A DNA stretch of 64,000 nucleotides, from assembly GCA_019689555.1 (NCBI GenBank), contig JADGHE010000006.1:20182-84181 (forward strand). The letters are read 5' to 3'. The notes beneath the pieces are model-generated. The model made no database searches and was not told the origin of the DNA. It was given only the letters and a program-made list of their open reading frames with translations. The first letter of the stretch is position 1, and every line of letters starts with the position of its first letter. The position numbers and the translations under genes are program-made. Positions 1 to 64,000 of this stretch are shown piece by piece. Origin of the DNA: Variibacter sp. Its GTDB lineage: Bacteria; Pseudomonadota; Alphaproteobacteria; Rhizobiales; Xanthobacteraceae.

Positions 1-353
1 GCGGCGACGCCAAGAAGGGCGACGTGCTGGGCGCCGCGCGCATCGCCGGCATCATGGCGGCGAAGCGGACACACGAGCTGATCCCGCTCTGCCATCCGCT
101 GCTCCTCTCCAAGGTCGAGGTCGACATCGCGCCCGACGCGGCGCTGCCGGGCCTGCGCGTCCGCGCGACCGTCAAGGTCGCGGGACAGACCGGCGTCGAG
201 ATGGAGGCGTTGACCGCCGTCTCGGTCGCCTGTCTCACGATCTACGACATGGTGAAGAGCGTAGAGCGCGGCATGCGCATCGAAGGCATTCGGCTGATCG
301 AGAAGCGCGGCGGCAAGTCGGGAGTCTACCGCGCGGAGGACGCGGCAAACTAG
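1..353 (+). CDS. moaC: Cyclic pyranopterin monophosphate synthase MoaC, C-terminal part (gene begins upstream of window)
   Basis: ORF 24..353 translation ([23 protein letters not shown]...[22 protein letters not shown]) is the conserved MoaC core. The frame is open to the window edge. moeA follows. Confidence 0.9.
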
Positions 354-424
354 GCGGTGACCGATTCCGCCCTTACTTGGCGCGGCTCCCGGTTGGAAGA
401 GGCGGTCCGAGAGGCTGGGCGGCC

Positions 425-1636
425 ATGGCATTGATGCCGGTCGAAGAAGCGCTGGCGCGGGTGCTCGAAAAAGCGGAGCCGCTGCCGGCCGAGTTCGTCG
501 AGGTGGGGGCCGCCCACGGGCGGGTGCTGGCTGCCGACCTCGCCGCGCGCCGCACGCAGCCGCCGGCCGCCATGTCGTCCATGGACGGCTATGCGGTGCG
601 GGCGGCCGACGTGGCCTCGGTACCAGCGCGGCTGCGCCTCATCGGCGAGGTGGCCGCAGGCCGCACCTTCCCCGGCGCGGTCGGTCCCGGCGAAGCCGCC
701 CGGATCCTGACCGGCGGAGTGGTGCCCGCGGGCGCCGACACGATCGTCATCCAGGAGAACGCGCGCCGCGAAGGCGACGTGGTGATCGTGGAGAAGGGCG
801 AGCCGGTGGGGCGTTACATCCGCCGTGCCGGACTCGACTTCGCCGCGGGCGATCGCGCGTTGGCGGCGGGCCGGCGGCTCACCACGCGCGACCTCGCGCT
901 CGCGGCCGCGATGAATCACGCCGTCGTGCCGGTGGTGCGCCGTCCGCGCATCGCCGTGTTCTCGACCGGAGACGAGCTGAGGCCGCCGGGCTCGCGCCTC
1001 GCGCCCGGGCAAATCATTTCGTCGAACAGTCTCGCGCTCGCGGCCATGGCCCGCGCCGAAGGGGCGCTGGCCATCGACCTCGGCATCGTTTCCGACAGGC
1101 TCGAGGATACGATCGCCGCCGTCCGGCGGGCGCGCGACTGGGGCGCGGACATCCTGGCCACGACCGGCGGCGCCTCGGTCGGCGACTACGATCTGGTGCA
1201 GCCCGCGCTCGTGGCGGAAGGGATGCAGCTCGCCTTCTGGAAGGTGGCGCTACGACCGGGCAAGCCGCTGATGCACGGCCGCCTCGGCCGCATGTGGGTG
1301 TTGGGGCTGCCGGGCAATCCGGTCTCGGCCTATGTCTGCGGTCTCCTGTTCCTCGTCCCGCTGATTCGAAAGCTCGCCGGCCGCACGGATTTTGCGCCCC
1401 GGACCGAGACCGCCATACTCGGCTGCGACCTGCCGGCGAACGACGAAAGGCAGGACTACATGCGCAGCACGCTCGTCGTCGGGCCGGACGGCAAGCGCGT
1501 CGCGACGCCGCTCTCCATCCAGGACAGTTCGATGATGTCTGCCCTGGCGCAGGCCGACTGCCTGGTGGTGCGCCCGCCGCACGCCCCGGCCGCCAAGGCC
1601 GGCGAGCCGTGCACGATCATTCCGCTTCCGCTTTAG
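425..1636 (+). CDS. moeA: Molybdopterin molybdenumtransferase MoeA
   Basis: ORF 377..1636. The ATG at 425 gives MALMPVEEALARVL, a typical MoeA N-terminus. MoeA signatures are present (SSMDGYAVRAADV, TTGGASVGDYDLV). Confidence 0.9.
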   Translation: MALMPVEEALARVLEKAEPLPAEFVEVGAAHGRVLAADLAARRTQPPAAMSSMDGYAVRAADVASVPARLRLIGEVAAGRTFPGAVGPGEAARILTGGVVPAGADTIVIQENARREGDVVIVEKGEPVGRYIRRAGLDFAAGDRALAAGRRLTTRDLALAAAMNHAVVPVVRRPRIAVFSTGDELRPPGSRLAPGQIISSNSLALAAMARAEGALAIDLGIVSDRLEDTIAAVRRARDWGADILATTGGASVGDYDLVQPALVAEGMQLAFWKVALRPGKPLMHGRLGRMWVLGLPGNPVSAYVCGLLFLVPLIRKLAGRTDFAPRTETAILGCDLPANDERQDYMRSTLVVGPDGKRVATPLSIQDSSMMSALAQADCLVVRPPHAPAAKAGEPCTIIPLPL

Positions 1637-1688
1637 CTCGAGGCGCCCTGCGCCGGCGGGCGGCGTTCACCTCAAATTAAAGGTTGCG

Positions 1689-1703
1689 GAACACACAACG
1701 AAC
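1689..1703 (+). promoter_or_regulatory. LexA operator (alphaproteobacterial SOS box)
   Basis: GAAC-ACACAAC-GAAC is an exact GAAC-N7-GAAC direct repeat, 72-86 nt upstream of the lexA ATG at 1775. Confidence 0.75.
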
Positions 1704-1714
1704 ATATAGTGTTT

Positions 1715-1729
1715 GTTCATGATTTGTTT
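1715..1729 (+). promoter_or_regulatory. Possible second, imperfect LexA box on the opposite sense
   Basis: GTTC-ATGATTT-GTTT has one mismatch to GTTC-N7-GTTC. It lies 11 nt after the first box in a locally AT-rich stretch. Confidence 0.4.
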
Positions 1730-1774
1730 TCAACAGATCGTGGGCGTGCGGCCAATCGGGGGGACACCTCAATC

Positions 1775-2473
1775 ATGCTGACCCGCAAGCAACTCGAGCT
1801 CCTGCGCTTCATCCATGAGCGGCTGAAGGAAGCAGGCGTTCCTCCCTCCTTCGACGAGATGAAGGATGCGCTGGACCTGCGGTCGAAGTCCGGCATCCAT
1901 CGCCTGATCACGGCGCTCGAGGAGCGCGGCTTCATCCGTCGGCTGCCGAACCGCGCGCGGGCGATCGAGGTGCTGCGGCTGCCCGAGACGATCTCGCACG
2001 GCATCTCGGGGCGCGCGCGCGGCTTCACGCCGAGCGTCATCGAGGGCCATCTGGGCCGCGTGCGCGCCGGCGCGGAGGACGAGGGCGCCCGCCCGGTCGC
2101 GGTGCCGGTGATGGGACGCATCGCCGCGGGCACGCCGATCGAGGCCATTCAAACGCGCAGCGCTGTCATTCACGTGCCGCCCGACCTTCTGAGCACGGGC
2201 GAGCATTTCGCGCTCGAGGTGCGCGGCGATTCGATGATCGAGGCCGGCATCCTCGACGGCGACATGGTGCTCATCCGCAAGGGCGACACGGCCGAGACCG
2301 GCGACATCGTCGTCGCCTTGATCGACGAGGAGGAAGCGACCCTCAAGCGGTTCCGCCGGCGGGGCACGGCGATCGCGCTCGAGCCTGCCAATCCGACCCA
2401 CGAAGTGCGCATTCTTCCGCCCAACCGCGTGCGCATCCAGGGCAAGCTGGTCGGGCTCTTCCGGAAATACTGA
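1775..2473 (+). CDS. lexA: LexA repressor (S24 peptidase)
   Basis: ATG at 1775 inside ORF 1709..2473 gives [19 protein letters not shown], a winged-helix N-terminus. The Ala-Gly cleavage region (GRIAAGTP) and the [15 protein letters not shown] and KRF motifs are present. Confidence 0.95.
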
Positions 2474-2512
2474 GGTCGTTCGACCGCTTCGCGCCGCGCG
2501 GGCGCTGGGCCC

Positions 2513-4780
2513 TCAATCGTCGGGGTGCAGATCGCCGGGATCGGGCGTCGCATCCCGCGATGCGGAGCCCTCCGCCGGCCCCGTTGCCGCCTGCGGCGCG
2601 GCGCGGGCCCAGGGGCGGTCGTGGCCGGCGGGCCGCGCCGCCGCAACGGTCCATCCGTCCTTGTGACGGAAAAGGGCCAGCGCCCCGGCGCGGGACCAGA
2701 CGTTGCGATCCACCGCCACGGCGGCGCAATCCGGCGGCGCCGACCGCCGGCTGACGATCAGCGCGGCGCGCCGGCAGTCCTCCTCGAACGCTTCCGCGGC
2801 GAGCACGACCGCGACCATGGTCCCGTCCGCGAGCGGGGCTGTGCAGCCGATCTCATCACAGGCGAATCCGTCGCGCAGGCCCGGATCGCCGGGCGTCCTG
2901 GCGTCGGCATCGGCGGCGAGCCATTCGCGCACGGTGAACGTATCCCGGCCGATCTGCAGGATCGCGAGTCTGCCCGCGGCGCCGCGGACGGCCACGGCCT
3001 CGCCGCCGGGCGCGACCATCACGTCCGGGCGCGGCGCGTGCGCGGCGGTCCAGGCCCCCGCGACGATGAGCACGAGGCCGCTCAACCGCAGGGGCGAGCG
3101 CAGCAGGCACAGCAGCAGGAGGCCCGCCGTCGCGACGAGCAGAGGCCCCACGCCGAATGCGGCGACGCGGCCCACCGCCCCGGGCAGGCTCGCGACCCAC
3201 AAGGCCACGCTGGTGAGCCACTCGACCCCCAGCCCCATGAGCCGCCACGGCCCGTCGTCGAAGCCGAACGGCAGCGCGACGAGGGCGATCAACCCCATCG
3301 GCATCACCCATGCCGAGACCACCGGCATCGCCAACAGATTGGCGACGAGGCCGTACGGGGCAAAGCGATGGAAGTGATAGGCGGCGAACAGCGTGGTCGC
3401 GAGACCGGCGACCGTCGAGGCCAGCAGCACATTCGCAAGCTCGCGCCCGCCCCACAGCGCGATCCGCGCGCTCAGGGGCGTGTCGGCCGCGGGGCTCATC
3501 CAGGGCAGCCCGCGCTCGTAGGCTGCGACCAGCGCGAGCGTCGCCGCAAACGACATCTGAAAGCTCGGATGCACCACCGCTTCGGGCGCCAGCAGCAGCA
3601 CGCCGAAGGCCGCGACCGCGAGCGTGCGCAGCGTCAGGGCCGCGCGATCGACCATCACGCCGATCAAAACGATCGCGGTCATCACATAAGCGCGCTGCGT
3701 CGCGACCTCGGCGCCGGACAGCACCAGATAGCCCGTCGCCGCGATTAGGGCCGCGGCCGCCGCCCATTTCTTGATCGGCCGGCGCAAGGCGAGCGCGGCC
3801 GAGAGGGCGAGCAGCCCGCGCACGGCGAAGAACACGACGCCGGCGACCACCGCCATGTGGAAACCCGAAATCGACAGCACGTGCGCGAGGCTCGACACAT
3901 ACATGGCCTCGTTCACGGGCGCGGAGATGGCGTCCCGCTTGCCCGTGATCAGCGCCGAGGCGATGGCCCCTATGTCGCCCGGCAGGGCGGCGCGGATGCG
4001 CGCGTCGATCGCGTCGCGCGCGCCGGCGACGGCCGCCGCGAAGCGCAGGCGCGCGGGCGGAGGGCCCGGAGGGTCCAGCCGCTCGATCTTGCCGAGTGCA
4101 AATCCGGTCGCCCCGATGTTCTGGAAATAGAGGTCGCGCGCGAAGTCGTAGCCTCCGGGCCGCAGCGGCGCGAGCGGTGGGGAAAGGCGCGCCTTGAGCC
4201 TGACGAAGCTGCCTGCGGGCGGCGCCGTGCCCTTGCGGACGGAAATGCGCACGCGCGCGAGCGGCTCCGGCAGCCCGCCTCCCTCCATCCGTTCGAGGGC
4301 GAGCACGATGCGGTCCGTGCGCTCGCGCTCCTCGCGCACTTCGACCCAGCCGGTCAAGGCGACGCCGAACAGCGGGCGCGAAAGCACCGGGTGGGCGATC
4401 CACAAGCTCCTCGCAGTGGCGACGGCGAAGCCTGCGGACGCGGCGGTGGCGAGCGCGGCGAGCGCGAAGCCGAACCCGTGCCGGCGCAGCGCCACCGTCG
4501 CGAGACCTGAGGCGACGAAAAGCGCCGTCACCGCCCACAGCGCCGGCTCGCGGTCGGCCGCGAAGTAGAGGGCGCTGCCGGCGCCGAAGAACACCGTGAG
4601 CCATGGCACGAAGCGCCCGGCGCCCGCTTCGGCCGCGGCCCAGGCCGCGAGCCGCGCAACCATGGGCGCGAAGGCATCGGCAAGCCGCCAGCGAAGCCGC
4701 GGCGCGGCGCGCCGCGCCCGCGCAGCCACGTCCTGCGGCCAGGGCGCAACGCGCCCGCCTGCCCTCCCCCGCTCCGCCAT
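2513..4780 (-). CDS. comEC: ComEC/Rec2 family competence/DNA-internalisation membrane protein
   Basis: 755-aa polytopic protein with the ComEC core block (LAHVLSISGFHMAVVAGVVFF). ATG verified at 4780. Confidence 0.85.
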   Translation of the reverse strand: MAERGRAGGRVAPWPQDVAARARRAAPRLRWRLADAFAPMVARLAAWAAAEAGAGRFVPWLTVFFGAGSALYFAADREPALWAVTALFVASGLATVALRRHGFGFALAALATAASAGFAVATARSLWIAHPVLSRPLFGVALTGWVEVREERERTDRIVLALERMEGGGLPEPLARVRISVRKGTAPPAGSFVRLKARLSPPLAPLRPGGYDFARDLYFQNIGATGFALGKIERLDPPGPPPARLRFAAAVAGARDAIDARIRAALPGDIGAIASALITGKRDAISAPVNEAMYVSSLAHVLSISGFHMAVVAGVVFFAVRGLLALSAALALRRPIKKWAAAAALIAATGYLVLSGAEVATQRAYVMTAIVLIGVMVDRAALTLRTLAVAAFGVLLLAPEAVVHPSFQMSFAATLALVAAYERGLPWMSPAADTPLSARIALWGGRELANVLLASTVAGLATTLFAAYHFHRFAPYGLVANLLAMPVVSAWVMPMGLIALVALPFGFDDGPWRLMGLGVEWLTSVALWVASLPGAVGRVAAFGVGPLLVATAGLLLLCLLRSPLRLSGLVLIVAGAWTAAHAPRPDVMVAPGGEAVAVRGAAGRLAILQIGRDTFTVREWLAADADARTPGDPGLRDGFACDEIGCTAPLADGTMVAVVLAAEAFEEDCRRAALIVSRRSAPPDCAAVAVDRNVWSRAGALALFRHKDGWTVAAARPAGHDRPWARAAPQAATGPAEGSASRDATPDPGDLHPDD

Positions 4781-4874
4781 CGCGCGGCCCTCGCACGCGC
4801 TGCCGTCGGCGCCCAGGGTTACACAGGCGCGCGCCTGAGGCTACGGGGTGGGACGCGTTGCGGAGCTCGGCGGG

Positions 4875-6560
4875 CTAGGCCGGCGCGGCGGCAATCTTGG
4901 CCCAGGTGTCGCGCAGACCGACCGTGCGGTTGAAGACGGGCCGCCCGGGCTGCGAGTCGGGGTCGCGGCAGAAATAGCCCAGGCGCTCGAACTGCACGGC
5001 GCGGGGATCGTTGTCCGCCGCGAGCGCAGGCTCGACCAGGCAATCCTTCAGCACTTCGAGAGAATGCGGGTTGAGGGAGGCCGCAAAGTCGCTGGCGCTC
5101 GGCTCGGGGCACGTGAACAGCGGATTGATCAGCCGCACCTCGGCGGGAACCGCGTCGGCGGCGGAAACCCAGTGCAGCGTCGCCTGCACCTTGCGGCCGT
5201 CCGGCGCGTTGCCGCCGCGGGTTGCCGGATCGTAGGTGCAGCGCAGCTCCACCACCTCCCCGGCCGCGTTCTTCACCGCCTCGCGGCAGGTGATGAAGTA
5301 GGCGTAGCGCAACCGCACCTCGCGACCCGGCGCGAGCCGGAAGAACTTCTTGGGCGGGTTTTCCATGAAATCGTCGCGCTCGATATAGAGCTCGCGGCCG
5401 AAGCGGACGCGCCGCACGCCGGCGGCCGGATCGTCCGGGTGATTGGCCGCCTCCACCTCTTCGCTCTGGCCCTCGGGATAGTTCTCGATGACGACCTTGA
5501 GCGGCCGCAGCACCGCCATGCGCCGCGGCGCGGTTCGGTTGAGCACGTCGCGGATCGCGTGCTCGAACATCGCGAGGTCGACGACGCTGTTGGCCTTGGC
5601 GACGCCGATGCGCCGCACGAATTCCCGGATCGCCTCGGGCGGCACGCCGCGCCGGCGCAGGCCGGCCAGGGTCGGCATGCGCGGATCGTCCCAACCCGTG
5701 ACGTGGCCGCCGCGCACGAGTTCGGTCAGCACGCGCTTCGACAGCACCGTGTAGGTGAGGTTCAGCCGCGCAAATTCGTACTGCCGCGGGCGCGAGGGCA
5801 CGGGCAGATTCTCCAGGAACCAGTCGTAGAGCGGTCTGTGGTCCTCGAACTCGAGGGTGCAGAGCGAGTGCGTGATGTGCTCGATCGCGTCGGACTGCCC
5901 GTGCGCGAAGTCATAGCTCGGATAGATGCACCAGGCGTTGCCGGTGCGCGGATGCGGCACGTGGAGGATGCGGTAGAGCACCGGATCGCGCAGATTGATG
6001 TTGCCGGAGGCCATGTCGATCTTCGCCCGCAGGACGCGCGCGCCGTTGGGGAACTCGCCCGCCCGCATGCGGCGGAAGAGATCGAGGTTTTCCTCGACCG
6101 AGCGATCGCGGAACGGACTGTTCTTGCCGGGCTCGGTGAGCGTGCCGCGGGTGGCCCGGATTTCCTCCTGCGACTGGTCGTCGACATAGGCCTTGCCGGC
6201 GCGGATCAGATGCTCGGCCCAAGCGTAGAGCTGCTCGAAATAATCCGAGGCGTGGTAGAGGTGCTCGCCCCAGTCGAAGCCCAGCCAGCGCACGTCGCGC
6301 TTGATCGCCTCGATGTACTCCTGCTCCTCCTTCGCGGGATTGGTGTCGTCGAAGCGCAGATGGCAGCGGCCGCCGAACTCCTCGGCCACGCCGAAATTGA
6401 GACAGATGGACTTGGCGTGGCCGATGTGCAGATAGCCGTTCGGCTCGGGCGGGAAGCGGGTCACCACCGTCTTGTGGCGCCCAGACTCGAGATCCGCCCG
6501 AATGATGTCGCGGATAAAATCCTGGCCCGGCTCGCGGACCGCCCTGTCGACCGCCGTCAT
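4875..6560 (-). CDS. glnS: Glutamine--tRNA ligase
   Basis: 561 aa. HIGH motif ([14 protein letters not shown]), an MSK-type motif (TYTVLSKR) and a GlnRS C-terminal anticodon-binding region are present. Confidence 0.95.
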
Positions 6561-6787
6561 GCCTATGCAACCTTCTTGAGCCTACGTACTTTTGCCTGCG
6601 CTTTCGAGCCTTCTATCAATGCTGCCCCCGGCCGGCCCGCAAGGCGCCGTCTATGTGGCAGGTCCGCGGGCATGCGCCAAGCCGCCCGGAGAGGGCCCGC
6701 CGCCTTCAATCCCCTGATCGCAGCCTTACTTCTGTGATAAAGGGGCGCCGACTCCCATGACCGCCCGATCAACTCAAGCTACAGGAC

Positions 6788-8233
6788 ATGGCCGAAACCG
6801 TCGTCACGCGCTTTGCCCCTTCTCCCACCGGCTTCCTCCATATCGGAGGGGCGCGCACCGCGCTATTCAACTGGCTCTACGCCCGCGGCCGAGGCGGCAA
6901 GATGCTGCTGCGGATCGAGGACACCGACCGCGAGCGCTCGACGGAGGCCGCGGTCGCGGCCATCTTCGACGGCCTGTCCTGGCTCGGCATCACCTGGGAC
7001 GACGAGCCGGTCTACCAGTTCTCCCGCGCGGCGCGCCACCGCGAGGTCGCCGAGATGCTGCTCGCGAGCGGCCGCGCCTACCGCTGCTACGCCACGCCCG
7101 AGGAACTCGCGGAGATGCGGGAGACGGCGCGGCGCGAAGGCCGTTCGAAGCTCTACGACGGGCGCTGGCGCGATCGCGATCCGCGCGAGGCGCCGCCCGG
7201 TGTGAAGCCGGTGATCCGCCTCAAGGCGCCGTTGACCGGCGAGACCGTGATCGAGGACCAGGTGCAGGGCCGGGTCGTCTGGCAGAACGAGAACCTCGAC
7301 GATCTCGTGCTCCTGCGCTCCGACGGTACGCCGACCTACATGCTGGCGGTGGTGGTCGACGACCACGACATGGGGGTCACCCACATCATCCGGGGCGACG
7401 ACCACCTGACCAACGCCGCGCGCCAGAAGCAGATTTACGACGCGCTCGGCTGGCCCGTCCCGGTCATGGCGCACATTCCGCTCATTCACGGCCCCGACGG
7501 CACCAAGCTGTCGAAACGGCACGGCGCGCTCGGCGTCGACGCCTACCGGGCCATGGGCTACCTGCCCGAAGCGATGCGCAACTATCTCGTGCGCCTCGGC
7601 TGGAGCCACGGCGACCAGGAGATCTTCTCAACCGAGGAGATGATCGCAGCGTTCGACCTGCCGCAGATCGGACGCGCGCCCGCCCGCTTCGATTTCGCAA
7701 GGCTCGAGAGCCTGAACGGCCACTATATGCGGCAGGCGTCGCCCGCCCGGTTGATGCAGGCCATCGACGACGTGCTCCCCCATGTGGACAAGGGCGCGGA
7801 GATCGCTGCCAAGCTGACCCCCGAAATCCGGCAGAAGCTCATAGCCGCGATGCCGGGCCTGAAGGAAAGGGCGAAGACCGTGCTGGAGCTCATCGAGGCC
7901 GCGCGCTTTGTCTTCGCCGACAGGCCGATCCCGCTCGACGACAAGGCGCGCGCCCTGCTCACCCCCGAGGCCCGGCGCGTTCTCGCGGAAGCGCAAGCGG
8001 TGCTCGCCGACGTGGAGAGCTGGACGGCGGAGGCGCTGGAGAAGGCCGTCCGCAGCTATGCGGATCGCGCCGGGCTCAAGCTCGGCGCGGTGGCCCAGCC
8101 GCTGCGCGCGGCGCTCACCGGGCGCACCACCTCCCCGGGAATCTTCGAGGTGCTGGAGGTGCTGGGGCGCGAGGAGTGCCTCGCCCGCATCGGCGATCAA
8201 ATCGCCAAAACCGCGCAGGAAGCCGCTTCGTGA
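6788..8233 (+). CDS. gltX: Glutamate--tRNA ligase
   Basis: 481 aa. [16 protein letters not shown] (HIGH) and KLSKRHG (KMSKS) motifs. Divergent from glnS. Confidence 0.95.
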
Positions 8234-8433
8234 CGGCGCGGGAGGCGATCGCGGGCGCAGCCGCCGCATGGCACCTTTTGCACCATCGCGGACCTTGCGG
8301 GCACCCAATGAATGGGATACGGGGAATTTGACCCGACCTTAGCCGCCTGACGGTTTGCCGGGGCCGAAGACGCCAATCCACCTCGGCCGCTGGGTTTTAA
8401 GGTCCTGGTCATTCACGAGATCGAGGGCAGCAC

Positions 8434-9744
<1,311 letters not shown>

Positions 9745-9765
9745 GGGTCGGCACGGCCGCCTGTT

Positions 9766-9783
9766 CGGGCCCGTTCGGGCCCG
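9766..9783 (+). terminator. GC hairpin downstream of gltA (possible terminator, no U-tract)
   Basis: C-GGGCCC-GTTC-GGGCCC-G gives a 7-bp GC stem with a 4-nt loop, 22 nt after the gltA stop. No T-run follows, so this is weak. Confidence 0.3.
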
Positions 9784-9998
9784 CGCGCACCGGCACACGT
9801 CACCGCTTCGCGCCGCAGCTCGCGGCGCGTCGCGCATCGCCGGCGCCCCATGGTGACCTTTTCGGGATCAAGGGGAGGCGTGCGTGCGCTCTGCCGCGCG
9901 GAGCTTTCTGGCGGCCAAACGCGGCGCTCTTTTCGATGTCACGGATTCTCAGCCGGCCGCAGAGCCTCCTCGCCTGCGCTCTCGGGGCGCGGAGGCGC

Positions 9999-10385
9999 CT
10001 AGGCCAGGCGCTCCCAGATCAGTTCACGGTGCTGGATCTTGCCCTTCCACGGCCGCGGCGGCGGCGTGAGCACGAGCCGGTCCCCTTCAAAGCGGACCTG
10101 GCGCACCTGGTCGACCATCCGGCTCGGATCGGACGCGGCGTCGACGCGGGTGACAAGCGTCACGCCCTCGATCGTGTAGCTTCCGCAATAGGAGGTGTAT
10201 TCGCGCGTGGTCTCGCCGGGCGGAAGCTCGGGCCGGCCGTCGATCAGAACGCAGGCCATGCGGCCCTCCGCGCTGAACATGACGAGGCCCATCGGCTTAG
10301 GACCGTAGGACGGCGGCATGGGCTCGCCGTTCTCGTCACGCGACGGCGCCTCCACAAGGCGCCACACCCCGACAATGTCTTTCAT
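9999..10385 (-). CDS. Lipocalin-like domain protein (function unknown)
   Basis: ATG at 10385 is preceded by GGAGGG. The 128-aa product (MKDIVGVWRLVEAPSRDENGEP...) looks like the bacterial lipocalin-like domain family. The upstream part of ORF 9999..10502 lacks an RBS. Confidence 0.65.
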   Translation of the reverse strand: MKDIVGVWRLVEAPSRDENGEPMPPSYGPKPMGLVMFSAEGRMACVLIDGRPELPPGETTREYTSYCGSYTIEGVTLVTRVDAASDPSRMVDQVRQVRFEGDRLVLTPPPRPWKGKIQHRELIWERLA

Positions 10386-10468
10386 GCCTTTCCTTTCCCT
10401 CCGCTGCAGGTTCGGGCGCGATGCTGCCATGACGCAGCCAAGGTAGGCAAAAGCCCGCCGCGAAGGTA

Positions 10469-12865
10469 ATGAAGCCGAACCTGCCCGATCCAACCCAGAC
10501 AAAAGCTGAGGCCGTTCGCACAGTGAACTACCGCTTCATCGGCAAGTCCCTGCCGCGCTCCGAAGACATCCGCCTCATCCAGGGGCGGGGCCGTTACACC
10601 GCGGACCTTGCGCCGCCCAGCGCGGCGCGCCTGTTCATGGTGCGCTCCCCCTATGCCGCCGCGCGCATCGTATCGATCGACGCGAGCGCCGCGCGCGCCA
10701 TGCCCGGCGTGCTTCTGGTCCTGACCGGCGACAGCCCGGAGGTCGCGTCGCTCGGCACGTTCACCTCGAAGCTGAGGCGCAAGACGCCCGACGGAAAACC
10801 CAATTTCGAGCCGCCCTACCGCACGCTCGCCCGCGACCGCGTGCAGTTCGTCGGCGATCCCGTCGCCGCGATCATTGCGGAGACGCTCGATCAGGCGAAG
10901 GACGCCGCCGAGGCGCTGCGCATCGAATGGGAGCCGCTGCCGGCGATCACCGAGACCAAGCGCGCCCTGGACCCCGACGCCCCGCAGGTGTGGCCCGAGG
11001 CGCCCCGCAACATCTGTTTCGTCTTCGAGGCCGGCGACGAAGCCGCCGTCAACGCCGCCTTCGCCAAGGCCAAACACACCGTATCGGTCACCTATGACAT
11101 CAGCCGCGTGACCGCCGCGCCGATGGAGACGCGCGCCGCGCTCGCCTTTTACGATTCGGCCGCCGAGGCCTGGACGCTTTACGCGCCGGTGCAGAACCCG
11201 CATGCGGTGCGCGAGGAAGCGGCGGACAAGGTGCTCCGCATCGCGGGGAACCGGCTGCGCGTGATTTCCCCCGATGTCGGCGGCGGCTTCGGCCTCAAGG
11301 AGGTTCCCGGCCCGGAATCCATTCTGGCGCTCGTGGGCGCGCGCCTCATCGACCGGCCGGTCTTGTGGGTCGCCGAGCGCTCGGAGGCCTTTGCCAGCGA
11401 TTTCCACGCCCGCGACAACCACTCGACCGCGACCCTCGCCCTCGACGCCGAAGGCCGTTTTCTCGCTCTGCGCGTCGATACGATTGCCAATATCGGGGCC
11501 TATATCTCCCTCAACGGTCTCAACTCCTCGACGAACAATCTCGGCGGGCTCTCCGGCGTCTATCGCACGCCGGCGATCTTCACGCGCGTGACCGGCGTCT
11601 TCACCAACACCCAGCCGACCGCGCCCTACCGCGGCGCGGGCCGACCCGAGGCCACCTACGCCATCGAGCGCGTCATCGACGTGGCGGCGCGGCGTCTCGG
11701 AATGGATCCGGTGGAGCTGCGGCGGAAAAACATGATCGCGCCGTCGCAGATGCCCTACGATACCGGATTCATTTTTACCTACGATTCCGGCGAGTTCGAA
11801 CGCAACATGGACGACGCGCTCGCGCTCGGCGACTGGGCGGGTTTTCCGCAGCGGCGCAAGGAGGCCGCCGCCCGCGGCAAGCTGCGAGGCATCGGCCTCT
11901 CCAACCCGATCGAGATTTCCGCCGGTCCCGTCACCGGAACGCTCTCGGAAAGCGCGGAGATCCGCTTCGACTCGACCGGCAGCGTCACCGTCACCATCGG
12001 CACCCACTCGCACGGCCAGGGCCACGAGACGAGCTTCGCGCAGATCGTCGCCGACCTGCTCGGCCTCGAACCGGAGCACGTCAAGGTCCGCTACGGCGAC
12101 ACGGAGCTGATCGAGCACGGCACGGGATCGTTCGGCAGCCGCTCCGCCGTGGCGGGCAGCGTCGTGCTCATCAAGACGGCCGACCGCATCATCGCCCGCG
12201 CAAAGCGCATTGCGGCCGCGCATCTCGAGGCGTCGCCCGACGACATAACCTTCGAGGACGGGATTTTCCGCGTTGTCGGCACCGACAAGCAGGTGGGGCT
12301 GCGCGAGGTCGCGCGGCTCGCCTACACGCTGCGCCCATCGGAGCTCGACGGAGAGCACGGCCTTGCCGCCAAGATGATGGTGGCGCCGGCGCGCCCGACC
12401 TTCCCCAACGGCTGTCACATCTGCGAGGTCGAGATCGACCCCGAAACCGGCGCCTGCGCGATCGTCCGTTATTCCGTCGTGGACGATGTGGGCCGCATCA
12501 TCAATCCGATGCTCGTCGAAGGGCAGATTCACGGCGGCGTGGTGCAGGGGCTTGGCCAGATGCTGTTCGAGGCAATCGTCTATGACGATGGCGGGCAGCT
12601 CCTGACCGGCTCGTTCATGGACTATGCGATGCCGCGCGCCCGCCACTGCCCGAGCTTCGCGTGCCACAACAACGAGGTGCTGACGCCGGTCAATCCGCTC
12701 GGGGTCAAAGGCGCGGGCGAGGCCGGCACGGTCGGCGCGCTCGCGGCGGTCGCCAACGCGGTGGCCGATGCGCTCTCCCCGCTCGGGATCGAGCACGTCG
12801 ACATGCCGTTCACCCCGGAGCGAATCTGGCGCGCCATCCGCGACGCGCGACGGGCGGCGCCGTAA
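10469..12865 (+). CDS. Molybdopterin-binding large subunit of the xanthine dehydrogenase/CO dehydrogenase family (form-II CoxL-like)
   Basis: 798 aa. N-terminal IGKSLPRSEDIRLIQGRGRYTAD. Motif APYRGAGR at 11621..11644 matches the form-II AYRGAGR type rather than the form-I VAYRCSFR type. GAAGG RBS upstream. Confidence 0.85.
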   Translation: MKPNLPDPTQTKAEAVRTVNYRFIGKSLPRSEDIRLIQGRGRYTADLAPPSAARLFMVRSPYAAARIVSIDASAARAMPGVLLVLTGDSPEVASLGTFTSKLRRKTPDGKPNFEPPYRTLARDRVQFVGDPVAAIIAETLDQAKDAAEALRIEWEPLPAITETKRALDPDAPQVWPEAPRNICFVFEAGDEAAVNAAFAKAKHTVSVTYDISRVTAAPMETRAALAFYDSAAEAWTLYAPVQNPHAVREEAADKVLRIAGNRLRVISPDVGGGFGLKEVPGPESILALVGARLIDRPVLWVAERSEAFASDFHARDNHSTATLALDAEGRFLALRVDTIANIGAYISLNGLNSSTNNLGGLSGVYRTPAIFTRVTGVFTNTQPTAPYRGAGRPEATYAIERVIDVAARRLGMDPVELRRKNMIAPSQMPYDTGFIFTYDSGEFERNMDDALALGDWAGFPQRRKEAAARGKLRGIGLSNPIEISAGPVTGTLSESAEIRFDSTGSVTVTIGTHSHGQGHETSFAQIVADLLGLEPEHVKVRYGDTELIEHGTGSFGSRSAVAGSVVLIKTADRIIARAKRIAAAHLEASPDDITFEDGIFRVVGTDKQVGLREVARLAYTLRPSELDGEHGLAAKMMVAPARPTFPNGCHICEVEIDPETGACAIVRYSVVDDVGRIINPMLVEGQIHGGVVQGLGQMLFEAIVYDDGGQLLTGSFMDYAMPRARHCPSFACHNNEVLTPVNPLGVKGAGEAGTVGALAAVANAVADALSPLGIEHVDMPFTPERIWRAIRDARRAAP

Positions 12866-13092
12866 CCGGCCGCCCAAGCTGGTCCGGCCGCTCTGCGGCC
12901 GGGCGGCACTGCGATCGCGCGTTGCGCCGCCGGGCGAAGCCGCGCCCCTGCGGACGCCCTCTCGCCTTGTCCGCTCGCGCGGCGACCCGCGCGCACCGCG
13001 GCTCCCCGTGTGGTCCGCGGCGCCGAACCGGCCGCGTCTCGGCGCCCACGCTTCCCGGGCCGGCGAGCGGCCGCAGCTTCAATGAGTTTCGG

Positions 13093-13398
13093 TCAGTGGG
13101 TCCAGGGCGTTCGGCGGCCGAAGCCGAAATTGTCCGCGTAGGCGATCACCCGCCGCTTCGGCTCCTTGGGCTCCATGACCTGATAGGGAATGCCGTAGCG
13201 CTCGCAGTAGGCGACGGCATCTTCCCGCGTCTCGAACCGCAGCTTGACCTGTTGTTTCATATCCGCGGAGCTTGTCCAGCCCATCAGCGGCTCGATCATA
13301 CGCGGGTGATCGGGCTCGAACTCGAGCACCCAATCCTTCGTTTTCGCAGTACCGGACTGCATCGCCGTCTTGGCGGGCTTGTAGATGCGAGCTGTCAT
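13093..13398 (-). CDS. ETC complex I subunit conserved-region protein (NDUFS4/18-kDa homologue)
   Basis: 101 aa. MTARIYKPAKTAMQSGTAKTKDWVLEFEP...MGWTSSADM...F.T.EDAVAYCERYGIPY is the NDUFS4-type pattern. Confidence 0.85.
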   Translation of the reverse strand: MTARIYKPAKTAMQSGTAKTKDWVLEFEPDHPRMIEPLMGWTSSADMKQQVKLRFETREDAVAYCERYGIPYQVMEPKEPKRRVIAYADNFGFGRRTPWTH

Positions 13399-13434
13399 CG
13401 AATCGACGGTCTCTTCGTGCCTGGCCGTTCGGAC

Positions 13435-13511
13435 TGGTCGGGGCAGCAGGATTCGAACCTGCGACCTGGAGTACCCAAAACTCCCGCGCTACCAGACTGC
13501 GCTATGCCCCG
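13435..13511 (-). tRNA. tRNA-Pro (anticodon UGG)
   Basis: The reverse complement folds as a cloverleaf. Acceptor stem CGGGGCA/TGCCCCG, anticodon stem GGAGT/ACTCC with loop TTTGGGT, T-loop GGTTCGAATCC, encoded CCA. Confidence 0.95.
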
Positions 13512-13732
13512 GCTCGCGTCCTGCGTCGGCATTCTGGTGGTCGGGCGGCCGCACGGCGGCGCCCGCATGGATCGCCCCGTCGATACACGCTTCCGTGTGG
13601 CCCAGCAACCGCGTTCCCGGCCAGAAGGGTGGCGGGCTTCCCCCCGCCTTCTCCACCGGGCTCGTGCCCCTCGGGCGACGACGGTCATGACCGGGGCCGG
13701 GGTTCGGGAGACAGGATCGACCCGATCTCGGC

Positions 13733-14338
13733 TCAGTGCGAGGACGGCCCGCGCGGGCCGCCATCCGGGTGCACTTCGGCCGCCATGAGCCCCTTGGGAC
13801 CCGGCCCGTAGCGGACCAGAACGGTCTGCCCCGGCCGCAGTTCCGTGATGCCGTAGCGGCGCAGCGTCTCCATGTGGACGAAGATGTCCGGCGTGCCTTC
13901 GCCGCGCGTCAGGAACCCGAAGCCGCGCAGCCGATTGAACCACTTCACCTGCGCGCGCTCGAGACCGCTCGTCGGGGCGATGGTGACGTGGGTTCGCGCC
14001 GGCGGGAGCTGGGCCGGATGCACGGCCGTCGATTCGTCCATCGAGAGAATGCGAAAGGCCTGCAGCCCCTTCGGGCGCTGGAGCACCTCGCAGACCACGC
14101 GCGCGCCCTCATACGCCGTCTGATACCCGTCGCGCCGCAGGCACGTCACGTGCAGCAGCACGTCAGGCAGTCCATTGTCCGGGACAATGAAGCCGAAGCC
14201 CTTGGCAACGTCGAACCATTTGATCACGCCGGTGAGCTCGAGGAGGCTCGCCGTAGACTGTTCAAGGAGCTCCCCAGCCTTCTCAGGTCCGGCCGAAATA
14301 TCCAAGCCGGGCCCTTTTGGCCCCAGACCCGACGCCAT
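13733..14338 (-). CDS. Cold-shock protein with two tandem cold-shock domains
   Basis: Two CSD RNP motifs (KWFDVAKGFGFIVPD and KWFNRLRGFGFLTRG). The ATG at 14338 is chosen; the ORF extends to 14476, but that part looks like a 5' leader. Confidence 0.8.
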   Translation of the reverse strand: MASGLGPKGPGLDISAGPEKAGELLEQSTASLLELTGVIKWFDVAKGFGFIVPDNGLPDVLLHVTCLRRDGYQTAYEGARVVCEVLQRPKGLQAFRILSMDESTAVHPAQLPPARTHVTIAPTSGLERAQVKWFNRLRGFGFLTRGEGTPDIFVHMETLRRYGITELRPGQTVLVRYGPGPKGLMAAEVHPDGGPRGPSSH

Positions 14339-14488
14339 GACGTGGTACGCCGCCGCTTTGCTTGGCGCCTCTTGCGGGCGCTTCAAAGAATCATCCGTAG
14401 CGAAGATAACATCGCGAACCAGCGTGGAAAGAAGAAAATGCGTCCGCGGGACGTACTTTCGCCCGCGCCTGTGCACAACTGCAACAGT

Positions 14489-15250
14489 TCAGCGCTCGGC
14501 GAACGGCGCGAGCACCGTTCCGATATCCTGGCGCACGACGAGATCGGCCACAGCGTCGAATTCGGTCGGCTCGCGGTTGATGATGACGAGCCGCGCCCCG
14601 TTCTGCTTTGCGAGCAGCGGCAAGCCCGCGGCGGGCCAAACGACCAGAGACGAGCCGATCGCCAGGAACAGGTCGCAGGCCCGCGTCCACTCCTCGGCCC
14701 GGCGCATGGCGATCTCGGGCATGGCCTGACCGAACGAGACCGTGGCGGTCTTGATGAAGCCGCCGCATGCGCAGGTGGGCGCCCGCGCGTTCTCCGCGGC
14801 GAAGCGTTCGCGCACCCAGTCGATCTCGTAGCGCTGCCCGCAGTCGAGGCAGGTCGCGTAGGTCGTGTTGCCGTGCAGCTCGATGACGTCCTCGGGCGGG
14901 ATGCCGGAAGCCTGATGGAGGTTGTCGATGTTCTGCGTGATGACGCCGCGCGCCTTGCCGGCGCGATGCAGGGCGGCGAGCGCGCGATGGCCGCGGCCGG
15001 GACGCGCCTTGCGGAAGTGCTCCTCCATCGCGAAGCGCCGCCGCCAGGATTCGATGCGCATCTCCTCGCTCGCGAGAAACGCATCGAAGGAAATGGGCGC
15101 CATCTTCGTCCAGATGCCGCCGGGCGAACGAAAATCCGGAATGCCGCATTCGGTCGAAATGCCGGCGCCCGTGAACGGCACGATCATCGCGGCCTCGTCG
15201 AACATGCGCCGCAGAGACTCGATGGCGGTTTCGAGATCGGGAGCGATCAT
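14489..15250 (-). CDS. cobB: NAD-dependent protein deacylase, Sir2/CobB family
   Basis: FTGAGISTECGIPDFRS, ELHGN, and a Zn ribbon (CLDCG...CACGG). Start ATG 15250 (253 aa) is preferred; the alternative is ATG 15322. Confidence 0.85.
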   Translation of the reverse strand: MIAPDLETAIESLRRMFDEAAMIVPFTGAGISTECGIPDFRSPGGIWTKMAPISFDAFLASEEMRIESWRRRFAMEEHFRKARPGRGHRALAALHRAGKARGVITQNIDNLHQASGIPPEDVIELHGNTTYATCLDCGQRYEIDWVRERFAAENARAPTCACGGFIKTATVSFGQAMPEIAMRRAEEWTRACDLFLAIGSSLVVWPAAGLPLLAKQNGARLVIINREPTEFDAVADLVVRQDIGTVLAPFAER

Positions 15251-15540
15251 GTCCTGCCCCGCAAGGCTGACGCCCGGCGACAAAGCGGGTCGTGACGAGG
15301 CTGCGACGATTGCGCAGGCCATGCACGCCCTCGTGCGCGGTCAGATCCTCGCTGCGCGCGGTTCGCAATCGCCGGGCCCGGCCGCGCTGAAATATCGTGC
15401 TTCCGCCGCGCGTTTCAAACGGGGTGATCTTGACCCCGAAACAGGCTCTGCTTGCGACGTCCACCCGGGGCTAGCCTCCCGCGTCCGACAGCTTTTCGCC
15501 GGAGGCATATTTCCATGCGTGGCGCGCTCGACTCCGCCCT

Positions 15541-15903
15541 TCACGCCGACTTGCGCGCAGCCCTCTTGGCCGACGCTTTCCGCGTCGCGGTCGAAGGCTC
15601 GATCAGGAAATCCTCGAGCTTTTTCCCGGCCTTCAGCGCTTCGCGCAGCCACACCGGCTGGGCGCCGCGACCCGCCCAAGTATTGCCGTGCTCGTCGCGG
15701 TATTTTGGCGGAACCCTTTTTCCCTTTCGCGGATGCGGTTTCCGCCTGGCGCGACCGGGCGTCGCCTCCCACGCACGCCCCTCGAGCCTTTGCAGCTGCT
15801 TTTTCAGCTCTTCCGTCTTTCGGGCGAGCATCGCCGTCACATCTTCTTTCAACTTTAAAAGGGCGTCGATGGACATTGACGCCAAGTTTAGCCCCTTCGC
15901 CAT
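15541..15903 (-). CDS. H-NS family nucleoid-associated protein
   Basis: N-terminal coiled coil and a C-terminal PKYRDEHGNTWAGRGAQPVWL DNA-binding loop. AAGGAG lies 6 nt upstream of the ATG at 15903. The upstream region is relatively AT-rich. Confidence 0.8.
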   Translation of the reverse strand: MAKGLNLASMSIDALLKLKEDVTAMLARKTEELKKQLQRLEGRAWEATPGRARRKPHPRKGKRVPPKYRDEHGNTWAGRGAQPVWLREALKAGKKLEDFLIEPSTATRKASAKRAARKSA

Positions 15904-16212
15904 GACACACTCCTTCTGATCAGATTGCCTTCATAGCTGCGTCTGGTGAAAAGGCAACCGCGCATAAAGTGCAAAGGTAGCGCTTTTTTGAATAGGTCGT
16001 TGCAAAGTCGCTCCCTGACAACCTGCGGGGTAAGTCGCAACAAATCAACGCGATTTCGGCCTGCAGCCGCGTGCGGCGGGAACGCAGTTTCGCGCCGGCG
16101 TCGGCTCGATCGGCGGATCGCTTTGCGGAGAAATCGGCTTTTCTGCTATCCCTGTGGCAAGGGCCTACGATGCGAAGCGAACCATTTCTTGGTTTCGACG
16201 AGGTAAAGAACC

Positions 16213-16668
16213 ATGCGTTATCTGCACACGATGCTGCGCGTTCGCGATCTCGACCAGGCGCTCGACTTTTTCTGCAACAAGCTGGGCCTGAAGGAGGTGC
16301 GGCGCTACGACGACCAAAAGGGGCGATATACGAACGTCTTCCTCGCCGCTCCGGGCGACGAGCCGCGGCTCGCCGAAAGCAAGCGCACGGGCCGCGAGGC
16401 CCCGGTGATCGAACTCACCTATAACTGGGATCCCGAAGATTACGGCGAAGCCCGGTATTTCGGCCACCTCGCCTTCGAGGTCGACGACATCTACGCGGTC
16501 TGCGAACGGCTGATGAAGGCGGGCGTGACCATCAACCGGCCCCCGCGCGACGGCCGCATGGCCTTCGTGCGCTCGCCCGACAGGCAGTCCATCGAGCTCC
16601 TGCAGAAGGGCGATGCGCTGCCGCCGCGCGAGCCCTGGGTCTCGATGCCGAATACCGGCCATTGGTAA
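16213..16668 (+). CDS. gloA: Lactoylglutathione lyase (glyoxalase I)
   Basis: 151 aa. [31 protein letters not shown]... and [10 protein letters not shown] are the typical GloA pattern. Confidence 0.9.
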
Positions 16669-16767
16669 TAGTCGCGGGCGCCGCGCGTGTCGCGCTTGCC
16701 GCCCTTCGCAAAGCCTTTTATATGTCGCCGCGCCTTGCGCCTCCCCTGAATGCGGCGGCGCCGGTGC

Positions 16768-16843
16768 GCGCCCTTCGTCTAGAGGCCCAGGACGCCGCCC
16801 TTTCACGGCGGAAACACGGGTTCGATTCCCGTAGGGCGCGCCA
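16768..16843 (+). tRNA. tRNA-Glu (anticodon UUC)
   Basis: Acceptor stem GCGCCCT/AGGGCGC, anticodon stem CCGCC/GGCGG with loop CTTTCAC, T-loop GGTTCGATTCC, encoded CCA. Confidence 0.95.
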
Positions 16844-16967
16844 TGCGGCCTCGTGACGAGGCGCCTCCGTCAGGCGCGTCGGCGGCGCGGTTGCCTTGCC
16901 GCAACGAATCCCATTTTCTGTGCCTGCTTCGCGCATCAGCCGATTTCCGGCTTTCGAGGGCTCGCCG

Positions 16968-18200
16968 ATGCACGCTGCCAGCCGCCGCGACGCGATGCTT
17001 GGCGGTCTTGCCTTCGCGGCCGCGATCCTTGCCGGCGCGGGCGAGGCTTTTTCGCGTCCTTCCTTTCCCGAATGGGTCAACGCCTTCCGGGCCCGCGCGC
17101 TCGCGCGCGGCGTCTCCGCCCGAACCTATGAGCGCGTGATGGCCGGGCTGCAGCCCGACACCTCCGTCTACGCGCTCGATCGCGCGCAGCCCGAGTTCAA
17201 CGAGGAGCTGTGGCAATATCTCAACCGGCGTGTGTCCGAGTGGCGCGTGCGCGCCGGCCGGGAGGCGGCTCGCACTCATGCCGCCCTGCTGTCGCGCATC
17301 GAGCACGATTTCGGCGTGGACCGCTACGTGATGCTGGGCCTGTGGGGCATGGAATCGGCCTTCGGCGAAGTGGTCGAGAACATGAACCACATGCGCCCGG
17401 TTCTCCCGGCCCTTGCGGCTCTCGCCTGGGGCGAGCCGCGGCGGCGCCGCTATTGGGAGCAGGAGCTGCTCAACGCCCTCGTGATCGTCGAGCGCGGTTG
17501 GGCGGAGCCTGAGCAGATGATCGGCTCCTGGGCCGGCGCCATGGGGCATACGCAGTGGATGCCCGAAGTCTGGCTCAGCATGGGCGTCGACTACGACCGC
17601 GACGGGCGCGTTTCCCCGTTCGGCCGCCCCAACGACGCCCTCGCCGGAACGGCGCGCTACCTCGTCAAGCGCGGCAACTACCAGCGCGGACAGGCCTGGG
17701 GCCTGGAAGTGCGACTGCCGGCGGGGTTCAAGACGCATCTCGCCGACGGCGCCACCTGGCGCCCGATCGAGGCCTGGCGGAGACTCGGCGTCAGCCCGGC
17801 GAAAGGCGGCGAATTCCCTCCTCTCGGAGTTCGCGCGCGGCTGTGGCTTCCGGTCGAAGGCGGGCCGGCCTTCCTTTTGGGGCAGAACTTCTTCGCCGTG
17901 CGCTCGTACAATCCGTCGTTCAACTACACGCTCGCGATCGTGCATCTCGGCGACAGGATCCGCGGCGAGGGAGATTTCGTGCAGAAGTTTCCCGGCAGCG
18001 AACGCGCGCTCACGCTCGCCGAAATTCAGGAGGTCCAGCGCCGGCTCACCGCGCTCGGATTCGACACCGGCGGAACCGACGGCCGCGTGGGGCGCGAGAC
18101 GATGCGCGCGGTCCGCGCCTTCCAGCGCAAGGCCGGCCTGTCGCGGACAGACGGCTACGCCGGCCTCGAAGTGCTGCACCGCCTGCGCCAGGGCCCGTGA
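16968..18200 (+). CDS. Lytic murein transglycosylase with C-terminal peptidoglycan-binding domain
   Basis: ATG 16968 gives MHAASRRDAMLGGLAFAAAILAGAGEAFS, a signal peptide. MltB-type motifs (LGLWGMESAFG, GAMGHTQWMP) and a PG-binding repeat (VQRRLTALGFDTGGTDGRVGRETMRAVRAFQ) are present. Confidence 0.85.
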   Translation: MHAASRRDAMLGGLAFAAAILAGAGEAFSRPSFPEWVNAFRARALARGVSARTYERVMAGLQPDTSVYALDRAQPEFNEELWQYLNRRVSEWRVRAGREAARTHAALLSRIEHDFGVDRYVMLGLWGMESAFGEVVENMNHMRPVLPALAALAWGEPRRRRYWEQELLNALVIVERGWAEPEQMIGSWAGAMGHTQWMPEVWLSMGVDYDRDGRVSPFGRPNDALAGTARYLVKRGNYQRGQAWGLEVRLPAGFKTHLADGATWRPIEAWRRLGVSPAKGGEFPPLGVRARLWLPVEGGPAFLLGQNFFAVRSYNPSFNYTLAIVHLGDRIRGEGDFVQKFPGSERALTLAEIQEVQRRLTALGFDTGGTDGRVGRETMRAVRAFQRKAGLSRTDGYAGLEVLHRLRQGP

Positions 18201-18214
18201 TCTTCGGCGCGGGT

Positions 18215-20044
18215 TCAGTTCGCCGCCGGCGCGAGATCGCAGATGCGGATCGAGACCCGTTCGGCGCCTTGCCAGCGGTCGATCGCAAGACTTCCAGCGA
18301 CATGCGCCGGGCGCCCGCGATGCTCCAGCAGCGCCCGCCCCAGCGGCTGGCCGACGGCGCGAAAGGCGACGCCCTGAATCGTCGCGCCGTCGCGCGCGCG
18401 CAGGCGCACGCGCACATGGCCGCCCGCGACCTCCTCGGCATAGGCGATGGTGTGCCCCGGCAGCGCAAAAACGGGCTCGGCATTTCCCGAACCGTAGGGC
18501 CCGGCGCGGTTGACCAGCGTCACGAGCTCACCGGTCGCCGCCGCAGCGGCGAGCGCGCCGTCGATCGCGAGCGCATCGTTGCGCCGCGCGATCTCGACCG
18601 CCGGCCCGAGCCGCGACTCCACGAAGGCGCGAAAGGCCGCGAGGCGATCGCGCCTCACCGTTATGCCGGCCGCCATGGCGTGGCCGCCGCCTTTCAGCAG
18701 CAGGCCCTCGGCGACCGCCTCGCGCACCGCATGCCCGAGATCGGCGCCGACGATCGAGCGGCCGGACCCGGTTCCCACGCCGTCGACGCCGAACGCGATG
18801 GCGAAGGCCGGTCGGCCGAATCGTTCCTTCAGCCGCGCGGCGACGAGGCCGACCACGCCCGGATGCCACCCCTCCCCCGCGGTCACGACGACCGCGCTCT
18901 TCTCCGCGCGTCCGAGCGCCGCTTCCGCCTCCGCTTCGGCTTCCGCCAGGGTCGTCTGCTCGATGGCGCGGCGTTCGGCGTTGAGGCGGTCCAGCTCGGC
19001 GGCGATCGCGCCCGCGCGCGCGGGATCGTCCTCGAGCAGCAGCAGCGTACCGAGATCGGCTCTGCCGATGCGCCCGCCGGCATTGATGCGCGGACCGAGG
19101 AGGAAGCCGAGGTGCCACGGCTCGGGAGGGCCGGCGAGCCGCGCCACGTCCATCAGTGCGGTGAGACCGACGTTCTGCCGACGCCGCATCGCAAGCAGGC
19201 CCTTGGCGACGAAGGCGCGGTTGAGCCCGACGAGCGGCGCCACGTCCGCCACCGTGCCCAGCGCCACGAGATCGAGCAGGCCCAGCAGATCGGGCTCGCG
19301 GCGCGGCGCGGTCCAGAAGCCGCGGCGGCGCAGTTCACGATTGACGGCGACGGTCGCCAGAAACACGAGCCCCACCGCCGCCAGCGCGTTGAGCTGCGAA
19401 AGGTCGTCGAGGCGGTTCGGGTTGACGACGGCGACCGCCGGCGGAAGCTGTTCGTCCGCCTGGTGGTGGTCGATCACGATCGTGTCCATGCCGCGCGCCG
19501 CGGCCCGCGCGAGCGCGTCGGGACTCGTGGTTCCGCAATCGACAGTGATCAGCAGCGTCGCGCCGCGATCGGCCAGCGCGTCGACGGCGGCGATGTTGGG
19601 GCCATAGCCCTCGAACAGCCGGTCGGGGATGTGGATCAGAGGCTCCAAGCCCACCCAGCGCAAATAGCGGGCGAGGACCGCCGCGGAGGTGGCGCCGTCC
19701 ACATCGTAGTCGCCGAAAATCGCGATCGTCTCGCGACGCTCGATGGCGTCGGCAAGGCGCAGCGTCGCCTTCTCCATGTCGGCGAGCACGTAGGGGTCCG
19801 GCATCAGCGCCCGGAGGCTGGGATCGAGATATTCGGGAACCGAATCGATCGCGACATTGCGGCCCGCGAGGATGCGCGCGAGCAGCTCCGGGACCCCGTG
19901 TTTCTGCGTGATCGACAGCGCCTGCGCGACCCCGCGTTCGTCGAGCCGGTCCCGCCACATGCGGCCGCAGACGGAGCGTTCGACGCCGAGAAAGGGACGC
20001 GGCCTCGGCGAGCCTCCGCCGGCCGCCACCGCCATCACCGACAT
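18215..20044 (-). CDS. recJ: Single-stranded-DNA-specific exonuclease RecJ
   Basis: 609 aa. DHH family motifs (IFGDYDVDGATS, ITVDCG, IVIDHHQ) and DHHA1 (KGGGHAMAAG). Confidence 0.95.
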   Translation of the reverse strand: MSVMAVAAGGGSPRPRPFLGVERSVCGRMWRDRLDERGVAQALSITQKHGVPELLARILAGRNVAIDSVPEYLDPSLRALMPDPYVLADMEKATLRLADAIERRETIAIFGDYDVDGATSAAVLARYLRWVGLEPLIHIPDRLFEGYGPNIAAVDALADRGATLLITVDCGTTSPDALARAAARGMDTIVIDHHQADEQLPPAVAVVNPNRLDDLSQLNALAAVGLVFLATVAVNRELRRRGFWTAPRREPDLLGLLDLVALGTVADVAPLVGLNRAFVAKGLLAMRRRQNVGLTALMDVARLAGPPEPWHLGFLLGPRINAGGRIGRADLGTLLLLEDDPARAGAIAAELDRLNAERRAIEQTTLAEAEAEAEAALGRAEKSAVVVTAGEGWHPGVVGLVAARLKERFGRPAFAIAFGVDGVGTGSGRSIVGADLGHAVREAVAEGLLLKGGGHAMAAGITVRRDRLAAFRAFVESRLGPAVEIARRNDALAIDGALAAAAATGELVTLVNRAGPYGSGNAEPVFALPGHTIAYAEEVAGGHVRVRLRARDGATIQGVAFRAVGQPLGRALLEHRGRPAHVAGSLAIDRWQGAERVSIRICDLAPAAN

Positions 20045-20281
20045 GCCACGCCTCGCAAAGGCGAATCAGAAATTTCTGCGATAGTGGATGAAGCTCGCGC
20101 TTGCGGCCACACAGTGGCCTGGAGATGGCGGGCGCTGCCTGCGTGGATAAGCCGGCAGGCGCGGAGAGCGTCACGTGAGCGGAAATCACGCGATTTTCCG
20201 TGTCCCGGATGCATTGCAGAACCTGCGCGCAGCGCAGCGCCGCGCGCGGGACACGTCGTCGACACTCAAACAGAACCCGCT

Positions 20282-21280
20282 CTAATCGAGATGAAACTTC
20301 TCGAACTGGCGGTGTTCCGCGCGAATCCAGCGCACCGTTCCGGTGACAGAACGCATGACCACGGTCTCGGTCGTGATCACGTCGGGGCCGAACCTCACGC
20401 CGCGCAACAAGGCCCCGTCGGTCACGCCCGTGGCGGCGAACAGGCAGTCCCCCTGCACCATGTCTTCCATGGAGTATTTCTTGCTCGGGTCGGTGATGCC
20501 CATCTTGGCGGCGCGCTCCCGCTTCTCTTCGGTGTCGAGCACCAGGCGGCACTGCATCTGACCGCCGATGCAGCGCAGCGCCGCAGCCGCCAGAACGCCT
20601 TCCGGCGCGCCGCCGATCCCCATGTAGATGTCGATGCCGGTCGTCGCCGCGTCCGCGGTGTGGATCACGCCGGCGACGTCGCCGTCGGTGATCAGACTCA
20701 CCGACGCTCCGGCCCGGCGCACGGCGGCGATCAGGTCGGCGTGACGCGGCCGGTCGAGAATCAATGCGGTGATGTTCTCCGGCTTGACGCCCTTGGCCTT
20801 CGCGAGCGCGCGAATGTTCTCCTCGGGCGGCGCGTCGAGATCCACGACGCCCTTCGGGTAGCCGGGCCCGATCGCGATCTTTTCCATGTAGACGTCGGGC
20901 GCGTTGAGCAGCGTGCCGCCTTCCGCCATCGCCATCGTGGCGATCGCGCCCGGCATGTTCTTGGCGCAGAGGGTGGTGCCTTCGAGAGGGTCCACCGCGA
21001 TGTCGACGCGCGGGCCGGTGCGGCGCCCGACTTCCTCGCCGATGAACAGCATCGGCGCCTCGTCGCGCTCGCCCTCGCCGATGACGATCGTGCCGTGGAT
21101 CGGCAGCTTGTTGAGTTCGCGCCGCATGGCGTCCACGGCGGCCTGATCGGCGGCCTTTTCGTTGCCGCGCCCCCGCAGGCGCGCCGCCGATACGGCGGCG
21201 CGTTCCGTCACCCGGACGATTTCGAGCGTCAGGATACGCTCCAGGACTTGGCTTGGCTGGATCTCGATCGTCGGGCTCAT
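20282..21280 (-). CDS. glpX: Class II fructose-1,6-bisphosphatase
   Basis: 332 aa with full-length GlpX-like sequence (AADQAAVDAMR...IVIGEGERDEAPML...DPLEGTT...). Confidence 0.95.
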   Translation of the reverse strand: MSPTIEIQPSQVLERILTLEIVRVTERAAVSAARLRGRGNEKAADQAAVDAMRRELNKLPIHGTIVIGEGERDEAPMLFIGEEVGRRTGPRVDIAVDPLEGTTLCAKNMPGAIATMAMAEGGTLLNAPDVYMEKIAIGPGYPKGVVDLDAPPEENIRALAKAKGVKPENITALILDRPRHADLIAAVRRAGASVSLITDGDVAGVIHTADAATTGIDIYMGIGGAPEGVLAAAALRCIGGQMQCRLVLDTEEKRERAAKMGITDPSKKYSMEDMVQGDCLFAATGVTDGALLRGVRFGPDVITTETVVMRSVTGTVRWIRAEHRQFEKFHLD

Positions 21281-21303
21281 CGGCGCATCCCCTCTTCCAG
21301 TCT

Positions 21304-22635
21304 TCAGGTCTTTTCGATGCGAATAACCTGCGGCGTTCCTGCGACTACTCCGGCGGCCTGCACGGCCGCAAGCGCGCGGCGCACCGCATCCTCAGTCGTC
21401 GCGTAGGTGATCAGGATGACCGGAACCGGGGCGGCCACGCTGGCCGGGTCGTCGCCACCGTGGGTGGCGGTGCCCGGCCGGCGCTGAACGATCGACTCCA
21501 GCGAGATATGCTCGTCGGCCAGGTGGCGGGCGATGGTGGCAGCGGTGCCGGGGCGGTCGAGCGCCATCAGACGAATATAATAGCCCCCCTCGTGCCGCTG
21601 CATCGGCAGTTTTTCGCTTCTTTTGAGTCGCTTCGCGGAAACGCCGAACGGCAGAGCCCGCTCCCCGCGGGCGATGTCGGCGAGATCGGAGAGCACGGCG
21701 GAGGCGGTCGCCGCGCCGCCGGCGCCGGGGCCCGCAAGGGTGATCTCGTGCGCCGCGTCCGCGTCGATGGCCACCGCATTGGTGACGCCCATCACCTGGG
21801 CGATCGCGGACTCCTTCGGCACCATGGTGGGGTGGACCCGCTGCTCGATTCCGGCGGCCGTCTTGAGCGCGACGCCGAGGAGCTTCACGCGGTAGCCGAG
21901 CTGGTCCGCGGCCTGGAGGTCCTCCGGCGTGATCGAGGCGATGCCCTCGACATAGACCGCGTCCGGGTCCGGCGCGATGCCGAAGGCGAGGCTCGCGAGG
22001 ATCGCGAGCTTCTGCGCCGTGTCGTGCCCCTCGATGTCGAAGGAAGGGTCCGCTTCGGCATAGCCCAGCCGTTGCGCATCCTTGAGGCATTCGGCGAAGG
22101 AGAGGCCCTCCCGCTCCATCCGCGTGAGGATGTAATTGCAGGTGCCGTTCAGAATTCCGTAGACGCGGGAAACTTCATTTCCCGCAAGGCTTTCGCGCAA
22201 AGTCTTGACAATTGGGATCGCGCCCGCGGCCGCCGCCTCGAAGTTGAGCGCGACGCCAGCGCGTTCGGCGCGCTCCGCGAGCGCGACGCCATGGGCGGCG
22301 AGCAGCGCCTTGTTCGCCGTGACGACGGACTTCCCCGCCGCGAGCGCCGCCTCGACCGCGGCCTTTGCCGGATCGCCCGCTCCGCCGATCAGCTCGACGA
22401 AGACGTCGATCTCCGGATCGACGGCGAGCTGCCTCGGATCGTCGAACCAGCGCAGGCGGCTCAGATCGACGCCCCGATCCTTGTGCCGGTCCCGGGCGCT
22501 CACCGCCACCACCTCGAGCGGCCGGCCGCAGCGCGCGGCCAGCGGCTCGCGGTGCCGGTCGATCAGGCGGAGCACCGATGCCCCGACCGTGCCCAGCCCG
22601 GCGAGGCCCACTTTCAGCGGAGAAGCCATCATCAA
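21304..22635 (-). CDS. hom: Homoserine dehydrogenase
   Basis: 443 aa. N-terminal GLAGLGTVG NAD fold, a catalytic domain and a C-terminal ACT-like region. Confidence 0.95.
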   Translation of the reverse strand: MMMASPLKVGLAGLGTVGASVLRLIDRHREPLAARCGRPLEVVAVSARDRHKDRGVDLSRLRWFDDPRQLAVDPEIDVFVELIGGAGDPAKAAVEAALAAGKSVVTANKALLAAHGVALAERAERAGVALNFEAAAAGAIPIVKTLRESLAGNEVSRVYGILNGTCNYILTRMEREGLSFAECLKDAQRLGYAEADPSFDIEGHDTAQKLAILASLAFGIAPDPDAVYVEGIASITPEDLQAADQLGYRVKLLGVALKTAAGIEQRVHPTMVPKESAIAQVMGVTNAVAIDADAAHEITLAGPGAGGAATASAVLSDLADIARGERALPFGVSAKRLKRSEKLPMQRHEGGYYIRLMALDRPGTAATIARHLADEHISLESIVQRRPGTATHGGDDPASVAAPVPVILITYATTEDAVRRALAAVQAAGVVAGTPQVIRIEKT

Positions 22636-22661
22636 AACTGCAGAGACGGGCGCCGAAACGT

Positions 22662-23879
22662 TCAGCGCCGCGTGGCGAGAGAGACCACGTTGTGCAATTT
22701 TGTCGGCGCCGTTTCAAGGAACCGGCGGATGTTGCGCGCAGCCTGACGAATCCGCTGCTCGTTCTCGACCAGCGCGATGCGCACGTAGCCTTCCCCGTGC
22801 TCGCCGAAGCCCACACCGGGGGAGACCGCCACCGACGCGTTCTCCACCAGGAGCTTCGAGAACTGCAGGCTGCCCATCTCGCGGAACGGCTCAGGGATCG
22901 GCGCCCAGGCGAACATCGAGGCCGAAGGCGCCGGCACTTCCCAGCCCGCCCGGGCGAAGCTCTCGACGAGGCAGTCGCGCCGGCGGCGGTACGTATCCCG
23001 CATCTCGCGGATGCAGTCGTCGGGGCCGTTGAGCGCCGCGGTCGCGGCGACCTGGATGGGCGTGAAGGCGCCGTAATCGAGATAGGACTTCACGCGCGCC
23101 AGCGCGGCGATCAGCCGCTCGTTGCCGACCGCAAATCCGATGCGCCAGCCGGGCATGGAATAGGTCTTGGACATGGAGGTGAACTCCACGGTCACATCCA
23201 TGGCGCCCGGCACCTGCAGAACCGAGGGCGGCGGCGTACCGTCGAAATAGACTTCCGCGTAGGCGAGATCGGACAGAATGAAAATGCCGTGCCGCTTCGC
23301 GAAGGCGACGAGCTCGCGATAGAAGTCGAGGTCGGCCACGTGGGCGGTCGGATTGGACGGGTAGCAGACCACGACCGCGATCGGCTTCGGGATCGAATGG
23401 ACGATCGCCCGCTCGAGGGCCTCGAAATACTGCGGGGTCGGCGCGGCCGGCACCGAGCGGATGACGCCGCCGGCCATCAGGAAGCCGAAGGCGTGGATGG
23501 GGTAGCTCGGATTGGGGACGAGGACGACATCGCCCGGCGCCGTGATCGCCTGGGCGACATTCGCGAATCCCTCCTTCGAGCCGAGCGTCGCGACGATCTG
23601 CGTTTCGGGATTGAGGCGCACGCCGAACCGGCGCTCGTAGTAGGCGGCCTGGGCGCGCCGCAGCCCGGCGATTCCCTTCGACGCGGAGTAGCGGTCGGTG
23701 CGGGGCTTGCCGATCGTCTCCTTGAGCTTCTCGATGACGTGGCCCGGCGCCGGCAGGTCCGGGTTGCCCATACCGAGGTCGATGATGTCGGCGCCGGCGT
23801 TGCGGGCGGCCGCCTTGACCTTGTTCACCTGCTCGAAGACGTAGGGTGGCAGCCGCCGGATACGATGGAATTCTTCCAT
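22662..23879 (-). CDS. Class I/II pyridoxal-phosphate-dependent aminotransferase (AlaC/LL-DAP-aminotransferase-like)
   Basis: 405 aa. MEEFHRIRRLPPYVFEQVN...GMGNPD and the PLP-lysine block SMSKTYSMPGWRIG. Confidence 0.9.
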   Translation of the reverse strand: MEEFHRIRRLPPYVFEQVNKVKAAARNAGADIIDLGMGNPDLPAPGHVIEKLKETIGKPRTDRYSASKGIAGLRRAQAAYYERRFGVRLNPETQIVATLGSKEGFANVAQAITAPGDVVLVPNPSYPIHAFGFLMAGGVIRSVPAAPTPQYFEALERAIVHSIPKPIAVVVCYPSNPTAHVADLDFYRELVAFAKRHGIFILSDLAYAEVYFDGTPPPSVLQVPGAMDVTVEFTSMSKTYSMPGWRIGFAVGNERLIAALARVKSYLDYGAFTPIQVAATAALNGPDDCIREMRDTYRRRRDCLVESFARAGWEVPAPSASMFAWAPIPEPFREMGSLQFSKLLVENASVAVSPGVGFGEHGEGYVRIALVENEQRIRQAARNIRRFLETAPTKLHNVVSLATRR

Positions 23880-24054
23880 AACGATGGCCCCTTACAGCCA
23901 CATCAAGAAATCTTGCCCGAAGCCCACGCAACTGACCGGGCGCAGCCTCGCACCCGTCCGCACCTAAATGACGCGATGCGCGCCGGACCGCAACGGTTTG
24001 TTGCGTTGCGGCAGGCTCTGAAGCCGCGGAAGCCGCACGCCCCCAGGGCCGCCG

Positions 24055-24333
24055 TCATCGTGCCCCGGCTCGGTTAATTTGCTCCCTCTTTTCCTGGGCC
24101 GCCCGCGTGCGCGCCGCCGCCAGCTCGGCCTCGATCTTGGCGCGCTCGGCCGGCGCGAGCGGCTTCGTGGCCGGGCCGGCGGGCGCATCCGCCACGCGCG
24201 GAAAGTCCGGGATGACCGCGGGGGCGGGCGGGGTTTGGTCGGGCTCGCCGATGACGGGCAGGCTCCCGAGGATCGAGCCGCAACCGGACAGCACCCCCGC
24301 GCCTAAGAGGCCGATCATCGCGCGGACCGCCAT
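24055..24333 (-). CDS. Small putative lipoprotein
   Basis: ATG 24333 gives MAVRAMIGLLGAGVLSGC with an L-S-G-C lipobox, then a Pro/Ala-rich 92-aa product. The longer ORF to 24543 has no RBS support. Confidence 0.55.
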   Translation of the reverse strand: MAVRAMIGLLGAGVLSGCGSILGSLPVIGEPDQTPPAPAVIPDFPRVADAPAGPATKPLAPAERAKIEAELAAARTRAAQEKREQINRAGAR

Positions 24334-24508
24334 TCCGCGTCCCCATCGCGGCGCCGCATGCCACCGTGTCTTGACCATGATCGGTAAGCAAAGTCGCGCA
24401 AAGCAGATGCAAACCCGAGGGAGCAAGGCTTGAGCACCATCTAGACGACTAATATGTCTTAACCAAGGATACTGCACGCGGCATGGCCGCGGCCAGGCGG
24501 GGCGGACG

Positions 24509-26311
24509 ATGACAGACAAGGCGCCGAACGCGCCGATCAACACCGGCGGCGTCGATTACGAAGCGCTCGGCCGGAATCTCGCCCGCATGTTCGAGGAAGG
24601 CGGCCGCGCCCTCGCCGCCTATTTCAAGCCGCGCGAGCAGGGGATCATAAGGGACTCCGCGGCCGAATGGACCGACGTCGTCAAGACGCTCGGCAAGGTG
24701 CTCGAATATTGGCTGGCCGACCCGAACCGGGCGGTCGAGCTACAGGCGACGCTCGGGAAGGCCTATCTCGACCTGTGGGCGGCGGCGGCCAAGCGGATGA
24801 CCGGCGAGAGCATCGAACCGTTGGTCAAGCCCGACCCGCGCGACCGCCGCTTTTCCGACCCCGACTGGTCGCAAAACCCTTACTTCGACTTCCTCAAGCA
24901 GGCCTATCTGCTGACCAGCCAGTGGGCGCAGCGGCTCGTCGTCGAGGCCGAGGGCCTGGACGACCACACCCGGCAGAAGGCGGAGTTCTACGTGCGGCAG
25001 ATCGCCAATGCGCTGTCGCCGTCGAACTTCGTGCTGACCAATCCGGAGCTGTTGCGCGAGACGCTGTCCACGAACGCGGAGAATCTCGCGCGGGGCATGC
25101 ACATGCTGGCGGAGGACATCGCCGCCGGAGGCGGCGAGCTGCGGATCCGCCACTCCGACCCCAGCCAGTTCGAGGTCGGGCGCAATCTCGCCATCACGCC
25201 CGGGAAGGTGATCTACCAGAACGATCTGATGCAGCTCATCCAGTACGCGCCGAGCACCGAGAAGGTGCTGAAGTGGCCGCTGCTGATCGTTCCGCCCTGG
25301 ATCAACAAGTACTACGTGCTCGATCTCACCCCCGAGAAGTCCCTCATCAAGTGGTGCGTCGAGCAGGGCCTCACCGTCTTCGTGATCTCGTGGGTGAATC
25401 CCGACGCCCGGCTCGCCAAGAAGGGCTTCGAGGAATACATGCGCGAAGGGCCGCTGGCCGCCCTCGACGTCATCCAACAGGCGACGGGGGAACGGCGCAT
25501 GCATGCGGCCGGCTACTGCGTTGGCGGCACGCTTCTCGCGGTCACCCTCGCCTACATGGCCACGGTGAAGGATCGGCGCATCGCATCGGCGACCTTTTTT
25601 GCGACTCAGGTCGATTTCACCTATGCGGGCGACCTCAAGGTTTTCGTCGACGAAGACCAGATCGAAATGCTCGAGCGGCGCATGGCCGAAGTCGGCTACC
25701 TCGAAGGCCGGAGCATGGCCACGGCCTTCAACCTGCTGCGCTCGCACGAGCTGATCTGGCCTTACGTCGTCAACAACTATCTCAAGGGCAAGGAGCCGCT
25801 GCCGTTCGACCTCCTCTACTGGAACTCGGACGCGACCCGCATGCCCGCGGCCAACCATTCCTTCTATCTGCGCAACTGCTATCTCAAGAACGCGCTGAGC
25901 CGCGGCGAAATGGAGATCGCCGGCAAGCGGCTCGATCTCGGCAAGATCACGATCCCGATCTACAATCTGGCGACGCGGGAGGATCACATCGCCCCGGCGC
26001 GGTCGGTCTTCCTCGGGTCGCGGTTCTTCGGCGGGCCCGTGCGCTTCGTGCTGTCCGGGTCGGGACACATCGCCGGGGTCGTCAATCCGCCGAGCCTGGG
26101 CAAGTACCAGTACTGGACGGGCGGAGAGCCCGTCGGCGAGCTCAACGACTGGCTCAGCATGGCCCACGAGCACCCCGGCTCCTGGTGGCCCGACTGGCTC
26201 GCATGGCTGCGCAAGATCAACGCCGCGGAAGTGCCCGCGCGCGAGCCGGGCGGCGGCAAGCTCACGCCCATCGAGGACGCGCCGGGCAGCTACGTGAAGG
26301 TGCGCTGCTGA
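24509..26311 (+). CDS. phaC: Class I poly(R)-hydroxyalkanoate synthase
   Basis: 600 aa with the lipase-box variant GYCVGG and full-length PhaC-like sequence. Confidence 0.95.
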
Positions 26312-26346
26312 GCGGCGTGAGGAACCTCGGGCGAGCCGGCACGTTC

Positions 26347-26386
26347 AGACGGCGAAACGGCGAGACGGCGAGACGGCGAGACGGCG
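26347..26386. repeat. Octanucleotide tandem repeat, 5 copies
   Basis: AGACGGCG AAACGGCG AGACGGCG AGACGGCG AGACGGCG, read directly. Intergenic between phaC and the GGCT-like gene. Confidence 0.9.
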
Positions 26387-26430
26387 GATGGAAATGCGGA
26401 AAGCGGAGGCCCCCGATCCGTTGAAACAAT

Positions 26431-28002
26431 TCACGACACCAGCGAAATCCCCCGATGGCGGGGTCGAAAAGCCGGCGCCGGGGCGGCGTCTGCGAGCGCG
26501 CTGACCGTGGTTTCATCGGGGCGATGATCCTGCACTTCGCTTACGGATCGAATATGAGCCGCGAGCTGATGCACGCGCGCTGCCCGGGCGCGCAGGCGCT
26601 CGGCGTCGCGCAGCTGGACGGCTTTCGCTACATCATCACGCGCGACGGCTACGCCTCCGTCGTCCCTTCGCCGGGCAGGACCGTCCATGGCGTTCTGTGG
26701 CGGCTCACGGCGCGCGACCTTGCCGCGCTCAACGCCTACGAAGGCGTCGACAGCGGCCTTTTCCGCCCCTGCTGGCTGCCGGTGCGGTATCGCGGCCGGC
26801 GGGTGACCGCGCTCGTCTATCGCGGGCGCAGCCGCGCGACGGGGCGTCCCCGCCCCGGCTACCAGGACCGCATCGTCCTTCCCGCCGCCCGCTCCTGGAA
26901 CCTGCCCGAGCCCTACGTCGCGGAGCTTTCCCGCTGGGCGCCCCCATTCGGGCGCAATGCCCCGCCCCTTACCCATCCGGCAAGCCTGCCATGAGCCCCG
27001 GCGAGACGGTGGTGCGGCACATCGTCGTGCGCGGCCGCGTGCAGGGCGTCGGCTATCGCGCCTGGGTGGAAAACGAGGCGATCCTGCGCGGGCTCGATGG
27101 CTTCGTCCGCAACCGGCGCGACGGCTCCGTGGAGGCGCTCTTTGCCGGTCCGCCCGAGGCCGTGGCAGAGATGGTGACGGCCTGCCGGCGCGGCCCGGCG
27201 GCCGCGCACGTCCCCGCGCTCGAGGAGAAGGCGGGCGATCCGCGCCTCCTCGCCCAGCGCCGGCCGGGGGAGCGATTCTCGGTGTTGCCGACTCTGTGAA
27301 GCCGGCATCCGGCGGGCCGATGTCGGGCGGGCCGAGATCGTCCGCCGGCTCCGTCGCCCCGAAGACCTTCTCGAACTCGGCCCTGAGCACCGCATCCACC
27401 TCCGCCATGCTGACCGGCAAGCCGAGGTCGACGAGGCTGGTCACGCCGTAGCGCGAATCGGCGATGCCGCACGGCACGATCGCCGAGAAGTGCGAGAGAT
27501 CGGGATCGACGTTGAGGCTTATGCCGTGCAGCGTCACCCATCGGCGCACGCGGATGCCGATCGCCGCGATCTTGTCCTCGCGGCCGGGCCCCTTTTCGGG
27601 CCGCCGCACCCAGACGCCGACGCGGTCCTCGCGCCGCTCGCCGCGCACGTTGAAGAAGGCGAGCGTGCGGATGATCCATTCCTCCAAGGCCGCCACGTAC
27701 TGGCGGACGTCCGCCCCGCGCCGGCGGAGATCGAGCATCAGATAGGCGACGCGCTGGCCGGGCCCGTGATAGGTGAGCTGCCCTCCCCGCCCGGCGGCGT
27801 GAACGGGAAACGGGAGGCCGCGGGCCTCCTCCGCGCGGGCGCTGGTTCCGGCCGTATAGAGCGGCGGATGCTCGAGCAGCCAGACCAGTTCCGGCGCCCG
27901 CCCTTCCGCGACGGCCGCCGCCCGCGCGTCCATGACCGCGAGGGCGGTTTCATAGGCCACGGGCGCGCCGCTCACCCGCCACGCGATTCGCGGGCCGGGC
28001 AT
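26431..28002 (-). CDS. lipB: Octanoyltransferase LipB with anomalous stop-less C-terminal read-through
   Basis: The LipB core ([13 protein letters not shown]...[11 protein letters not shown]...[22 protein letters not shown]) runs from about 28002 to about 27358. The first in-frame stop is at 26431. Alternative start ATG 28086. See findings. Confidence 0.65.
26524..26994 (+). CDS. Gamma-glutamylcyclotransferase/AIG2-like family protein
   Basis: ATG 26524 gives [21 protein letters not shown], the YGSN motif at the N-terminus typical of the GGCT fold. Its stop overlaps the next start (ATGA). Confidence 0.8.
26991..27299 (+). CDS. acyP: Acylphosphatase
   Basis: 102 aa. [13 protein letters not shown] and [13 protein letters not shown] are the two acylphosphatase signatures. 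The ATG at 26991 overlaps the upstream stop. Confidence 0.85.
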
Positions 28003-28102
28003 CGGCTTCAAAACCGTCGCTAGGTCTGCGCGTGCGTTAACCACCTCGTAACCATATCCGTGCTGACTGCTGCCGCGCTGAATCATAGGCGGGACTGCGA
28101 AG

Positions 28103-28345
28103 GTGGCAACGCTCGATACCGTTTCGGTCGACATCGCCGTCGTCCTCGGCAAGACGGTGATGCCGATCCACCAGGTGCTGCGGCTCGGTCGCGGGGCCAT
28201 CATCGAGCTCGACGCGACCGAAAGCGACGACGTGCAGATTCTGGCGAACAACCTGCCGGTCGCCCGCGGCACGGTCGTCGTCAACGGCAACCGGATCGCC
28301 GTCGAGGTCAAGGAAATGCTGCCGCGGGCGCCCGATCACCGTTGA
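28103..28345 (+). CDS. Small FliN/SpoA-domain protein (flagellar motor switch C-ring fold), orphan
   Basis: 80 aa from a GTG start. [57 protein letters not shown] aligns by eye with the FliN C-terminal domain. Confidence 0.7.
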
Positions 28346-28444
28346 GAGAAGCGGGCGGGCCCTTGTTCCGAAAGATTCGATTTGTTACATGCTCGCCGTC
28401 GCCTGACGCGGAGCCCTCCGCTCCCCAGGCGCAAGGTCCTGTTC

Positions 28445-28529
28445 GCGGCCGTGGCGGAATTGGTAGACGCGCTAGCTTGAGGTGCTAGTGGGTAACACCG
28501 TGGAGGTTCGAGTCCTCTCGGCCGCACCA
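28445..28529 (+). tRNA. tRNA-Leu (anticodon GAG)
   Basis: Acceptor stem GCGGCCG/CGGCCGC, anticodon loop TTGAGGT, long variable arm, T-loop GGTTCGAGTCC, encoded CCA. 85 nt. Confidence 0.95.
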
Positions 28530-28555
28530 ACCCCGAAATTTCCGAAAAATACCGG

Positions 28556-29869
28556 CTAGGGCTGGGTGTAGCCCCAGTTGAGCAGGCGTGGCCAGGCGAC
28601 GAGGTCGCCCGCGCGCGGGGAGACGTTGTCCTCCCGCGCCGAAGCCGCACGGACGCGCGCCGCCCGCGGAGGCCGCTGCGGCGCGGCCGCCTGGGCGGGA
28701 CGGGGCGCCTCCACCGCCGCCCGGTGCTCCGCGGCCGCCGGTTCGGGCATGAAGTGCCGGCCGCCGAAGACGGACGGCAGATTGAGGTCGGCGAGGCTCG
28801 GGGCGGGAAGGGCATCGGCCACGGCCGTCGCAGCGGCCGTCGCGCCAGGAACCGGCGGCCAGACCGCCGGCGCGCCCGAACGGTGGGTGAGGCCTGCCTG
28901 CGAGACCGTCATGGCCGGGCCCCGGCCATCGAACGAGGCGATCTCGAAGCTTTCCGCCAAGGGATTCGGGAAGCCGAAGCTCAGGGCGCTCGGCGCCGAG
29001 AGCGCGGGCGGCTCGTTCAAGTTCTTCGGGAGGACGACGGGCCATACCGGCACGCGGGCCCGATGAAAGACCCACGCCTGCGGCTCGGTGACCGTCTTGG
29101 GCCGGTCGGGCCCGGCCGGGACTACATGGACGATGCGGTAGCCCCGCGCCTTCAGTTCGCGCAGCAGCTCCGGCAAGGCCAGCACGGTGACCGGCTGGAT
29201 GTCGTGGAGCAGGAGGATTCCCCTGCCCTTCTGCTCGAGACGGCTCAGGGCGCGCTCCTTCACCTTCTCGGCCGAGATGCGCATCCAGTCGTCGGCGGGG
29301 AAGTCCGCGCTCCAGGTCATGAGGCCGCGCTCGGCGAGGTAGCTCTCCATCCCCTTCGAATTGCCGAGGCCGGGAAAGCGGAAGAACGGCGCAAGCGCGC
29401 GCGGATCGCCGAGCGCGGCGCCGACGGCGCCGATTCCGTCCTCGATCTCGGCGACCGCCTTCTCGTGGGTGAGACGGCGGAAGGAGTGGGGATGGCTGTG
29501 GCTATGGGTCGCGACCGTGTGCCCGGCGTTGTAAACGCGGCGCACCCAGTCGGGATAGGCGCGGGCCATGCGGCCGACCATGAAAAAGGTCGCCTTCACG
29601 CATTCCGAGGCGAGGACCTCGAGAACGCGGCCGGTATGCGGAGGCAGCGGCCCGTCGTCGAAGGTGAGCACCACCTCCTTGTCCGCGAGCGGCAGCGATT
29701 CGGCATACTGCATCGAGCCGATGCGCGCGTGCTCGGTCGGATCGACCGCGATCACGCGGCTCGTTCCGATCGCGTCTGGATTGCCTGGGCATGAGGTAGA
29801 GGCGTGGCCGACGCCCGAATTGAAGACACAAGCCGCCAGAATCAGGGCGGCGAAACACCGCAGTCCCAC
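28556..29869 (-). CDS. Polysaccharide deacetylase (NodB-homology) family protein, secreted, with long Pro/Ala-rich C-terminal tail
   Basis: GTG start with signal peptide (GLRCFAALILAACVFNSGVGHA). NodB motifs LTFDDGP and HSHSHP. Confidence 0.85.
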   Translation of the reverse strand: MGLRCFAALILAACVFNSGVGHASTSCPGNPDAIGTSRVIAVDPTEHARIGSMQYAESLPLADKEVVLTFDDGPLPPHTGRVLEVLASECVKATFFMVGRMARAYPDWVRRVYNAGHTVATHSHSHPHSFRRLTHEKAVAEIEDGIGAVGAALGDPRALAPFFRFPGLGNSKGMESYLAERGLMTWSADFPADDWMRISAEKVKERALSRLEQKGRGILLLHDIQPVTVLALPELLRELKARGYRIVHVVPAGPDRPKTVTEPQAWVFHRARVPVWPVVLPKNLNEPPALSAPSALSFGFPNPLAESFEIASFDGRGPAMTVSQAGLTHRSGAPAVWPPVPGATAAATAVADALPAPSLADLNLPSVFGGRHFMPEPAAAEHRAAVEAPRPAQAAAPQRPPRAARVRAASAREDNVSPRAGDLVAWPRLLNWGYTQP

Positions 29870-30108
29870 GAACCAGCCCCCCGCATTCCCAGCAATTCAA
29901 ACGTCCGGCGCCAGGCGGTTATGGCGCGATGCTAGGCGGGGGCAAATAAGGAAATCGTTAAGCCGTTAAAGTCTGTCGTGGACATTTCGTAAAAGACGCT
30001 GTGTGTGATCGGGCGGCGACAATCGCGTCAGCCGATTGCCACCTCCGTCCCCTCCGCGTAGAAGCCGGGGCCTATTGCCCCTACCCGACCGCTCTGGCGA
30101 GGCCCGAC

Positions 30109-31515
30109 ATGCTCGACGACAAGCTCGCGGCCACGGCCGAGACTCCCGACCCGCTGCGGGACGAGGAGGGAGCGATCCGCAGGGCGTATCTCGACCGCGT
30201 CGCCGCCGCGATCGAAGCCGGCGACCGCGACACGCTGTTGCGCATCGTCGGCGAACTGCACGAGGCCGACGCCGGCGATCTGATCGAGGCGCTCGACCCC
30301 GCGCTGCGGCCGCGGCTGGTCGAACTGATGGGCAGCGCCTTCGACTTCACCGCGCTGACGGAGGTCGACGACGCGATTCGCGAGGACATCCTCGATAGGC
30401 TGGCGCCGAGCACCGTGGCGGCCGGCGTGCGCGAGCTCGACACCGACAACGCCGTGTACCTGCTCGAGGGGCTCCCGCAGGACAAGCAGGCCGCGATTCT
30501 CGGGGAGCTGCCGCCGCGGGTCCGCACCGCGCTCGAGCGCAGCCTCTTCTATCCGGAGGACTCCGCCGGCCGGCGCATGCAGACGGAGTTCATCGCCGTG
30601 CCGCAGTTCTGGACGGTCGGCGATGCCATCGACTACATGCGCGAGACGCCGGATTTGCCCGACCGTTTCTATGAGATCTACGTCGTCGACCCCGCCTACC
30701 GGCTGCTCGGCACGGTCGCGCTCGACCGCCTGCTGCGCGCGAAGCGGCCGGTGCCGATCGCCGACCTGATCGACGACGAGCACCGGCGCGTGCGCGCGAC
30801 GGAAGACCAGGAGGAAGTGGCGCGCATGTTCGAGCGCTACGACCTCGTCGCGCTCCCGGTGGTCGACGACGCCGACAGGCTGGTCGGCGTCATCACCGTC
30901 GACGACGTCGTGGACGTGATTTCCGAGGAGGCGGACGAAGACCTGAAGGCTCTCGGCGGCATTCAGGCAGAGGAGGAGCTGTCGGACTCCGTCTGGGACA
31001 CGGTCAGAAGCCGGTTCCCCTGGCTGTTCGTGAACATGCTCACGGCCTTTCTCGCCTCGTTCGTCATTCGCCAGTTCGAGACTTCGCTCGAGAAGATGGT
31101 GGCGCTCGCGGTTCTCATGCCGATCGTCGCCAGCATGGGCGGCAACGCCGGCACGCAGACGATGACGGTCGCGGTGCGCGCGCTCGCCACGCGGCAGCTC
31201 GGCCGCGGCAATGCCTGGCGCGTCATCCGCCGCGAGCTGTTCGTCGGGGTCATGAACGGGCTCGGATTCGCCGTGATCATGGGCGTGCTCGCCGCCGCCT
31301 GGTTCCAGGTGACCGATCTCGGCCTGGTCATCGGTCTTGCCGCCATCACCGTTCTGACCGCCGCGGCGCTCGGCGGCATTCTCATTCCGCTGCTCCTGGA
31401 GCGCATCGGCGTTGATCCCGCAGTCTCGTCGGGCCCGTTCGTAACGACGGTCACCGACGTCGTGGGCTTCTTCTCGTTCCTCGGCATCGCGACGCTGTGG
31501 TTCGGCCTGCGCTGA
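30109..31515 (+). CDS. mgtE: Magnesium transporter MgtE
   Basis: ATG 30109 gives MLDDKL. MgtE N-domain, CBS pair and TM block MPIVASMGGNAGTQ are present. Confidence 0.92.
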   Translation: MLDDKLAATAETPDPLRDEEGAIRRAYLDRVAAAIEAGDRDTLLRIVGELHEADAGDLIEALDPALRPRLVELMGSAFDFTALTEVDDAIREDILDRLAPSTVAAGVRELDTDNAVYLLEGLPQDKQAAILGELPPRVRTALERSLFYPEDSAGRRMQTEFIAVPQFWTVGDAIDYMRETPDLPDRFYEIYVVDPAYRLLGTVALDRLLRAKRPVPIADLIDDEHRRVRATEDQEEVARMFERYDLVALPVVDDADRLVGVITVDDVVDVISEEADEDLKALGGIQAEEELSDSVWDTVRSRFPWLFVNMLTAFLASFVIRQFETSLEKMVALAVLMPIVASMGGNAGTQTMTVAVRALATRQLGRGNAWRVIRRELFVGVMNGLGFAVIMGVLAAAWFQVTDLGLVIGLAAITVLTAAALGGILIPLLLERIGVDPAVSSGPFVTTVTDVVGFFSFLGIATLWFGLR

Positions 31516-31545
31516 GCGCAGGCTGCGTTGCGCCGCGCGCACCCC

Positions 31546-32310
31546 TCAGGCGATCGTGACGCCGCCGTCGGCGACGATCACCTGCCCGGTGATGAAGCTC
31601 GCCGCGTCGGACGCGAGGAACGTCGCGATTGGCCCGATCTCCTCCGGTCGCCCGATGCGGCGGAGCGGCGTCTCGGCTTCGCGCTTGGCAAGCCGCTCGG
31701 GGTCCTCCCACAGCGCGCGGGCGAAGTCCGTCTTCACGAGCCCCGGGCAGATCGCGTTGACCCGCACATTGCGCGGCCCCCATTCCACCGCGAGGTTGCG
31801 GGTGAGCGCGAGGTCCGCCGCCTTCGAGATGCCGTAGGCGCCGAGCATGCCGGTGCCGCGCAGCCCGGCGATCGACGAGATGATGACGACCGCGCCCCCT
31901 CCCCGCTCCGCCATGCCGGGGATCACGAGGTTGCAGAGCCAGAGATTGCTCTTGACGTTCGTGCCCATCACCTTGTCGAAGGCCTCGTCCGAAATCTGCG
32001 CGAGCGGGCCGTAGACCGGATTGACGGCGGCATTGCAGACGAGAATGTCGATGCGCCCCCACCGCTTGTTGGTTTCGTTCACCAGCGTCTCGAGGTCGGT
32101 TTTGCGCGAGACATTGCAGGGCACGGCGATCGCCTCGCCGCCGATGTCGCGGATGCTCTGCGCCACCGTCTCGCACACCTCGCCCTTGCGGCTCGAAATC
32201 ACCACCCGGGCGCCGCGCACGGCCATCGACTCGGCGATGGCGCGGCCGATGCCCTTGCTCGATCCGGTGATGACGGCGACCTTGCCGTCGAGACTGAAGG
32301 GATCCTTCAT
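31546..32310 (-). CDS. SDR-family oxidoreductase (last gene of beta-oxidation operon)
   Basis: 254 aa. [15 protein letters not shown] and YGISKAA (YxxxK). Its ATG overlaps the upstream stop as ATGA. Confidence 0.9.
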
Positions 32311-33542
32311 CGCAGCCGCCCCGCATTGTCCCCCGGCGTCCGATACTTTGCGAGTTCGAGCTTGGCGACCGTCTCGCGGTGGACCTCGTCCGGGCCGTCC
32401 GCGAGCCTGAGCGCCCGCGAGCGCGCATAGGCATAGGCGAGATGGAAGTCCTGGGAGACGCCGGCGGCGCCGCAGACCTGGATGGCGCGGTCGACGACCT
32501 TCTGCGCGACGTTCGGCGCCACCACCTTGATCATGGCGATTTCGGCGCGCGCGGCCTTGTTCCCCACCGTGTCCATCATGTGCGCCGCCTGCAGCGTGAG
32601 CAGACGCGCCTGCTCGATCTCCATGCGCGACTCCGCGATCCAGTGCCGCGTCACGCCCTGCTCGGCGATGGTCTTGCCGAAGGCGGTGCGCGACATGGCG
32701 CGCCGGCACAGGGTCTCCAGCGCGCGCTCGGCCACGCCGATCGAGCGCATGCAGTGGTGAATGCGGCCGGGGCCGAGCCGGCCCTGCGCGATCTCGAAGC
32801 CGCGCCCCTCGCCGAGCAGGATGTTGGAGACGGGCACGCGCACGTTTTCGAAGACGACCTCGGCGTGGCCGTGCGGCGCGTCGTCGTAGCCGAAGACCGT
32901 CAGCGGCCGGATCACCTTCACGCCCGGCGTGTCGAACGGCACGAGGATCATCGACTGGCGCTGATGGCGCGGCGCATCCGGATTGGTCTCGCCCATCACG
33001 ATCGCGATCTTGCAGCGCGGGTCCATGGCGCCCGACGACCACCATTTGCGGCCGTTGATGACGTACTCGTCGCCCTCGCGGCGGATCGCGGTGCGGATGT
33101 TCGTCGCGTCCGAGGAGGCGACGTCGGGTTCCGTCATGGAAAAGCAGGAGCGAATCTCGCCTTCGAGCAGGGGCGTGAGCCAGCGCCTCTTCTGCTCTTC
33201 CGTGCCGTAGCGGAGGATCGTTTCCATGTTGCCGGTGTCGGGCGCCGAGCAGTTGAACGCCTCGGGCCCGATCGGCGAGCGCCCCATGATCTCGCACAGA
33301 TGCGCATATTCGACATTCGTCAGCCCGTCGGGGTCCTCGCTCTTGGGCAGAAACAGGTTCCAGAGCCCCTGGCTCTTCGCCTTCGCCTTCAGCTCCTCGA
33401 TGATCGGCGGAATCGCCCAGCGCGTCGGCAATTCGGCGAGCTGGCGTTCGTACACCTCCTCGGCCGGGTAGACGTACTCCTCCATGAAGGCGGTCACCCG
33501 CTGGCGCAGCTCCTCCGCGCGGCGGGACAGGGGGTACAGCAT
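32307..33542 (-). CDS. Acyl-CoA dehydrogenase (411 aa, ACAD10/11-like type)
   Basis: ATG 33542 is preceded by AGGAGA. ACAD middle and C-terminal domains are present ([34 protein letters not shown]). Confidence 0.9.
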
Positions 33543-33571
33543 GGACGGCTCTCCTGGGGTTGACTCGGCGC

Positions 33572-34720
33572 TCAGGCGGCGATCAGTCCGCCGGCCTCCG
33601 CGAGCTTGGACAGGTGATGATCGGCGTCCCCGAACATGAGGTCGATCATCGTAACGCGCTTGAAGTAATGCCCGACCTTCAGCTCCATCGTCATGCCCAC
33701 GCCGCCGTGGAGCTGGATCGCCTGCTGCCCGACGAATTTCCCGGAGCGGCCGATCTGCACCTTGGCGGCGGAGACGGCGCGGGCACGCTCGGCCGCGTCG
33801 TCCTCCTGCGCCATCATGGCCGCGAACATGGCCATGCTGCGCGCCTGCTCGAGCGCGACGAACATGTCCACCGCCCGATGCTGCAGCGTCTGGAAGCTGC
33901 CGATCGGAACGCCGAACTGCTTGCGCGTCTTGAGATACTCGACCGTCTGCGCGTGCATCGCGCCCATGGCGCCGACCGCTTCTGCGCAGAGCGCCGCGAT
34001 CGCCGTCTCGACCGCGCGCTCGATCAGCGGTAAGCCGCCCTCGGGGTCTCCGATCACGCCTTGCGGCTCGACGCGCACGTCCTGCAGGGCGACCTCGGCG
34101 GCGCGCAGGCCGTCCTGCGTGCGGTAGCCGCGGCGCAAGACGCCGGGGGCGCGCGCATCGACGAGGAAGAGGCCGATGCCGCCGCGATCGCGCGGGCCGC
34201 CCGCCGTTCGCGCGCTGACGATCAGCCGATCGGCGCTGTCTCCGTGCAGCACCAGGCTTTTCTCGCCGCTCACGACCCAGGCGCTGCCGTCCTTGCGCGC
34301 CGTCGCCGCAACATTCGCGAGATCGTAGCGCGCCTGCCGCTCGGCATGGGCGAAAGCGAGAAACAGGCGCCCTTCCGCGATGCGCGGGAGCACGTCCGCC
34401 TTGAGCGCCTCGTCGGCGCCGCGCTGAACCAGGCCGCCGCTGAGCACCACCGTGGCGAGATAAGGCTCGAGCACCAGCGCCTGGCCGAACGCCTCCATGA
34501 CGATCATCGTCTCGACCGGCCCGCCGCCGAAGCCGCCGTATTTCTCCTCGAACGGCAGGCCGAGCAGGCCGAGCTCGGCGTACCGCGCCCACATCTCGCG
34601 GCTGAAGCCTTCCGGCGTCGCCGCATAGCGCTTGCGCGCCTCGAAGTCGTAGTGCGCCGCGAGCAGGCGCTCGATACTGTCCTTGAGCAGCTGCTGCTCC
34701 TCGGAAAGGTCGAAATCCAT
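33572..34720 (-). CDS. Acyl-CoA dehydrogenase family protein (382 aa, second member of an adjacent pair)
   Basis: ATG 34720 is preceded by [29 protein letters not shown] and an ACAD C-terminal helical domain. Confidence 0.9.
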
Positions 34721-34779
34721 GCCCCTCACCTCAAATGTGTCATTGCCCGCCCGGCCGGCGCGGTGCGCGCGGCCGGCCG

Positions 34780-35979
34780 TCACAGCCCCAGGATCGCCTT
34801 GGCGATGATGTTCTTCTGGATTTCGTTCGACCCGCCGTAGATCGAAGTCTTGCGCCAGTTGAAGTAGAGCGGCGCGATTGGCCCCGCATAGTCGGGGCCG
34901 ATCGGCGGCTCGTTCCAGCCCTCCTCCGGCTCCGGCTGATACGGCAGCGCATAGGGGCCGATCACCTCCAACAGCAGCTCCGTCGTCGCCTGCTGGATTT
35001 CCGAGCCCTTGAGCTTGAGGATGGAGGAGGCGGGGTCCGGCTTGCCGCGCTCGCGCTTGCCTTCGGCGGCGACGACGCGGAGCTGCGTCATTTCGAGCGC
35101 CTTCAGCTCCACCTCTACGGCGGCCAGCTTCTCGCGGAAGCGCGGGTTCTCGATCAGCGGGCGGCCGCCGTCCGTCTCCAGCGCGGCGAGCTCGCGGATG
35201 CGGCGGATGCGCTGCTTCGAGACGCCGACGCGCGCAATGCCCACCCGCTCGTTGCCGAGCAGGAACTTGGCGTAGTCCCAGCCCTTGTTCTCCTGCCCGA
35301 CGAGATTCTCCACCGGCACGCGCACGTCGTCGAAGAAGACCTCGTTGATCTCGCGCCCTCCGTCGAAGGTCTGAATCGGCCGCACGGTAATGCCCGGCGA
35401 CTTCATGTCGATGAGCAGGAAGGAAATGCCTTCCTGCTTCTTCGCCGCCGGATCGGTGCGCACGAGGCAGAAGATCCAGTCGGCGTACTGCGCGAGCGTG
35501 GTCCAGGTCTTCTGCCCGTTGACGACGTAGTGGTCGCCGTCGCGCTTCGCGCTCGTCTTCAGCGCGGCGAGGTCGGAGCCGGCGCCGGGCTCGGAAAAGC
35601 CCTGGCACCACCAGTCGTCGAGATTGCGGATGCGTGGCAGGAATCTCTGCTTCTGCGCCTCGCTGCCGAAGGTGTAGATCACCGGCCCGACCATGTTGAC
35701 GCCGAACTGCAATGGCTGCGGCGCCGGCGCCTGCTGCATCTCGTCGAGAAAGATGTATTGCTTCATCGGGCTCCAGCCGGTGCCGCCGTATTCCTTGGGC
35801 CAGGCCGGCACCGCCCAGCCCTTGGCATTGAGAATCCTCTGCCAGGTGACGATGTCCTCCTTGGCGAGGCTGCGCCCCTCCTCCATCTTGCGGCGGATGT
35901 TGGCGGGCAGCGCGGTGTGGAAGAAGGCGCGCACCTCCTGGCGGAAGGCCTTCTCCTCCTCGGTGAAGCGCAGATCCAT
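34780..35979 (-). CDS. Acyl-CoA dehydrogenase family protein (399 aa, first member of the pair)
   Basis: ATG 35979 is preceded by GGAGGAAGG. MDLRFTEEEKAFRQEVRAFF, QGFSEPGAGSDLAAL, GGSNEIQKNIIAK. Confidence 0.9.
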   Translation of the reverse strand: MDLRFTEEEKAFRQEVRAFFHTALPANIRRKMEEGRSLAKEDIVTWQRILNAKGWAVPAWPKEYGGTGWSPMKQYIFLDEMQQAPAPQPLQFGVNMVGPVIYTFGSEAQKQRFLPRIRNLDDWWCQGFSEPGAGSDLAALKTSAKRDGDHYVVNGQKTWTTLAQYADWIFCLVRTDPAAKKQEGISFLLIDMKSPGITVRPIQTFDGGREINEVFFDDVRVPVENLVGQENKGWDYAKFLLGNERVGIARVGVSKQRIRRIRELAALETDGGRPLIENPRFREKLAAVEVELKALEMTQLRVVAAEGKRERGKPDPASSILKLKGSEIQQATTELLLEVIGPYALPYQPEPEEGWNEPPIGPDYAGPIAPLYFNWRKTSIYGGSNEIQKNIIAKAILGL

Positions 35980-36029
35980 CGTCCTTCCTCCTTGTCCGCC
36001 CGGGGCCTCGCGCGTGTGCGCGGGCCGGC

Positions 36030-37205
36030 TCAGGCGATCTCGAACAGGCCGGCCGCGCCCATGCCGCCGCCGACGCACATGGTAACCACCGCGCGCCGGG
36101 CGCCGCGGCGGCGGCCTTCGATCAGCACATGGCCGGTGAGCCGCGCGCCGCTCATGCCGTAGGGGTGCCCGATGGAAATGGCGCCGCCGTTGACGTTGAA
36201 CTTGTCGGGATCGATGCCGAGCCGATCGCGGCAATAGAGCGTCTGGCTCGCGAAGGCCTCGTTGAGCTCCCACAGGTCGATGTCGTCGATGCGGAGTCCG
36301 TGCCGCGCCAGCAGCTTCGGCACCGCAAAGACGGGTCCGATGCCCATTTCGTCGGGCTCGCAACCGGCGACCGCGAAACCGACGAAGACGCCGAGCGGCT
36401 CGAGGCCCCGCCGCTCCGCCATCGCGCGCTCCATCACGACGCAGGCCGAGGCGCCGTCCGAAAGCTGGCTGGCGTTGCCGGCGGTGACGTATCCGCCCTC
36501 GCGCACGGGCTTGAGCGCGGCCAACCCTTCCGCGGTCGTATCCGGGCGGTTGCCTTCGTCCTTGGTCAGGGTCACCGCCTCCATGTGCTCGGCCTGGGTC
36601 TCCTTGTCGACGACCTTCTTCACGCTCGGCAGCGGCACGATCTCGTCGTCGAATTTGCGGGCCTGCTGCGCGGCCGCCGTGCGGCGCTGGCTTTCGAGCG
36701 CGTAGGCGTCCTGCCGCCCGCGCGTGACGCCATAGCGGGCGGCGACGATGTCGGCGGTCTCGATCATCGACATCCACATCTCGGGCTTGCGCTCCTTCAG
36801 CCACTCCTCGTAGACGGGCTTTTGGCTGCCGTCCTGGACGAGGCTGCAACTCTCGAGGCCGCCGGCGACGATGACGTCCGCCTCCCCGCTCATGATGCGC
36901 TGCGCGGCGAGCGCGATCGTCTGCAGGCCCGAGCTGCAGAAGCGGTTCACCGTCATGCCGGGCACGCTGACCGGCAGGCCGGCGCGGATCGCGCACAGCC
37001 GCGCGATATTGTGTCCGGTCGCCCGTTCGGGCAGCGCGCATCCCATGATGACGTCGTCGACCTCCCCGGGCGCAAGGCGCGCGCGCTCGACCGCGTGCCG
37101 GACGACGTGGCCGCCCAGGGTCGCGCCGTGCGTGGCGTTGAACGCCCCGCGATAGGCCTTGCCGATCGGGGTGCGGGCGGTCGAGACGATGACGGCTTCG
37201 CGCAA
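36030..37205 (-). CDS. Acetyl-CoA C-acyltransferase (thiolase)
   Basis: TTG start at 37205 with AGGGAGG 5 nt upstream. RFCSSGLQ active-site Cys and a C-terminal [13 protein letters not shown]. Confidence 0.92.
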
Positions 37206-37236
37206 TGGGGCCTCCCTTGTTCGACACGCCGCAGGC

Positions 37237-38918
37237 TCAGGCGCTGCGGCGGACCTGCTCCTGACGCTTGCGGCGCTCCTCCTCGCGCAGCTCGACCTTC
37301 GACAGCTTGCCCACGGCGGTGCGCGGCAGGCTCGGGCGAAATTCCAGCGCCGTGGGCATTTCGTGCCGGCCGACCTTGTCGGCCAGAAACGCCTGCAACT
37401 CTTCGAGCGTGAACCCCGGTGCGCCCTGACGCAACTTGACGAAGGCCTTCGCCGCCTCGCCGCGATAGGCGTCGGGCACGCCGATCACCAGCACCTCCTC
37501 GACCTGCGGATGCTCGTAGATCGCCTGCTCGATCATCTGCGGGTAGACGTTGAAGCCGCCGGAGATGATCATGTCCTTCTTGCGATCGACAAGATAGAAG
37601 TAGCCGTCCTCGTCCATGTAGCCGACGTCGCCGGTGAGGAAAAAGCCGTCGACGAAGGCGGCCGCCGTCTCCTCCGGCCGGTTCCAATAGCCGGGCGTGA
37701 CGTTCGGGCCGCGGATGCGGATTTCCCCGATCTCGCGCGGCGCAAGGCGGCGGCGCGGATCATCGAGCGCCACGACGTCCATCTCGATGCCGGGCAGCGG
37801 CAGACCGATCGCGCCGGTGGGCACGGGGCCGCTCACAGGCAGCGCGGCGCCCGGCGAGCAGGTCTCCGTCATGCCCCAGCCGCCGCGCAAGGCGTGACCC
37901 GTCAGCCGCTCGAAACGCTCCGCGACCTCCACCGGAAGCGGGGCCCCGCCGGAGCTGCAGCGCGTGAGCGAAGAGAGGTCGCGCGTCTCGATGCCGGGAT
38001 GATTGCAAAGCGCGATCCACATCGTCGGCACGCCGTTGAAGATGGTGGCGCGCTTGACCTCGATGTCCCTGAGCGTCGTCTCCACGTCGAAGCGCAGGCG
38101 CAGCAGGATCTCGTTGCCGAGCCGGATGTGGCGCAACAGAACGGTCGTGAGCGCGTAGACGTGAAACAGCGGCAGCACGCCGATGACCTTCTCCTGCCCG
38201 ACGCGGAGCTGGCCCTGCCCTCCCTGCCAGGCGTCGTAGATCGCCTGCGCGCTCGTTAAGTTGGCGTGCGTCAGGATCGCGCCTTTCGGCAGGCCGGTGG
38301 TGCCGCCCGTGTATTGCAGCACCGCGATGTCGGACGGCGTAACGGCGGGCCATTCGGGCGGCGGCGCCGCGCCTTCGACGAAGCGATCCCAGGCGACGAC
38401 GCCGGCGCGCGCGGGAACGGCCGTCGTCGGATGGGGCGCGGGCCCCCAGGCCGCATCGTCGCCCACGATCACGCGGTCCACCAGACCGGCGTCGAGGAGC
38501 CTCAGCGCCGTCGGCAAAAGAGCGCCGATATTCGTCGTCACCAGCGTGCGCGCGCCGCTGTCGGTCAGCTTGTGGGCGAGCTCGCGCTCGGCGTCGAGAG
38601 GCGAAAGATGCGTGATGCGCGCGCCCGCCTTCAGGCCGCCGAAGAAGGCGAAGGGATGGTACGGCGTGTTGGGCAGGTAGAGCGCGAGCGTCGTGCCGGG
38701 GCCGATCCCGGCGCGCAGAAAGGCGGCGGCCGCCCGCTCCGCCTGCTCCCGTAAAGCGGCGAAGCCGATCTCCCGGTCGCGGTACTCGATTGCCGTCTTG
38801 CCATTGAAGGAGGCCGCCGCCTCGTCCAGCATCGCCGGCAGCGTGCCGACCGCCATCGGCGCGTCCCAGCGCACGCCGGGCGGATACGACTTTTCCCAGG
38901 GAAATGGCCGTTGCGCCA

Positions 38919-38919
<1 letters not shown>
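37237..38919 (-). CDS. Acyl-CoA (fatty/dicarboxylic acid) ligase, AMP-binding family
   Basis: ATG 38919 gives [19 protein letters not shown]-binding motif [14 protein letters not shown]. The start shares 1 nt with the upstream stop. Confidence 0.9.
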
Positions 38920-41018
<2,099 letters not shown>

Positions 41019-41069
41019 ACCGTCTCCTCCCTCGCGCGGTTTCCCCCCGCGCAAATTTGCGCCGCGGCC

Positions 41070-41957
41070 TTATGCCCTCGGCTTCACCTCCTCCAGCATC
41101 CGCAGGAGCGTGGCGTTGAACCGATCCGGCGCCTCATACTGCACCCAATGACCCGCGCCCGGAATGACCTCGAACGGCGCGCCCGGCCGCAGCCGCTGCA
41201 ACAGCTCGCGCCGCTCCTCGACATAGGGCGCGGCGGTCGCGTCGTATTCCCCCCAGATGCCGGCGAGCGGCACGTTCGTCGCTTCCAAGGCCGTGCGCAA
41301 CAGGCTCGTGCGGGCGATGCGGCGGCTGCGAAAGCGCGCGCGCTCGGCATTCTGCTGCTGAAGATGGACCGCCAGCGGGTCGATCTTCGCCTTGTCCCAG
41401 ATCATCAGCGTGGCGACATTGGCCCGGTGCGCCTCGCGCCGCGCCTCCGGCGTGACGAGGTTTCGCCACGCCCGGAGATCCATGGGCTCCCGCTGCAGGC
41501 CGAGGCCGGCCGCCCCCACGAGAACGACGGCGCGGATCGGCACGCGCCCCTGCTGGGCGATCAGGCCGCACACGATGCCGCCGAAGGAGAAGCCAGCAAG
41601 CGTCACCGGCTCCCCGCCGGCAAGCTGGCGCAGGCCCGGCGCCAAAGCCTCGGCGATCGCCTCCGCGGTCGGGGCGGGCGCGTCGCTCGAGTCGCCGTAG
41701 CCCGCCATGTCGGCGGCGAGAACCCGGTAGTGCCGCCCCAAGGCCTCGACGTTGCGGATCCAATGGGTCCACGAGCCGAACCCGCCGTGCAGCAGCGCCA
41801 GCGGACGCCCCGCCCCGAAGCACCGCCACGCGATGGTGCCGCCCTCGAACGGTGTATCGATACGTTCCGCGCGGGATTCGACCTCGGCGACGATCTCTGC
41901 GGGCGATGAGGTCGACGCCTTCCACTGCACCCGGGCGTCCAAGGGACCGCTCTCCAT
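41070..41957 (-). CDS. Alpha/beta-fold hydrolase (first gene of the operon)
   Basis: 295 aa. LLHGGFGSW and nucleophile elbow GFSFGG. 51 nt upstream of the FadB-like start. Confidence 0.8.
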   Translation of the reverse strand: MESGPLDARVQWKASTSSPAEIVAEVESRAERIDTPFEGGTIAWRCFGAGRPLALLHGGFGSWTHWIRNVEALGRHYRVLAADMAGYGDSSDAPAPTAEAIAEALAPGLRQLAGGEPVTLAGFSFGGIVCGLIAQQGRVPIRAVVLVGAAGLGLQREPMDLRAWRNLVTPEARREAHRANVATLMIWDKAKIDPLAVHLQQQNAERARFRSRRIARTSLLRTALEATNVPLAGIWGEYDATAAPYVEERRELLQRLRPGAPFEVIPGAGHWVQYEAPDRFNATLLRMLEEVKPRA

Positions 41958-42088
41958 CCTTCTTCAGACTGCCGCCGGTCTTGGCCGGCCCGCGGCCACG
42001 CTAGCGCGGGGAACGGGCCGAAACAACAAGGCGCGCGTCGCAGGTCCGCCGGGCGGGCGCAGGAGGGTTGCGCGCGCCGGCCGTGCGT

Positions 42089-43939
42089 TCAAGACGCCTC
42101 CGCCGCCTGCGGGGTCTCCTCCCCGCGCCGCGCGGCGGGCTCGAGGTGGAACTGGGCGGCCGCAAGCTCCGCGAAGCGGCCGCCGCGCCGCAGCAGCTCG
42201 TCGAAGGTGCCGCTCTCGACGATCCGCCCGTGGTCGAAGACCAGGATGCAATCCGCATTGCGGACAGTCGCGAGCCGGTGGGCAATGACGAAGGTCGTGC
42301 GGTTGCGCATGGCGGTGGCGATGGCGGCCTGGAACTTCGCCTCGGTCACGGCGTCCATGGCGCTCGTCGCTTCGTCGAGGATGAGGATCGGCGGGTCCTT
42401 GAGCAGCGCCCGCGCGATCGACAGACGCTGGCGCTCGCCGCCGGAGAGCGCCCGGCCGCGTTCGCCGACCGCGGCCGCCAGGCCGTTCTCGCGGTCGATG
42501 ATGTCGAGCGCCTGGGCCTGGCGCGCCGCCTCGCGCATCTCCTCCTCCGTCGCGTCGGGCTTTCCGACGCGCAGGTTCTCGGCGATCGAGCGGTTGAACA
42601 GCAGGGTCTCCTGAAAGACCACCCCGATGTTGCGGCGGAGCGCCGCGAGCTTGATGTCGCGGATGTCAATGCCGTCGATGCGAATGACGCCGGCCTGCGG
42701 ATCGAACGCCCGATGCAACAGCGCGAGCGCCGTCGACTTGCCGGCCCCGGTCGCCCCTACGAGCGCCACGCACTGGCCCGGCTCCGCCTTGAAGGTCAGG
42801 TCGCGCACGGCCGGCATGCGGCCGTCGTAGGAGAACGAAACGTTCTCGAATTCCACCCGTCCGCGCAGCCGGCCGGGGTCGATCGCATCGGGCCTGTCGC
42901 GCAGGGCCGGCGCGGTGTCGAGCACGTCGAAGAATTCGCGCAGCCGCGGCGCGTTCATGAACAGGCCGTTGACGAAGCCGACGGCCTGTTCGAGCCGGTG
43001 GATGATCATGGTGGCGAAATTCATGAACATCACCACCTCGCCGAGCGTGGCGAGCCCGCGCGCATGCAGAAAAGTGCCGACGATGATGATGACGAGGATC
43101 GTCAGCGTGGTCCCCGCCCGCGTCAGCACGGTCAGCACCGCCCACCACGACAGCACCGGAATCTGCGCGGCGAGCAGCAGATTGACCTGCTTTCTGAGCT
43201 CGGCCACCTCGGCCTCGACGCGGGTGAAGCTCTGCACCAGCGCGACATTGCCGAGTGCATCGGAGGCCCGCTCCGCCACGTCGGAATATTTGCGTTCGAC
43301 CGAGCTCTGCAACGACTCGGTCTTCTTGAGCATCCCCGCCGTGAGCGCCGCGAACACAACGCACAGCGCGATCAGCAGCAAGGCGAGCCGCCAGTTGAGA
43401 TAGATCGAAAGCGGCAGCAGCACGATCAGCGACACGAACGTCGCGAAGTGCTCGCGGAAGAAGCCGAGCCACAGCCACCACAAGGCGTCGGTGCCCTGCA
43501 GCATCACCTTCATCAGCCGGCCGGAATGGGTCGTCCCGTGAAAGGAGAGCGGAAGCTGCAGCACGTGCTCGAAATAGGTCGTCAGGACCGCCTGCCGGCG
43601 CCGGTGTGCCAAGCGGTCGGCGTGCAGCGCAACAAGCGTGCCGGAAACGATGGCGAAGATTCCGAACCCGACCCAGGCCGCGAGCAGCATCGACAGATGC
43701 GGCCAGTCGAGCGTCGCGCCCTTGGCCTGCGCGCCGGCGAGCACGTCGATGACCCGGCCGAACAGGATCGGCTCGGCGAACTGGGCGGCGACGAGCGCCA
43801 CATTGCCGATCGCGAGCATAAGCCCGAGGGAAGTTTCCGGGCCGAGCAGGTCGATCACGCGGCGGTAAAGCCGCAGCAGGCCGAGGGCGCCGCCGCTCTG
43901 GGCCTGCCGTTCTTCCAGGAGGGGTGCAGTCGCTGTCAT
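42089..43939 (-). CDS. Fused permease/ATPase ABC exporter, NdvA/ChvA (glucan exporter)-like
   Basis: ATG 43939, 616 aa. Walker [10 protein letters not shown], signature LSGGERQR, Walker [10 protein letters not shown]. The TM region shares blocks I recall from NdvA ([17 protein letters not shown]). The subfamily call is from memory, not a search. Confidence 0.85.
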
Positions 43940-43973
43940 GCCGTTCGGCGCTGGCCTCTCTGTCGATGGCTGC

Positions 43974-44531
43974 TCAACCGCGCAGCATGCGCATGAGAAC
44001 CGTATCGCGGCGCACGAAATGATGGAACAACGCGGCACCGATATGGCCGGCCAGCAGCAGCGCGAGGGCAATTCCCAGCCATCTGTGGCCCGTGAAGAGA
44101 ACGTCCGAGAGCGCGCGGTCCTCCGGCCAGATCGGCGGCAGTTCGAAAAGCCAGAAGAACAGGACCGGCGCCCGGTAGGCCGAGGTTGCGACCCATCCCA
44201 GGATCGGCTGCACCACCAACACGGCATAGAGCAGTCCGTGCGTCGTCCGCGCCGCCAGCCGCTGGAGGGGCGGGATGTCGTCCGGCAGAGGGGGCACCGT
44301 GTGCGTCAGGCGATAGGCAAGCCTCACCGCCATGATGGGAATGAGCAGCAGCCCGAACGACCGGTGCAGATGGAACAGCAGGTCCTGCGTCGGCCCTTCG
44401 GGCATATTCGCCATGAGGATTCCGGCTGGAATTTGAAACAGAACGATCGCCGCCGTCGTCCAGTGCAGGGTACGGGCGACGGCGGAGTAGCCCTGCACGT
44501 CTGTCGCCGGGAGAGCGTGCGCCTGGATCAT
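43974..44531 (-). CDS. Cytochrome b561 (CybB family)
   Basis: 185 aa. His-bearing helices ([41 protein letters not shown]) align by eye with E. coli CybB. Confidence 0.85.
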
Positions 44532-44564
44532 GGTGTGGCTCTCCTCGATCCCTCGCCTGCTGCG

Positions 44565-45725
44565 CTAAGGTTCGGAGGTCGGCTGCAGCGCGTCGGCCTC
44601 GTCCTCGGCCTCAACGAATGCCCCGTCCAGCCAATGCCCCGCCTTCGCCGCCTTGGCGGCGAGATAGCGGCGGTTGTCGGGATTGATCGGCGCCTGAAGC
44701 GGCATGCGGCCGACCACTTCCACCCCCGCCGCGTTCAGCGCCTCGAGCTTGCCCGGATTGTTGGTCATCAGCAACACGCGGTTGCACCCGATGATCCGCA
44801 GCATGCGCGCGGCAATGGCGTAGTCGCGCTCGTCGTCCTCGAAGCCGAGCGCGGTATTGGCGTCGACGGTGTCGAGGCCCGCGTCCTGCAGCGCGTAGGC
44901 GCGCATCTTGTTGGCGAGGCCGAGCCCGCGGCCCTCCTGCTCGAGATAGAGAATCACGCCGCCTCCCGACTCGGCGAGCCGCGTGATGGCGAGCTGAAGC
45001 TGCGCGCCGCAGTCGCAGCGGCGGGAGCCGAAGACGTCGCCGGTGAGGCACGCCGAGTGCAGTCGGACGGGGACGGGCTTCTGGAAGTCGGGCTCGCCGA
45101 TCACGACGGCGACGGGGCTTCCCCCGCCGGCATCGCGAAAGACGTGAAACCATGCCGCGACACCCTCGCGCAGCGGGACCTGGGCCTTGCTCGCGAGCGT
45201 CACGGAGTGGGCCAGTCGGCGGCGGAATTCCTGCACCGCGTCGGCGCGCACGGAGATCAGCCGCGGATCCCGGGCGATCGCGCGCGCGGCCGCGGAGTCG
45301 GCCACCAGCAGAGCCGGCAGCCGCGTGGCGAGCTTCGCCAGTTCGAGCGCCGCGACGGTGGCGGAACTCGCGGTCCGATAGTTCACGGGCGTCTTGCCGC
45401 CGATCTGTGTCGCAAGCGACCAGATCGACGCCAAGTCCGCCTGCCCGCTGAGTTCGATCAGAACCGGCGTCGTCACGTCGAGGCCGAGCCGGCGCGCGCG
45501 CCGGCTCGTGACCGCGAGCCGCAGCTCATCCCGACCACAGGAAGCCCGCAGGGCCGCGATGGTCGTCGCAGACGCGCCGTCGAGAGGCAGGGTCACCACG
45601 CGGTCGGCGCCCGCGGTCACCTCGACCGGCCGGCCGGCGCGGAATTCGGCAAGGCCGCGCTGAACCGCAATCTCGTCCGCCCCGCCGAACAGTTCCAAAT
45701 CGGCCCCTTGGATTTCGCTTGCCAT
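44565..45725 (-). CDS. GTP cyclohydrolase II with a degenerate RibB-like N-terminal domain
   Basis: The C-terminal half carries RLHSACLTGDVFGSRRCDCG (Zn Cys triad), EGRGLGLANKMRAYALQD and LLMTNNPGK. The N-terminal ~190 aa opens like DHBP synthase (AEFRAGRPVEV), but I see no DRENEGD or GHTE motifs. Confidence 0.9.
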   Translation of the reverse strand: MASEIQGADLELFGGADEIAVQRGLAEFRAGRPVEVTAGADRVVTLPLDGASATTIAALRASCGRDELRLAVTSRRARRLGLDVTTPVLIELSGQADLASIWSLATQIGGKTPVNYRTASSATVAALELAKLATRLPALLVADSAAARAIARDPRLISVRADAVQEFRRRLAHSVTLASKAQVPLREGVAAWFHVFRDAGGGSPVAVVIGEPDFQKPVPVRLHSACLTGDVFGSRRCDCGAQLQLAITRLAESGGGVILYLEQEGRGLGLANKMRAYALQDAGLDTVDANTALGFEDDERDYAIAARMLRIIGCNRVLLMTNNPGKLEALNAAGVEVVGRMPLQAPINPDNRRYLAAKAAKAGHWLDGAFVEAEDEADALQPTSEP

Positions 45726-45962
45726 TCCAGACGTGGTCCCAATTCGCAGATGCGAGAACCCCGGAAAAGGGCCGCTAGTCCTGTTCCTGGCGCCCTCAAT
45801 CTATGCCAACTTATGCCGCCACTTCAAAAAGTGCGCGGGACCAGCGTGACGAAAACAGGCCACGCCCCTCCGGGGGATCCGGGACGCGAGCGCCCTGCGG
45901 GAAGTGCTCCTCAACCGCTCGAACGCGCGGACGGGGCGTCCTGGGCCGCGACGCTTGCGGCG

Positions 45963-46703
45963 ATGCGCACGCCCGGAAGCCCGATCCCGCCGCCCTGGAC
46001 CGACCTTTTCGCCCCCCTCGTCGCGGGCGCCGTGGACGACCTGATGGTGATCGCCCAGATCGGCCAGTCGCTCGACGGACGGATCGCGACCCAAAGCGGC
46101 CACTCGCATTACATCAACGGCGACGAGGGTCTCGATCATCTGCATCGGCTGCGCGCCGTCGTCGACGCCGTCGTGATCGGCGTCGGCACGGTGCGCAGCG
46201 ACGATCCTCGCCTCACCGTGCGGCGCGTGCCGGGGCCGCAGCCTGCGCGGGTGATCATCGACCCGCAGGGGCGGCTGCCCCCGACCGCGCGCGTGCTCGC
46301 AGCCGACGGCGTGCGGCGGATCGTCGTGCGGGCCGCGGGCGTGCACACCCCGCTGCCCCCGGGGGTGGAAACGATCGAGCTGCGCCCGGCCGCGGGCTTG
46401 CTCGATCCTGCGGCCATCGTCGCGAGCCTCGCGGCGCGCGGCCTGCGGCGCATCCTCGTCGAGGGCGGCGCGAGCACCGTCTCGCGCTTCCTGGCGGCGC
46501 GATGCCTCGACCGCATGCACATCATCGTCGCGCCGATCATTCTCGGCTCGGGGGCGCAGAGCTTCGCCCTGCCCCCCGTCGACCGCGTGGAACAGGCCCT
46601 GCGGCCGCGCATGCGGGCGCATATCCTGCGCAACGACGTGCTGTTCGACTGCGATCTCTCGCATCAGAGGGTGGTCATCGGCCACGCGAAGAAATCCATG
46701 TGA
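45963..46703 (+). CDS. RibD C-terminal (pyrimidine reductase) domain protein, no deaminase domain
   Basis: IAQIGQSLDGRIATQSGHSHYINGDEGLDHLHRLRAVVDAVVIGVGTVRSDDPRLTVR is the RibD_C pattern. Start ATG 45963 is chosen; alternative ATG 45813. The N-terminal 670 aa of ORF 43938..46703 are antisense shadow. Confidence 0.8.
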   Translation: MRTPGSPIPPPWTDLFAPLVAGAVDDLMVIAQIGQSLDGRIATQSGHSHYINGDEGLDHLHRLRAVVDAVVIGVGTVRSDDPRLTVRRVPGPQPARVIIDPQGRLPPTARVLAADGVRRIVVRAAGVHTPLPPGVETIELRPAAGLLDPAAIVASLAARGLRRILVEGGASTVSRFLAARCLDRMHIIVAPIILGSGAQSFALPPVDRVEQALRPRMRAHILRNDVLFDCDLSHQRVVIGHAKKSM

Positions 46704-47467
46704 CCGACGCGCAGCGTCGAGCGGCCGGCGCCGACGAGGTCGCGGCGGCGGGCAAGCCAGTCCTGCACTCGCGAAAGCGGCACGACGCCGACCGCCTGCG
46801 CGGCCTGCGCCCAGCCGGCGAGGAGCTGCATCTGTATCTCGCGATCGGTCGGCGCGAATTCCCAATCGGAACGTCCCGCGCTGACGGTGTAGCCGACCCG
46901 CTGGAACCGCTTCATCGCAAACGGGGCGGCGCTGGGGCCGAGCGCCGGGCCGAAGCCCTTGTCGGTGAGCTGATGGCGGTTCACGGCGGCGATCACGCGC
47001 GCATCGAGCGGGTCCGGCGGGGAGAAGGTGACGCGTCCGTCGTAGATCAAGGCCGCATAGACCGGGAGGCGGCGCGTCGCCGCTTCGACCGCGAGGCGGT
47101 CGACCCAGACATCCGAGACCAGATCCAGCAGGGCCGAAGCGGTGACAAGGTCCACGGGACCATCGAGCGCCAATTCGAGGTCGCGCGCGAGATCGAGCGC
47201 GATCCGATGCACATGGGCGCCGGGCGGCTGTTCGGTCGGCCGCGTGAGCAGCCCGAGATTGTTGTCGTAGAGGCGCCACGTCTGCCGCCCGGGCAGGTGC
47301 GACGCAATCGCCCGGAGGGTGGAGCCCGTGCCGCAGCCGAGATCGGCGACCGTGATCGCGAAGCGATCCTTGAAGGCGGCCGCCACGGCCTCGAGCACGG
47401 TGCGGTTGCGCGCGGCGGCGTCGTAAGGTTCGCGCAGATCCAGCCATTCGGCGGAAAAGACGCTCAT
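46664..47467 (-). CDS. Class I SAM-dependent methyltransferase
   Basis: ATG 47467 gives MSVFSAEWLDLREPYD. Motif I VADLGCGTGS. The ATG overlaps the GT4 stop as ATGA. Confidence 0.8.
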   Translation of the reverse strand: MSVFSAEWLDLREPYDAAARNRTVLEAVAAAFKDRFAITVADLGCGTGSTLRAIASHLPGRQTWRLYDNNLGLLTRPTEQPPGAHVHRIALDLARDLELALDGPVDLVTASALLDLVSDVWVDRLAVEAATRRLPVYAALIYDGRVTFSPPDPLDARVIAAVNRHQLTDKGFGPALGPSAAPFAMKRFQRVGYTVSAGRSDWEFAPTDREIQMQLLAGWAQAAQAVGVVPLSRVQDWLARRRDLVGAGRSTLRVGHMDFFAWPMTTL

Positions 47468-48516
47468 GCGGCCGCCTCCAGCACGCCGGCGAAGATCGTC
47501 GCGGTGTCCTGCCAGGTCGGAAGCCGCTGCGCCGCCGCCCACGCGACTTCTCCCCAGCGCCGGCGCGCCTTCCGGTCGGTGACGGCAAGGCGCAGGGCGG
47601 CCGCCAGGGCCGCGACGTCGTCCGGGGGGACCAGCAGGCCAGCGCCGGGCGGCACCGTGGTGGGAATTGCGCCCGCCGTGGTTCCGATCACCGGCAGGCC
47701 GTGGGCAATCGCTTCCGAGAAGGCCATTCCGTATCCTTCGAAGCGGGAGGCTAACACGAAAAGATCCGCGGCCTCGTATCGTTCCGCGAGATCGGCCGCA
47801 CTGACCGCCCCGGCGAGCACAACCCTTTCCCCCAGCCCGAGACGGCGGACCTCGCGGGCGATCGCCTCGGCCGTCGGGGGGCTGCGGTCGCGATCGCCGA
47901 CGATCACCAGACGCCAGTCGAGATCGCGGAGACGGGCCAGCGCGGCCAGCAGCACGTCGTAACCCTTCCGCGGCACCAGCGCGCCGACCGCCAGCAAGCC
48001 GACGCAAGCCCCTCCTCCGCCGCTTGCGCGCCGCACCCGATCGGCGCCCGGCGGCGCAACGGTGATGCGCTCGCGCGGGACGTTATAGCCGGCCGCCAAC
48101 AGCTCCGCGGTGGCGGCGCTGGTGACGACCACATGGCGCACGGCGGCGAGCGCCGCGCGCTCGCTTGCCCGCAGGGCCTCGGCCCGCGCGGGGGCCAGGC
48201 CGGTTTCCAGAGCGAGCGGATGGTGCACGAGCGCGATCACCGGCCTTCGCCCGCGCAAGGCCGCGGCGGCCTCGGGGAGCACGCCGAGCGCCAGCCCGTC
48301 CACGACGAGGGGCTCCCGGCCGGCATGGCCGAGCAGCGCCGCGAGCGCGCGGGCGCGAACTCCATCGCCGGCTTCGGGAAATCCTTCGCCGAGATCGAGC
48401 ACCTCGACGCGCCAGCCCAGGCTTCTCAGCTCGGCGATGACGCGACGATCGTAGGCGTATCCGCCGGTCGGCGTATCCAGGCTGCCGGGAACCGCGAAGA
48501 CCGCCGCCGGCTTCAC
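47464..48516 (-). CDS. GT4-family glycosyltransferase
   Basis: GTG at 48516 (or 48519) gives KPAAVFAVPGSLDTPTGGYAYDRR. C-terminal GT-B block FVLASRFEGYGMAFSEAIAHGLPVIGT (E-x7-E type). GTGA overlap with the upstream stop. Confidence 0.85.
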   Translation of the reverse strand: MKPAAVFAVPGSLDTPTGGYAYDRRVIAELRSLGWRVEVLDLGEGFPEAGDGVRARALAALLGHAGREPLVVDGLALGVLPEAAAALRGRRPVIALVHHPLALETGLAPARAEALRASERAALAAVRHVVVTSAATAELLAAGYNVPRERITVAPPGADRVRRASGGGGACVGLLAVGALVPRKGYDVLLAALARLRDLDWRLVIVGDRDRSPPTAEAIAREVRRLGLGERVVLAGAVSAADLAERYEAADLFVLASRFEGYGMAFSEAIAHGLPVIGTTAGAIPTTVPPGAGLLVPPDDVAALAAALRLAVTDRKARRRWGEVAWAAAQRLPTWQDTATIFAGVLEAAA

Positions 48517-48914
48517 CACACCGGCGCCTCGTAGAAGGCGCGCGCCAGCGGCGATTCCGCGATCGTGACGCGGATCGCCGCGATCTCGCGCCCGTCGCGG
48601 CCGAGTTTGCCTGCGCGCACCGCATCCGCCAGGCGATCGAAGACATAGCGCGTCAAAAATTCGGTCGTCGTGTTGACGCCGGCGAACTGCGGCAGCTCGT
48701 CGAGATTGCGGTAGTTGATCGGCGCGAGCGCCGCCTTGAGGACCTCGAAGGCGCGGCCGATGTCGACGACGATGCCGTTGGCGTCGAGCCGCTCGGCCAG
48801 AAAAGCCGCCGAGACCGTGAAGGTCGCGCCATGCAGCGCCTGCGCGGGGCCGAAGATCTCGCCGCGAAACGAATGGGCGATCATGACGTGATCGGACACC
48901 TCTACGGCGAACAC
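48513..48914 (-). CDS. 6-pyruvoyl-tetrahydropterin synthase / QueD (COG0720) fold protein, divergent active site
   Basis: GTG start with GGAGGA upstream. The 133-aa product aligns by eye with E. coli QueD (IAHSF, LHGATF, VDIGRAFEVLK, NTTTEFL), but several catalytic positions differ. See findings. Confidence 0.8.
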   Translation of the reverse strand: MFAVEVSDHVMIAHSFRGEIFGPAQALHGATFTVSAAFLAERLDANGIVVDIGRAFEVLKAALAPINYRNLDELPQFAGVNTTTEFLTRYVFDRLADAVRAGKLGRDGREIAAIRVTIAESPLARAFYEAPVW

Positions 48915-48935
48915 GGGGTTCTCGTCCTCCGTGGA

Positions 48936-49940
48936 TCAGCCGGCGTCGGCCGCCGGGTAGCGGATGACCTGGCATAGCACACCGCCGCCCGGCTTAAGGA
49001 TGGCCGGCAGGGCCGCGGGCAGCGCGCGGAAGTCAATCGGCGGGGCGAGCAGCCCGTCGAGGGCCGGATCGGCGAGAAGGGCGAGCGCCGCCACGAGCCT
49101 GCGCGCGGGGGTCCAGCGGGCCCGGTGCGAGGGGGCGATGCGGCCGACCTGACTCGAAACGATCCGCAGCCGACGACTGTGGAATGCCTCGCCCAGCGGG
49201 ACCGGGACCTCGCCCGTCCCGTACCAGCTCAGTTCCAGCACGGTCGCCTCTTCGCCGGCGAGGCGCAGGGCGGTCGCAAGGCCGGCGGCGGTCCCGCTCG
49301 CATGGATGACGAGGTCGCAGTCCTGCGGCGCCTCGCCCGGGGAGGCGAAGGCCACCCCGAGCGTCCGCGCGACCGTGGCGCGGCCGGGATCGACATCCAC
49401 GAGGGTCGTCTGTGCACCCGGCAGGCGGCCGCACAACCAGGCGCACAGGCATCCGACCGTGCCGCCCCCGACCACCGCGATGCGGTCCGCCGGGGCGGGC
49501 GCCGCATCCCACACGGCGTTGAGCGCCGTCTCCATGTTCGCCGCCAGCACCGCCCGCGCGGCGGGCACGCCGTCGGGCACAGGCACGACCGACTCCGCCG
49601 GCAGGGTGAAGACGCTCTGATGCGGATGGAGCGCGAAAACCATGCGGCCTTCAAGGGCTTCCGGCCCCTGCTCGACCCGGCCGACGGTCGCGTAACCGTA
49701 TTTCACCGGGAAGGGAAAGGTCCCGGCCATGGCGGGACCGCGCATGCGCTCGTATTCGCTCGGCGGCACCCGCCCGGCAAACACCAGCCGCTCGGTCCCG
49801 CGGCTCAAGGCACCAAAATGGGCGCGCACGCGCACCTCGCCGTGCAGCGGGGCGGGCGCCCGCTCCGACCGGATTTCGGCGCGCCCCGCAGCGACGTACC
49901 AGAGCGCCTCGGCTGGTTCCCCCCTGTCGTCTGCCCGCAC
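48936..49940 (-). CDS. MDR-superfamily dehydrogenase, BchC-like (annotated type: zinc-binding alcohol dehydrogenase)
   Basis: GTG 49940 is preceded by GGAG. GALSRGTERLVFAGRVP and VKYGYATVGRV resemble BchC-type MDRs. Rossmann motif VVGGGTVG. No Cys/His catalytic-Zn ligands are evident. The upstream 630 aa of ORF 48936..51836 are antisense shadow of opgH. Confidence 0.75.
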   Translation of the reverse strand: MRADDRGEPAEALWYVAAGRAEIRSERAPAPLHGEVRVRAHFGALSRGTERLVFAGRVPPSEYERMRGPAMAGTFPFPVKYGYATVGRVEQGPEALEGRMVFALHPHQSVFTLPAESVVPVPDGVPAARAVLAANMETALNAVWDAAPAPADRIAVVGGGTVGCLCAWLCGRLPGAQTTLVDVDPGRATVARTLGVAFASPGEAPQDCDLVIHASGTAAGLATALRLAGEEATVLELSWYGTGEVPVPLGEAFHSRRLRIVSSQVGRIAPSHRARWTPARRLVAALALLADPALDGLLAPPIDFRALPAALPAILKPGGGVLCQVIRYPAADAG

Positions 49941-50018
49941 AAAGGCTCCGTGTGGTTGGACTTTCTGGCCCCCGGATCGGTATATCTTATATCGGCACAG
50001 GGGTTTCACGTTTTTTTC
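49941..50018. promoter_or_regulatory. AT-rich divergent promoter region between the dehydrogenase operon and opgH
   Basis: 78-nt spacer containing GGTATATCTTATATCGG (TATATC repeated twice) and a T7 run directly before the opgH ATG. It stands out against the GC-rich surroundings. Confidence 0.4.
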
Positions 50019-51851
50019 ATGTCCGATCTGGCGGAGGAACTGGGTGGCGCGTTTGCGGCGCCCGGACGACGGCCGGCGCTGTTGCGCCGGCGGCTGCTGT
50101 TCGCCCTGCTCGTCGGCACGACGATCGCTGGTCTGCTCTGGCTGTTCGGCGCCGCGCTCTCGGCGGGCGGCCTCGACGCCATCGACCTTGCGCTGCTCGT
50201 CCTGTTCGGCGTGACGCTGCCGTGGACGGTCATCGGCTTCTGGAATGCGACCATCGGCTTTCTGGTGATGCGCTTCGCGCCGGACCCGGTCGCCGCGGTC
50301 GTCCCCGCCGTCACCCGCCTGCGCGGCGACGAGCCGATCACGGCCTCGGTCGCGCTGCTCGTCTTCATCCGCAATGAAATGCCGGCGCGCGTGCTGCGCA
50401 ACATCGAGGCGATGCTCGATGGCCTCGCCGCCGCGGGCGTGGGCGAGCGCTTCCACCTCTATGTGCTGAGCGACACCAGCGACCCGGCCATTGCGGCCGC
50501 CGAAGAGGCGAGCTTCGGCGCGCTTGCGCGCGCCTGGGACGGCCGCATCCCGGTCACCTACCGCCGGCGCGCCGATAATGCGGGCTTCAAGGCCGGCAAT
50601 CTGCGCGACTTCTGCGTGCGCTGGGGCGACCGGCACGATTTGGCGGTCACGCTGGACGCCGATAGCTTCATCCCGGCGGACGCCGTTCTGCGCATGGTGC
50701 GGCTGATGCAGGTCGCACCGGAGATCGGGATCTTGCAAGGGCTCGTCGTCGGCATGCCGTCGACGAGCGCCTTTGCGCGCATCTTTCAGTTCGGCATGCG
50801 GCTCGGCATGCGCTCCTATACGATCGGCAGCGCCTGGTGGCAGGGCGATTGCGGACCGCACTGGGGGCACAACTCGGTTTTGCGTCTCAAGCCGTTCATC
50901 GCGCACTGCCACATTCCGCCGCTGCCGGGAAACGGCCCGCTCGGCGGACACGTACTGAGCCACGACCAGATCGAGGCCGCCTTGATGCGCCGCGCCGGCT
51001 ACGAAGTGCGCGTGCTGCCGGAGGAGAATCTCGGCTGGGAGGAGAACCCGCCGACGCTCATGGAATTCATCCGCCGCGATCTGCGCTGGTGCCAGGGCAA
51101 CATGCAGTACTGGCGCTTTCTGTTCCTGCCGGGGCTCAAGGCCGTGAGCCGCTATCAGCTTGCCTTTGCGCTGCTGATGTTCCTGGGCTCGCCGGCCTGG
51201 ATGGGCCTGCTCGCGCTCGGCACGCTGGGCGTCGCGCAAGCGCCGGAACCGGCCGCCTTCATGCATGCGGAAGCCGGATTCGCCCTGCTCGGGCTCACGC
51301 TGGTCATGTGGTTCGCGCCGAAGATCGCCACCACGCTCGACGTGCTCGCGCGACCCGATCTGCGCCGCGCCTTCGGCGGCGGCTTGCGGTTCGCGGCCAA
51401 TGTCGCGCTCGAGACGGCGTTCTTCCTTCTGCTTTCGCCGATCATGTGGTTCAGCCACACGGCGTTTCTCGGCGGCCTCATGTTCGGCCGAGCGATCGGC
51501 TGGGCTGAGCAGACGCGCGACGACCATGCGGTGCCCTTCGGGCTGGCGCTGCGGCGGCTGTGGCCGCACATGCTTTTCGGCTGGACGGCGATCGGCATTC
51601 TCGCGGCGATGGCGCCGGAGGCGCTTCCCTACGCGCTGCTCATCGCCGGCGGGCTTGCGCTCGCCGCGCCCTTCGCGGTGTTGACGGCCGATCCTCGCGT
51701 CGGCGCGGCGCTCGCGCGGCTTGGCATCGGACGGCTTCCCGAAGAGGAAATGCCGACGGCCTTGCGGGCGTTGCGACTGCCGGCGCTCGCGCTTGCGGCG
51801 GCGCCGGCGTCGTCCGGAACCGCCGAGGCGACGCAATGCTCACAATCCTGA
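50019..51851 (+). CDS. opgH: Glucans biosynthesis glucosyltransferase H (OpgH/MdoH, GT2)
   Basis: ATG 50019, 610 aa. VLSDTSDP, NAGFKAGNLRDF, TLDADS, WGHNSVLR, SHDQIEAA, RRDLRWCQGN and flanking TM segments match the OpgH family pattern. Confidence 0.92.
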   Translation: MSDLAEELGGAFAAPGRRPALLRRRLLFALLVGTTIAGLLWLFGAALSAGGLDAIDLALLVLFGVTLPWTVIGFWNATIGFLVMRFAPDPVAAVVPAVTRLRGDEPITASVALLVFIRNEMPARVLRNIEAMLDGLAAAGVGERFHLYVLSDTSDPAIAAAEEASFGALARAWDGRIPVTYRRRADNAGFKAGNLRDFCVRWGDRHDLAVTLDADSFIPADAVLRMVRLMQVAPEIGILQGLVVGMPSTSAFARIFQFGMRLGMRSYTIGSAWWQGDCGPHWGHNSVLRLKPFIAHCHIPPLPGNGPLGGHVLSHDQIEAALMRRAGYEVRVLPEENLGWEENPPTLMEFIRRDLRWCQGNMQYWRFLFLPGLKAVSRYQLAFALLMFLGSPAWMGLLALGTLGVAQAPEPAAFMHAEAGFALLGLTLVMWFAPKIATTLDVLARPDLRRAFGGGLRFAANVALETAFFLLLSPIMWFSHTAFLGGLMFGRAIGWAEQTRDDHAVPFGLALRRLWPHMLFGWTAIGILAAMAPEALPYALLIAGGLALAAPFAVLTADPRVGAALARLGIGRLPEEEMPTALRALRLPALALAAAPASSGTAEATQCSQS

Positions 51852-52582
51852 GGAGCGCGCGCGGCGTCGCCCGTTCGCTGCGCCTCTACTACGGCGATCG
51901 GGCGCGGCGCGCCGCCATGGAGCGGCTCTATTCCCGCTTCGTCGCGGCGGGCGACCTCGTCTTCGACATCGGCGCTCATGTCGGCGACCGCGTCGCCGCG
52001 TTCCGCCGGCTCGGCGCGCGGGTCGTCGCCGTCGAGCCGCAGCCGGCGCTCGCGTGGACGCTGCGGCTCATCTACGCGCGCGACCGCGCCGTTACGGTCG
52101 AGCGGTGCGCGGTCGGCCGCGCGGTGGGACGGGTGACGCTGCGGCTCAATCTCGCCAATCCCACCGTCTCGACCGCCTCGAGCGCGTTCGTCGAAGCCGC
52201 GCATAATGCTCCCGGCTGGGAAGGACAGAGGTGGAGCGCGAGCGTCGACGTGCCGATGCTGACGCTCGACGCCCTGATCGCCCGCCACGGAGCGCCGCGC
52301 TTCATCAAGATCGACGTCGAAGGCTTCGAGGCGGAGGCTTTGGCCGGCCTGACGCGACCGGCGCCCGCGCTCTCCTTCGAGTTCACCACGATCCAGCGCG
52401 CCGTCGCCCTCGCCTGCCTCGAACGGTGCGCGGCGCTCGGCTATCGCGCCTTCGATGCGGCGCTCGGGGAAAATCAGAGGCTCGAACACGGCCGCTGGAT
52501 CACGGCGGAGGAGATGGCGCGCTGGCTCGAAGCGCTGCCCCACGCCGCCAATTCGGGAGACATCTATGCAATGCTCGGCTAG
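51836..52582 (+). CDS. FkbM-family methyltransferase
   Basis: ATG 51836 (GAGGCG upstream), 248 aa. VFDIGAHVGD and FIKIDVEGFEAEAL are FkbM hallmarks. It overlaps the opgH end by 16 nt. Confidence 0.85.
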   Translation: MLTILRSARGVARSLRLYYGDRARRAAMERLYSRFVAAGDLVFDIGAHVGDRVAAFRRLGARVVAVEPQPALAWTLRLIYARDRAVTVERCAVGRAVGRVTLRLNLANPTVSTASSAFVEAAHNAPGWEGQRWSASVDVPMLTLDALIARHGAPRFIKIDVEGFEAEALAGLTRPAPALSFEFTTIQRAVALACLERCAALGYRAFDAALGENQRLEHGRWITAEEMARWLEALPHAANSGDIYAMLG

Positions 52583-53522
52583 GAGGCGCGCGCTGCGCGG
52601 GCTTGCGCTCGCGACGGGGCTCGTTGCGAGCCTCGCCGCCGCCCGCGCGGAAGAACTCGCGGTCGAGGTCGTCAACGCCAGCGAGCCGACGCTCTGCGCC
52701 GAGACGGACAACGTCTATCTCAAGTTCGTGTCCGCCGCGGCGCGGCGCTTCCGCATCGAGGCCGTGCACCCCGCCTATATCGGCACCGTCGTCGCCGACC
52801 GCGCCGCACCCGATCTTCGCCATTGCGACATGTCGGCCGACCCCGCCTATCCGGCGAAGCCGCGGCGCGTCACGCTTTTCGAGTCCGAGGAGTGGCAGCT
52901 CGTCGGCCACGTCTTTCCGAGCTTCTGGCGGCCGAACGCGGTGCCGGTGCGCATTGGCGAGCGCACGGAGAGCGGTTTGCACCTCCTGCAGCTCTGGACG
53001 CGTTTCCAGGAGCGGGCGGAGGAAGTGCTGGCGTTCTACCCGGCCGACGGATACTGGCGCGCACGGCCGCTGCCGCCCGCGCACCTGCGCTGGACCGCCT
53101 ACGGCTCGTCCTTCCTCGTCGGACCGGTGGAGATGAGCGGCCGCCCGCTGGTCGACATCCGCGCCATCGCCTTCGATCCGGCAAGCCGCAGCTTCCATCT
53201 CGCCTTCGCGCGCGGCGGCGGCGCGACGCTGCGGCTCGAATCCCTCGATCAGGAGCGGATCGTTCTCGACGTGAGCCTGGACGCGCCGATTGCCGCCGAA
53301 CGGCCGTTCGCGGCGCTGCGCTCGATGTATGTGACGGACGTCAATGCCGACGTGGCGCAGCTCGCCTGGCGCCCGAAGGAGGGCAAGGGCTGGCGGCAGG
53401 CGCCGGTGATGACCTTCGACCGCGCGTCGGCGGTCGAAGTGTGGGCGGGCCGCTCACTCCCCTCCCGGCACAATCTGAGCGCGCCCGACATGGTGTTCGG
53501 ACCGTTTCGCGCGGGCCCCTGA
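52566..53522 (+). CDS. Secreted hypothetical protein (318 aa), no family recognised
   Basis: ATG 52566 (GGGAGA upstream) gives MQCSARRRALRGLALATGLVASLAAARA-EE, a signal peptide. It overlaps the FkbM end by 17 nt. Coding-like composition. Confidence 0.7.
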   Translation: MQCSARRRALRGLALATGLVASLAAARAEELAVEVVNASEPTLCAETDNVYLKFVSAAARRFRIEAVHPAYIGTVVADRAAPDLRHCDMSADPAYPAKPRRVTLFESEEWQLVGHVFPSFWRPNAVPVRIGERTESGLHLLQLWTRFQERAEEVLAFYPADGYWRARPLPPAHLRWTAYGSSFLVGPVEMSGRPLVDIRAIAFDPASRSFHLAFARGGGATLRLESLDQERIVLDVSLDAPIAAERPFAALRSMYVTDVNADVAQLAWRPKEGKGWRQAPVMTFDRASAVEVWAGRSLPSRHNLSAPDMVFGPFRAGP

Positions 53523-53544
53523 AATCGCGTCATCGCCTCGCCCC

Positions 53545-53560
53545 TCGCGCGATCGCGCGA
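53545..53560. terminator. Perfect 16-nt palindrome in a 41-nt convergent spacer (possible bidirectional terminator)
   Basis: TCGCGCGATCGCGCGA lies between the stop at 53520-53522 (+) and the stop at 53564-53566 (-). No U-tract. Confidence 0.3.
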
Positions 53561-53563
53561 CCG

Positions 53564-55894
53564 TCACCGGCCGGCGAGCCGGCGCCGAAGCTCGTCCCAC
53601 GCGCCGCGGAACGGCCGAAACGCGAAGCGCACGCTGTGGCGCCCGGGACCGACCAAAACCGCGCGGAAGAGCCCATTGGCTTTGAGGATTTCCGCCGGCG
53701 CCCCGTCGATGTCCGCGTACCACCACGGGTGCCAGACGTCGTTGAGCAGCAGGAACCCGGCCCCCCGGCTGTCGACCTCGACGACCACGTCGGTGTTGGC
53801 GTAGCTGACGATGCGCGCCGTCCCCTCTCCTTCCCCTCCGGGGGCCGGCGCGCCCGCGGGCGCATGGTCGAGCAGCACCGTCTTGCGCGGATCGGCGTCG
53901 GGCCATCCCGCGCGCCGCAGTTCGTCGAAGTCGACCACGCGGAAACCCGGAACGAACATCACGCGCGGCAGCGCGTGCGGGTTTTCGTACACATAGGCGT
54001 CGGCCGTGCGCGCGAGCAGCGTCAGGTCGCCGGGCTTCAGCGCCGAGTCGATGCGCTCGACCGGAACGCCGGTCGCGATCAGCCGTAGGCCGAAGAGATC
54101 GGCCAGGGTGGAGCGATAAGAGGGAAACAGAAGGGCGAAGGTGCGCTGATCCGGTCCCGCCACCGTGTCGCCGACGCCGGTCGCTTGGGCGAAGTCGCGC
54201 AGCCGCAGCGGGTTGTGTCCGAGCACATGGTCGAAGCCGTGGGACAGGCTGAGGTTCGGCCAGTGGTAGCCGATGCCGACGAGCTCCACGCGGTCGCGCC
54301 GGTCCGGCGCGGCATGCTTGGCGAGTTTTTCCTTGAGCAAGGCGACCGTCGGATTCGCGGTCCCAGGGCGCAGCGCGTCGTACAGGGAGGGCGGCAGGCC
54401 CGTGGATTCGTTCGGCGCGTGGTTCCAGCCGAGATCGGCGGCGACCACGAGGCCGAGCAGCGCCGTCGCTGCGAGCGCGCTGCGCAGGGCGAGGCGCCGC
54501 GCGGCGGCGAGCGCCGCGACGGTGATCGCCGCAAGAACGAATCCGCTCACGATCGGCGCGACGGCGGCGCGCACCATGCCGACGGCAAACGCGACCGCGA
54601 GCGCCGCGATGGCGAGCGCAAGCGCCAAGGCGGCTTCCGCTGCGCGCTGGCGCGGCGTCGCGGCGGCCACCGTGCCGGTGAGCCAGCGGTGAACCATGTA
54701 GCCGGTGATGACCGCGAGCAGCAGTCCGAAAATGAAGGTCGCATCGGCCGGACGGCGAAACAGATCCACCCCCGGCATCACCGCATACATCGCGCGAAAG
54801 GCCGGCGTGTACCAGCCGAGCGCGTAGAGCAGCACAAAAACGAGAGCGATCGTGAAGAAGCGAATTTCGCGCGACCACATGAGGCCGCGCACGAAGCCGA
54901 AGCCGAGCACCGCAATCGGCGCGATCATGCCGGCGTAGATCTGCCCGACATTCTGCGCGATGAACAGATCGGTCTCGCCGATCGCCTGATCCCAGGCCGG
55001 GCTCGGCGGTCCCCAGAAATCCATGCCGAACATCGAGGCGCCGTAGAGATTGGCGAACACCAGCATCAGCAGATGCGCGGGATGCAGGGAGCCGCGCCCG
55101 GCCATGGCGTAGGCGATGGCGGGCCGGTTCGAGTCGGCGGCGAGCAGCGCCGTCAGCACGAGCGGCACCGCGGCGATCACGGCAGCCGCACAGGCGGCGG
55201 CGACGAGCGGCGGCAGCGTCTGCTTGACGCGCCGGAGCGGCCGCGGCGACTGCATCCAGTGCGCGAGCACGAAGCCGGCGAGAACATAAAGGCTCAGCAC
55301 GGCGACCTGATCGCGCTCGATCGCCAACAACCCCGCGACCACGCCCGCCGCGAGACCGGCGCGCCACGAGGCGCGTTCCAAGGTCCGCGCCACGAGCCAC
55401 AGCGCGAGCGCCAGATAAGCGAGGCTCATGAGCTGGCCCGTGTGCTGGAGCCGGGAGGCCGCGGAGCCGCCGCACGCGAACATCAGCGCCGCGACGAGCG
55501 CGCCGCCCATGTGCCAATCGCGGTCGCGGAAAAAGAGGATCACGCCGAGCCCGCCGAGAAAAAGATAGGCGAAGGTGACCGCGTCGACGGCGCGAAAGCC
55601 GGGGTCGGCGGTAAAGGCGGCCAGCAGGAAATGCAGCGGCGAGAAGATCAGCGCCTGCGGATCGGCGATCTGCGGCCAGCCGGCGAAGACGTAAGGAGCC
55701 CAGAACGGCGACTGGCCCTCGGCCAGGGACGCAGCCAGAAACTGCACCTGCGGCAGGAACTGAGCCTTCGCGTCCCAGGGTATCGTGACGCGGCCGGACA
55801 GCCAGGGCGAGGCCAGCGCGAGGAAGGCCGCTGCGAACAACACGGCGGCCGGCACCCAGCGGGAACAACTTTTCTGGCCGACTTCGCGATCCAT
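53564..55894 (-). CDS. Large polytopic membrane protein with C-terminal extracytoplasmic domain (GT-C/YfhO-like architecture; function unknown)
   Basis: The ~480-aa N-terminal part has many hydrophobic helices; the ~300-aa C-terminal part is soluble. ATG 55894 is chosen (GTG 55933 alternative). The family call is from architecture only. Confidence 0.75.
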   Translation of the reverse strand: MDREVGQKSCSRWVPAAVLFAAAFLALASPWLSGRVTIPWDAKAQFLPQVQFLAASLAEGQSPFWAPYVFAGWPQIADPQALIFSPLHFLLAAFTADPGFRAVDAVTFAYLFLGGLGVILFFRDRDWHMGGALVAALMFACGGSAASRLQHTGQLMSLAYLALALWLVARTLERASWRAGLAAGVVAGLLAIERDQVAVLSLYVLAGFVLAHWMQSPRPLRRVKQTLPPLVAAACAAAVIAAVPLVLTALLAADSNRPAIAYAMAGRGSLHPAHLLMLVFANLYGASMFGMDFWGPPSPAWDQAIGETDLFIAQNVGQIYAGMIAPIAVLGFGFVRGLMWSREIRFFTIALVFVLLYALGWYTPAFRAMYAVMPGVDLFRRPADATFIFGLLLAVITGYMVHRWLTGTVAAATPRQRAAEAALALALAIAALAVAFAVGMVRAAVAPIVSGFVLAAITVAALAAARRLALRSALAATALLGLVVAADLGWNHAPNESTGLPPSLYDALRPGTANPTVALLKEKLAKHAAPDRRDRVELVGIGYHWPNLSLSHGFDHVLGHNPLRLRDFAQATGVGDTVAGPDQRTFALLFPSYRSTLADLFGLRLIATGVPVERIDSALKPGDLTLLARTADAYVYENPHALPRVMFVPGFRVVDFDELRRAGWPDADPRKTVLLDHAPAGAPAPGGEGEGTARIVSYANTDVVVEVDSRGAGFLLLNDVWHPWWYADIDGAPAEILKANGLFRAVLVGPGRHSVRFAFRPFRGAWDELRRRLAGR

Positions 55895-55990
55895 CTCACC
55901 TTGTCCGGCCCTCGCGAGGCCCGCCCGCCGCACGCCGTTCCGACCGCGCCGCGCGGCGGCGAGCGTCGCAAGGCGCGGGCGCCGACGCCG

Positions 55991-57157
55991 TCAGACCGGC
56001 ATCGCCGTCTCGACCAGCCGGATCCAATACGAGGTTCCGAACGGAATGGCGGCGTCGTTGAAGTCGTAGGCGGGGTGGTGCAGCCCCGCGGTGTCGCCGT
56101 TGCCGACAAAAATGAACGCGCCCGGCCGCGCCTCCAGCATGAAGGAGAAATCCTCCGCGCCCATGACCGGTTCGGCGTTGGTGTCGACCCGCTCCTCGCC
56201 GGCGATCTCGGCGGCCACGGCCGCGGCGAACGCCGTCTGCTGCGGATGGTTCTTGGTCACGGGGTAATCGCGGAAATAGGTCAGCTTGGCGCTGGCACCG
56301 TAGAGCCGCGCCGTGCCCTCCACCACCTCGCGCAGCCTTTTTTCGACGAGATCGCGGATCTCCGGGCTGAGGCTGCGCGCCGTGCCGCGCAGGCTCGCCG
56401 TCTGCGGAATGATGTTGTCGGCCGTGCCGGCGTGGAACTGCGTGATCGAGACTACGGCCGAGCCGAGCGGATCGACGTTGCGCGACACGATCGACTGGAT
56501 CTGATTGACGATCTGCGCGCCGACGAGGAGCGTATCGATGCCCTCGTGCGGCTTGGCGGCGTGGGCGCCGCGCCCCTCGATCTCGATGGCGATGCGGTCG
56601 GCCGCGGCCATCAGCGGGCCCGGGCGCGTCGCGAAGGAGCCGACCGGGAGGCCGGGGTAGTTGTGCATCCCGTAGACCTCCGCGATGCCGAAGCGCTCCA
56701 TGAGGCCGTCCTTCACCATTTCGCGGCCGCCGCCACCCCCCTCCTCGGCGGGCTGGAAAATGAGCACCGCGGTGCCGTCGAAATTTCTCGTTTCCGCAAG
56801 GTACTTGGCGGCTCCGAGCAGCATCGCGGTGTGGCCGTCATGGCCGCAGGCGTGCATCCTGCCGGGCACCGTCGACTGGTAGGGCAGCCCGGTCTGCTCG
56901 GCGATCGGCAGCGCATCCATGTCGGCGCGCAGGCCGATGACCTTGGACGAGCGCCCCTTGCGCCCGCGGATGACGCCGACGACGCCCGTCCGCCCGATTC
57001 CGGTCACCACCTCGTCGCAGCCGAACGCCTTGAGCTTCTCGGCCACGGTCGCCGCGGTGCGATGCACGTCGAAGAGGATTTCCGGATGGGCATGGAGGTC
57101 GCGCCTCCAGGCCGCAATCTCCTCCTGCATCTCGGCCACGCGGTTGACGATCGGCAT
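55991..57157 (-). CDS. M20/M40-family amidohydrolase (hippurate hydrolase / N-acyl-amino acid amidohydrolase type)
   Basis: 388 aa. IAAWRRDLHAHPE, MHACGHDGH, FQPAEEGGGG. Confidence 0.9.
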   Translation of the reverse strand: MPIVNRVAEMQEEIAAWRRDLHAHPEILFDVHRTAATVAEKLKAFGCDEVVTGIGRTGVVGVIRGRKGRSSKVIGLRADMDALPIAEQTGLPYQSTVPGRMHACGHDGHTAMLLGAAKYLAETRNFDGTAVLIFQPAEEGGGGGREMVKDGLMERFGIAEVYGMHNYPGLPVGSFATRPGPLMAAADRIAIEIEGRGAHAAKPHEGIDTLLVGAQIVNQIQSIVSRNVDPLGSAVVSITQFHAGTADNIIPQTASLRGTARSLSPEIRDLVEKRLREVVEGTARLYGASAKLTYFRDYPVTKNHPQQTAFAAAVAAEIAGEERVDTNAEPVMGAEDFSFMLEARPGAFIFVGNGDTAGLHHPAYDFNDAAIPFGTSYWIRLVETAMPV

Positions 57158-57519
57158 TCATCTCCTCCTGGCGGGCGCCGGCGCCCTGGCCTGCGGGAGA
57201 CCGTCGGCGGGCTGGCCCGTCAAACAGCTAGCATATTGCGCCGTTCTTCGCATGTCCGCGCCGGGATCGAGGCGCAACCCGAAGGCGGACGAACTCGCCA
57301 AGCCGCCCCTCGTCGAGTCCTCGGCGGCCCCGTGGACGGAGCCGGATCATCGTTCGCGTCTGCCGCGCCCGCGCGGGCTATTGACCCTGCGGGGGGCGGC
57401 TCCTACACAGGCCTCGCCTGAGTTCCAAGCGTGGCCCGGGAGAACGCCGTTCCTCCGGACAGACCATGCGACAAAGTTCGGGCGGCATTCGGCTGGTCCC
57501 CGCGGATGCCGCTTCGCGT

Positions 57520-57595
57520 GAGCCCGTAGCTCAGCTGGTAGAGCACTTGACTTTTAATCAAGTGGTCCTGGGTTCGAGTCCCAGCGGGCTCACCA
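57520..57595 (+). tRNA. tRNA-Lys (anticodon UUU)
   Basis: Acceptor stem GAGCCCG/CGGGCTC, anticodon stem CTTGA/TCAAG with loop CTTTTAA, T-loop GGTTCGAGTCC, encoded CCA. Confidence 0.95.
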
Positions 57596-57632
57596 CGTCC
57601 CTCCTGCGAAACCCTCCGGCGAAAACGCCGTG

Positions 57633-57708
57633 CTCATGGAGCGTCGCGTTCGCGCTCAAGGAGCCGCTCTCAAGGAGCCGTGTTCGCTCTCATGGAGCCG
57701 TGTTCGCG
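57633..57708. repeat. Degenerate ~20-nt tandem repeat, about 4 units
   Basis: CTCATGGAGCGTCGCGTTCGCG / CTCAAGGAGCCG / CTCTCAAGGAGCCGTGTTCG / CTCTCATGGAGCCGTGTTCGCG, read directly. It starts 38 nt after tRNA-Lys. Confidence 0.7.
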
Positions 57709-57985
57709 CCCTGTTCCCGCAGAACGAATCAGGGGCGAAGATTCGAGCGAAATCAAGATCTTAAAGGAAGGTTTCCGAACCCGCGGCTCGCGCGCAGCGT
57801 TCTCCTGGACCGCGTAAAGGGAACCGGGAACGCGCACAGGAAATCGGTAACGCCGTTAACGGGGAATCGAATGCGCATCGCGCGGCCGCATTCGCGGCGC
57901 GGAAATCGCCCTGCTGGACGCGGCGCCGGCGCTGCAGGACGCCGATAATCCACGGCCTGTCGCGCGTGTGGCAGGAGCCGCCAGG

Positions 57986-58831
57986 CTACGGGCAGGGCTT
58001 TGAGTCCTTGATCTCGAGGCTCGTCAGGTCGCCGGTGAGCACGAAATCGCCGTAATCGAGCTTGAGCGCGCGGGAGATGCCGTTTTCATAGACGTCGAAG
58101 GCGATGGAGTAGAGCGGAGTTTGGTCGGCGCCCGTCTTCGCGCGGTCGAAATAGCTCACGGTGACGGGCCAGCGCGTCAGCCCTTCGAGCGCCTTCTGCC
58201 CCGCGGCGGCATCGGCCGGCGGGTTCTCCCCCGGCTTGATCGGCTGGCCGATCACCGTCAGCGTGCTGTAGACCTTCTCGCCGTTGTCGGAACCGTCGTA
58301 GACGCCGAGCTCCAGCAGCGCCTTGCCCGCCCGCGCCGCCTTGATGATCCGGCGCATCTGGTCCGAGGGAAACACGACGTTCTTCGCCTCGAAGGTCTTG
58401 GGCGCGGGCTTCGTCAGGGTGACGGTCGCGTCCTCGCCATGGCGCTCGGCATGCCCTTCCGCCGAGTCGGTCGGCTCGTTGTCGAGGAAATTGCGGGAGC
58501 CGAAGCGGAAGGTCTTGCCCTCGTCGTCCTCCCAGTTGGTCGTGCGCAGGTCGCTGACGACCGACTTGCCCTCTTCGGAATCGAGCTGCGTTACCTGGCG
58601 GAACTGCAGCGTGTAGCCCTCGCAAGGGCTGCCCGAGAAATCGTAGAGAATGCGGCCGTGCACCGCCTCGACCGACTGCTTGCCCCGCGACTGAGCGAGC
58701 GCAAGGTCGTAGACCGCGCGGTGCGGCGCGAGCACGACCGGCTTTTCGGTCTCGGCGCGGGCGCAAGCCGGCGCAAGAGCCAGCGCCGCCGCGAGCGCGC
58801 CGATCGCGATCAAGGGCCTCTGAATCGTCAT
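57986..58831 (-). CDS. DUF1849 / EipB-family periplasmic cell-envelope-integrity protein
   Basis: ATG 58831 gives MTIQRPLIAIGALAAALALAPACA, a signal peptide. AVYDLAL...GRILYDFSGSPCEGY...KLDYGDF...KPC matches my recollection of DUF1849 with its conserved Cys pair. Confidence 0.75.
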   Translation of the reverse strand: MTIQRPLIAIGALAAALALAPACARAETEKPVVLAPHRAVYDLALAQSRGKQSVEAVHGRILYDFSGSPCEGYTLQFRQVTQLDSEEGKSVVSDLRTTNWEDDEGKTFRFGSRNFLDNEPTDSAEGHAERHGEDATVTLTKPAPKTFEAKNVVFPSDQMRRIIKAARAGKALLELGVYDGSDNGEKVYSTLTVIGQPIKPGENPPADAAAGQKALEGLTRWPVTVSYFDRAKTGADQTPLYSIAFDVYENGISRALKLDYGDFVLTGDLTSLEIKDSKPCP

Positions 58832-58980
58832 CGGTACCGCCGCTCTTCGAGGTCGGAACATAAGGGCGGGCCGGTGAGCCTGCAACCGCCGCGGGACGCT
58901 TGCGTCGGCGCTGCCGATCGGCCAAGACTCCGAGCCGCGTCGGCGATGGTGCCGCGCGTTTGCGGCGTGAGGAGGACAGC

Positions 58981-59448
58981 ATGGCCGGTGTCGTAGAAAA
59001 ACGGCTCGCCGAACTCGGCATCAAGCTTCCAACCCCGACGACGCCGGTCGCGAACTACGTGCCGTTCGTGCGGACGCGCAATACGCTGGTCTGCTCCGGC
59101 CAGATCTGCTTCGACGAAGACGGCAAGCTCGTGGCCAAGGGCAAGCTCGGCGCGGGCGTCTCGATCGAGGAGGGTCAAAGGGCGGCGCGCGCCTGCGCCA
59201 TCAATCTGCTCGCGCAGGTGAAGGCGGCGATCGGCGATCTGGACAAGGTCGTGCGCGTCATCCGCCTCGGCGGCTTCATCAATTCGGCGCCCGATTTCGC
59301 CGACGGCCCGAAAGTGATGAACGGCGCCTCCGACCTGATGGTGGAAGCGCTGGGCGACAAGGGGCGCCATGCGCGCACGACGGTCGGAGTCGCCGCTCTG
59401 CCGCTCGATGCCGCCGTAGAAGTCGAAGGCCTATTCGAGGTCGAATAG
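58981..59448 (+). CDS. RidA/YjgF-family protein
   Basis: ATG 58981 with GAGGAGG upstream. 155 aa ending ARTTVGVAALPLDAAVEVEGLFEV, typical of the RidA fold. Confidence 0.88.
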   Translation: MAGVVEKRLAELGIKLPTPTTPVANYVPFVRTRNTLVCSGQICFDEDGKLVAKGKLGAGVSIEEGQRAARACAINLLAQVKAAIGDLDKVVRVIRLGGFINSAPDFADGPKVMNGASDLMVEALGDKGRHARTTVGVAALPLDAAVEVEGLFEVE

Positions 59449-59467
59449 AAACGCGTTGCAGGGCGCC

Positions 59468-60214
59468 ATGGCCGGGCTCGACTGGCTGATCGCCCGCCCG
59501 ATCGCGCACCGCGGTCTGCACGATGCCGCAAACGGCGTCATCGAGAATACTCCGTCCGCCTTCCACGCCGCGATCGCCGGTCGCTACGGCATCGAATGCG
59601 ACCTGCAGATCACGGCGGACGGGGAAGCCATTGTTCACCACGACGCACAGCTCGGCCGCCTGACGGAAGGGCAAGGCCGGCTCGCGACCATGACCGCCGA
59701 GGCCCTCAAGCGGGTGGCGTTCACAGCGACCGCAGACCATATGATTACGCTTGGCGAGCTGTGCGATCTCGTCGCCGGTCGCGTGCCACTGCTGCTGGAG
59801 CTCAAGAGCCATTTCGACGGAGATGAGCGCCTCGTCCGGCGGGTTGTCGAGGTGCTGCGGAGCTATTCCGGGCCTGTCGCCGCCATGTCCTTCGACCCCG
59901 ACCAGGTGAGCATGCTGCGCGATCTCGCCCCCAAACTTGCGCGCGGCATCGTCGCCGAACGCTGGTATCGCCACCGCGAATGGAGCCGGCTCACTTGGGC
60001 CCGCCGCAAGACCATGGCGCACCTTCTGCATGCGCCCGCCACGCGGCCGCACTTCGTGGCCTACAGCGTGAAGGACCTCCCGACGGCGGCGACTTGGCTT
60101 GCGCATGCACTGTTCGGCCGCCCGTTGCTCGCCTGGACGGTCCGCACGGAGGCGGACCGCGCGCGCGCCGCCCGCCATGCCTCGCAGATAATCTTCGAGG
60201 GATTTCGGCCATGA
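59468..60214 (+). CDS. Glycerophosphodiester phosphodiesterase family protein
   Basis: ATG 59468 gives MAGLDWLIARPIAHRGLHD. ECDLQ and HHD motifs. The listed ORF start at 59456 is a TTG. Confidence 0.85.
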   Translation: MAGLDWLIARPIAHRGLHDAANGVIENTPSAFHAAIAGRYGIECDLQITADGEAIVHHDAQLGRLTEGQGRLATMTAEALKRVAFTATADHMITLGELCDLVAGRVPLLLELKSHFDGDERLVRRVVEVLRSYSGPVAAMSFDPDQVSMLRDLAPKLARGIVAERWYRHREWSRLTWARRKTMAHLLHAPATRPHFVAYSVKDLPTAATWLAHALFGRPLLAWTVRTEADRARAARHASQIIFEGFRP

Positions 60215-60239
60215 GCCGACGTCCCGAAGGCGCGCCGCC

Positions 60240-61421
60240 ATGACGTCAGCGGACCTGCGCATCCGAGTCCTGCCTTCCATCGCGGAGATGCCGGCGGCGA
60301 TGTGGGATGCCTGTGCGAACCCGCCGCAGGAACCTTACAACCCGTTCGTCTCCCACGCCTTCCTCTCCGCCCTCGAGGTCTCCAAGTCGGCCACGGCGCG
60401 GACCGGCTGGCAGCCGCAGCATCTCGTCGCCGAGACTGCGGACGGAACCGTCGTTGGAACCGCCCCCTGCTACCTAAAATCCCACTCGCGCGGCGAATAC
60501 GTCTTCGACTGGGGCTGGGCCGACGCCTATGAGCGGGCCGGCGGACGCTATTACCCGAAGCTTCAGGTCGCGGTGCCGTTCACGCCCGCCACCGGACCGC
60601 GGCTGCTCGTGCCGCCGGGCGCCCACGCCGAGGCGGCGCGCGCCGCGCTCGCAGCAGGCCTCGTCGAGCTCTGCCGGCTGCGCGAAGCCTCCTCCGTGCA
60701 CGTAACATTCCTGCCCAAATCCGAATGGGAGTTTCTCGGGCGGCACGGATTTCTCCAGCGGACCGGGCAGCAGTTCCACTGGGAGAACGCCGGCTACGCG
60801 AGCTTCGACGACTTTCTCGGCGCGCTCGCCTCGCGCAAGCGCAAGACGATCCGCCGCGAACGTCGGGAGGCGGTCGCGAACGGCATCAGCATCGAATGGC
60901 TGACCGGCGCGGACGTCACCGAAGCGGCCTGGGACGCCTTCTTCGCCTTCTACATGGACACCGGCTCACGCAAATGGGGCCGGCCCTATCTCACGCGGGC
61001 GTTCTTCTCGCTGGTCGGCGAGAGCATGGCCGACCGCATCCTGCTCGTGATGGCGAAACGCGGCGGGCGCTACATCGCCGGCGCGCTCAACTTCATCGGC
61101 GACACCACCCTGTTCGGCCGCTATTGGGGCGCGATCGAACATCATCCGTTCCTGCATTTCGAGCTTTGCTATTACCAGGCGATCGCGTTCGCGATCGCCC
61201 GCAAGCTCCCCCGCGTCGAGGCGGGCGCGCAGGGCGAGCACAAACTGGCCCGCGGCTACATGCCGGTGACCACCTTTTCGGCGCATCACATCGAAGATCC
61301 GGCTTTGCGGCGCGCCGTCGCCGACTTCGTCAAACGCGAGCAGGCGCAGGTGGCTCTGGCCAACGCGGAGCTGGCGGAGTATGGCCCCTACCGCAAGGAC
61401 CTCATGACCGAGCAGCAATAG
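60240..61421 (+). CDS. FemAB-like GNAT-fold protein (DUF482 family)
   Basis: 393 aa. WDACANP...NPFVSHAFLSALEVS...YLKSHSRGEYVFDWGWADAYER is the DUF482 pattern as I recall it. Confidence 0.8.
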   Translation: MTSADLRIRVLPSIAEMPAAMWDACANPPQEPYNPFVSHAFLSALEVSKSATARTGWQPQHLVAETADGTVVGTAPCYLKSHSRGEYVFDWGWADAYERAGGRYYPKLQVAVPFTPATGPRLLVPPGAHAEAARAALAAGLVELCRLREASSVHVTFLPKSEWEFLGRHGFLQRTGQQFHWENAGYASFDDFLGALASRKRKTIRRERREAVANGISIEWLTGADVTEAAWDAFFAFYMDTGSRKWGRPYLTRAFFSLVGESMADRILLVMAKRGGRYIAGALNFIGDTTLFGRYWGAIEHHPFLHFELCYYQAIAFAIARKLPRVEAGAQGEHKLARGYMPVTTFSAHHIEDPALRRAVADFVKREQAQVALANAELAEYGPYRKDLMTEQQ

Positions 61422-61480
61422 ACGCGGTCTTGTCCGCCGCTCAGGGCCGGGGCAAGACCGGGTGGAAGCCGAGGACCGTC

Positions 61481-61909
61481 ATGCCAGCCTATGATCCCAA
61501 CAACGTCTTCGCCAAGATCCTGCGCGGCGAACTGCCGGCCTACACCGTCTACGAGGACGAGCACACGCTCGCCTTCCTCGACATCATGCCGCGCGCGCCC
61601 GGGCACACGCTGGTGATCCCGAAGGCGCCGGTGCGCAACATCCTCGACGTGGAGCCCGCCACCCTCGCGCAGGTGATGATCGTGGCGCAGAAGATCGCCC
61701 GCGCGGCGATGGCCGCGTTTCGCGCCGACGGCATCACCCTGCAGCAGTTCAACGAGGCCGCGGGCGGCCAGGTGATCTTCCACCTGCATATCCACGTCGT
61801 GCCGCGCCAGGAGGGCGTTCCGATGAAGCCCCCGGCGAGCTTCAAGGAGCAGCCCGAGGTTCTTGCCGAGCACGCCCGCAAGCTGAAGGAGGCGCTCGCC
61901 TCCCTCTGA
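61481..61909 (+). CDS. HIT-family nucleotide hydrolase/transferase
   Basis: ATG 61481. FAKILRGELPAYTVYEDEHTLAFLDI and the histidine triad HLHIHVVP. Confidence 0.9.
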   Translation: MPAYDPNNVFAKILRGELPAYTVYEDEHTLAFLDIMPRAPGHTLVIPKAPVRNILDVEPATLAQVMIVAQKIARAAMAAFRADGITLQQFNEAAGGQVIFHLHIHVVPRQEGVPMKPPASFKEQPEVLAEHARKLKEALASL

Positions 61910-61915
61910 CCCTCC

Positions 61916-62263
61916 TCATGGGACGGCGAGCGCGGCGCCGAGCATCAGCGCAGCCTCGCCGGCAAGAACGCCCGCCAGCACCGAGCGCCGCAGGGCGAGA
62001 AAGGCCGCAAAGCCCACGGCGATGGCGCCGAGCCGCACCGCGAGCGGAATGGCCGCGAGCGCCCCGGTCGGCGCCAGCGTCAGTTTGGCGATGACGCCGG
62101 CGAGAATCGCGGTCGCGACCGCCCGCACCCAGATGACGATCTCCGATCGCTCGTCGAGCCCGCGCGAGAGCACCATGCCGATCCAGCGCCATATCTCGTG
62201 GGGCAGGAAGCCCGCGACGACGAGCGCGCCGTAGAGCCACAGTTCGCCGTGCATCGCGCTCAT
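61916..62263 (-). CDS. azlD: AzlD-family branched-chain amino acid exporter small subunit
   Basis: 115-aa hydrophobic protein. ATG 62263 overlaps the azlC stop as ATGA. Confidence 0.8.
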   Translation of the reverse strand: MSAMHGELWLYGALVVAGFLPHEIWRWIGMVLSRGLDERSEIVIWVRAVATAILAGVIAKLTLAPTGALAAIPLAVRLGAIAVGFAAFLALRRSVLAGVLAGEAALMLGAALAVP

Positions 62264-63000
62264 GGCTGCCGCCTCGTCCATCGCTGCGCGGCATAGGCGG
62301 CCGTGCCGGCGACGACGCCGGTCCAGACCAAGTCGAGCCCGACCTCGAGGACGGCGAAAACCGGCGCCGTCGCAAGCCCCAGCGCCAGCGCGAGCCGGTC
62401 GACGCCGTCACGCGCATTGCGCACGAGCGAAGTCAGAAAGACGAGCGGCGTGATGAACAGCAGCGCCGCGCCGAGCATCGCCGGCAGTCGACCGGCGAGC
62501 GCGTAGCCGAGCACCGTGCAGCTCGCCGCGGGAATGCACATGCCGGCGCCCAGCCCATTGTAGAAGGCGATGCGCCGCTCGCGCGGCCACTGCGGCAGCC
62601 CGCGCTGCCCCTCGATCCACGTCGCGATGGAGGTGAGGTGGACCGCCCAGAGCAGGCGATAGAGCGGCGTGTCGGGGCGCTTGAGCAGCGGCAGAATGGC
62701 GACCACCATCGGCAGCAGCCGAACGCCGCTGATGCTCACGGCCGCCGCGGTCTCGAGGAGCGGCGCCCCGCCCGCGAGCGCGGCGATGAAAATCACCTGC
62801 GCCGGCGCGGCCCAGAACAGCACCGTGGCGGTGAGCGACCACCACAGCGTAAGGCCGAGCCCCTGCGACAGCGCCCCAATCCCGACATAGGTCGCGGCGA
62901 GGACCAGGCTGAACACCGAGAGAAGCCCGGCGCGCATCCCGGCCAGGAAGGCGGCGGAGGCGGGCGGATCCGAGGGATGGGTGACGGCCGGCGAGGACAT
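62260..63000 (-). CDS. azlC: AzlC-family branched-chain amino acid exporter permease
   Basis: ATG 63000. 246-aa polytopic protein (FLAGMRAGLLSVFSLVLAATYVGIGAL...) directly upstream of azlD. Confidence 0.85.
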   Translation of the reverse strand: MSSPAVTHPSDPPASAAFLAGMRAGLLSVFSLVLAATYVGIGALSQGLGLTLWWSLTATVLFWAAPAQVIFIAALAGGAPLLETAAAVSISGVRLLPMVVAILPLLKRPDTPLYRLLWAVHLTSIATWIEGQRGLPQWPRERRIAFYNGLGAGMCIPAASCTVLGYALAGRLPAMLGAALLFITPLVFLTSLVRNARDGVDRLALALGLATAPVFAVLEVGLDLVWTGVVAGTAAYAAQRWTRRQP

Positions 63001-63135
63001 TTGGAGACGCAAGGACGTGTCCCATGCGGGCGGGCGCGATGCAAGCCCGCGTTCGCGCCAGCCAGCCTCCCGATTGCCGCCGCTCGCGTCCGCCCTGGAC
63101 GGTCCGCGCCCGGCAGGGCATCACTAGTCGGCCTG

Positions 63136-63153
63136 CATCCCGGAGCCGGGATG
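63136..63153. promoter_or_regulatory. Perfect inverted repeat upstream of the carboxyltransferase gene (operator or hairpin)
   Basis: CATCCCGG-AG-CCGGGATG has 8-bp arms and lies 38 nt upstream of the TTG start at 63191. Confidence 0.3.
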
Positions 63154-63190
63154 TGGGGTTCTTGGCCGACACCGTTTGGCGGGGGTGGTC

Positions 63191-64000
63191 TTGCCACGCA
63201 TCGACTCGAAGATTGATCGTGCGTCCGACGAGTTCGCCGCGAACGCCGCAGCCATGCGCGCGCTCGCGCAGGAGCTGCAAAAGCGCCGCGCGGAAGCCGC
63301 GATGGGCGGCCCCGCGCGGGCGCGCGAGCGCCATGTGGCGCGCGGCAAGCTCCTGCCGCGCGAGCGGGTGATGAGCCTGATCGACCCGGGCTCGCCGTTC
63401 CTGGAGCTTTCGCCGCTCGCCGCCTACGGCATGTACGAGGATGCGATTCACGCCGCCGGCATCATCACCGGCATCGGCCGCATCGAGGGCCGCGAATGCG
63501 TCATCGTCTGCAACGACGCGACGATCAAGGGCGGCACCTACTATCCGATGACCGTGAAGAAGCATCTGCGCGCCCAGGAGATTGCGCGCGAGAACCGCCT
63601 GCCCTGCATCTATCTCGTGGACTCCGGCGGCGCCAACCTGCCGCACTGGCCGGACGTCTTTCCCGACCGCGAGCACTTCGGCCGCATCTTCTACAACCAG
63701 GCGACGCTGTCGGCGCTCGGCATTCCGCAGATCGCCGTCGTGATGGGCTCGTGCACCGCCGGCGGCGCCTATGTGCCGGCGATGTCGGACGAGACCATCA
63801 TCGTCGCGAGGCAAGGCACCATCTTCCTCGGCGGCCCGCCGCTCGTGAAGGCGGCGACGGGCGAAGTCGTCTCGGCGGAAGACCTCGGCGGCGCCGACGT
63901 GCACGCCCGCAAATCCGGCGTCGCCGACTACTATGCCGCCGACGACCATCATGCGCTCAGGCTCGCGCGCCGCATCGTCGCCAATCTCAACACGAAGAAG
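63191..64000 (+). CDS. Methylcrotonoyl-CoA carboxylase carboxyltransferase (beta) subunit, N-terminal part (runs off window)
   Basis: Not in the ORF track because there is no stop in the window. My translation from TTG 63191 is (M)[28 protein letters not shown]...[31 protein letters not shown]...[27 protein letters not shown]...[17 protein letters not shown], typical of MccB/acyl-CoA carboxyltransferases. Confidence 0.88.

Follow-up and report, generated by a model that had tools for sequence, protein, structure and literature searches.

The analysed DNA (the window, 64,000 nucleotides) carries eight genes between positions 42089 and 49940 (Table 1). All eight gene calls were backed by the third-position GC frame plot and the translations, and the strands given in the earlier note were confirmed. 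The intergenic gaps of 34, 33 and 21 nt were confirmed from the gene coordinates, and both the ATGA overlap of the methyltransferase and GT4 genes and the GTGA overlap of the GT4 and PTPS genes were seen in the sequence. The MDR, PTPS, GT4 and methyltransferase (MT) genes constitute one translationally coupled operon. The RibD_C gene is convergent with the methyltransferase gene, with a 40-nt overlap at its 3' end. Neither an Rfam family nor a sigma-70 consensus match was found in the 237-bp region between the GCH II and RibD_C genes. The eight genes described as the unit are all real, but the divergent mdoH-type GT2 gene and the FkbM methyltransferase gene had been missed, and both are part of the system.

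Table 1. Features of the locus, with positions in the window.
Feature	Position	Strand	Basis
ABC exporter, fused, 616 aa	42089..43939	-	PF00664 + PF00005
Prokaryotic cytochrome b561, 185 aa	43974..44531	-	PF01292, 103.6 bits
GCH II with degenerate DHBP-synthase-like N-terminal domain, 386 aa	44565..45725	-	PF00925, 182 bits
Divergent GCH II/RibD_C intergenic region, 237 bp	45726..45962	.	Coordinates
Stand-alone RibD_C pyrimidine reductase, 246 aa	45963..46703	+	PF01872, 143 bits
Class I SAM-dependent methyltransferase, 267 aa	46664..47467	-	Weak PF13649 (Methyltransf_25) match
GT4 glycosyltransferase, 350 aa	47464..48516	-	PF13692/PF00534
PTPS-IV, COG0720 T-fold protein, 133 aa	48513..48914	-	PF01242, 72.6 bits
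MDR-fold NAD-dependent oxidoreductase, 334 aa	48936..49940	-	Weak PF00107 (ADH_zinc_N)/BchC matches
Divergent MDR/mdoH intergenic region, 78 bp	49941..50018	.	Sequence
MdoH/OpgH-type membrane GT2 glucan synthase, 610 aa	50019..51851	+	NF003958, NF003962, PF13632
FkbM-family methyltransferase, 248 aa	51836..52582	+	PF05050 and TIGR01444
Secreted protein, 318 aa, possible accessory part	52566..53522	+	Signal-peptide-like N-terminus by eye
Polytopic membrane protein, 776 aa, faintly YfhO-like, possible accessory part	53564..55894	-	Homologues in other loci

The GCH II domain occupies the C-terminal residues, about 176-386, with PF00925 spanning residues 180-342. The three zinc cysteines and the equivalent of Tyr105 are kept, and the match with PDB 2bz0 gave E = 1e-53; the score with NF006456, 346 bits, was under the cut-off of 464. 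The first 175 residues form a DHBP-synthase domain, which is degenerate and lacks the acidic catalytic loop. The top seven PDB matches of the N-terminal profile were all RibB (best E = 6e-4), and the degeneration of this domain agrees with the earlier statement that no active ribB is present. Outside the cluster, about 30 further ORFs of the window were scanned, and no CMP-deaminase, lumazine synthase, riboflavin synthase or separate DHBP synthase was detected among them, in line with the reported absence of a deaminase, ribE and ribH from the window. An FMN or other riboswitch was not found in the window either. The locus shares the canonical GCH II catalytic domain with the early riboflavin pathway (RibA) and differs from it in lacking the deaminase, RibH, RibE, an active RibB and the FMN riboswitch. 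Because the deaminase, ribH, ribE and riboswitch are missing, it is not a riboflavin operon, and the earlier note was right not to recognise it as one.

The RibD_C protein consists of PF01872 without a deaminase domain. Its best PDB matches were the archaeal DARoPP reductases 6p8c and 2azn, and it is closest to the reducers of the diamino substrate, archaeal ArfC and fungal Rib7. The specificity position of riboflavin-pathway reductases is Lys in eubacterial RibD, Asn in archaea, or Thr; in contrast, Gln is present here and in 34/34 cluster-linked RibD_C homologues. The enzyme is predicted to accept the undeaminated substrate. The archaeal-like reductase and its Gln thus strengthen the earlier prediction that GCH II and the reductase would stop at an undeaminated diamino-ribitylamino-pyrimidinone phosphate.

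The PTPS protein contains the invariant FGPAQxLHGAT motif, and FGPAQ is the published signature of PTPS-IV, a COG0720 subfamily (Phillips et al. 2012; Zallot et al. 2016; AGeNNT 2017). Its profile matched PDB 3d7j, "uncharacterized protein SCO6650" of Streptomyces coelicolor, with E = 1.5e-59. The T-fold is shared with PTPS-II (tetrahydrobiopterin) and QueD (PTPS-I, queuosine), and the kept TTTE and ES motifs align with the pterin-anchoring Glu and Thr residues of PTPS/QueD. Unlike these enzymes, PTPS-IV lacks the CxxxHGH and CxxxxxHGH motifs, HGH being changed to HGA and DH to NY. The Cys and the third zinc-binding His are replaced, and the catalytic triad is missing. GCH I, QueC and QueE neighbours are not present.

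The structure searches with the MDR and methyltransferase proteins resulted in generic neighbours only. The AF2 model of the MDR protein (pLDDT 81) has a generic MDR/polyol-dehydrogenase fold, and its neighbours include polyol and polyol-phosphate dehydrogenases such as TarJ and idonate 5-dehydrogenase. The catalytic zinc ligands seem to be missing (SRGTE and GYA, read by eye). The BchC match scored 39 bits, whereas its cut-off is 291, and the former label 'BchC-like' was too specific. The methyltransferase model (pLDDT 92) resembles small-molecule class I methyltransferases. The best PDB matches of GT4 were MshA 7qsg, the sucrose-phosphate synthase-like 6kih, PimB' and BshA; it is closest to MshA, BshA and PimB-type enzymes, whose acceptors are small molecules or polyol phosphates.

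The ABC protein scored 875 bits with NF010178 'glucan ABC transporter' (cut-off 733) and 577 bits, below the cut-off of 585, with TIGR01192 chvA; it is assigned as an NdvA/ChvA-type glucan exporter. The mdoH-type GT2 protein scored 513 bits with NF003958 (cut-off 419) and 450 bits with NF003962 (cut-off 328). The FkbM gene lies downstream of mdoH, as it does in 19-20 alphaproteobacterial loci. The 318-aa secreted protein had no Pfam or NCBIfam match, and 6 loci have homologues of it in the corresponding place. The 776-aa membrane protein had no Pfam match; homologues were found in three loci (L012, L052 and L074), and a Rhodoplanes orthologue at the same position matched PF09586 (YfhO) faintly.

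The conservation of the cluster was determined by a synteny comparison of 80 related loci, which belong to Alpha-, Beta- and Gammaproteobacteria, Actinobacteria, Acidobacteriota and Gemmatimonadota and so cover six or more phyla or classes. Each gene of the dehydrogenase, PTPS, GT4 and methyltransferase core was present in 71-76 loci: the methyltransferase in 71, GT4 in 76, and the MDR gene, directly upstream of PTPS-IV, in 73. In almost every locus PTPS-IV is flanked by the MDR and GT4 genes. The frequencies of RibD_C, adjacent GCH II and cytochrome b561 were 55, 30 and 20 of 80, respectively. Owing to the incomplete presence of the first two, PTPS-IV would be the only tie to GTP in many genomes. 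The 'dedicated exporter' of the earlier note is instead an NdvA/ChvA-type glucan exporter and adjoins the core in only 14/80 loci.

The mdoH gene is divergent from the MDR gene in 47/80 loci, and the divergent arrangement about the 78-bp region is conserved in 44 loci. The core nearly always has one of two partners: mdoH only in 44 loci or a CDP-alcohol phosphatidyltransferase only in 13, whereas both were found in 0 and neither in 4. The two partners are mutually exclusive beside the core, and both types occur within Alphaproteobacteria. The adjacency of mdoH could in part be inherited synteny within this class. Cytochrome b561 accompanies both membrane variants (Polynucleobacter, Agrobacterium pAt, Thiodictyon pTs417). 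In a Polynucleobacter genome all eight genes and mdoH are present in another order and flanked by unrelated genes; the ABC exporter and mdoH share one operon there and in other Betaproteobacteria. In Thiodictyon, the MDR, PTPS, GT4, MT, cytochrome b, RibD and CDP-alcohol transferase genes follow each other on one strand, the last two overlapping. Plasmid-borne copies, one of which is without its own GCH II, also have the core accompanied by mdoH or the phosphatidyltransferase; on a Methylosinus plasmid mdoH travels with the core.

Among the closest known systems is the SCO6650-SCO6655 region of S. coelicolor, with the PTPS homologue SCO6650 (3d7j) and the GCH II homologue SCO6655; Streptomyces plasmid copies carry MDR, PTPS, GT4, methyltransferase and ribA genes. 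In the actinobacterial version, mdoH, ABC and b561 give way to a flippase-like protein and a CDP-alcohol phosphatidyltransferase. A short GCH II, in which Met or His stands at the Tyr105 position, is frequent there and co-occurs with a creatininase-family gene. As one bacterial member of the creatininase family is a proven FAPy formamidase, the pathway would converge on the same diaminopyrimidinone. SCO6650 reportedly had neither PTPS activity nor a known substrate in a 2008 structure paper.

The PTPS-IV signature and the 3d7j match indicate that the cluster family has been noticed before. The claim that the cluster is undescribed therefore stands in part: the gene set belongs to no characterised pathway in the libraries, annotations and papers searched, and its PGAP labels are generic names only, but the PTPS-IV subfamily has been published and SCO6650 crystallised. 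Pieces of the cluster have been seen earlier, and no assigned product was found for the family. The PF00925 and PF01872 neighbourhood reported for PTPS-IV (AGeNNT 2017) matches this locus; the PTPS-IV literature does not mention MDR, GT4, methyltransferase, mdoH, phosphatidyltransferase or b561 partners.

The interpretation of the earlier note, a decorated pyrimidine- or pteridine-like metabolite, was partly supported. We give an even chance to the locus being one copy of a widespread PTPS-IV/SCO6650-SCO6655-type system which branches off riboflavin biosynthesis at the first intermediate. Probably, the cluster converts GTP to a pyrimidine or pterin that is methylated, decorated with a sugar and passed on to membrane machinery. 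The sort of product (pyrimidine or pterin, soluble or envelope-bound) is what we infer, and all the proposed steps rest on protein families and gene context. GCH II would convert GTP to 2,5-diamino-6-ribosylamino-4(3H)-pyrimidinone 5'-phosphate, and the stand-alone RibD_C would reduce the ribosyl to a ribityl group without prior deamination, so that the 2-amino-4-oxo-pyrimidine face would be kept. The putatively zinc-less MDR oxidoreductase and the zinc- and Cys-less PTPS-IV would then transform the ribityl intermediate. The preferred chemistry would be oxidation of the ribityl 2'-OH, with the preceding step a net Amadori rearrangement, and ring closure onto the 5-amino group to a putative dihydroneopterin-phosphate-like pterin. 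The MshA-like GT4 may add a sugar to a side-chain hydroxyl, followed by methylation by the class I methyltransferase. The molecule would then reach a membrane module. At this locus, as in most Proteobacteria, the module is the MdoH-type glucan synthase with or without the NdvA-type ABC exporter and FkbM methyltransferase; other lineages have the CDP-alcohol phosphatidyltransferase together with an LtaS/OpgB-like transferase and a flippase-like protein. With such a transfer, an extracytoplasmic or membrane-associated glycoconjugate with a GTP-derived heterocycle would be the most likely end product, and cytochrome b561 in both membrane variants suggests that it is redox-active.

Some observations count against this pathway: GT4 enzymes are retaining, E. 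coli OpgH has reportedly been shown to extend beta-glucoside primers, no OpgG partner for mdoH is present, and the archaeal F420 remark on PTPS-IV (see below) points to a different role. The generic structural neighbours of the MDR and methyltransferase proteins, the frequent absence of GCH II and RibD_C from beside the core and the possibly inherited mdoH adjacency also weigh against it.

The use of the GCH II product outside riboflavin synthesis has precedents. Toxoflavin (ToxABCDE) and the vicine/convicine of faba bean start from it, with a methyltransferase in the former and a glycosyltransferase in the latter route, and the products are modified pyrimidines or fused heterocycles. In contrast to toxoflavin, ToxC and ToxD homologues and a full-length RibD are missing here, and the partners differ from both routes in being PTPS-IV, the MDR enzyme and membrane modules.

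Among the alternatives, a soluble pterin glycoside of the neopterin or biopterin type (like cyanopterin, tepidopterin and solfapterin), serving as cofactor or photoprotectant in the cytoplasm or after secretion, is unlikely but survives best; mdoH, ABC and the phosphatidyltransferase would then be neighbours by regulation or history only. The pterin-binding motifs of the PTPS fold, the tailoring by GT4 and methyltransferase and the 4 loci with neither membrane module fit such a product, and group-1 glycosyltransferases make pterin glycosides in cyanobacteria, Chlorobium and Sulfolobus. However, the known routes begin at GCH I and canonical PTPS, not at GCH II/RibD_C, and PTPS-IV lacks the catalytic triad. 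The strict either/or pairing (44/13/0) and the operon-level joining of the core to membrane genes in Polynucleobacter and Thiodictyon also speak against it.

It is rather improbable that GCH II, RibD_C and PTPS-IV form an archaeal-style early riboflavin or 5-amino-6-ribitylaminouracil (F420-type) route with reduction before deamination, where PTPS-IV would act after the reductase, e.g. in the missing deamination, and the other genes would use the uracil derivative. SCO6650 was reportedly crystallised without metal, which would make hydrolytic deamination unlikely, and PTPS-IV lacks one of the three zinc-binding histidines of PTPS. Neither the window nor the conserved neighbourhood contains ribH, ribE, an active ribB or an FO-synthase gene, and no FMN riboswitch was found; the core partners are GT4, methyltransferase, MDR and membrane enzymes, and the cluster occurs on accessory plasmids. 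The archaeal-like reductase, the reported PF00925 and PF01872 neighbourhood and the work of creatininase-type formamidases in bacterial riboflavin synthesis agree with this route, as does the remark, from unpublished data cited in PMC5041015, that F420 synthesis in archaea involves PTPS-IV.

Still less probable is a periplasmic-glucan (OPG-type) locus in which GT4, the methyltransferases and MDR act on glucan and GCH II/RibD_C/PTPS-IV is an unrelated module. As in OpgH/MdoH and NdvA/ChvA systems, the GT2 and ABC proteins exceed NCBIfam equivalog cut-offs, and the downstream FkbM, faintly YfhO-like and secreted proteins would suit it. Unlike those systems, the window and the conserved neighbourhood have no OpgG/OpgD and no large cyclic-glucan synthase, and mdoH is paired divergently with the PTPS-IV operon. 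The MDR, PTPS, GT4 and MT genes are translationally coupled, with PTPS-IV inside, and this operon is kept in Actinobacteria and other lineages without mdoH at the locus.

Adjacency of the eight genes by chance, without a common function, is very improbable even though GCH II, b561 and ABC are absent from many loci, as it is contradicted by the synteny data, in which the core is kept across phyla, far beyond related genomes, by the rearranged yet intact nine-gene sets and plasmid-borne copies, and by the overlapping start and stop codons.

Genes were called from the frame-specific third-position GC plot together with translations; the G+C content of the window is ~69%, at which long spurious open reading frames (ORFs) are common. 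Exactly the eight genes listed in the earlier note were recovered (Table), the gaps of 34, 33 and 21 nt follow from their coordinates, and the window sequence shows both overlaps, ATGA and GTGA. The domain calls agreed with Pfam and NCBIfam profile searches. The name 'BchC-like' for the MDR dehydrogenase was not upheld, as its matches in these searches were weak and generic; those of the methyltransferase were also weak and generic. The proposed eight-gene unit was incomplete, since a divergent mdoH gene coding for an MdoH-type glucan synthase (GT2) had been overlooked. Its product scored 513 bits with NF003958 and 450 bits with NF003962, above the equivalog cut-offs of 419 and 328, respectively.

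Table. Coordinates of the cluster genes and other features of the window
Feature	Position	Strand	Basis or remark
ABC exporter	42089-43939	-	GC3 frame plot, translation
Cytochrome b561	43974-44531	-	GC3 frame plot, translation
GCH II	44565-45725	-	GC3 frame plot, translation; PF00925
RibD_C	45963-46703	+	GC3 frame plot, translation; PF01872
Methyltransferase	46664-47467	-	GC3 frame plot, translation
GT4	47464-48516	-	GC3 frame plot, translation
PTPS	48513-48914	-	GC3 frame plot, translation
MDR oxidoreductase	48936-49940	-	GC3 frame plot, translation
MdoH-type GT2	50019-51851	+	Divergent from MDR gene; NF003958, NF003962
Secreted 318-aa protein	52566-53522	+	No Pfam/NCBIfam match
776-aa polytopic membrane protein	53564-55894	-	No Pfam/NCBIfam match
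tRNA gene	13438-13511	-	
tRNA gene	16768-16840	+	
tRNA gene	28445-28526	+	
tRNA gene	57520-57592	+	

The ~30 further window ORFs outside the cluster are ordinary housekeeping genes, including those of MoeA, LexA, tRNA synthetases, citrate synthase, RecJ, PhaC, MgtE and fatty-acid oxidation, and none of them is a rib gene. No riboswitch or other RNA element was detected at the locus with Rfam at the gathering threshold, with noise only at E < 1, and the signal of sigma-70 promoters and terminators at the locus was not above that of shuffled controls. The base composition of the cluster is the same as that of its surroundings, and none of the four tRNA genes of the window adjoins it. The RibD_C and methyltransferase genes are convergent and share 40 nt at their 3' ends (46664-46703); the same 40-nt overlap was found in Rhodoplanes sp. 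Z2-YC6860 (locus L087, 10765-10804). Both the window and the Logan assemblies have an uninterrupted GT4 gene (350 aa); in the ENA assembly of apparently the same contig (locus L001, 10399-11451) it appears as two ORFs of 229 and 87 aa, which is probably an assembly or indel difference.

FGPAQ is the signature of the PTPS-IV subfamily, the neighbourhood of which contains PF00925 and PF01872 (AGeNNT paper, PMC5445326). The window PTPS protein reads EIFGPAQALHGAT at this signature, and both PF00925 (GCH II) and PF01872 (RibD_C) lie in its neighbourhood. In an alignment of 26 diverse PTPS homologues F20, G21, P22 and A23 were invariant and Q24 was present in all but two; the longer motif FGPAQxLHGAT is common to diverse PTPS-IV members, with F, G, P, A and H invariant. 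A PTPS-IV family profile including the window protein matched 3d7j, the structure of the Streptomyces coelicolor homologue SCO6650, over residues 1-131 with E = 1.5e-59. The window cluster is a member of the PTPS-IV or SCO6650-type cluster family. The crystal structure of SCO6650 has been available since ~2008 under the PDB title 'Uncharacterized protein SCO6650', and the protein reportedly contains no Zn and has no PTPS activity. An alignment with canonical PTPS shows that PTPS-IV has other residues in place of the catalytic Cys, the third Zn-binding His and the Asp-His pair, and that the Thr/Glu motifs anchoring the 2-amino-4-oxo-pyrimidine ring are retained.

Other identities of the protein and of the cluster were rejected. 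QueD or PTPS-I requires CxxxHGH, and the window protein has PAQALHGA with no Cys and with the third His changed to Ala; its TIGR03367 score is 30.7 bits against a cut-off of 89, and the conserved neighbour families of the related loci included neither QueC nor QueE. CxxxxxHGH and the Cys-Asp-His triad of PTPS-II are absent: when the protein is aligned to PTPS 2g64, Ala stands in place of Cys and NY in place of DH. The ExxHGH of folate-type PTPS-III is also absent, since QALHGA lacks both the Glu at -3 and the third His. In current genome annotation PTPS-IV proteins are named '6-carboxytetrahydropterin synthase' with a queuosine GO term; judged by these motif tests, which contradict it, the annotation is a misannotation. 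The bacterial riboflavin operon was rejected because only RibD_C is present, with no RibH, RibE or FMN riboswitch in the cluster or the ~30 further ORFs. The toxoflavin cluster consists of the methyltransferase ToxA, the GCH II ToxB, ToxC, ToxD and a full-length RibD, ToxE; the window cluster has only GCH II and an unrelated class I methyltransferase, and its RibD lacks the deaminase domain. The motif and domain tests were in agreement with the earlier note, in which the gene set was not recognised as toxoflavin, queuosine, folate/biopterin or riboflavin biosynthesis.

The cluster is common, as at least 596 loci were confirmed in a scan of one genome per species with a 9-sequence PTPS-IV alignment. 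For comparison, the best-scoring 80 of these at least 596 loci were used, so that the following frequencies, counted by tblastn with the window proteins, are indicative only: GT4 76/80, MDR 73/80, methyltransferase 71/80, RibD_C 55/80, MdoH-type GT2 47/80, GCH II 30/80, b561 20/80 and ABC 14/80. The loci originated from Alpha-, Beta- and Gammaproteobacteria, Actinobacteria, Acidobacteriota and Gemmatimonadota, and the core of MDR, PTPS-IV, GT4 and methyltransferase genes, whose synteny the earlier note had left to be checked, was kept in 71-76 of the 80 best loci across several phyla. In the small, low-GC genome of Polynucleobacter, a compact block of nine genes lies between unrelated CNNM transporter and YcaO genes. 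The methyltransferase, ABC and MdoH genes are on one strand, MDR, PTPS and GT4 are divergent, and RibD_C, GCH II and b561 follow. The block comprises the eight genes of the earlier note and mdoH in a different order, which argues strongly for a joint function of the whole set, exporter and cytochrome included.

The PF00925 domain of the window GCH II scored 182 bits, and the equivalents of C54, C65, C67, Y105 and R128, among them all Zn ligands and Tyr105, are kept in the alignment. Tyr105 is reported by Spoonamore et al. (2006) to direct the formation of the deformylated product. The first 175 residues matched only DHBP synthase (RibB) structures in profile searches, weakly (E = 6e-4), and the acidic loop of the DDExRENEGD type falls in an alignment gap; the N-terminus is therefore considered a degenerate RibB domain. 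A bifunctional RibBA was rejected on the absence of the acidic substrate/metal loop and on an NF006803 score of 232 bits against a cut-off of 569. With no RibB in the ~30 further window ORFs, the statement that the window holds no active ribB stood. SCO6655, a GCH II homologue and neighbour of SCO6650, reportedly stops at the formylated intermediate because the Tyr is replaced by Met; one homologous GCH II has been characterised biochemically. Sm-BrbF, a bacterial creatininase-family enzyme, is a proven formamidase for that formylated intermediate. In Actinobacteria, Met- or His-type GCH II at the Tyr105 position co-occurs with a creatininase-family gene, whereas Tyr-type GCH II does not, which fits a two-enzyme route of a GCH III-like enzyme and a formamidase. 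Either arrangement would yield 2,5-diamino-6-ribosylamino-pyrimidinone 5'-phosphate. Among the actinobacterial loci, L072, L077 and L081 carry a short Met/His-type GCH II with the creatininase-family gene, and L073, L078 and L082 the Tyr-type. Several alphaproteobacterial loci pair a creatininase gene with Tyr-type GCH II, and these are left unexplained by the two-enzyme route.

At the position of K152 in EcRibD and K151 in BsRibG, the reference eubacterial reductases, Lys is found in eubacteria, Asn in archaea and Thr in fungi, and Lys selects the deaminated substrate (PMC3631187). The nearest solved relatives of the window reductase in a PDB search were archaeal reductases for the diamino substrate. 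Gln32 of the window RibD_C occupies the alignment position of Asn in 2azn and 6p8c, and Gln at the specificity position was invariant in 34/34 cluster-linked homologues (the window and 33 others). By sequence, the window RibD_C thus has the non-Lys residue of an archaeal/fungal-type DARoPP reductase. It carries PF01872 alone in Pfam, and RibD deaminase, RibE and RibH were found neither in the cluster genes nor in the ~30 further window ORFs (Pfam/NCBIfam), as the earlier note had claimed. Its further proposal, that the product of GCH II and the reductase would remain undeaminated, is favoured by the reductase Gln together with the ring anchors retained in PTPS-IV, which argue that the C2 amino group is kept.

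The nearest PDB matches of GT4 were MshA, a sucrose-phosphate-synthase-like enzyme, PimB' and BshA; GT4 enzymes of the MshA, PimB' and BshA type transfer sugars to small or polyol-phosphate acceptors. The MDR model had a standard MDR fold (pLDDT 81), with polyol and polyol-phosphate dehydrogenases among its neighbours in the PDB fold search; by eye, the catalytic Zn ligands are lost and a GGGTVG...VDVD NAD-type motif is present. The methyltransferase model (pLDDT 92) had generic neighbours, class I small-molecule methyltransferases. The neighbours of both proteins in the fold search were generic and gave no substrate clue, and PDB sequence searches with the two were uninformative.

In ~20 alphaproteobacterial loci among the best 80 of at least 596, as in the window, an FkbM methyltransferase gene directly follows mdoH. 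Downstream of it in the window are the genes of the 318-aa and 776-aa proteins. A few related loci have homologues in the corresponding positions, and a faint YfhO match was obtained with the 776-aa protein's orthologue in Rhodoplanes. In nine alphaproteobacterial loci, L016 (2059-3414) among them, the 318-aa protein is replaced after mdoH-FkbM by a multi-pass membrane protein of 451 aa, which gave only a very weak match to the LA_3751/LA_3752 putative glycosyltransferase family. When neighbour ORFs were clustered de novo, a CDP-alcohol phosphatidyltransferase was found in the loci without mdoH, usually with an LPG-synthase-TM 'flippase-like' protein and often with a sulfatase-family membrane transferase. 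Among those of the best 80 of at least 596 loci that had enough upstream sequence, 44 had mdoH only, 13 the phosphatidyltransferase only, none both and four neither. Both variants occur within Alphaproteobacteria, and the b-type cytochrome recurs with both. On Agrobacterium pAt (L088) the order is sulfatase, flippase-like protein, phosphatidyltransferase, ribA, MDR, PTPS, GT4, methyltransferase, RibD and cytochrome b; the Methylosinus trichosporium OB3b plasmid pOB3b1 (L085) carries mdoH, the core and RibD with no GCH II; and Thiodictyon has a same-strand array of seven genes including cytochrome b, in which the phosphatidyltransferase overlaps RibD. The split between the loci and these plasmid and Thiodictyon arrays indicate that the core is linked to a membrane module of either one kind or the other. 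Plasmids carry the cluster in several cultured strains, among them Agrobacterium and OB3b, a model methanotroph, which would be convenient for experimental work. Compared with the cyclic beta-1,2-glucan exporter NdvA/ChvA, the window ABC exporter scored 875 bits with NF010178 (cut-off 733) and 577 with TIGR01192, just under the cut-off of 585. Neither the scanned window ORFs nor the conserved neighbour families included an OpgG/OpgD (MdoG-type) partner, and the window has no very large ORF for a cyclic glucan synthase (Cgs/NdvB).

The cluster resembles GTP-derived pteridine- and flavin-type pathways. What is established are the identities of the genes, their conserved linkage and the patterns of residues, and from these we infer a route of which every chemical step is conditional. 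GCH II and the reductase would form a ribityl-diaminopyrimidinone phosphate, and MDR would oxidise the ribityl 2'-OH, completing a net Amadori rearrangement. With the pyrimidine bound, PTPS-IV could favour closure of the ring, giving a dihydroneopterin-phosphate-like pterin to be decorated by GT4 and the methyltransferase. The membrane module would place the product outside the cytoplasm, either built onto, or priming, the MdoH-made periplasmic glucan, with export by the NdvA-type ABC protein, or as a phospholipid head group, which the CDP-alcohol phosphatidyltransferase would attach and, after flipping, an LtaS/OpgB-like enzyme would transfer. The presence of cytochrome b561 in the clusters suggests a redox-active product, of which it could be the membrane electron partner. 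It is possible, and is put forward tentatively, that several phyla make such a redox-active, GCH II-derived pterin or aminopyrimidine, glycosylated, methylated and displayed outside the membrane by the MdoH glucan or the phospholipid route, with b561 as electron partner. That the product represents a class of envelope-bound cofactor not seen before is a serious possibility.

That the cluster makes a soluble pterin glycoside is doubtful, as the strict either/or choice of membrane partners would be left unexplained. An archaeal-style branch of riboflavin or F420 synthesis with PTPS-IV as the post-reductase step agrees with a published remark on PTPS-IV in archaeal F420 synthesis (PMC5041015), but is unlikely given that neither the window nor the conserved neighbourhood has ribH, ribE or an FO-synthase gene, that the active site of PTPS-IV is Zn-less and that some copies are plasmid-borne. 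A locus serving purely for glucan modification is even less probable, because the core is conserved in lineages without mdoH at the locus. Chance juxtaposition of the genes can practically be dismissed, being excluded by the synteny conserved across phyla.

The claim that the pathway is undescribed held in part: the cluster family is already in the literature, and no assigned function was found for it in the literature searched, nor a product. Nothing relevant was found there that links PTPS to OpgH/MdoH or to rhizobial phenotypes. To judge from this literature, three points are new: the complete set of nine to twelve genes, the two membrane modules that exclude each other, and the recurrence of cytochrome b561. 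The alternation of MdoH and phosphatidyltransferase and the cytochrome point to the periplasmic-glucan and phospholipid fractions, and the proposed route offers testable chemistry from the first riboflavin intermediate. If correct, it would reveal a GTP-derived cofactor or envelope decoration of a new kind and give a function to a branch of the T-fold PTPS family that is still an orphan; if the heterocycle is displayed on the envelope, a natural primer or substituent of periplasmic glucans could be identified.

PTPS-IV homologues are very abundant, with at least 8000 soil and freshwater clusters in a word-indexed protein search and 75 PTPS clusters at E <= 1e-30 in the representative library; a protein identical to that of the window is on record in a Variibacter sp. 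(Xanthobacteraceae) metagenome-assembled genome. No informative domain fusion of the Rosetta-stone kind was found, only triple-tandem proteins and one MDR-PTPS read-through. Tandem PTPS-IV-like proteins of 2-3 domains and 373-855 aa, all outside the window, are represented in the library by P0133, P0134, P0148, P0155 and P0159. Entries from Emiliania huxleyi and Gephyrocapsa oceanica fall in the cluster of P0134, and a concatenated T-fold protein therefore seems to be encoded by haptophyte algae; the triple-tandem proteins are tied to haptophytes for this single named cluster.

Follow-up and report, generated by a model that had tools for sequence, protein, structure and literature searches.

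The window, a 64,000 nt stretch of contig JADGHE010000006.1 from Variibacter sp., contains a 133 aa open reading frame with a GTG start codon (48513 to 48914, reverse strand), here assigned to the PTPS-IV subfamily of T-fold proteins. A GGAGGA ribosome-binding site (48925 to 48930, reverse strand) lies 10 nt 5' of the GTG, and the first gene of the operon, encoding an MDR-superfamily oxidoreductase (48936 to 49940, reverse strand), ends just upstream with its stop codon at 48936-48938. This oxidoreductase is BchC-like, with a weak match to ADH_zinc_N, and by eye the GHE motif of zinc ADH proteins is replaced by GYA. The TGA stop codon of the PTPS-IV gene (48513-48515) is overlapped by the start of a GT4 glycosyltransferase gene (47464 to 48519, reverse strand; GTG start at either 48516 or 48519), and the stop codon of the latter is overlapped in turn by the ATG, at 47467, of a gene encoding a SAM-dependent methyltransferase with a weak Methyltransf_25 match (46664 to 47467, reverse strand). 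A sequence-only reading of this DNA had pointed to the translational coupling with GT4 and to the strong ribosome-binding site; both are real, and the 4 nt overlap between the PTPS-IV and GT4 genes is also found in Streptomyces.

Convergent with the methyltransferase gene, and overlapping it by 40 nt at the 3' end, is a CDS encoding a RibD_C protein that has the reductase but lacks the deaminase domain (45813 to 46703, forward strand); its start is uncertain, being the ATG at either 45813 or 45963. Beyond this on the reverse strand are genes for a GTP cyclohydrolase II (GCH II; 44565 to 45725), which has an N-terminal extension of around 175 aa, an intact zinc Cys triad and Tyr as its switch residue (RAYALQD), a cytochrome b561 (43974 to 44531; PF01292) and an NdvA/ChvA-type glucan ABC exporter (42089 to 43939; NF010178 matches with 875 bits, the cut-off being 733). 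The CDS of an OpgH/MdoH-family membrane glucosyltransferase (50019 to 51851, forward strand) runs divergently from the MDR gene, and downstream of it is that of an FkbM-family methyltransferase (51836 to 52582, forward strand).

Family membership and residue pattern

The 133 aa protein matches the PTPS family PF01242 with 72.6 bits, where the cut-off is 22.4, and falls below the cut-off of the QueD equivalog TIGR03367 (30.7 bits against 89.25). A phmmer search of the PDB matched it over its full length (residues 1-130, E = 4.6e-43) to 3D7J, the structure of S. coelicolor SCO6650, to which it is 57% identical. An AF2 model (pLDDT 95.9) gave the same structure as its best Foldseek match, with a TM score of 0.93 and an rmsd of 1.2 Å; all the top matches were PTPS or QueD structures, with QueD and PTPS structures reaching only 0.72-0.77. 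Residues 21-25 are FGPAQ, which has been named as the PTPS-IV signature (PMC5445326, with reference to Zallot 2016 and Phillips 2012). In the same source, PF00925 and PF01872 are independently noted around PTPS-IV genes, and in the window both domains, in GCH II and RibD_C respectively, are encoded less than 4 kb from the PTPS-IV gene. The protein is almost certainly an orthologue-level member of the PTPS-IV (SCO6650-type) subfamily of COG0720, and presumably forms a hexamer like that of 3D7J.

The clade is not new, despite what the sequence-only reading implied: it already bears the name PTPS-IV, and one member, SCO6650, has been crystallised. The prior assignment extends to a named subfamily and a structure, but not to a published function, as none was found for any PTPS-IV member in the accessible full-text literature. 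Spoonamore and colleagues are said to have described in 2008 a structure of SCO6650 that lacks zinc and the catalytic triad but keeps the pterin-binding residues, the protein reportedly having crystallised without bound metal or ligand. At a threshold of E <= 1e-10, the family comprises 679 representative clusters (50% identity) from several phyla. One apparent MDR-PTPS fusion protein was found (P0238). A Rosetta-stone search of the long representatives revealed mostly triple tandems with no second Pfam domain, and HMMs of the cluster proteins gave only a weak methyltransferase match, of 17.5 bits, in one haptophyte protein.

In order to place the active site residues, a profile of 27 diverse relatives was aligned, using hhalign, with a profile of 11 canonical QueD and PTPS-III sequences (probability 98.4%, E = 4.4e-15). 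The first zinc His of QueD corresponds to His14 and the second to His28, both of which are kept, whereas the third is replaced by Ala30; the catalytic Cys is replaced by Ala24, and the Asp-His dyad by Asn67-Tyr68. Also retained are the Thr-x-Glu ring anchor (Thr83/Glu85) and the conserved C-terminal Glu (Glu120). Ten positions (F21, G22, P23, A24, H28, T31, D51, L71, E85 and E120) are invariant in the 27 relatives, the identities of which are 38-71%, and none of them has His at position 30. The substitutions are fixed family-wide and are not those of a decaying copy.

The profile alignment thereby reproduces most of what had been aligned by eye with QueD, namely the Ala residues at the catalytic Cys and third zinc His and the retention of the T-x-E block. 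It amends two points: two of the three zinc ligands are kept, rather than the first alone, and although the DHH block is indeed replaced, the catalytically relevant change is Asp-His to Asn-Tyr and not His-His to Tyr-Arg. That the Cys and His residues might be present but shifted had been raised as an objection; hhalign agrees with the original register, and the translation is free of cysteine, hence a displaced catalytic Cys is excluded. With the third zinc His, the Cys and both residues of the Asp-His dyad gone, the protein should not be a 6-pyruvoyl-tetrahydropterin synthase or a QueD, and the canonical chemistry of either is very probably absent. The earlier judgement that standard PTPS or CPH4 synthase activity is unlikely therefore holds, given these losses, the low TIGR03367 score and the lack of QueC in the genome.

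Gene context in related genomes

The neighbourhood was compared across 80 proteobacterial loci related to the cluster in the window. An MDR oxidoreductase gene is upstream of PTPS-IV in 78 of these and a GT4 gene downstream in 79, whilst a methyltransferase is found in 73, a RibD_C reductase nearby in 63, a GTP cyclohydrolase II nearby in 49 and a cytochrome b561 in 22. Of the 51 full-length proteobacterial loci, 49 have a divergent opgH. An FkbM-family methyltransferase occurs in 26 of the 53 full-length loci, and 32 of the 53 have an ABC exporter match (E <= 1e-8), some of these candidate orthologues being short matches of only around 30% identity; NdvA-type exporters recur beside the cluster in both alpha- and betaproteobacteria. 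The arrangement is the same in low-GC Polynucleobacter. In approximately a quarter of loci, such as those of the Roseibium group, GCH II and RibD_C are missing within 10 kb, hence their link to PTPS-IV could be looser than that of the MDR, GT4 and methyltransferase core.

In Streptomyces, the locus encodes an MDR protein, PTPS-IV, GT4, a methyltransferase (the homologue being 479 aa long), a flippase-like protein, a creatininase, GCH II and a CDP-OH phosphatidyltransferase. The cluster GCH II enzymes are catalytically intact, the Cys triad being present in all 51; at the switch position, the 49 proteobacterial loci have Tyr and the two from Streptomyces have Met, which rules out the idea that the cluster always encodes a Met-type (FAPy-producing) GCH II.

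The genome from which the window derives is 99% complete, and PTPS-IV is its sole PF01242 member. FolE gives a strong match (245 bits), whereas QueC has no real match, the best being 24 bits over 58 residues, and a search for the F420 ligase CofE (PF01996) found none in this genome. No other intact GCH II domain was found in the genome besides that of the cluster, which may partly serve riboflavin synthesis.

Candidate functions of PTPS-IV

The reading we favour, with a probability of roughly 60%, is that PTPS-IV is still an enzyme, a T-fold protein that works without zinc on a 2-amino-4-oxopyrimidine derived from GCH II, within an orphan, envelope-linked pathway. In T-fold enzymes, the Thr-x-Glu anchor grips the 2-amino-4-oxopyrimidine edge; in PTPS-IV, which keeps this anchor, the former active site also retains two His and one Glu beside the invariant new FGPAQ loop. 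Such a putative site could perform zinc-independent acid/base chemistry on the side chain of the substrate, whether isomerisation, ring closure or dehydration, each specific reaction taken singly being unlikely. The substrate might be the GTP-derived aminopyrimidine from the clustered GCH II, 2,5-diamino-6-ribosylamino-pyrimidinone 5'-phosphate, or alternatively the ribityl form, as would be made by the reductase-only RibD_C. An origin from GCH II is on balance favoured: the enzymes that would feed the pathway suggest a 2-aminopyrimidine supplied by GCH II rather than FolE, and a substrate keeping its 2-amino group fits both the Glu anchor and the deaminase-less RibD_C. The PTPS-IV step may lie between that of the MDR oxidoreductase and those of GT4 and the methyltransferase, and the pathway would probably yield a pyrimidine or pterin that is glycosylated, methylated and directed to the envelope; its membrane partners would be OpgH and the NdvA-type exporter in Proteobacteria, and the CDP-alcohol phosphatidyltransferase and flippase-like protein in Streptomyces.

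A more specific version, which we consider rather improbable, is that a GTP-cyclohydrolase-I-like reaction has been split, with PTPS-IV as its metal-free 'second half', and that its product becomes an envelope constituent. The ring-opened GCH II product would be taken either directly or after redox steps by RibD_C and the MDR protein, and PTPS-IV would isomerise it in an Amadori-type reaction and close the ring, or rearrange the side chain in some related way. The resulting pterin or aminopyrimidine polyol might be glycosylated by GT4 and then methylated, so as to form a primer or substituent of the periplasmic glucan that OpgH makes and the NdvA-type transporter exports; the polyol could instead become a phospholipid head group in Actinobacteria. 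If true, this would represent a hitherto unknown class of envelope constituents derived from GTP, spanning the Actinomycetota, Alpha- and Betaproteobacteria and Acidobacteriota, as well as haptophyte algae in the form of triple-tandem fusions.

The protein might alternatively be a non-catalytic carrier, chaperone or scaffold, holding a pterin- or pyrimidine-like intermediate or organising the MDR and GT4 proteins; a carrier or scaffold was among the options raised by the sequence-only reading. The loss of the Cys, third His and Asp-His together, whilst the ring-anchoring Thr and Glu are kept, would suit such a role, as would the apparent MDR-PTPS fusion and the conservation of the coupling with GT4 from Proteobacteria to Streptomyces. 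However, His14, His28, Glu120 and the FGPAQ loop are conserved in relatives of 38-71% identity, beyond what ring binding should need, and a gene placed between those of two enzymes in an operon typically encodes a step of the pathway. A scaffold or carrier is thus a possible, but minority, reading, and an unlikely one. It is still less probable that PTPS-IV is a QueD or PTPS that has diverged yet remains functional, using dihydroneopterin triphosphate made by FolE with other residues replacing those lost. Its being the sole PF01242 member of a nearly complete genome that has FolE, and the public annotation of its homologues as '6-carboxytetrahydropterin synthase', are compatible with this; but the protein has no cysteine, its TIGR03367 score is far below the cut-off, QueC is absent, related genomes hold a canonical QueD or PTPS-III besides PTPS-IV, and SCO6650 is reported not to catalyse the PTPS reaction, all of which makes the proposal highly improbable.

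Two further pathways draw on GCH II. One is a FolE-independent dihydroneopterin route for folate, comparable with the chlamydial RibA and TrpF bypass, to which PTPS-IV would contribute the isomerase that is otherwise missing. In chemical terms, dihydroneopterin phosphate would result if the GCH II product underwent an Amadori rearrangement, for which Adams and colleagues reportedly provided a precedent in 2014, and the second half-reaction of GCH I takes place in a T-fold domain and is not known to require the zinc; yet the strong FolE match means that no bypass is needed, and the GT4, methyltransferase, opgH and exporter genes have no role in folate synthesis, leaving this very improbable. 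The other is coenzyme F420 biosynthesis, the precursor of which is supplied by GCH II and RibD-type enzymes; Streptomyces, a PTPS-IV host, makes F420. PTPS-IV has been linked to F420 in an unpublished remark (Zallot et al. 2016, PMC5041015), the sole functional statement on the subfamily that the accessible literature yielded. Against this stand the absence of CofE, the identity of the conserved partners (GT4, methyltransferase, opgH and the glucan exporter, rather than Cof or Fbi genes) and the RibD_C protein without a deaminase domain, whereas FO arises from a precursor in the deaminated uracil form; we consider an F420 role as remote as that of a divergent QueD. Given a genome with FolE but neither QueC nor the F420 ligase, queuosine, folate-bypass and F420 roles are all unlikely here. 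The queuosine role was rejected on the lack of QueC and of cysteine and on the score below the equivalog cut-off, the folate bypass on the presence of FolE and the F420 role in this genome on the absence of CofE.

PTPS-IV is among the few COG0720 subfamilies without a published function despite a crystal structure dating from 2008, and public databases routinely mislabel its members '6-carboxytetrahydropterin synthase'. The window does not add a new kind of protein, but together with the 80 related loci it sharpens the question of what PTPS-IV does, through constant partners comprising a zinc-less MDR oxidoreductase, GT4 and a methyltransferase, plus the OpgH glucan synthase in Proteobacteria. 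This gene set offers concrete enzymes for reconstitution, with the product to be sought in the periplasmic glucan or envelope fraction.

Comparison with known systems

QueD/PTPS-I, the 6-carboxy-5,6,7,8-tetrahydropterin synthase represented by E. coli 4NTK, shares the T-fold with the protein in the window (TM about 0.72-0.74), and its first two zinc His residues, Thr-x-Glu and C-terminal Glu all align; however, CxxxHGH is AQALHGA and DH is NY in the window's Cys-free protein. PTPS-II, the 6-pyruvoyl-tetrahydropterin synthase of animals and cyanobacteria, likewise has the same fold (rat 1B66 and human 3I2B, TM 0.76-0.77), and phmmer aligns residues 27-104 with them, including 'NLD' and 'TTE', but the CxxxxxHGH motif is absent, with Gly22 at the Cys position (-6) and HGA for HGH, and the Asp-His of the catalytic triad is likewise replaced. 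The fold is also that of PTPS-III (ExxHGH), which includes the FolB-bypass enzymes. Here the residue at -3 from HG is Gln25, the amide analogue of the PTPS-III Glu; the two differ in this Glu to Gln change and in the missing third His (QALHGA), and true PTPS-III paralogues (EEIHGH) exist separately in related genomes.

The closest counterpart is SCO6650/3D7J, which has the same FGPAQ-x-LHGAT block, has lost the Cys, His and Asp-His alike, and is encoded in the same operon core of MDR, PTPS-IV, GT4 and methyltransferase with GCH II nearby. The Streptomyces locus differs in the Met switch residue of its GCH II (RAMALQ), the adjacent creatininase-family gene and its membrane partners (CDP-alcohol phosphatidyltransferase and flippase-like protein), whereas the window has a Tyr-type GCH II, a RibD_C reductase, and OpgH with an NdvA-type exporter.

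Residue pattern and translation signals of the PTPS-IV ORF

The PTPS-IV ORF (window 48513..48914, minus strand) encodes a 133 aa protein from a GTG start, which is supported by homologues in many genomes beginning at the same residue (alignment A1). The sequence-only reading had proposed a strong GGAGGA ribosome-binding site and translational coupling to the GT4 glycosyltransferase gene; both points are correct, as the motif lies at 48925-48930 on the minus strand, 10 nt upstream of the GTG, and the GT4 start GTG (48516 or 48519) overlaps the TGA of the PTPS-IV ORF. The stop codon of the preceding gene is at 48936-48938, and the ATG of the methyltransferase gene overlaps the GT4 stop.

Pfam places the product in the PTPS family (PF01242, 72.6 bits), and it scores 30.7 against the QueD equivalog model, far below the cut-off of 89.25. 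A profile of 27 diverse relatives, with 38-71% identity (A1), was aligned using hhalign to one of 11 canonical QueD, displaced-Cys QueD and PTPS-III sequences from related genomes, together with an E. coli QueD sequence (A2). The match had a probability of 98.4% and reproduced the by-eye alignment: His14 is the first zinc His, Ala24 is at the position of the QueD Cys, His28 and Ala30 occupy both His positions of HGH, Asn67-Tyr68 replace Asp-His, Thr83/Glu85 correspond to the ring anchor and Glu120 is the conserved C terminal Glu. Hence the catalytic residues are replaced, as had been suggested, and not merely shifted. Regarding the zinc ligands, the first His is indeed kept and the third lost, but two of the three survive, rather than only one. 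Some QueD enzymes compensate for the loss of this Cys through a 'displaced Cys'; this solution is excluded here, because the protein has no cysteine anywhere in its 133 aa. The low equivalog score, the replaced residues and the missing Cys together support the earlier view that the protein is unlikely to carry out standard PTPS or QueD chemistry.

Ten residues (F21, G22, P23, A24, H28, T31, D51, L71, E85 and E120) are invariant across the 27 sequences of A1, in which position 30 is never His, and the pattern is under selection. Relatives' genomes also contain PF01242 paralogues (loci L093, L097, L102, L094, L096, L095 and L099-L101), some of which are QueD-like, lacking the CxxxHGH Cys and having C terminal Cys residues (PNSRVHGH...SC.EGC), with others being of the PTPS-III type (EEIHGH).

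A conserved neighbourhood in Proteobacteria

Proteins of the window were used as queries on 80 loci related to this one, drawn from genomes of alpha- and betaproteobacteria. The MDR oxidoreductase (window 48936-49940, minus strand) was present in 78 and GT4 (47464..48519, minus strand) in 79, directly flanking PTPS-IV in a constant order and orientation; the methyltransferase (46664..47467, minus strand) was found in 73, RibD_C (45813..46703, plus strand) in 63 and GTP cyclohydrolase II (GCH II; 44565-45725, minus strand) in 49. With an extended query set, 49 of 51 full-length proteobacterial loci proved to have a gene for an OpgH/MdoH-family glucosyltransferase, oriented divergently to the MDR gene, and further recurring partners were an NdvA/ChvA-type glucan ABC exporter, an FkbM methyltransferase and cytochrome b561, although exporter matches are short and only around 30% identical in some loci, such that not all need be orthologues. 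This extended set also occurs in low-GC Polynucleobacter, with unambiguous ORF calling. In the window, the OpgH-family glucan synthase (50019-51851, plus strand) lies beside the PTPS-IV operon and the NdvA-type exporter (42089-43939, minus strand) near it, as in Polynucleobacter and many other loci; NCBIfam confirms both assignments. The pairing of the two is unusual, and opgG was not noticed among the ORFs examined across 42-56 kb of the window.

In the MDR 'alcohol dehydrogenase', inspection by eye shows KYGYATVG in place of the GHE of zinc-dependent MDRs, and the upstream Cys ligand also seems to be missing; the protein may be a zinc-less MDR of the enoyl- or quinone-reductase type. The RibD_C and methyltransferase genes converge and share 40 nt at their 3' ends (46664-46703), and RibD_C could start at either of two ATG codons (45813 or 45963).

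In all 49 proteobacterial cluster GCH II proteins the Cys triad is present and the switch residue is Tyr; Met was found at this position in only two Streptomyces loci. Proteobacterial loci with the Tyr-type GCH II have, in at least 25 cases (L005, L058, L006, L023 and around 20 further), a creatininase-family gene next after it, and so does Streptomyces with the Met-type; the AFRPP formamidases BrbF and ArfB belong to this family. In the source genome the creatininase-family gene is missing from the window and lies on another contig (L113). There are two PF00925 matches in this genome, and the zinc Cys triad is present only in the cluster copy. The second (L083; G000:C106:15452-15895, minus strand), presumably RibBA, lacks the triad, which leaves the cluster enzyme as the genome's sole intact GTP cyclohydrolase II and perhaps as the supplier of riboflavin synthesis too.

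Three tandem PTPS-IV domains are found in P0134, P0148, P0133, P0155, P0159 and P0185 (373-855 aa). Entries from Emiliania huxleyi and Gephyrocapsa oceanica fall into the cluster of P0134, hence the family reaches haptophyte algae; the C terminal extension of P0134 weakly matches the cluster methyltransferase HMM (17.5 bits). P0238 (352 aa) combines part of an ADH_zinc_N domain with PTPS-IV and represents either a genuine MDR-PTPS-IV fusion or read-through in gene calling.

Candidate roles and a proposed pathway

No published assignment of PTPS-IV function was found in the literature searched, the sole statement on its role being an unpublished remark linking it to F420 (PMC5041015). In the source genome (3.3 Mb, 99% complete), where PTPS-IV is the only PF01242 member, no QueC, canonical QueD or F420 ligase was detected, and FolE has a strong match. 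De novo queuosine synthesis therefore appears absent, given the missing QueC and QueD, and this gene content makes roles in queuosine synthesis (without QueC), FolE bypass (with a strong FolE) or F420 synthesis (without the ligase) unlikely here. Several related genomes have QueD or PTPS-III besides PTPS-IV.

Retention of the Thr-x-Glu anchor, two His and the Glu, alongside a new invariant loop at the old Cys position, suggests a site that binds a ligand, is probably catalytic and has become independent of zinc; a non-catalytic carrier is a possible alternative. In T-fold enzymes, the Glu anchor recognises a 2-amino-4-oxopyrimidine edge. This fits a feeder pair made up of GCH II and a RibD_C that has the reductase domain but no deaminase, since such a pair leaves the 2-amino group in place. 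We therefore infer that a catalytic PTPS-IV would act by acid/base chemistry, its target being the side chain of 2,5-diamino-6-ribosyl- or ribityl-aminopyrimidinone 5'-phosphate, either as such or after modification by the MDR enzyme. GT4 and the methyltransferase would tailor the product, which would pass to envelope machinery. The interest lies in this orphan pathway, rather than in the single PTPS-IV ORF.

Comparison with SCO6650 and the Streptomyces locus

Searching PDB sequences with phmmer matched S. coelicolor SCO6650 (3D7J) over the whole length of the protein (E = 4.6e-43), with canonical PTPS and QueD far weaker (E 1e-4 to 0.5). The AlphaFold model (pLDDT 95.9) likewise agrees with 3D7J at a TM of 0.93 and rmsd of 1.2 Å, compared to a TM of only 0.72-0.77 for QueD/PTPS structures. 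The AGeNNT paper gives FGPAQ as the PTPS-IV signature and describes PF00925 and PF01872 in PTPS-IV neighbourhoods (PMC5445326), both of which hold here.

The Streptomyces locus examined, whose PTPS-IV protein is 98% identical to SCO6650, shows the order CDP-alcohol phosphatidyltransferase, MDR, PTPS-IV, GT4 (overlapping by 4 nt), a methyltransferase of the same family as in the window, an LPG_synthase_TM/flippase-like membrane protein, a creatininase-family gene and GCH II with RAMALQ. As this repeats the proteobacterial core, MDR, PTPS-IV, GT4 and methyltransferase, along with GCH II, are conserved between phyla, and in both the core adjoins envelope-directed membrane enzymes. SCO6655, the GCH II paralogue neighbouring SCO6650, reportedly carries Met in place of the catalytic Tyr and for that reason does not go beyond the formylated product (Spoonamore et al. 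2006). SCO6650 itself is reported to be a hexameric T-fold without zinc or catalytic triad, performing no PTPS reaction but retaining pterin-binding residues (Spoonamore et al. 2008). Given this work and the published signature, what was observed here had been described before in the orthologue, and the clade had its name. Hence, instead of representing a new clade, the 133 aa protein, which belongs to PTPS-IV and is no canonical PTPS or QueD, adds one more member to an established subfamily that already has a crystal structure.
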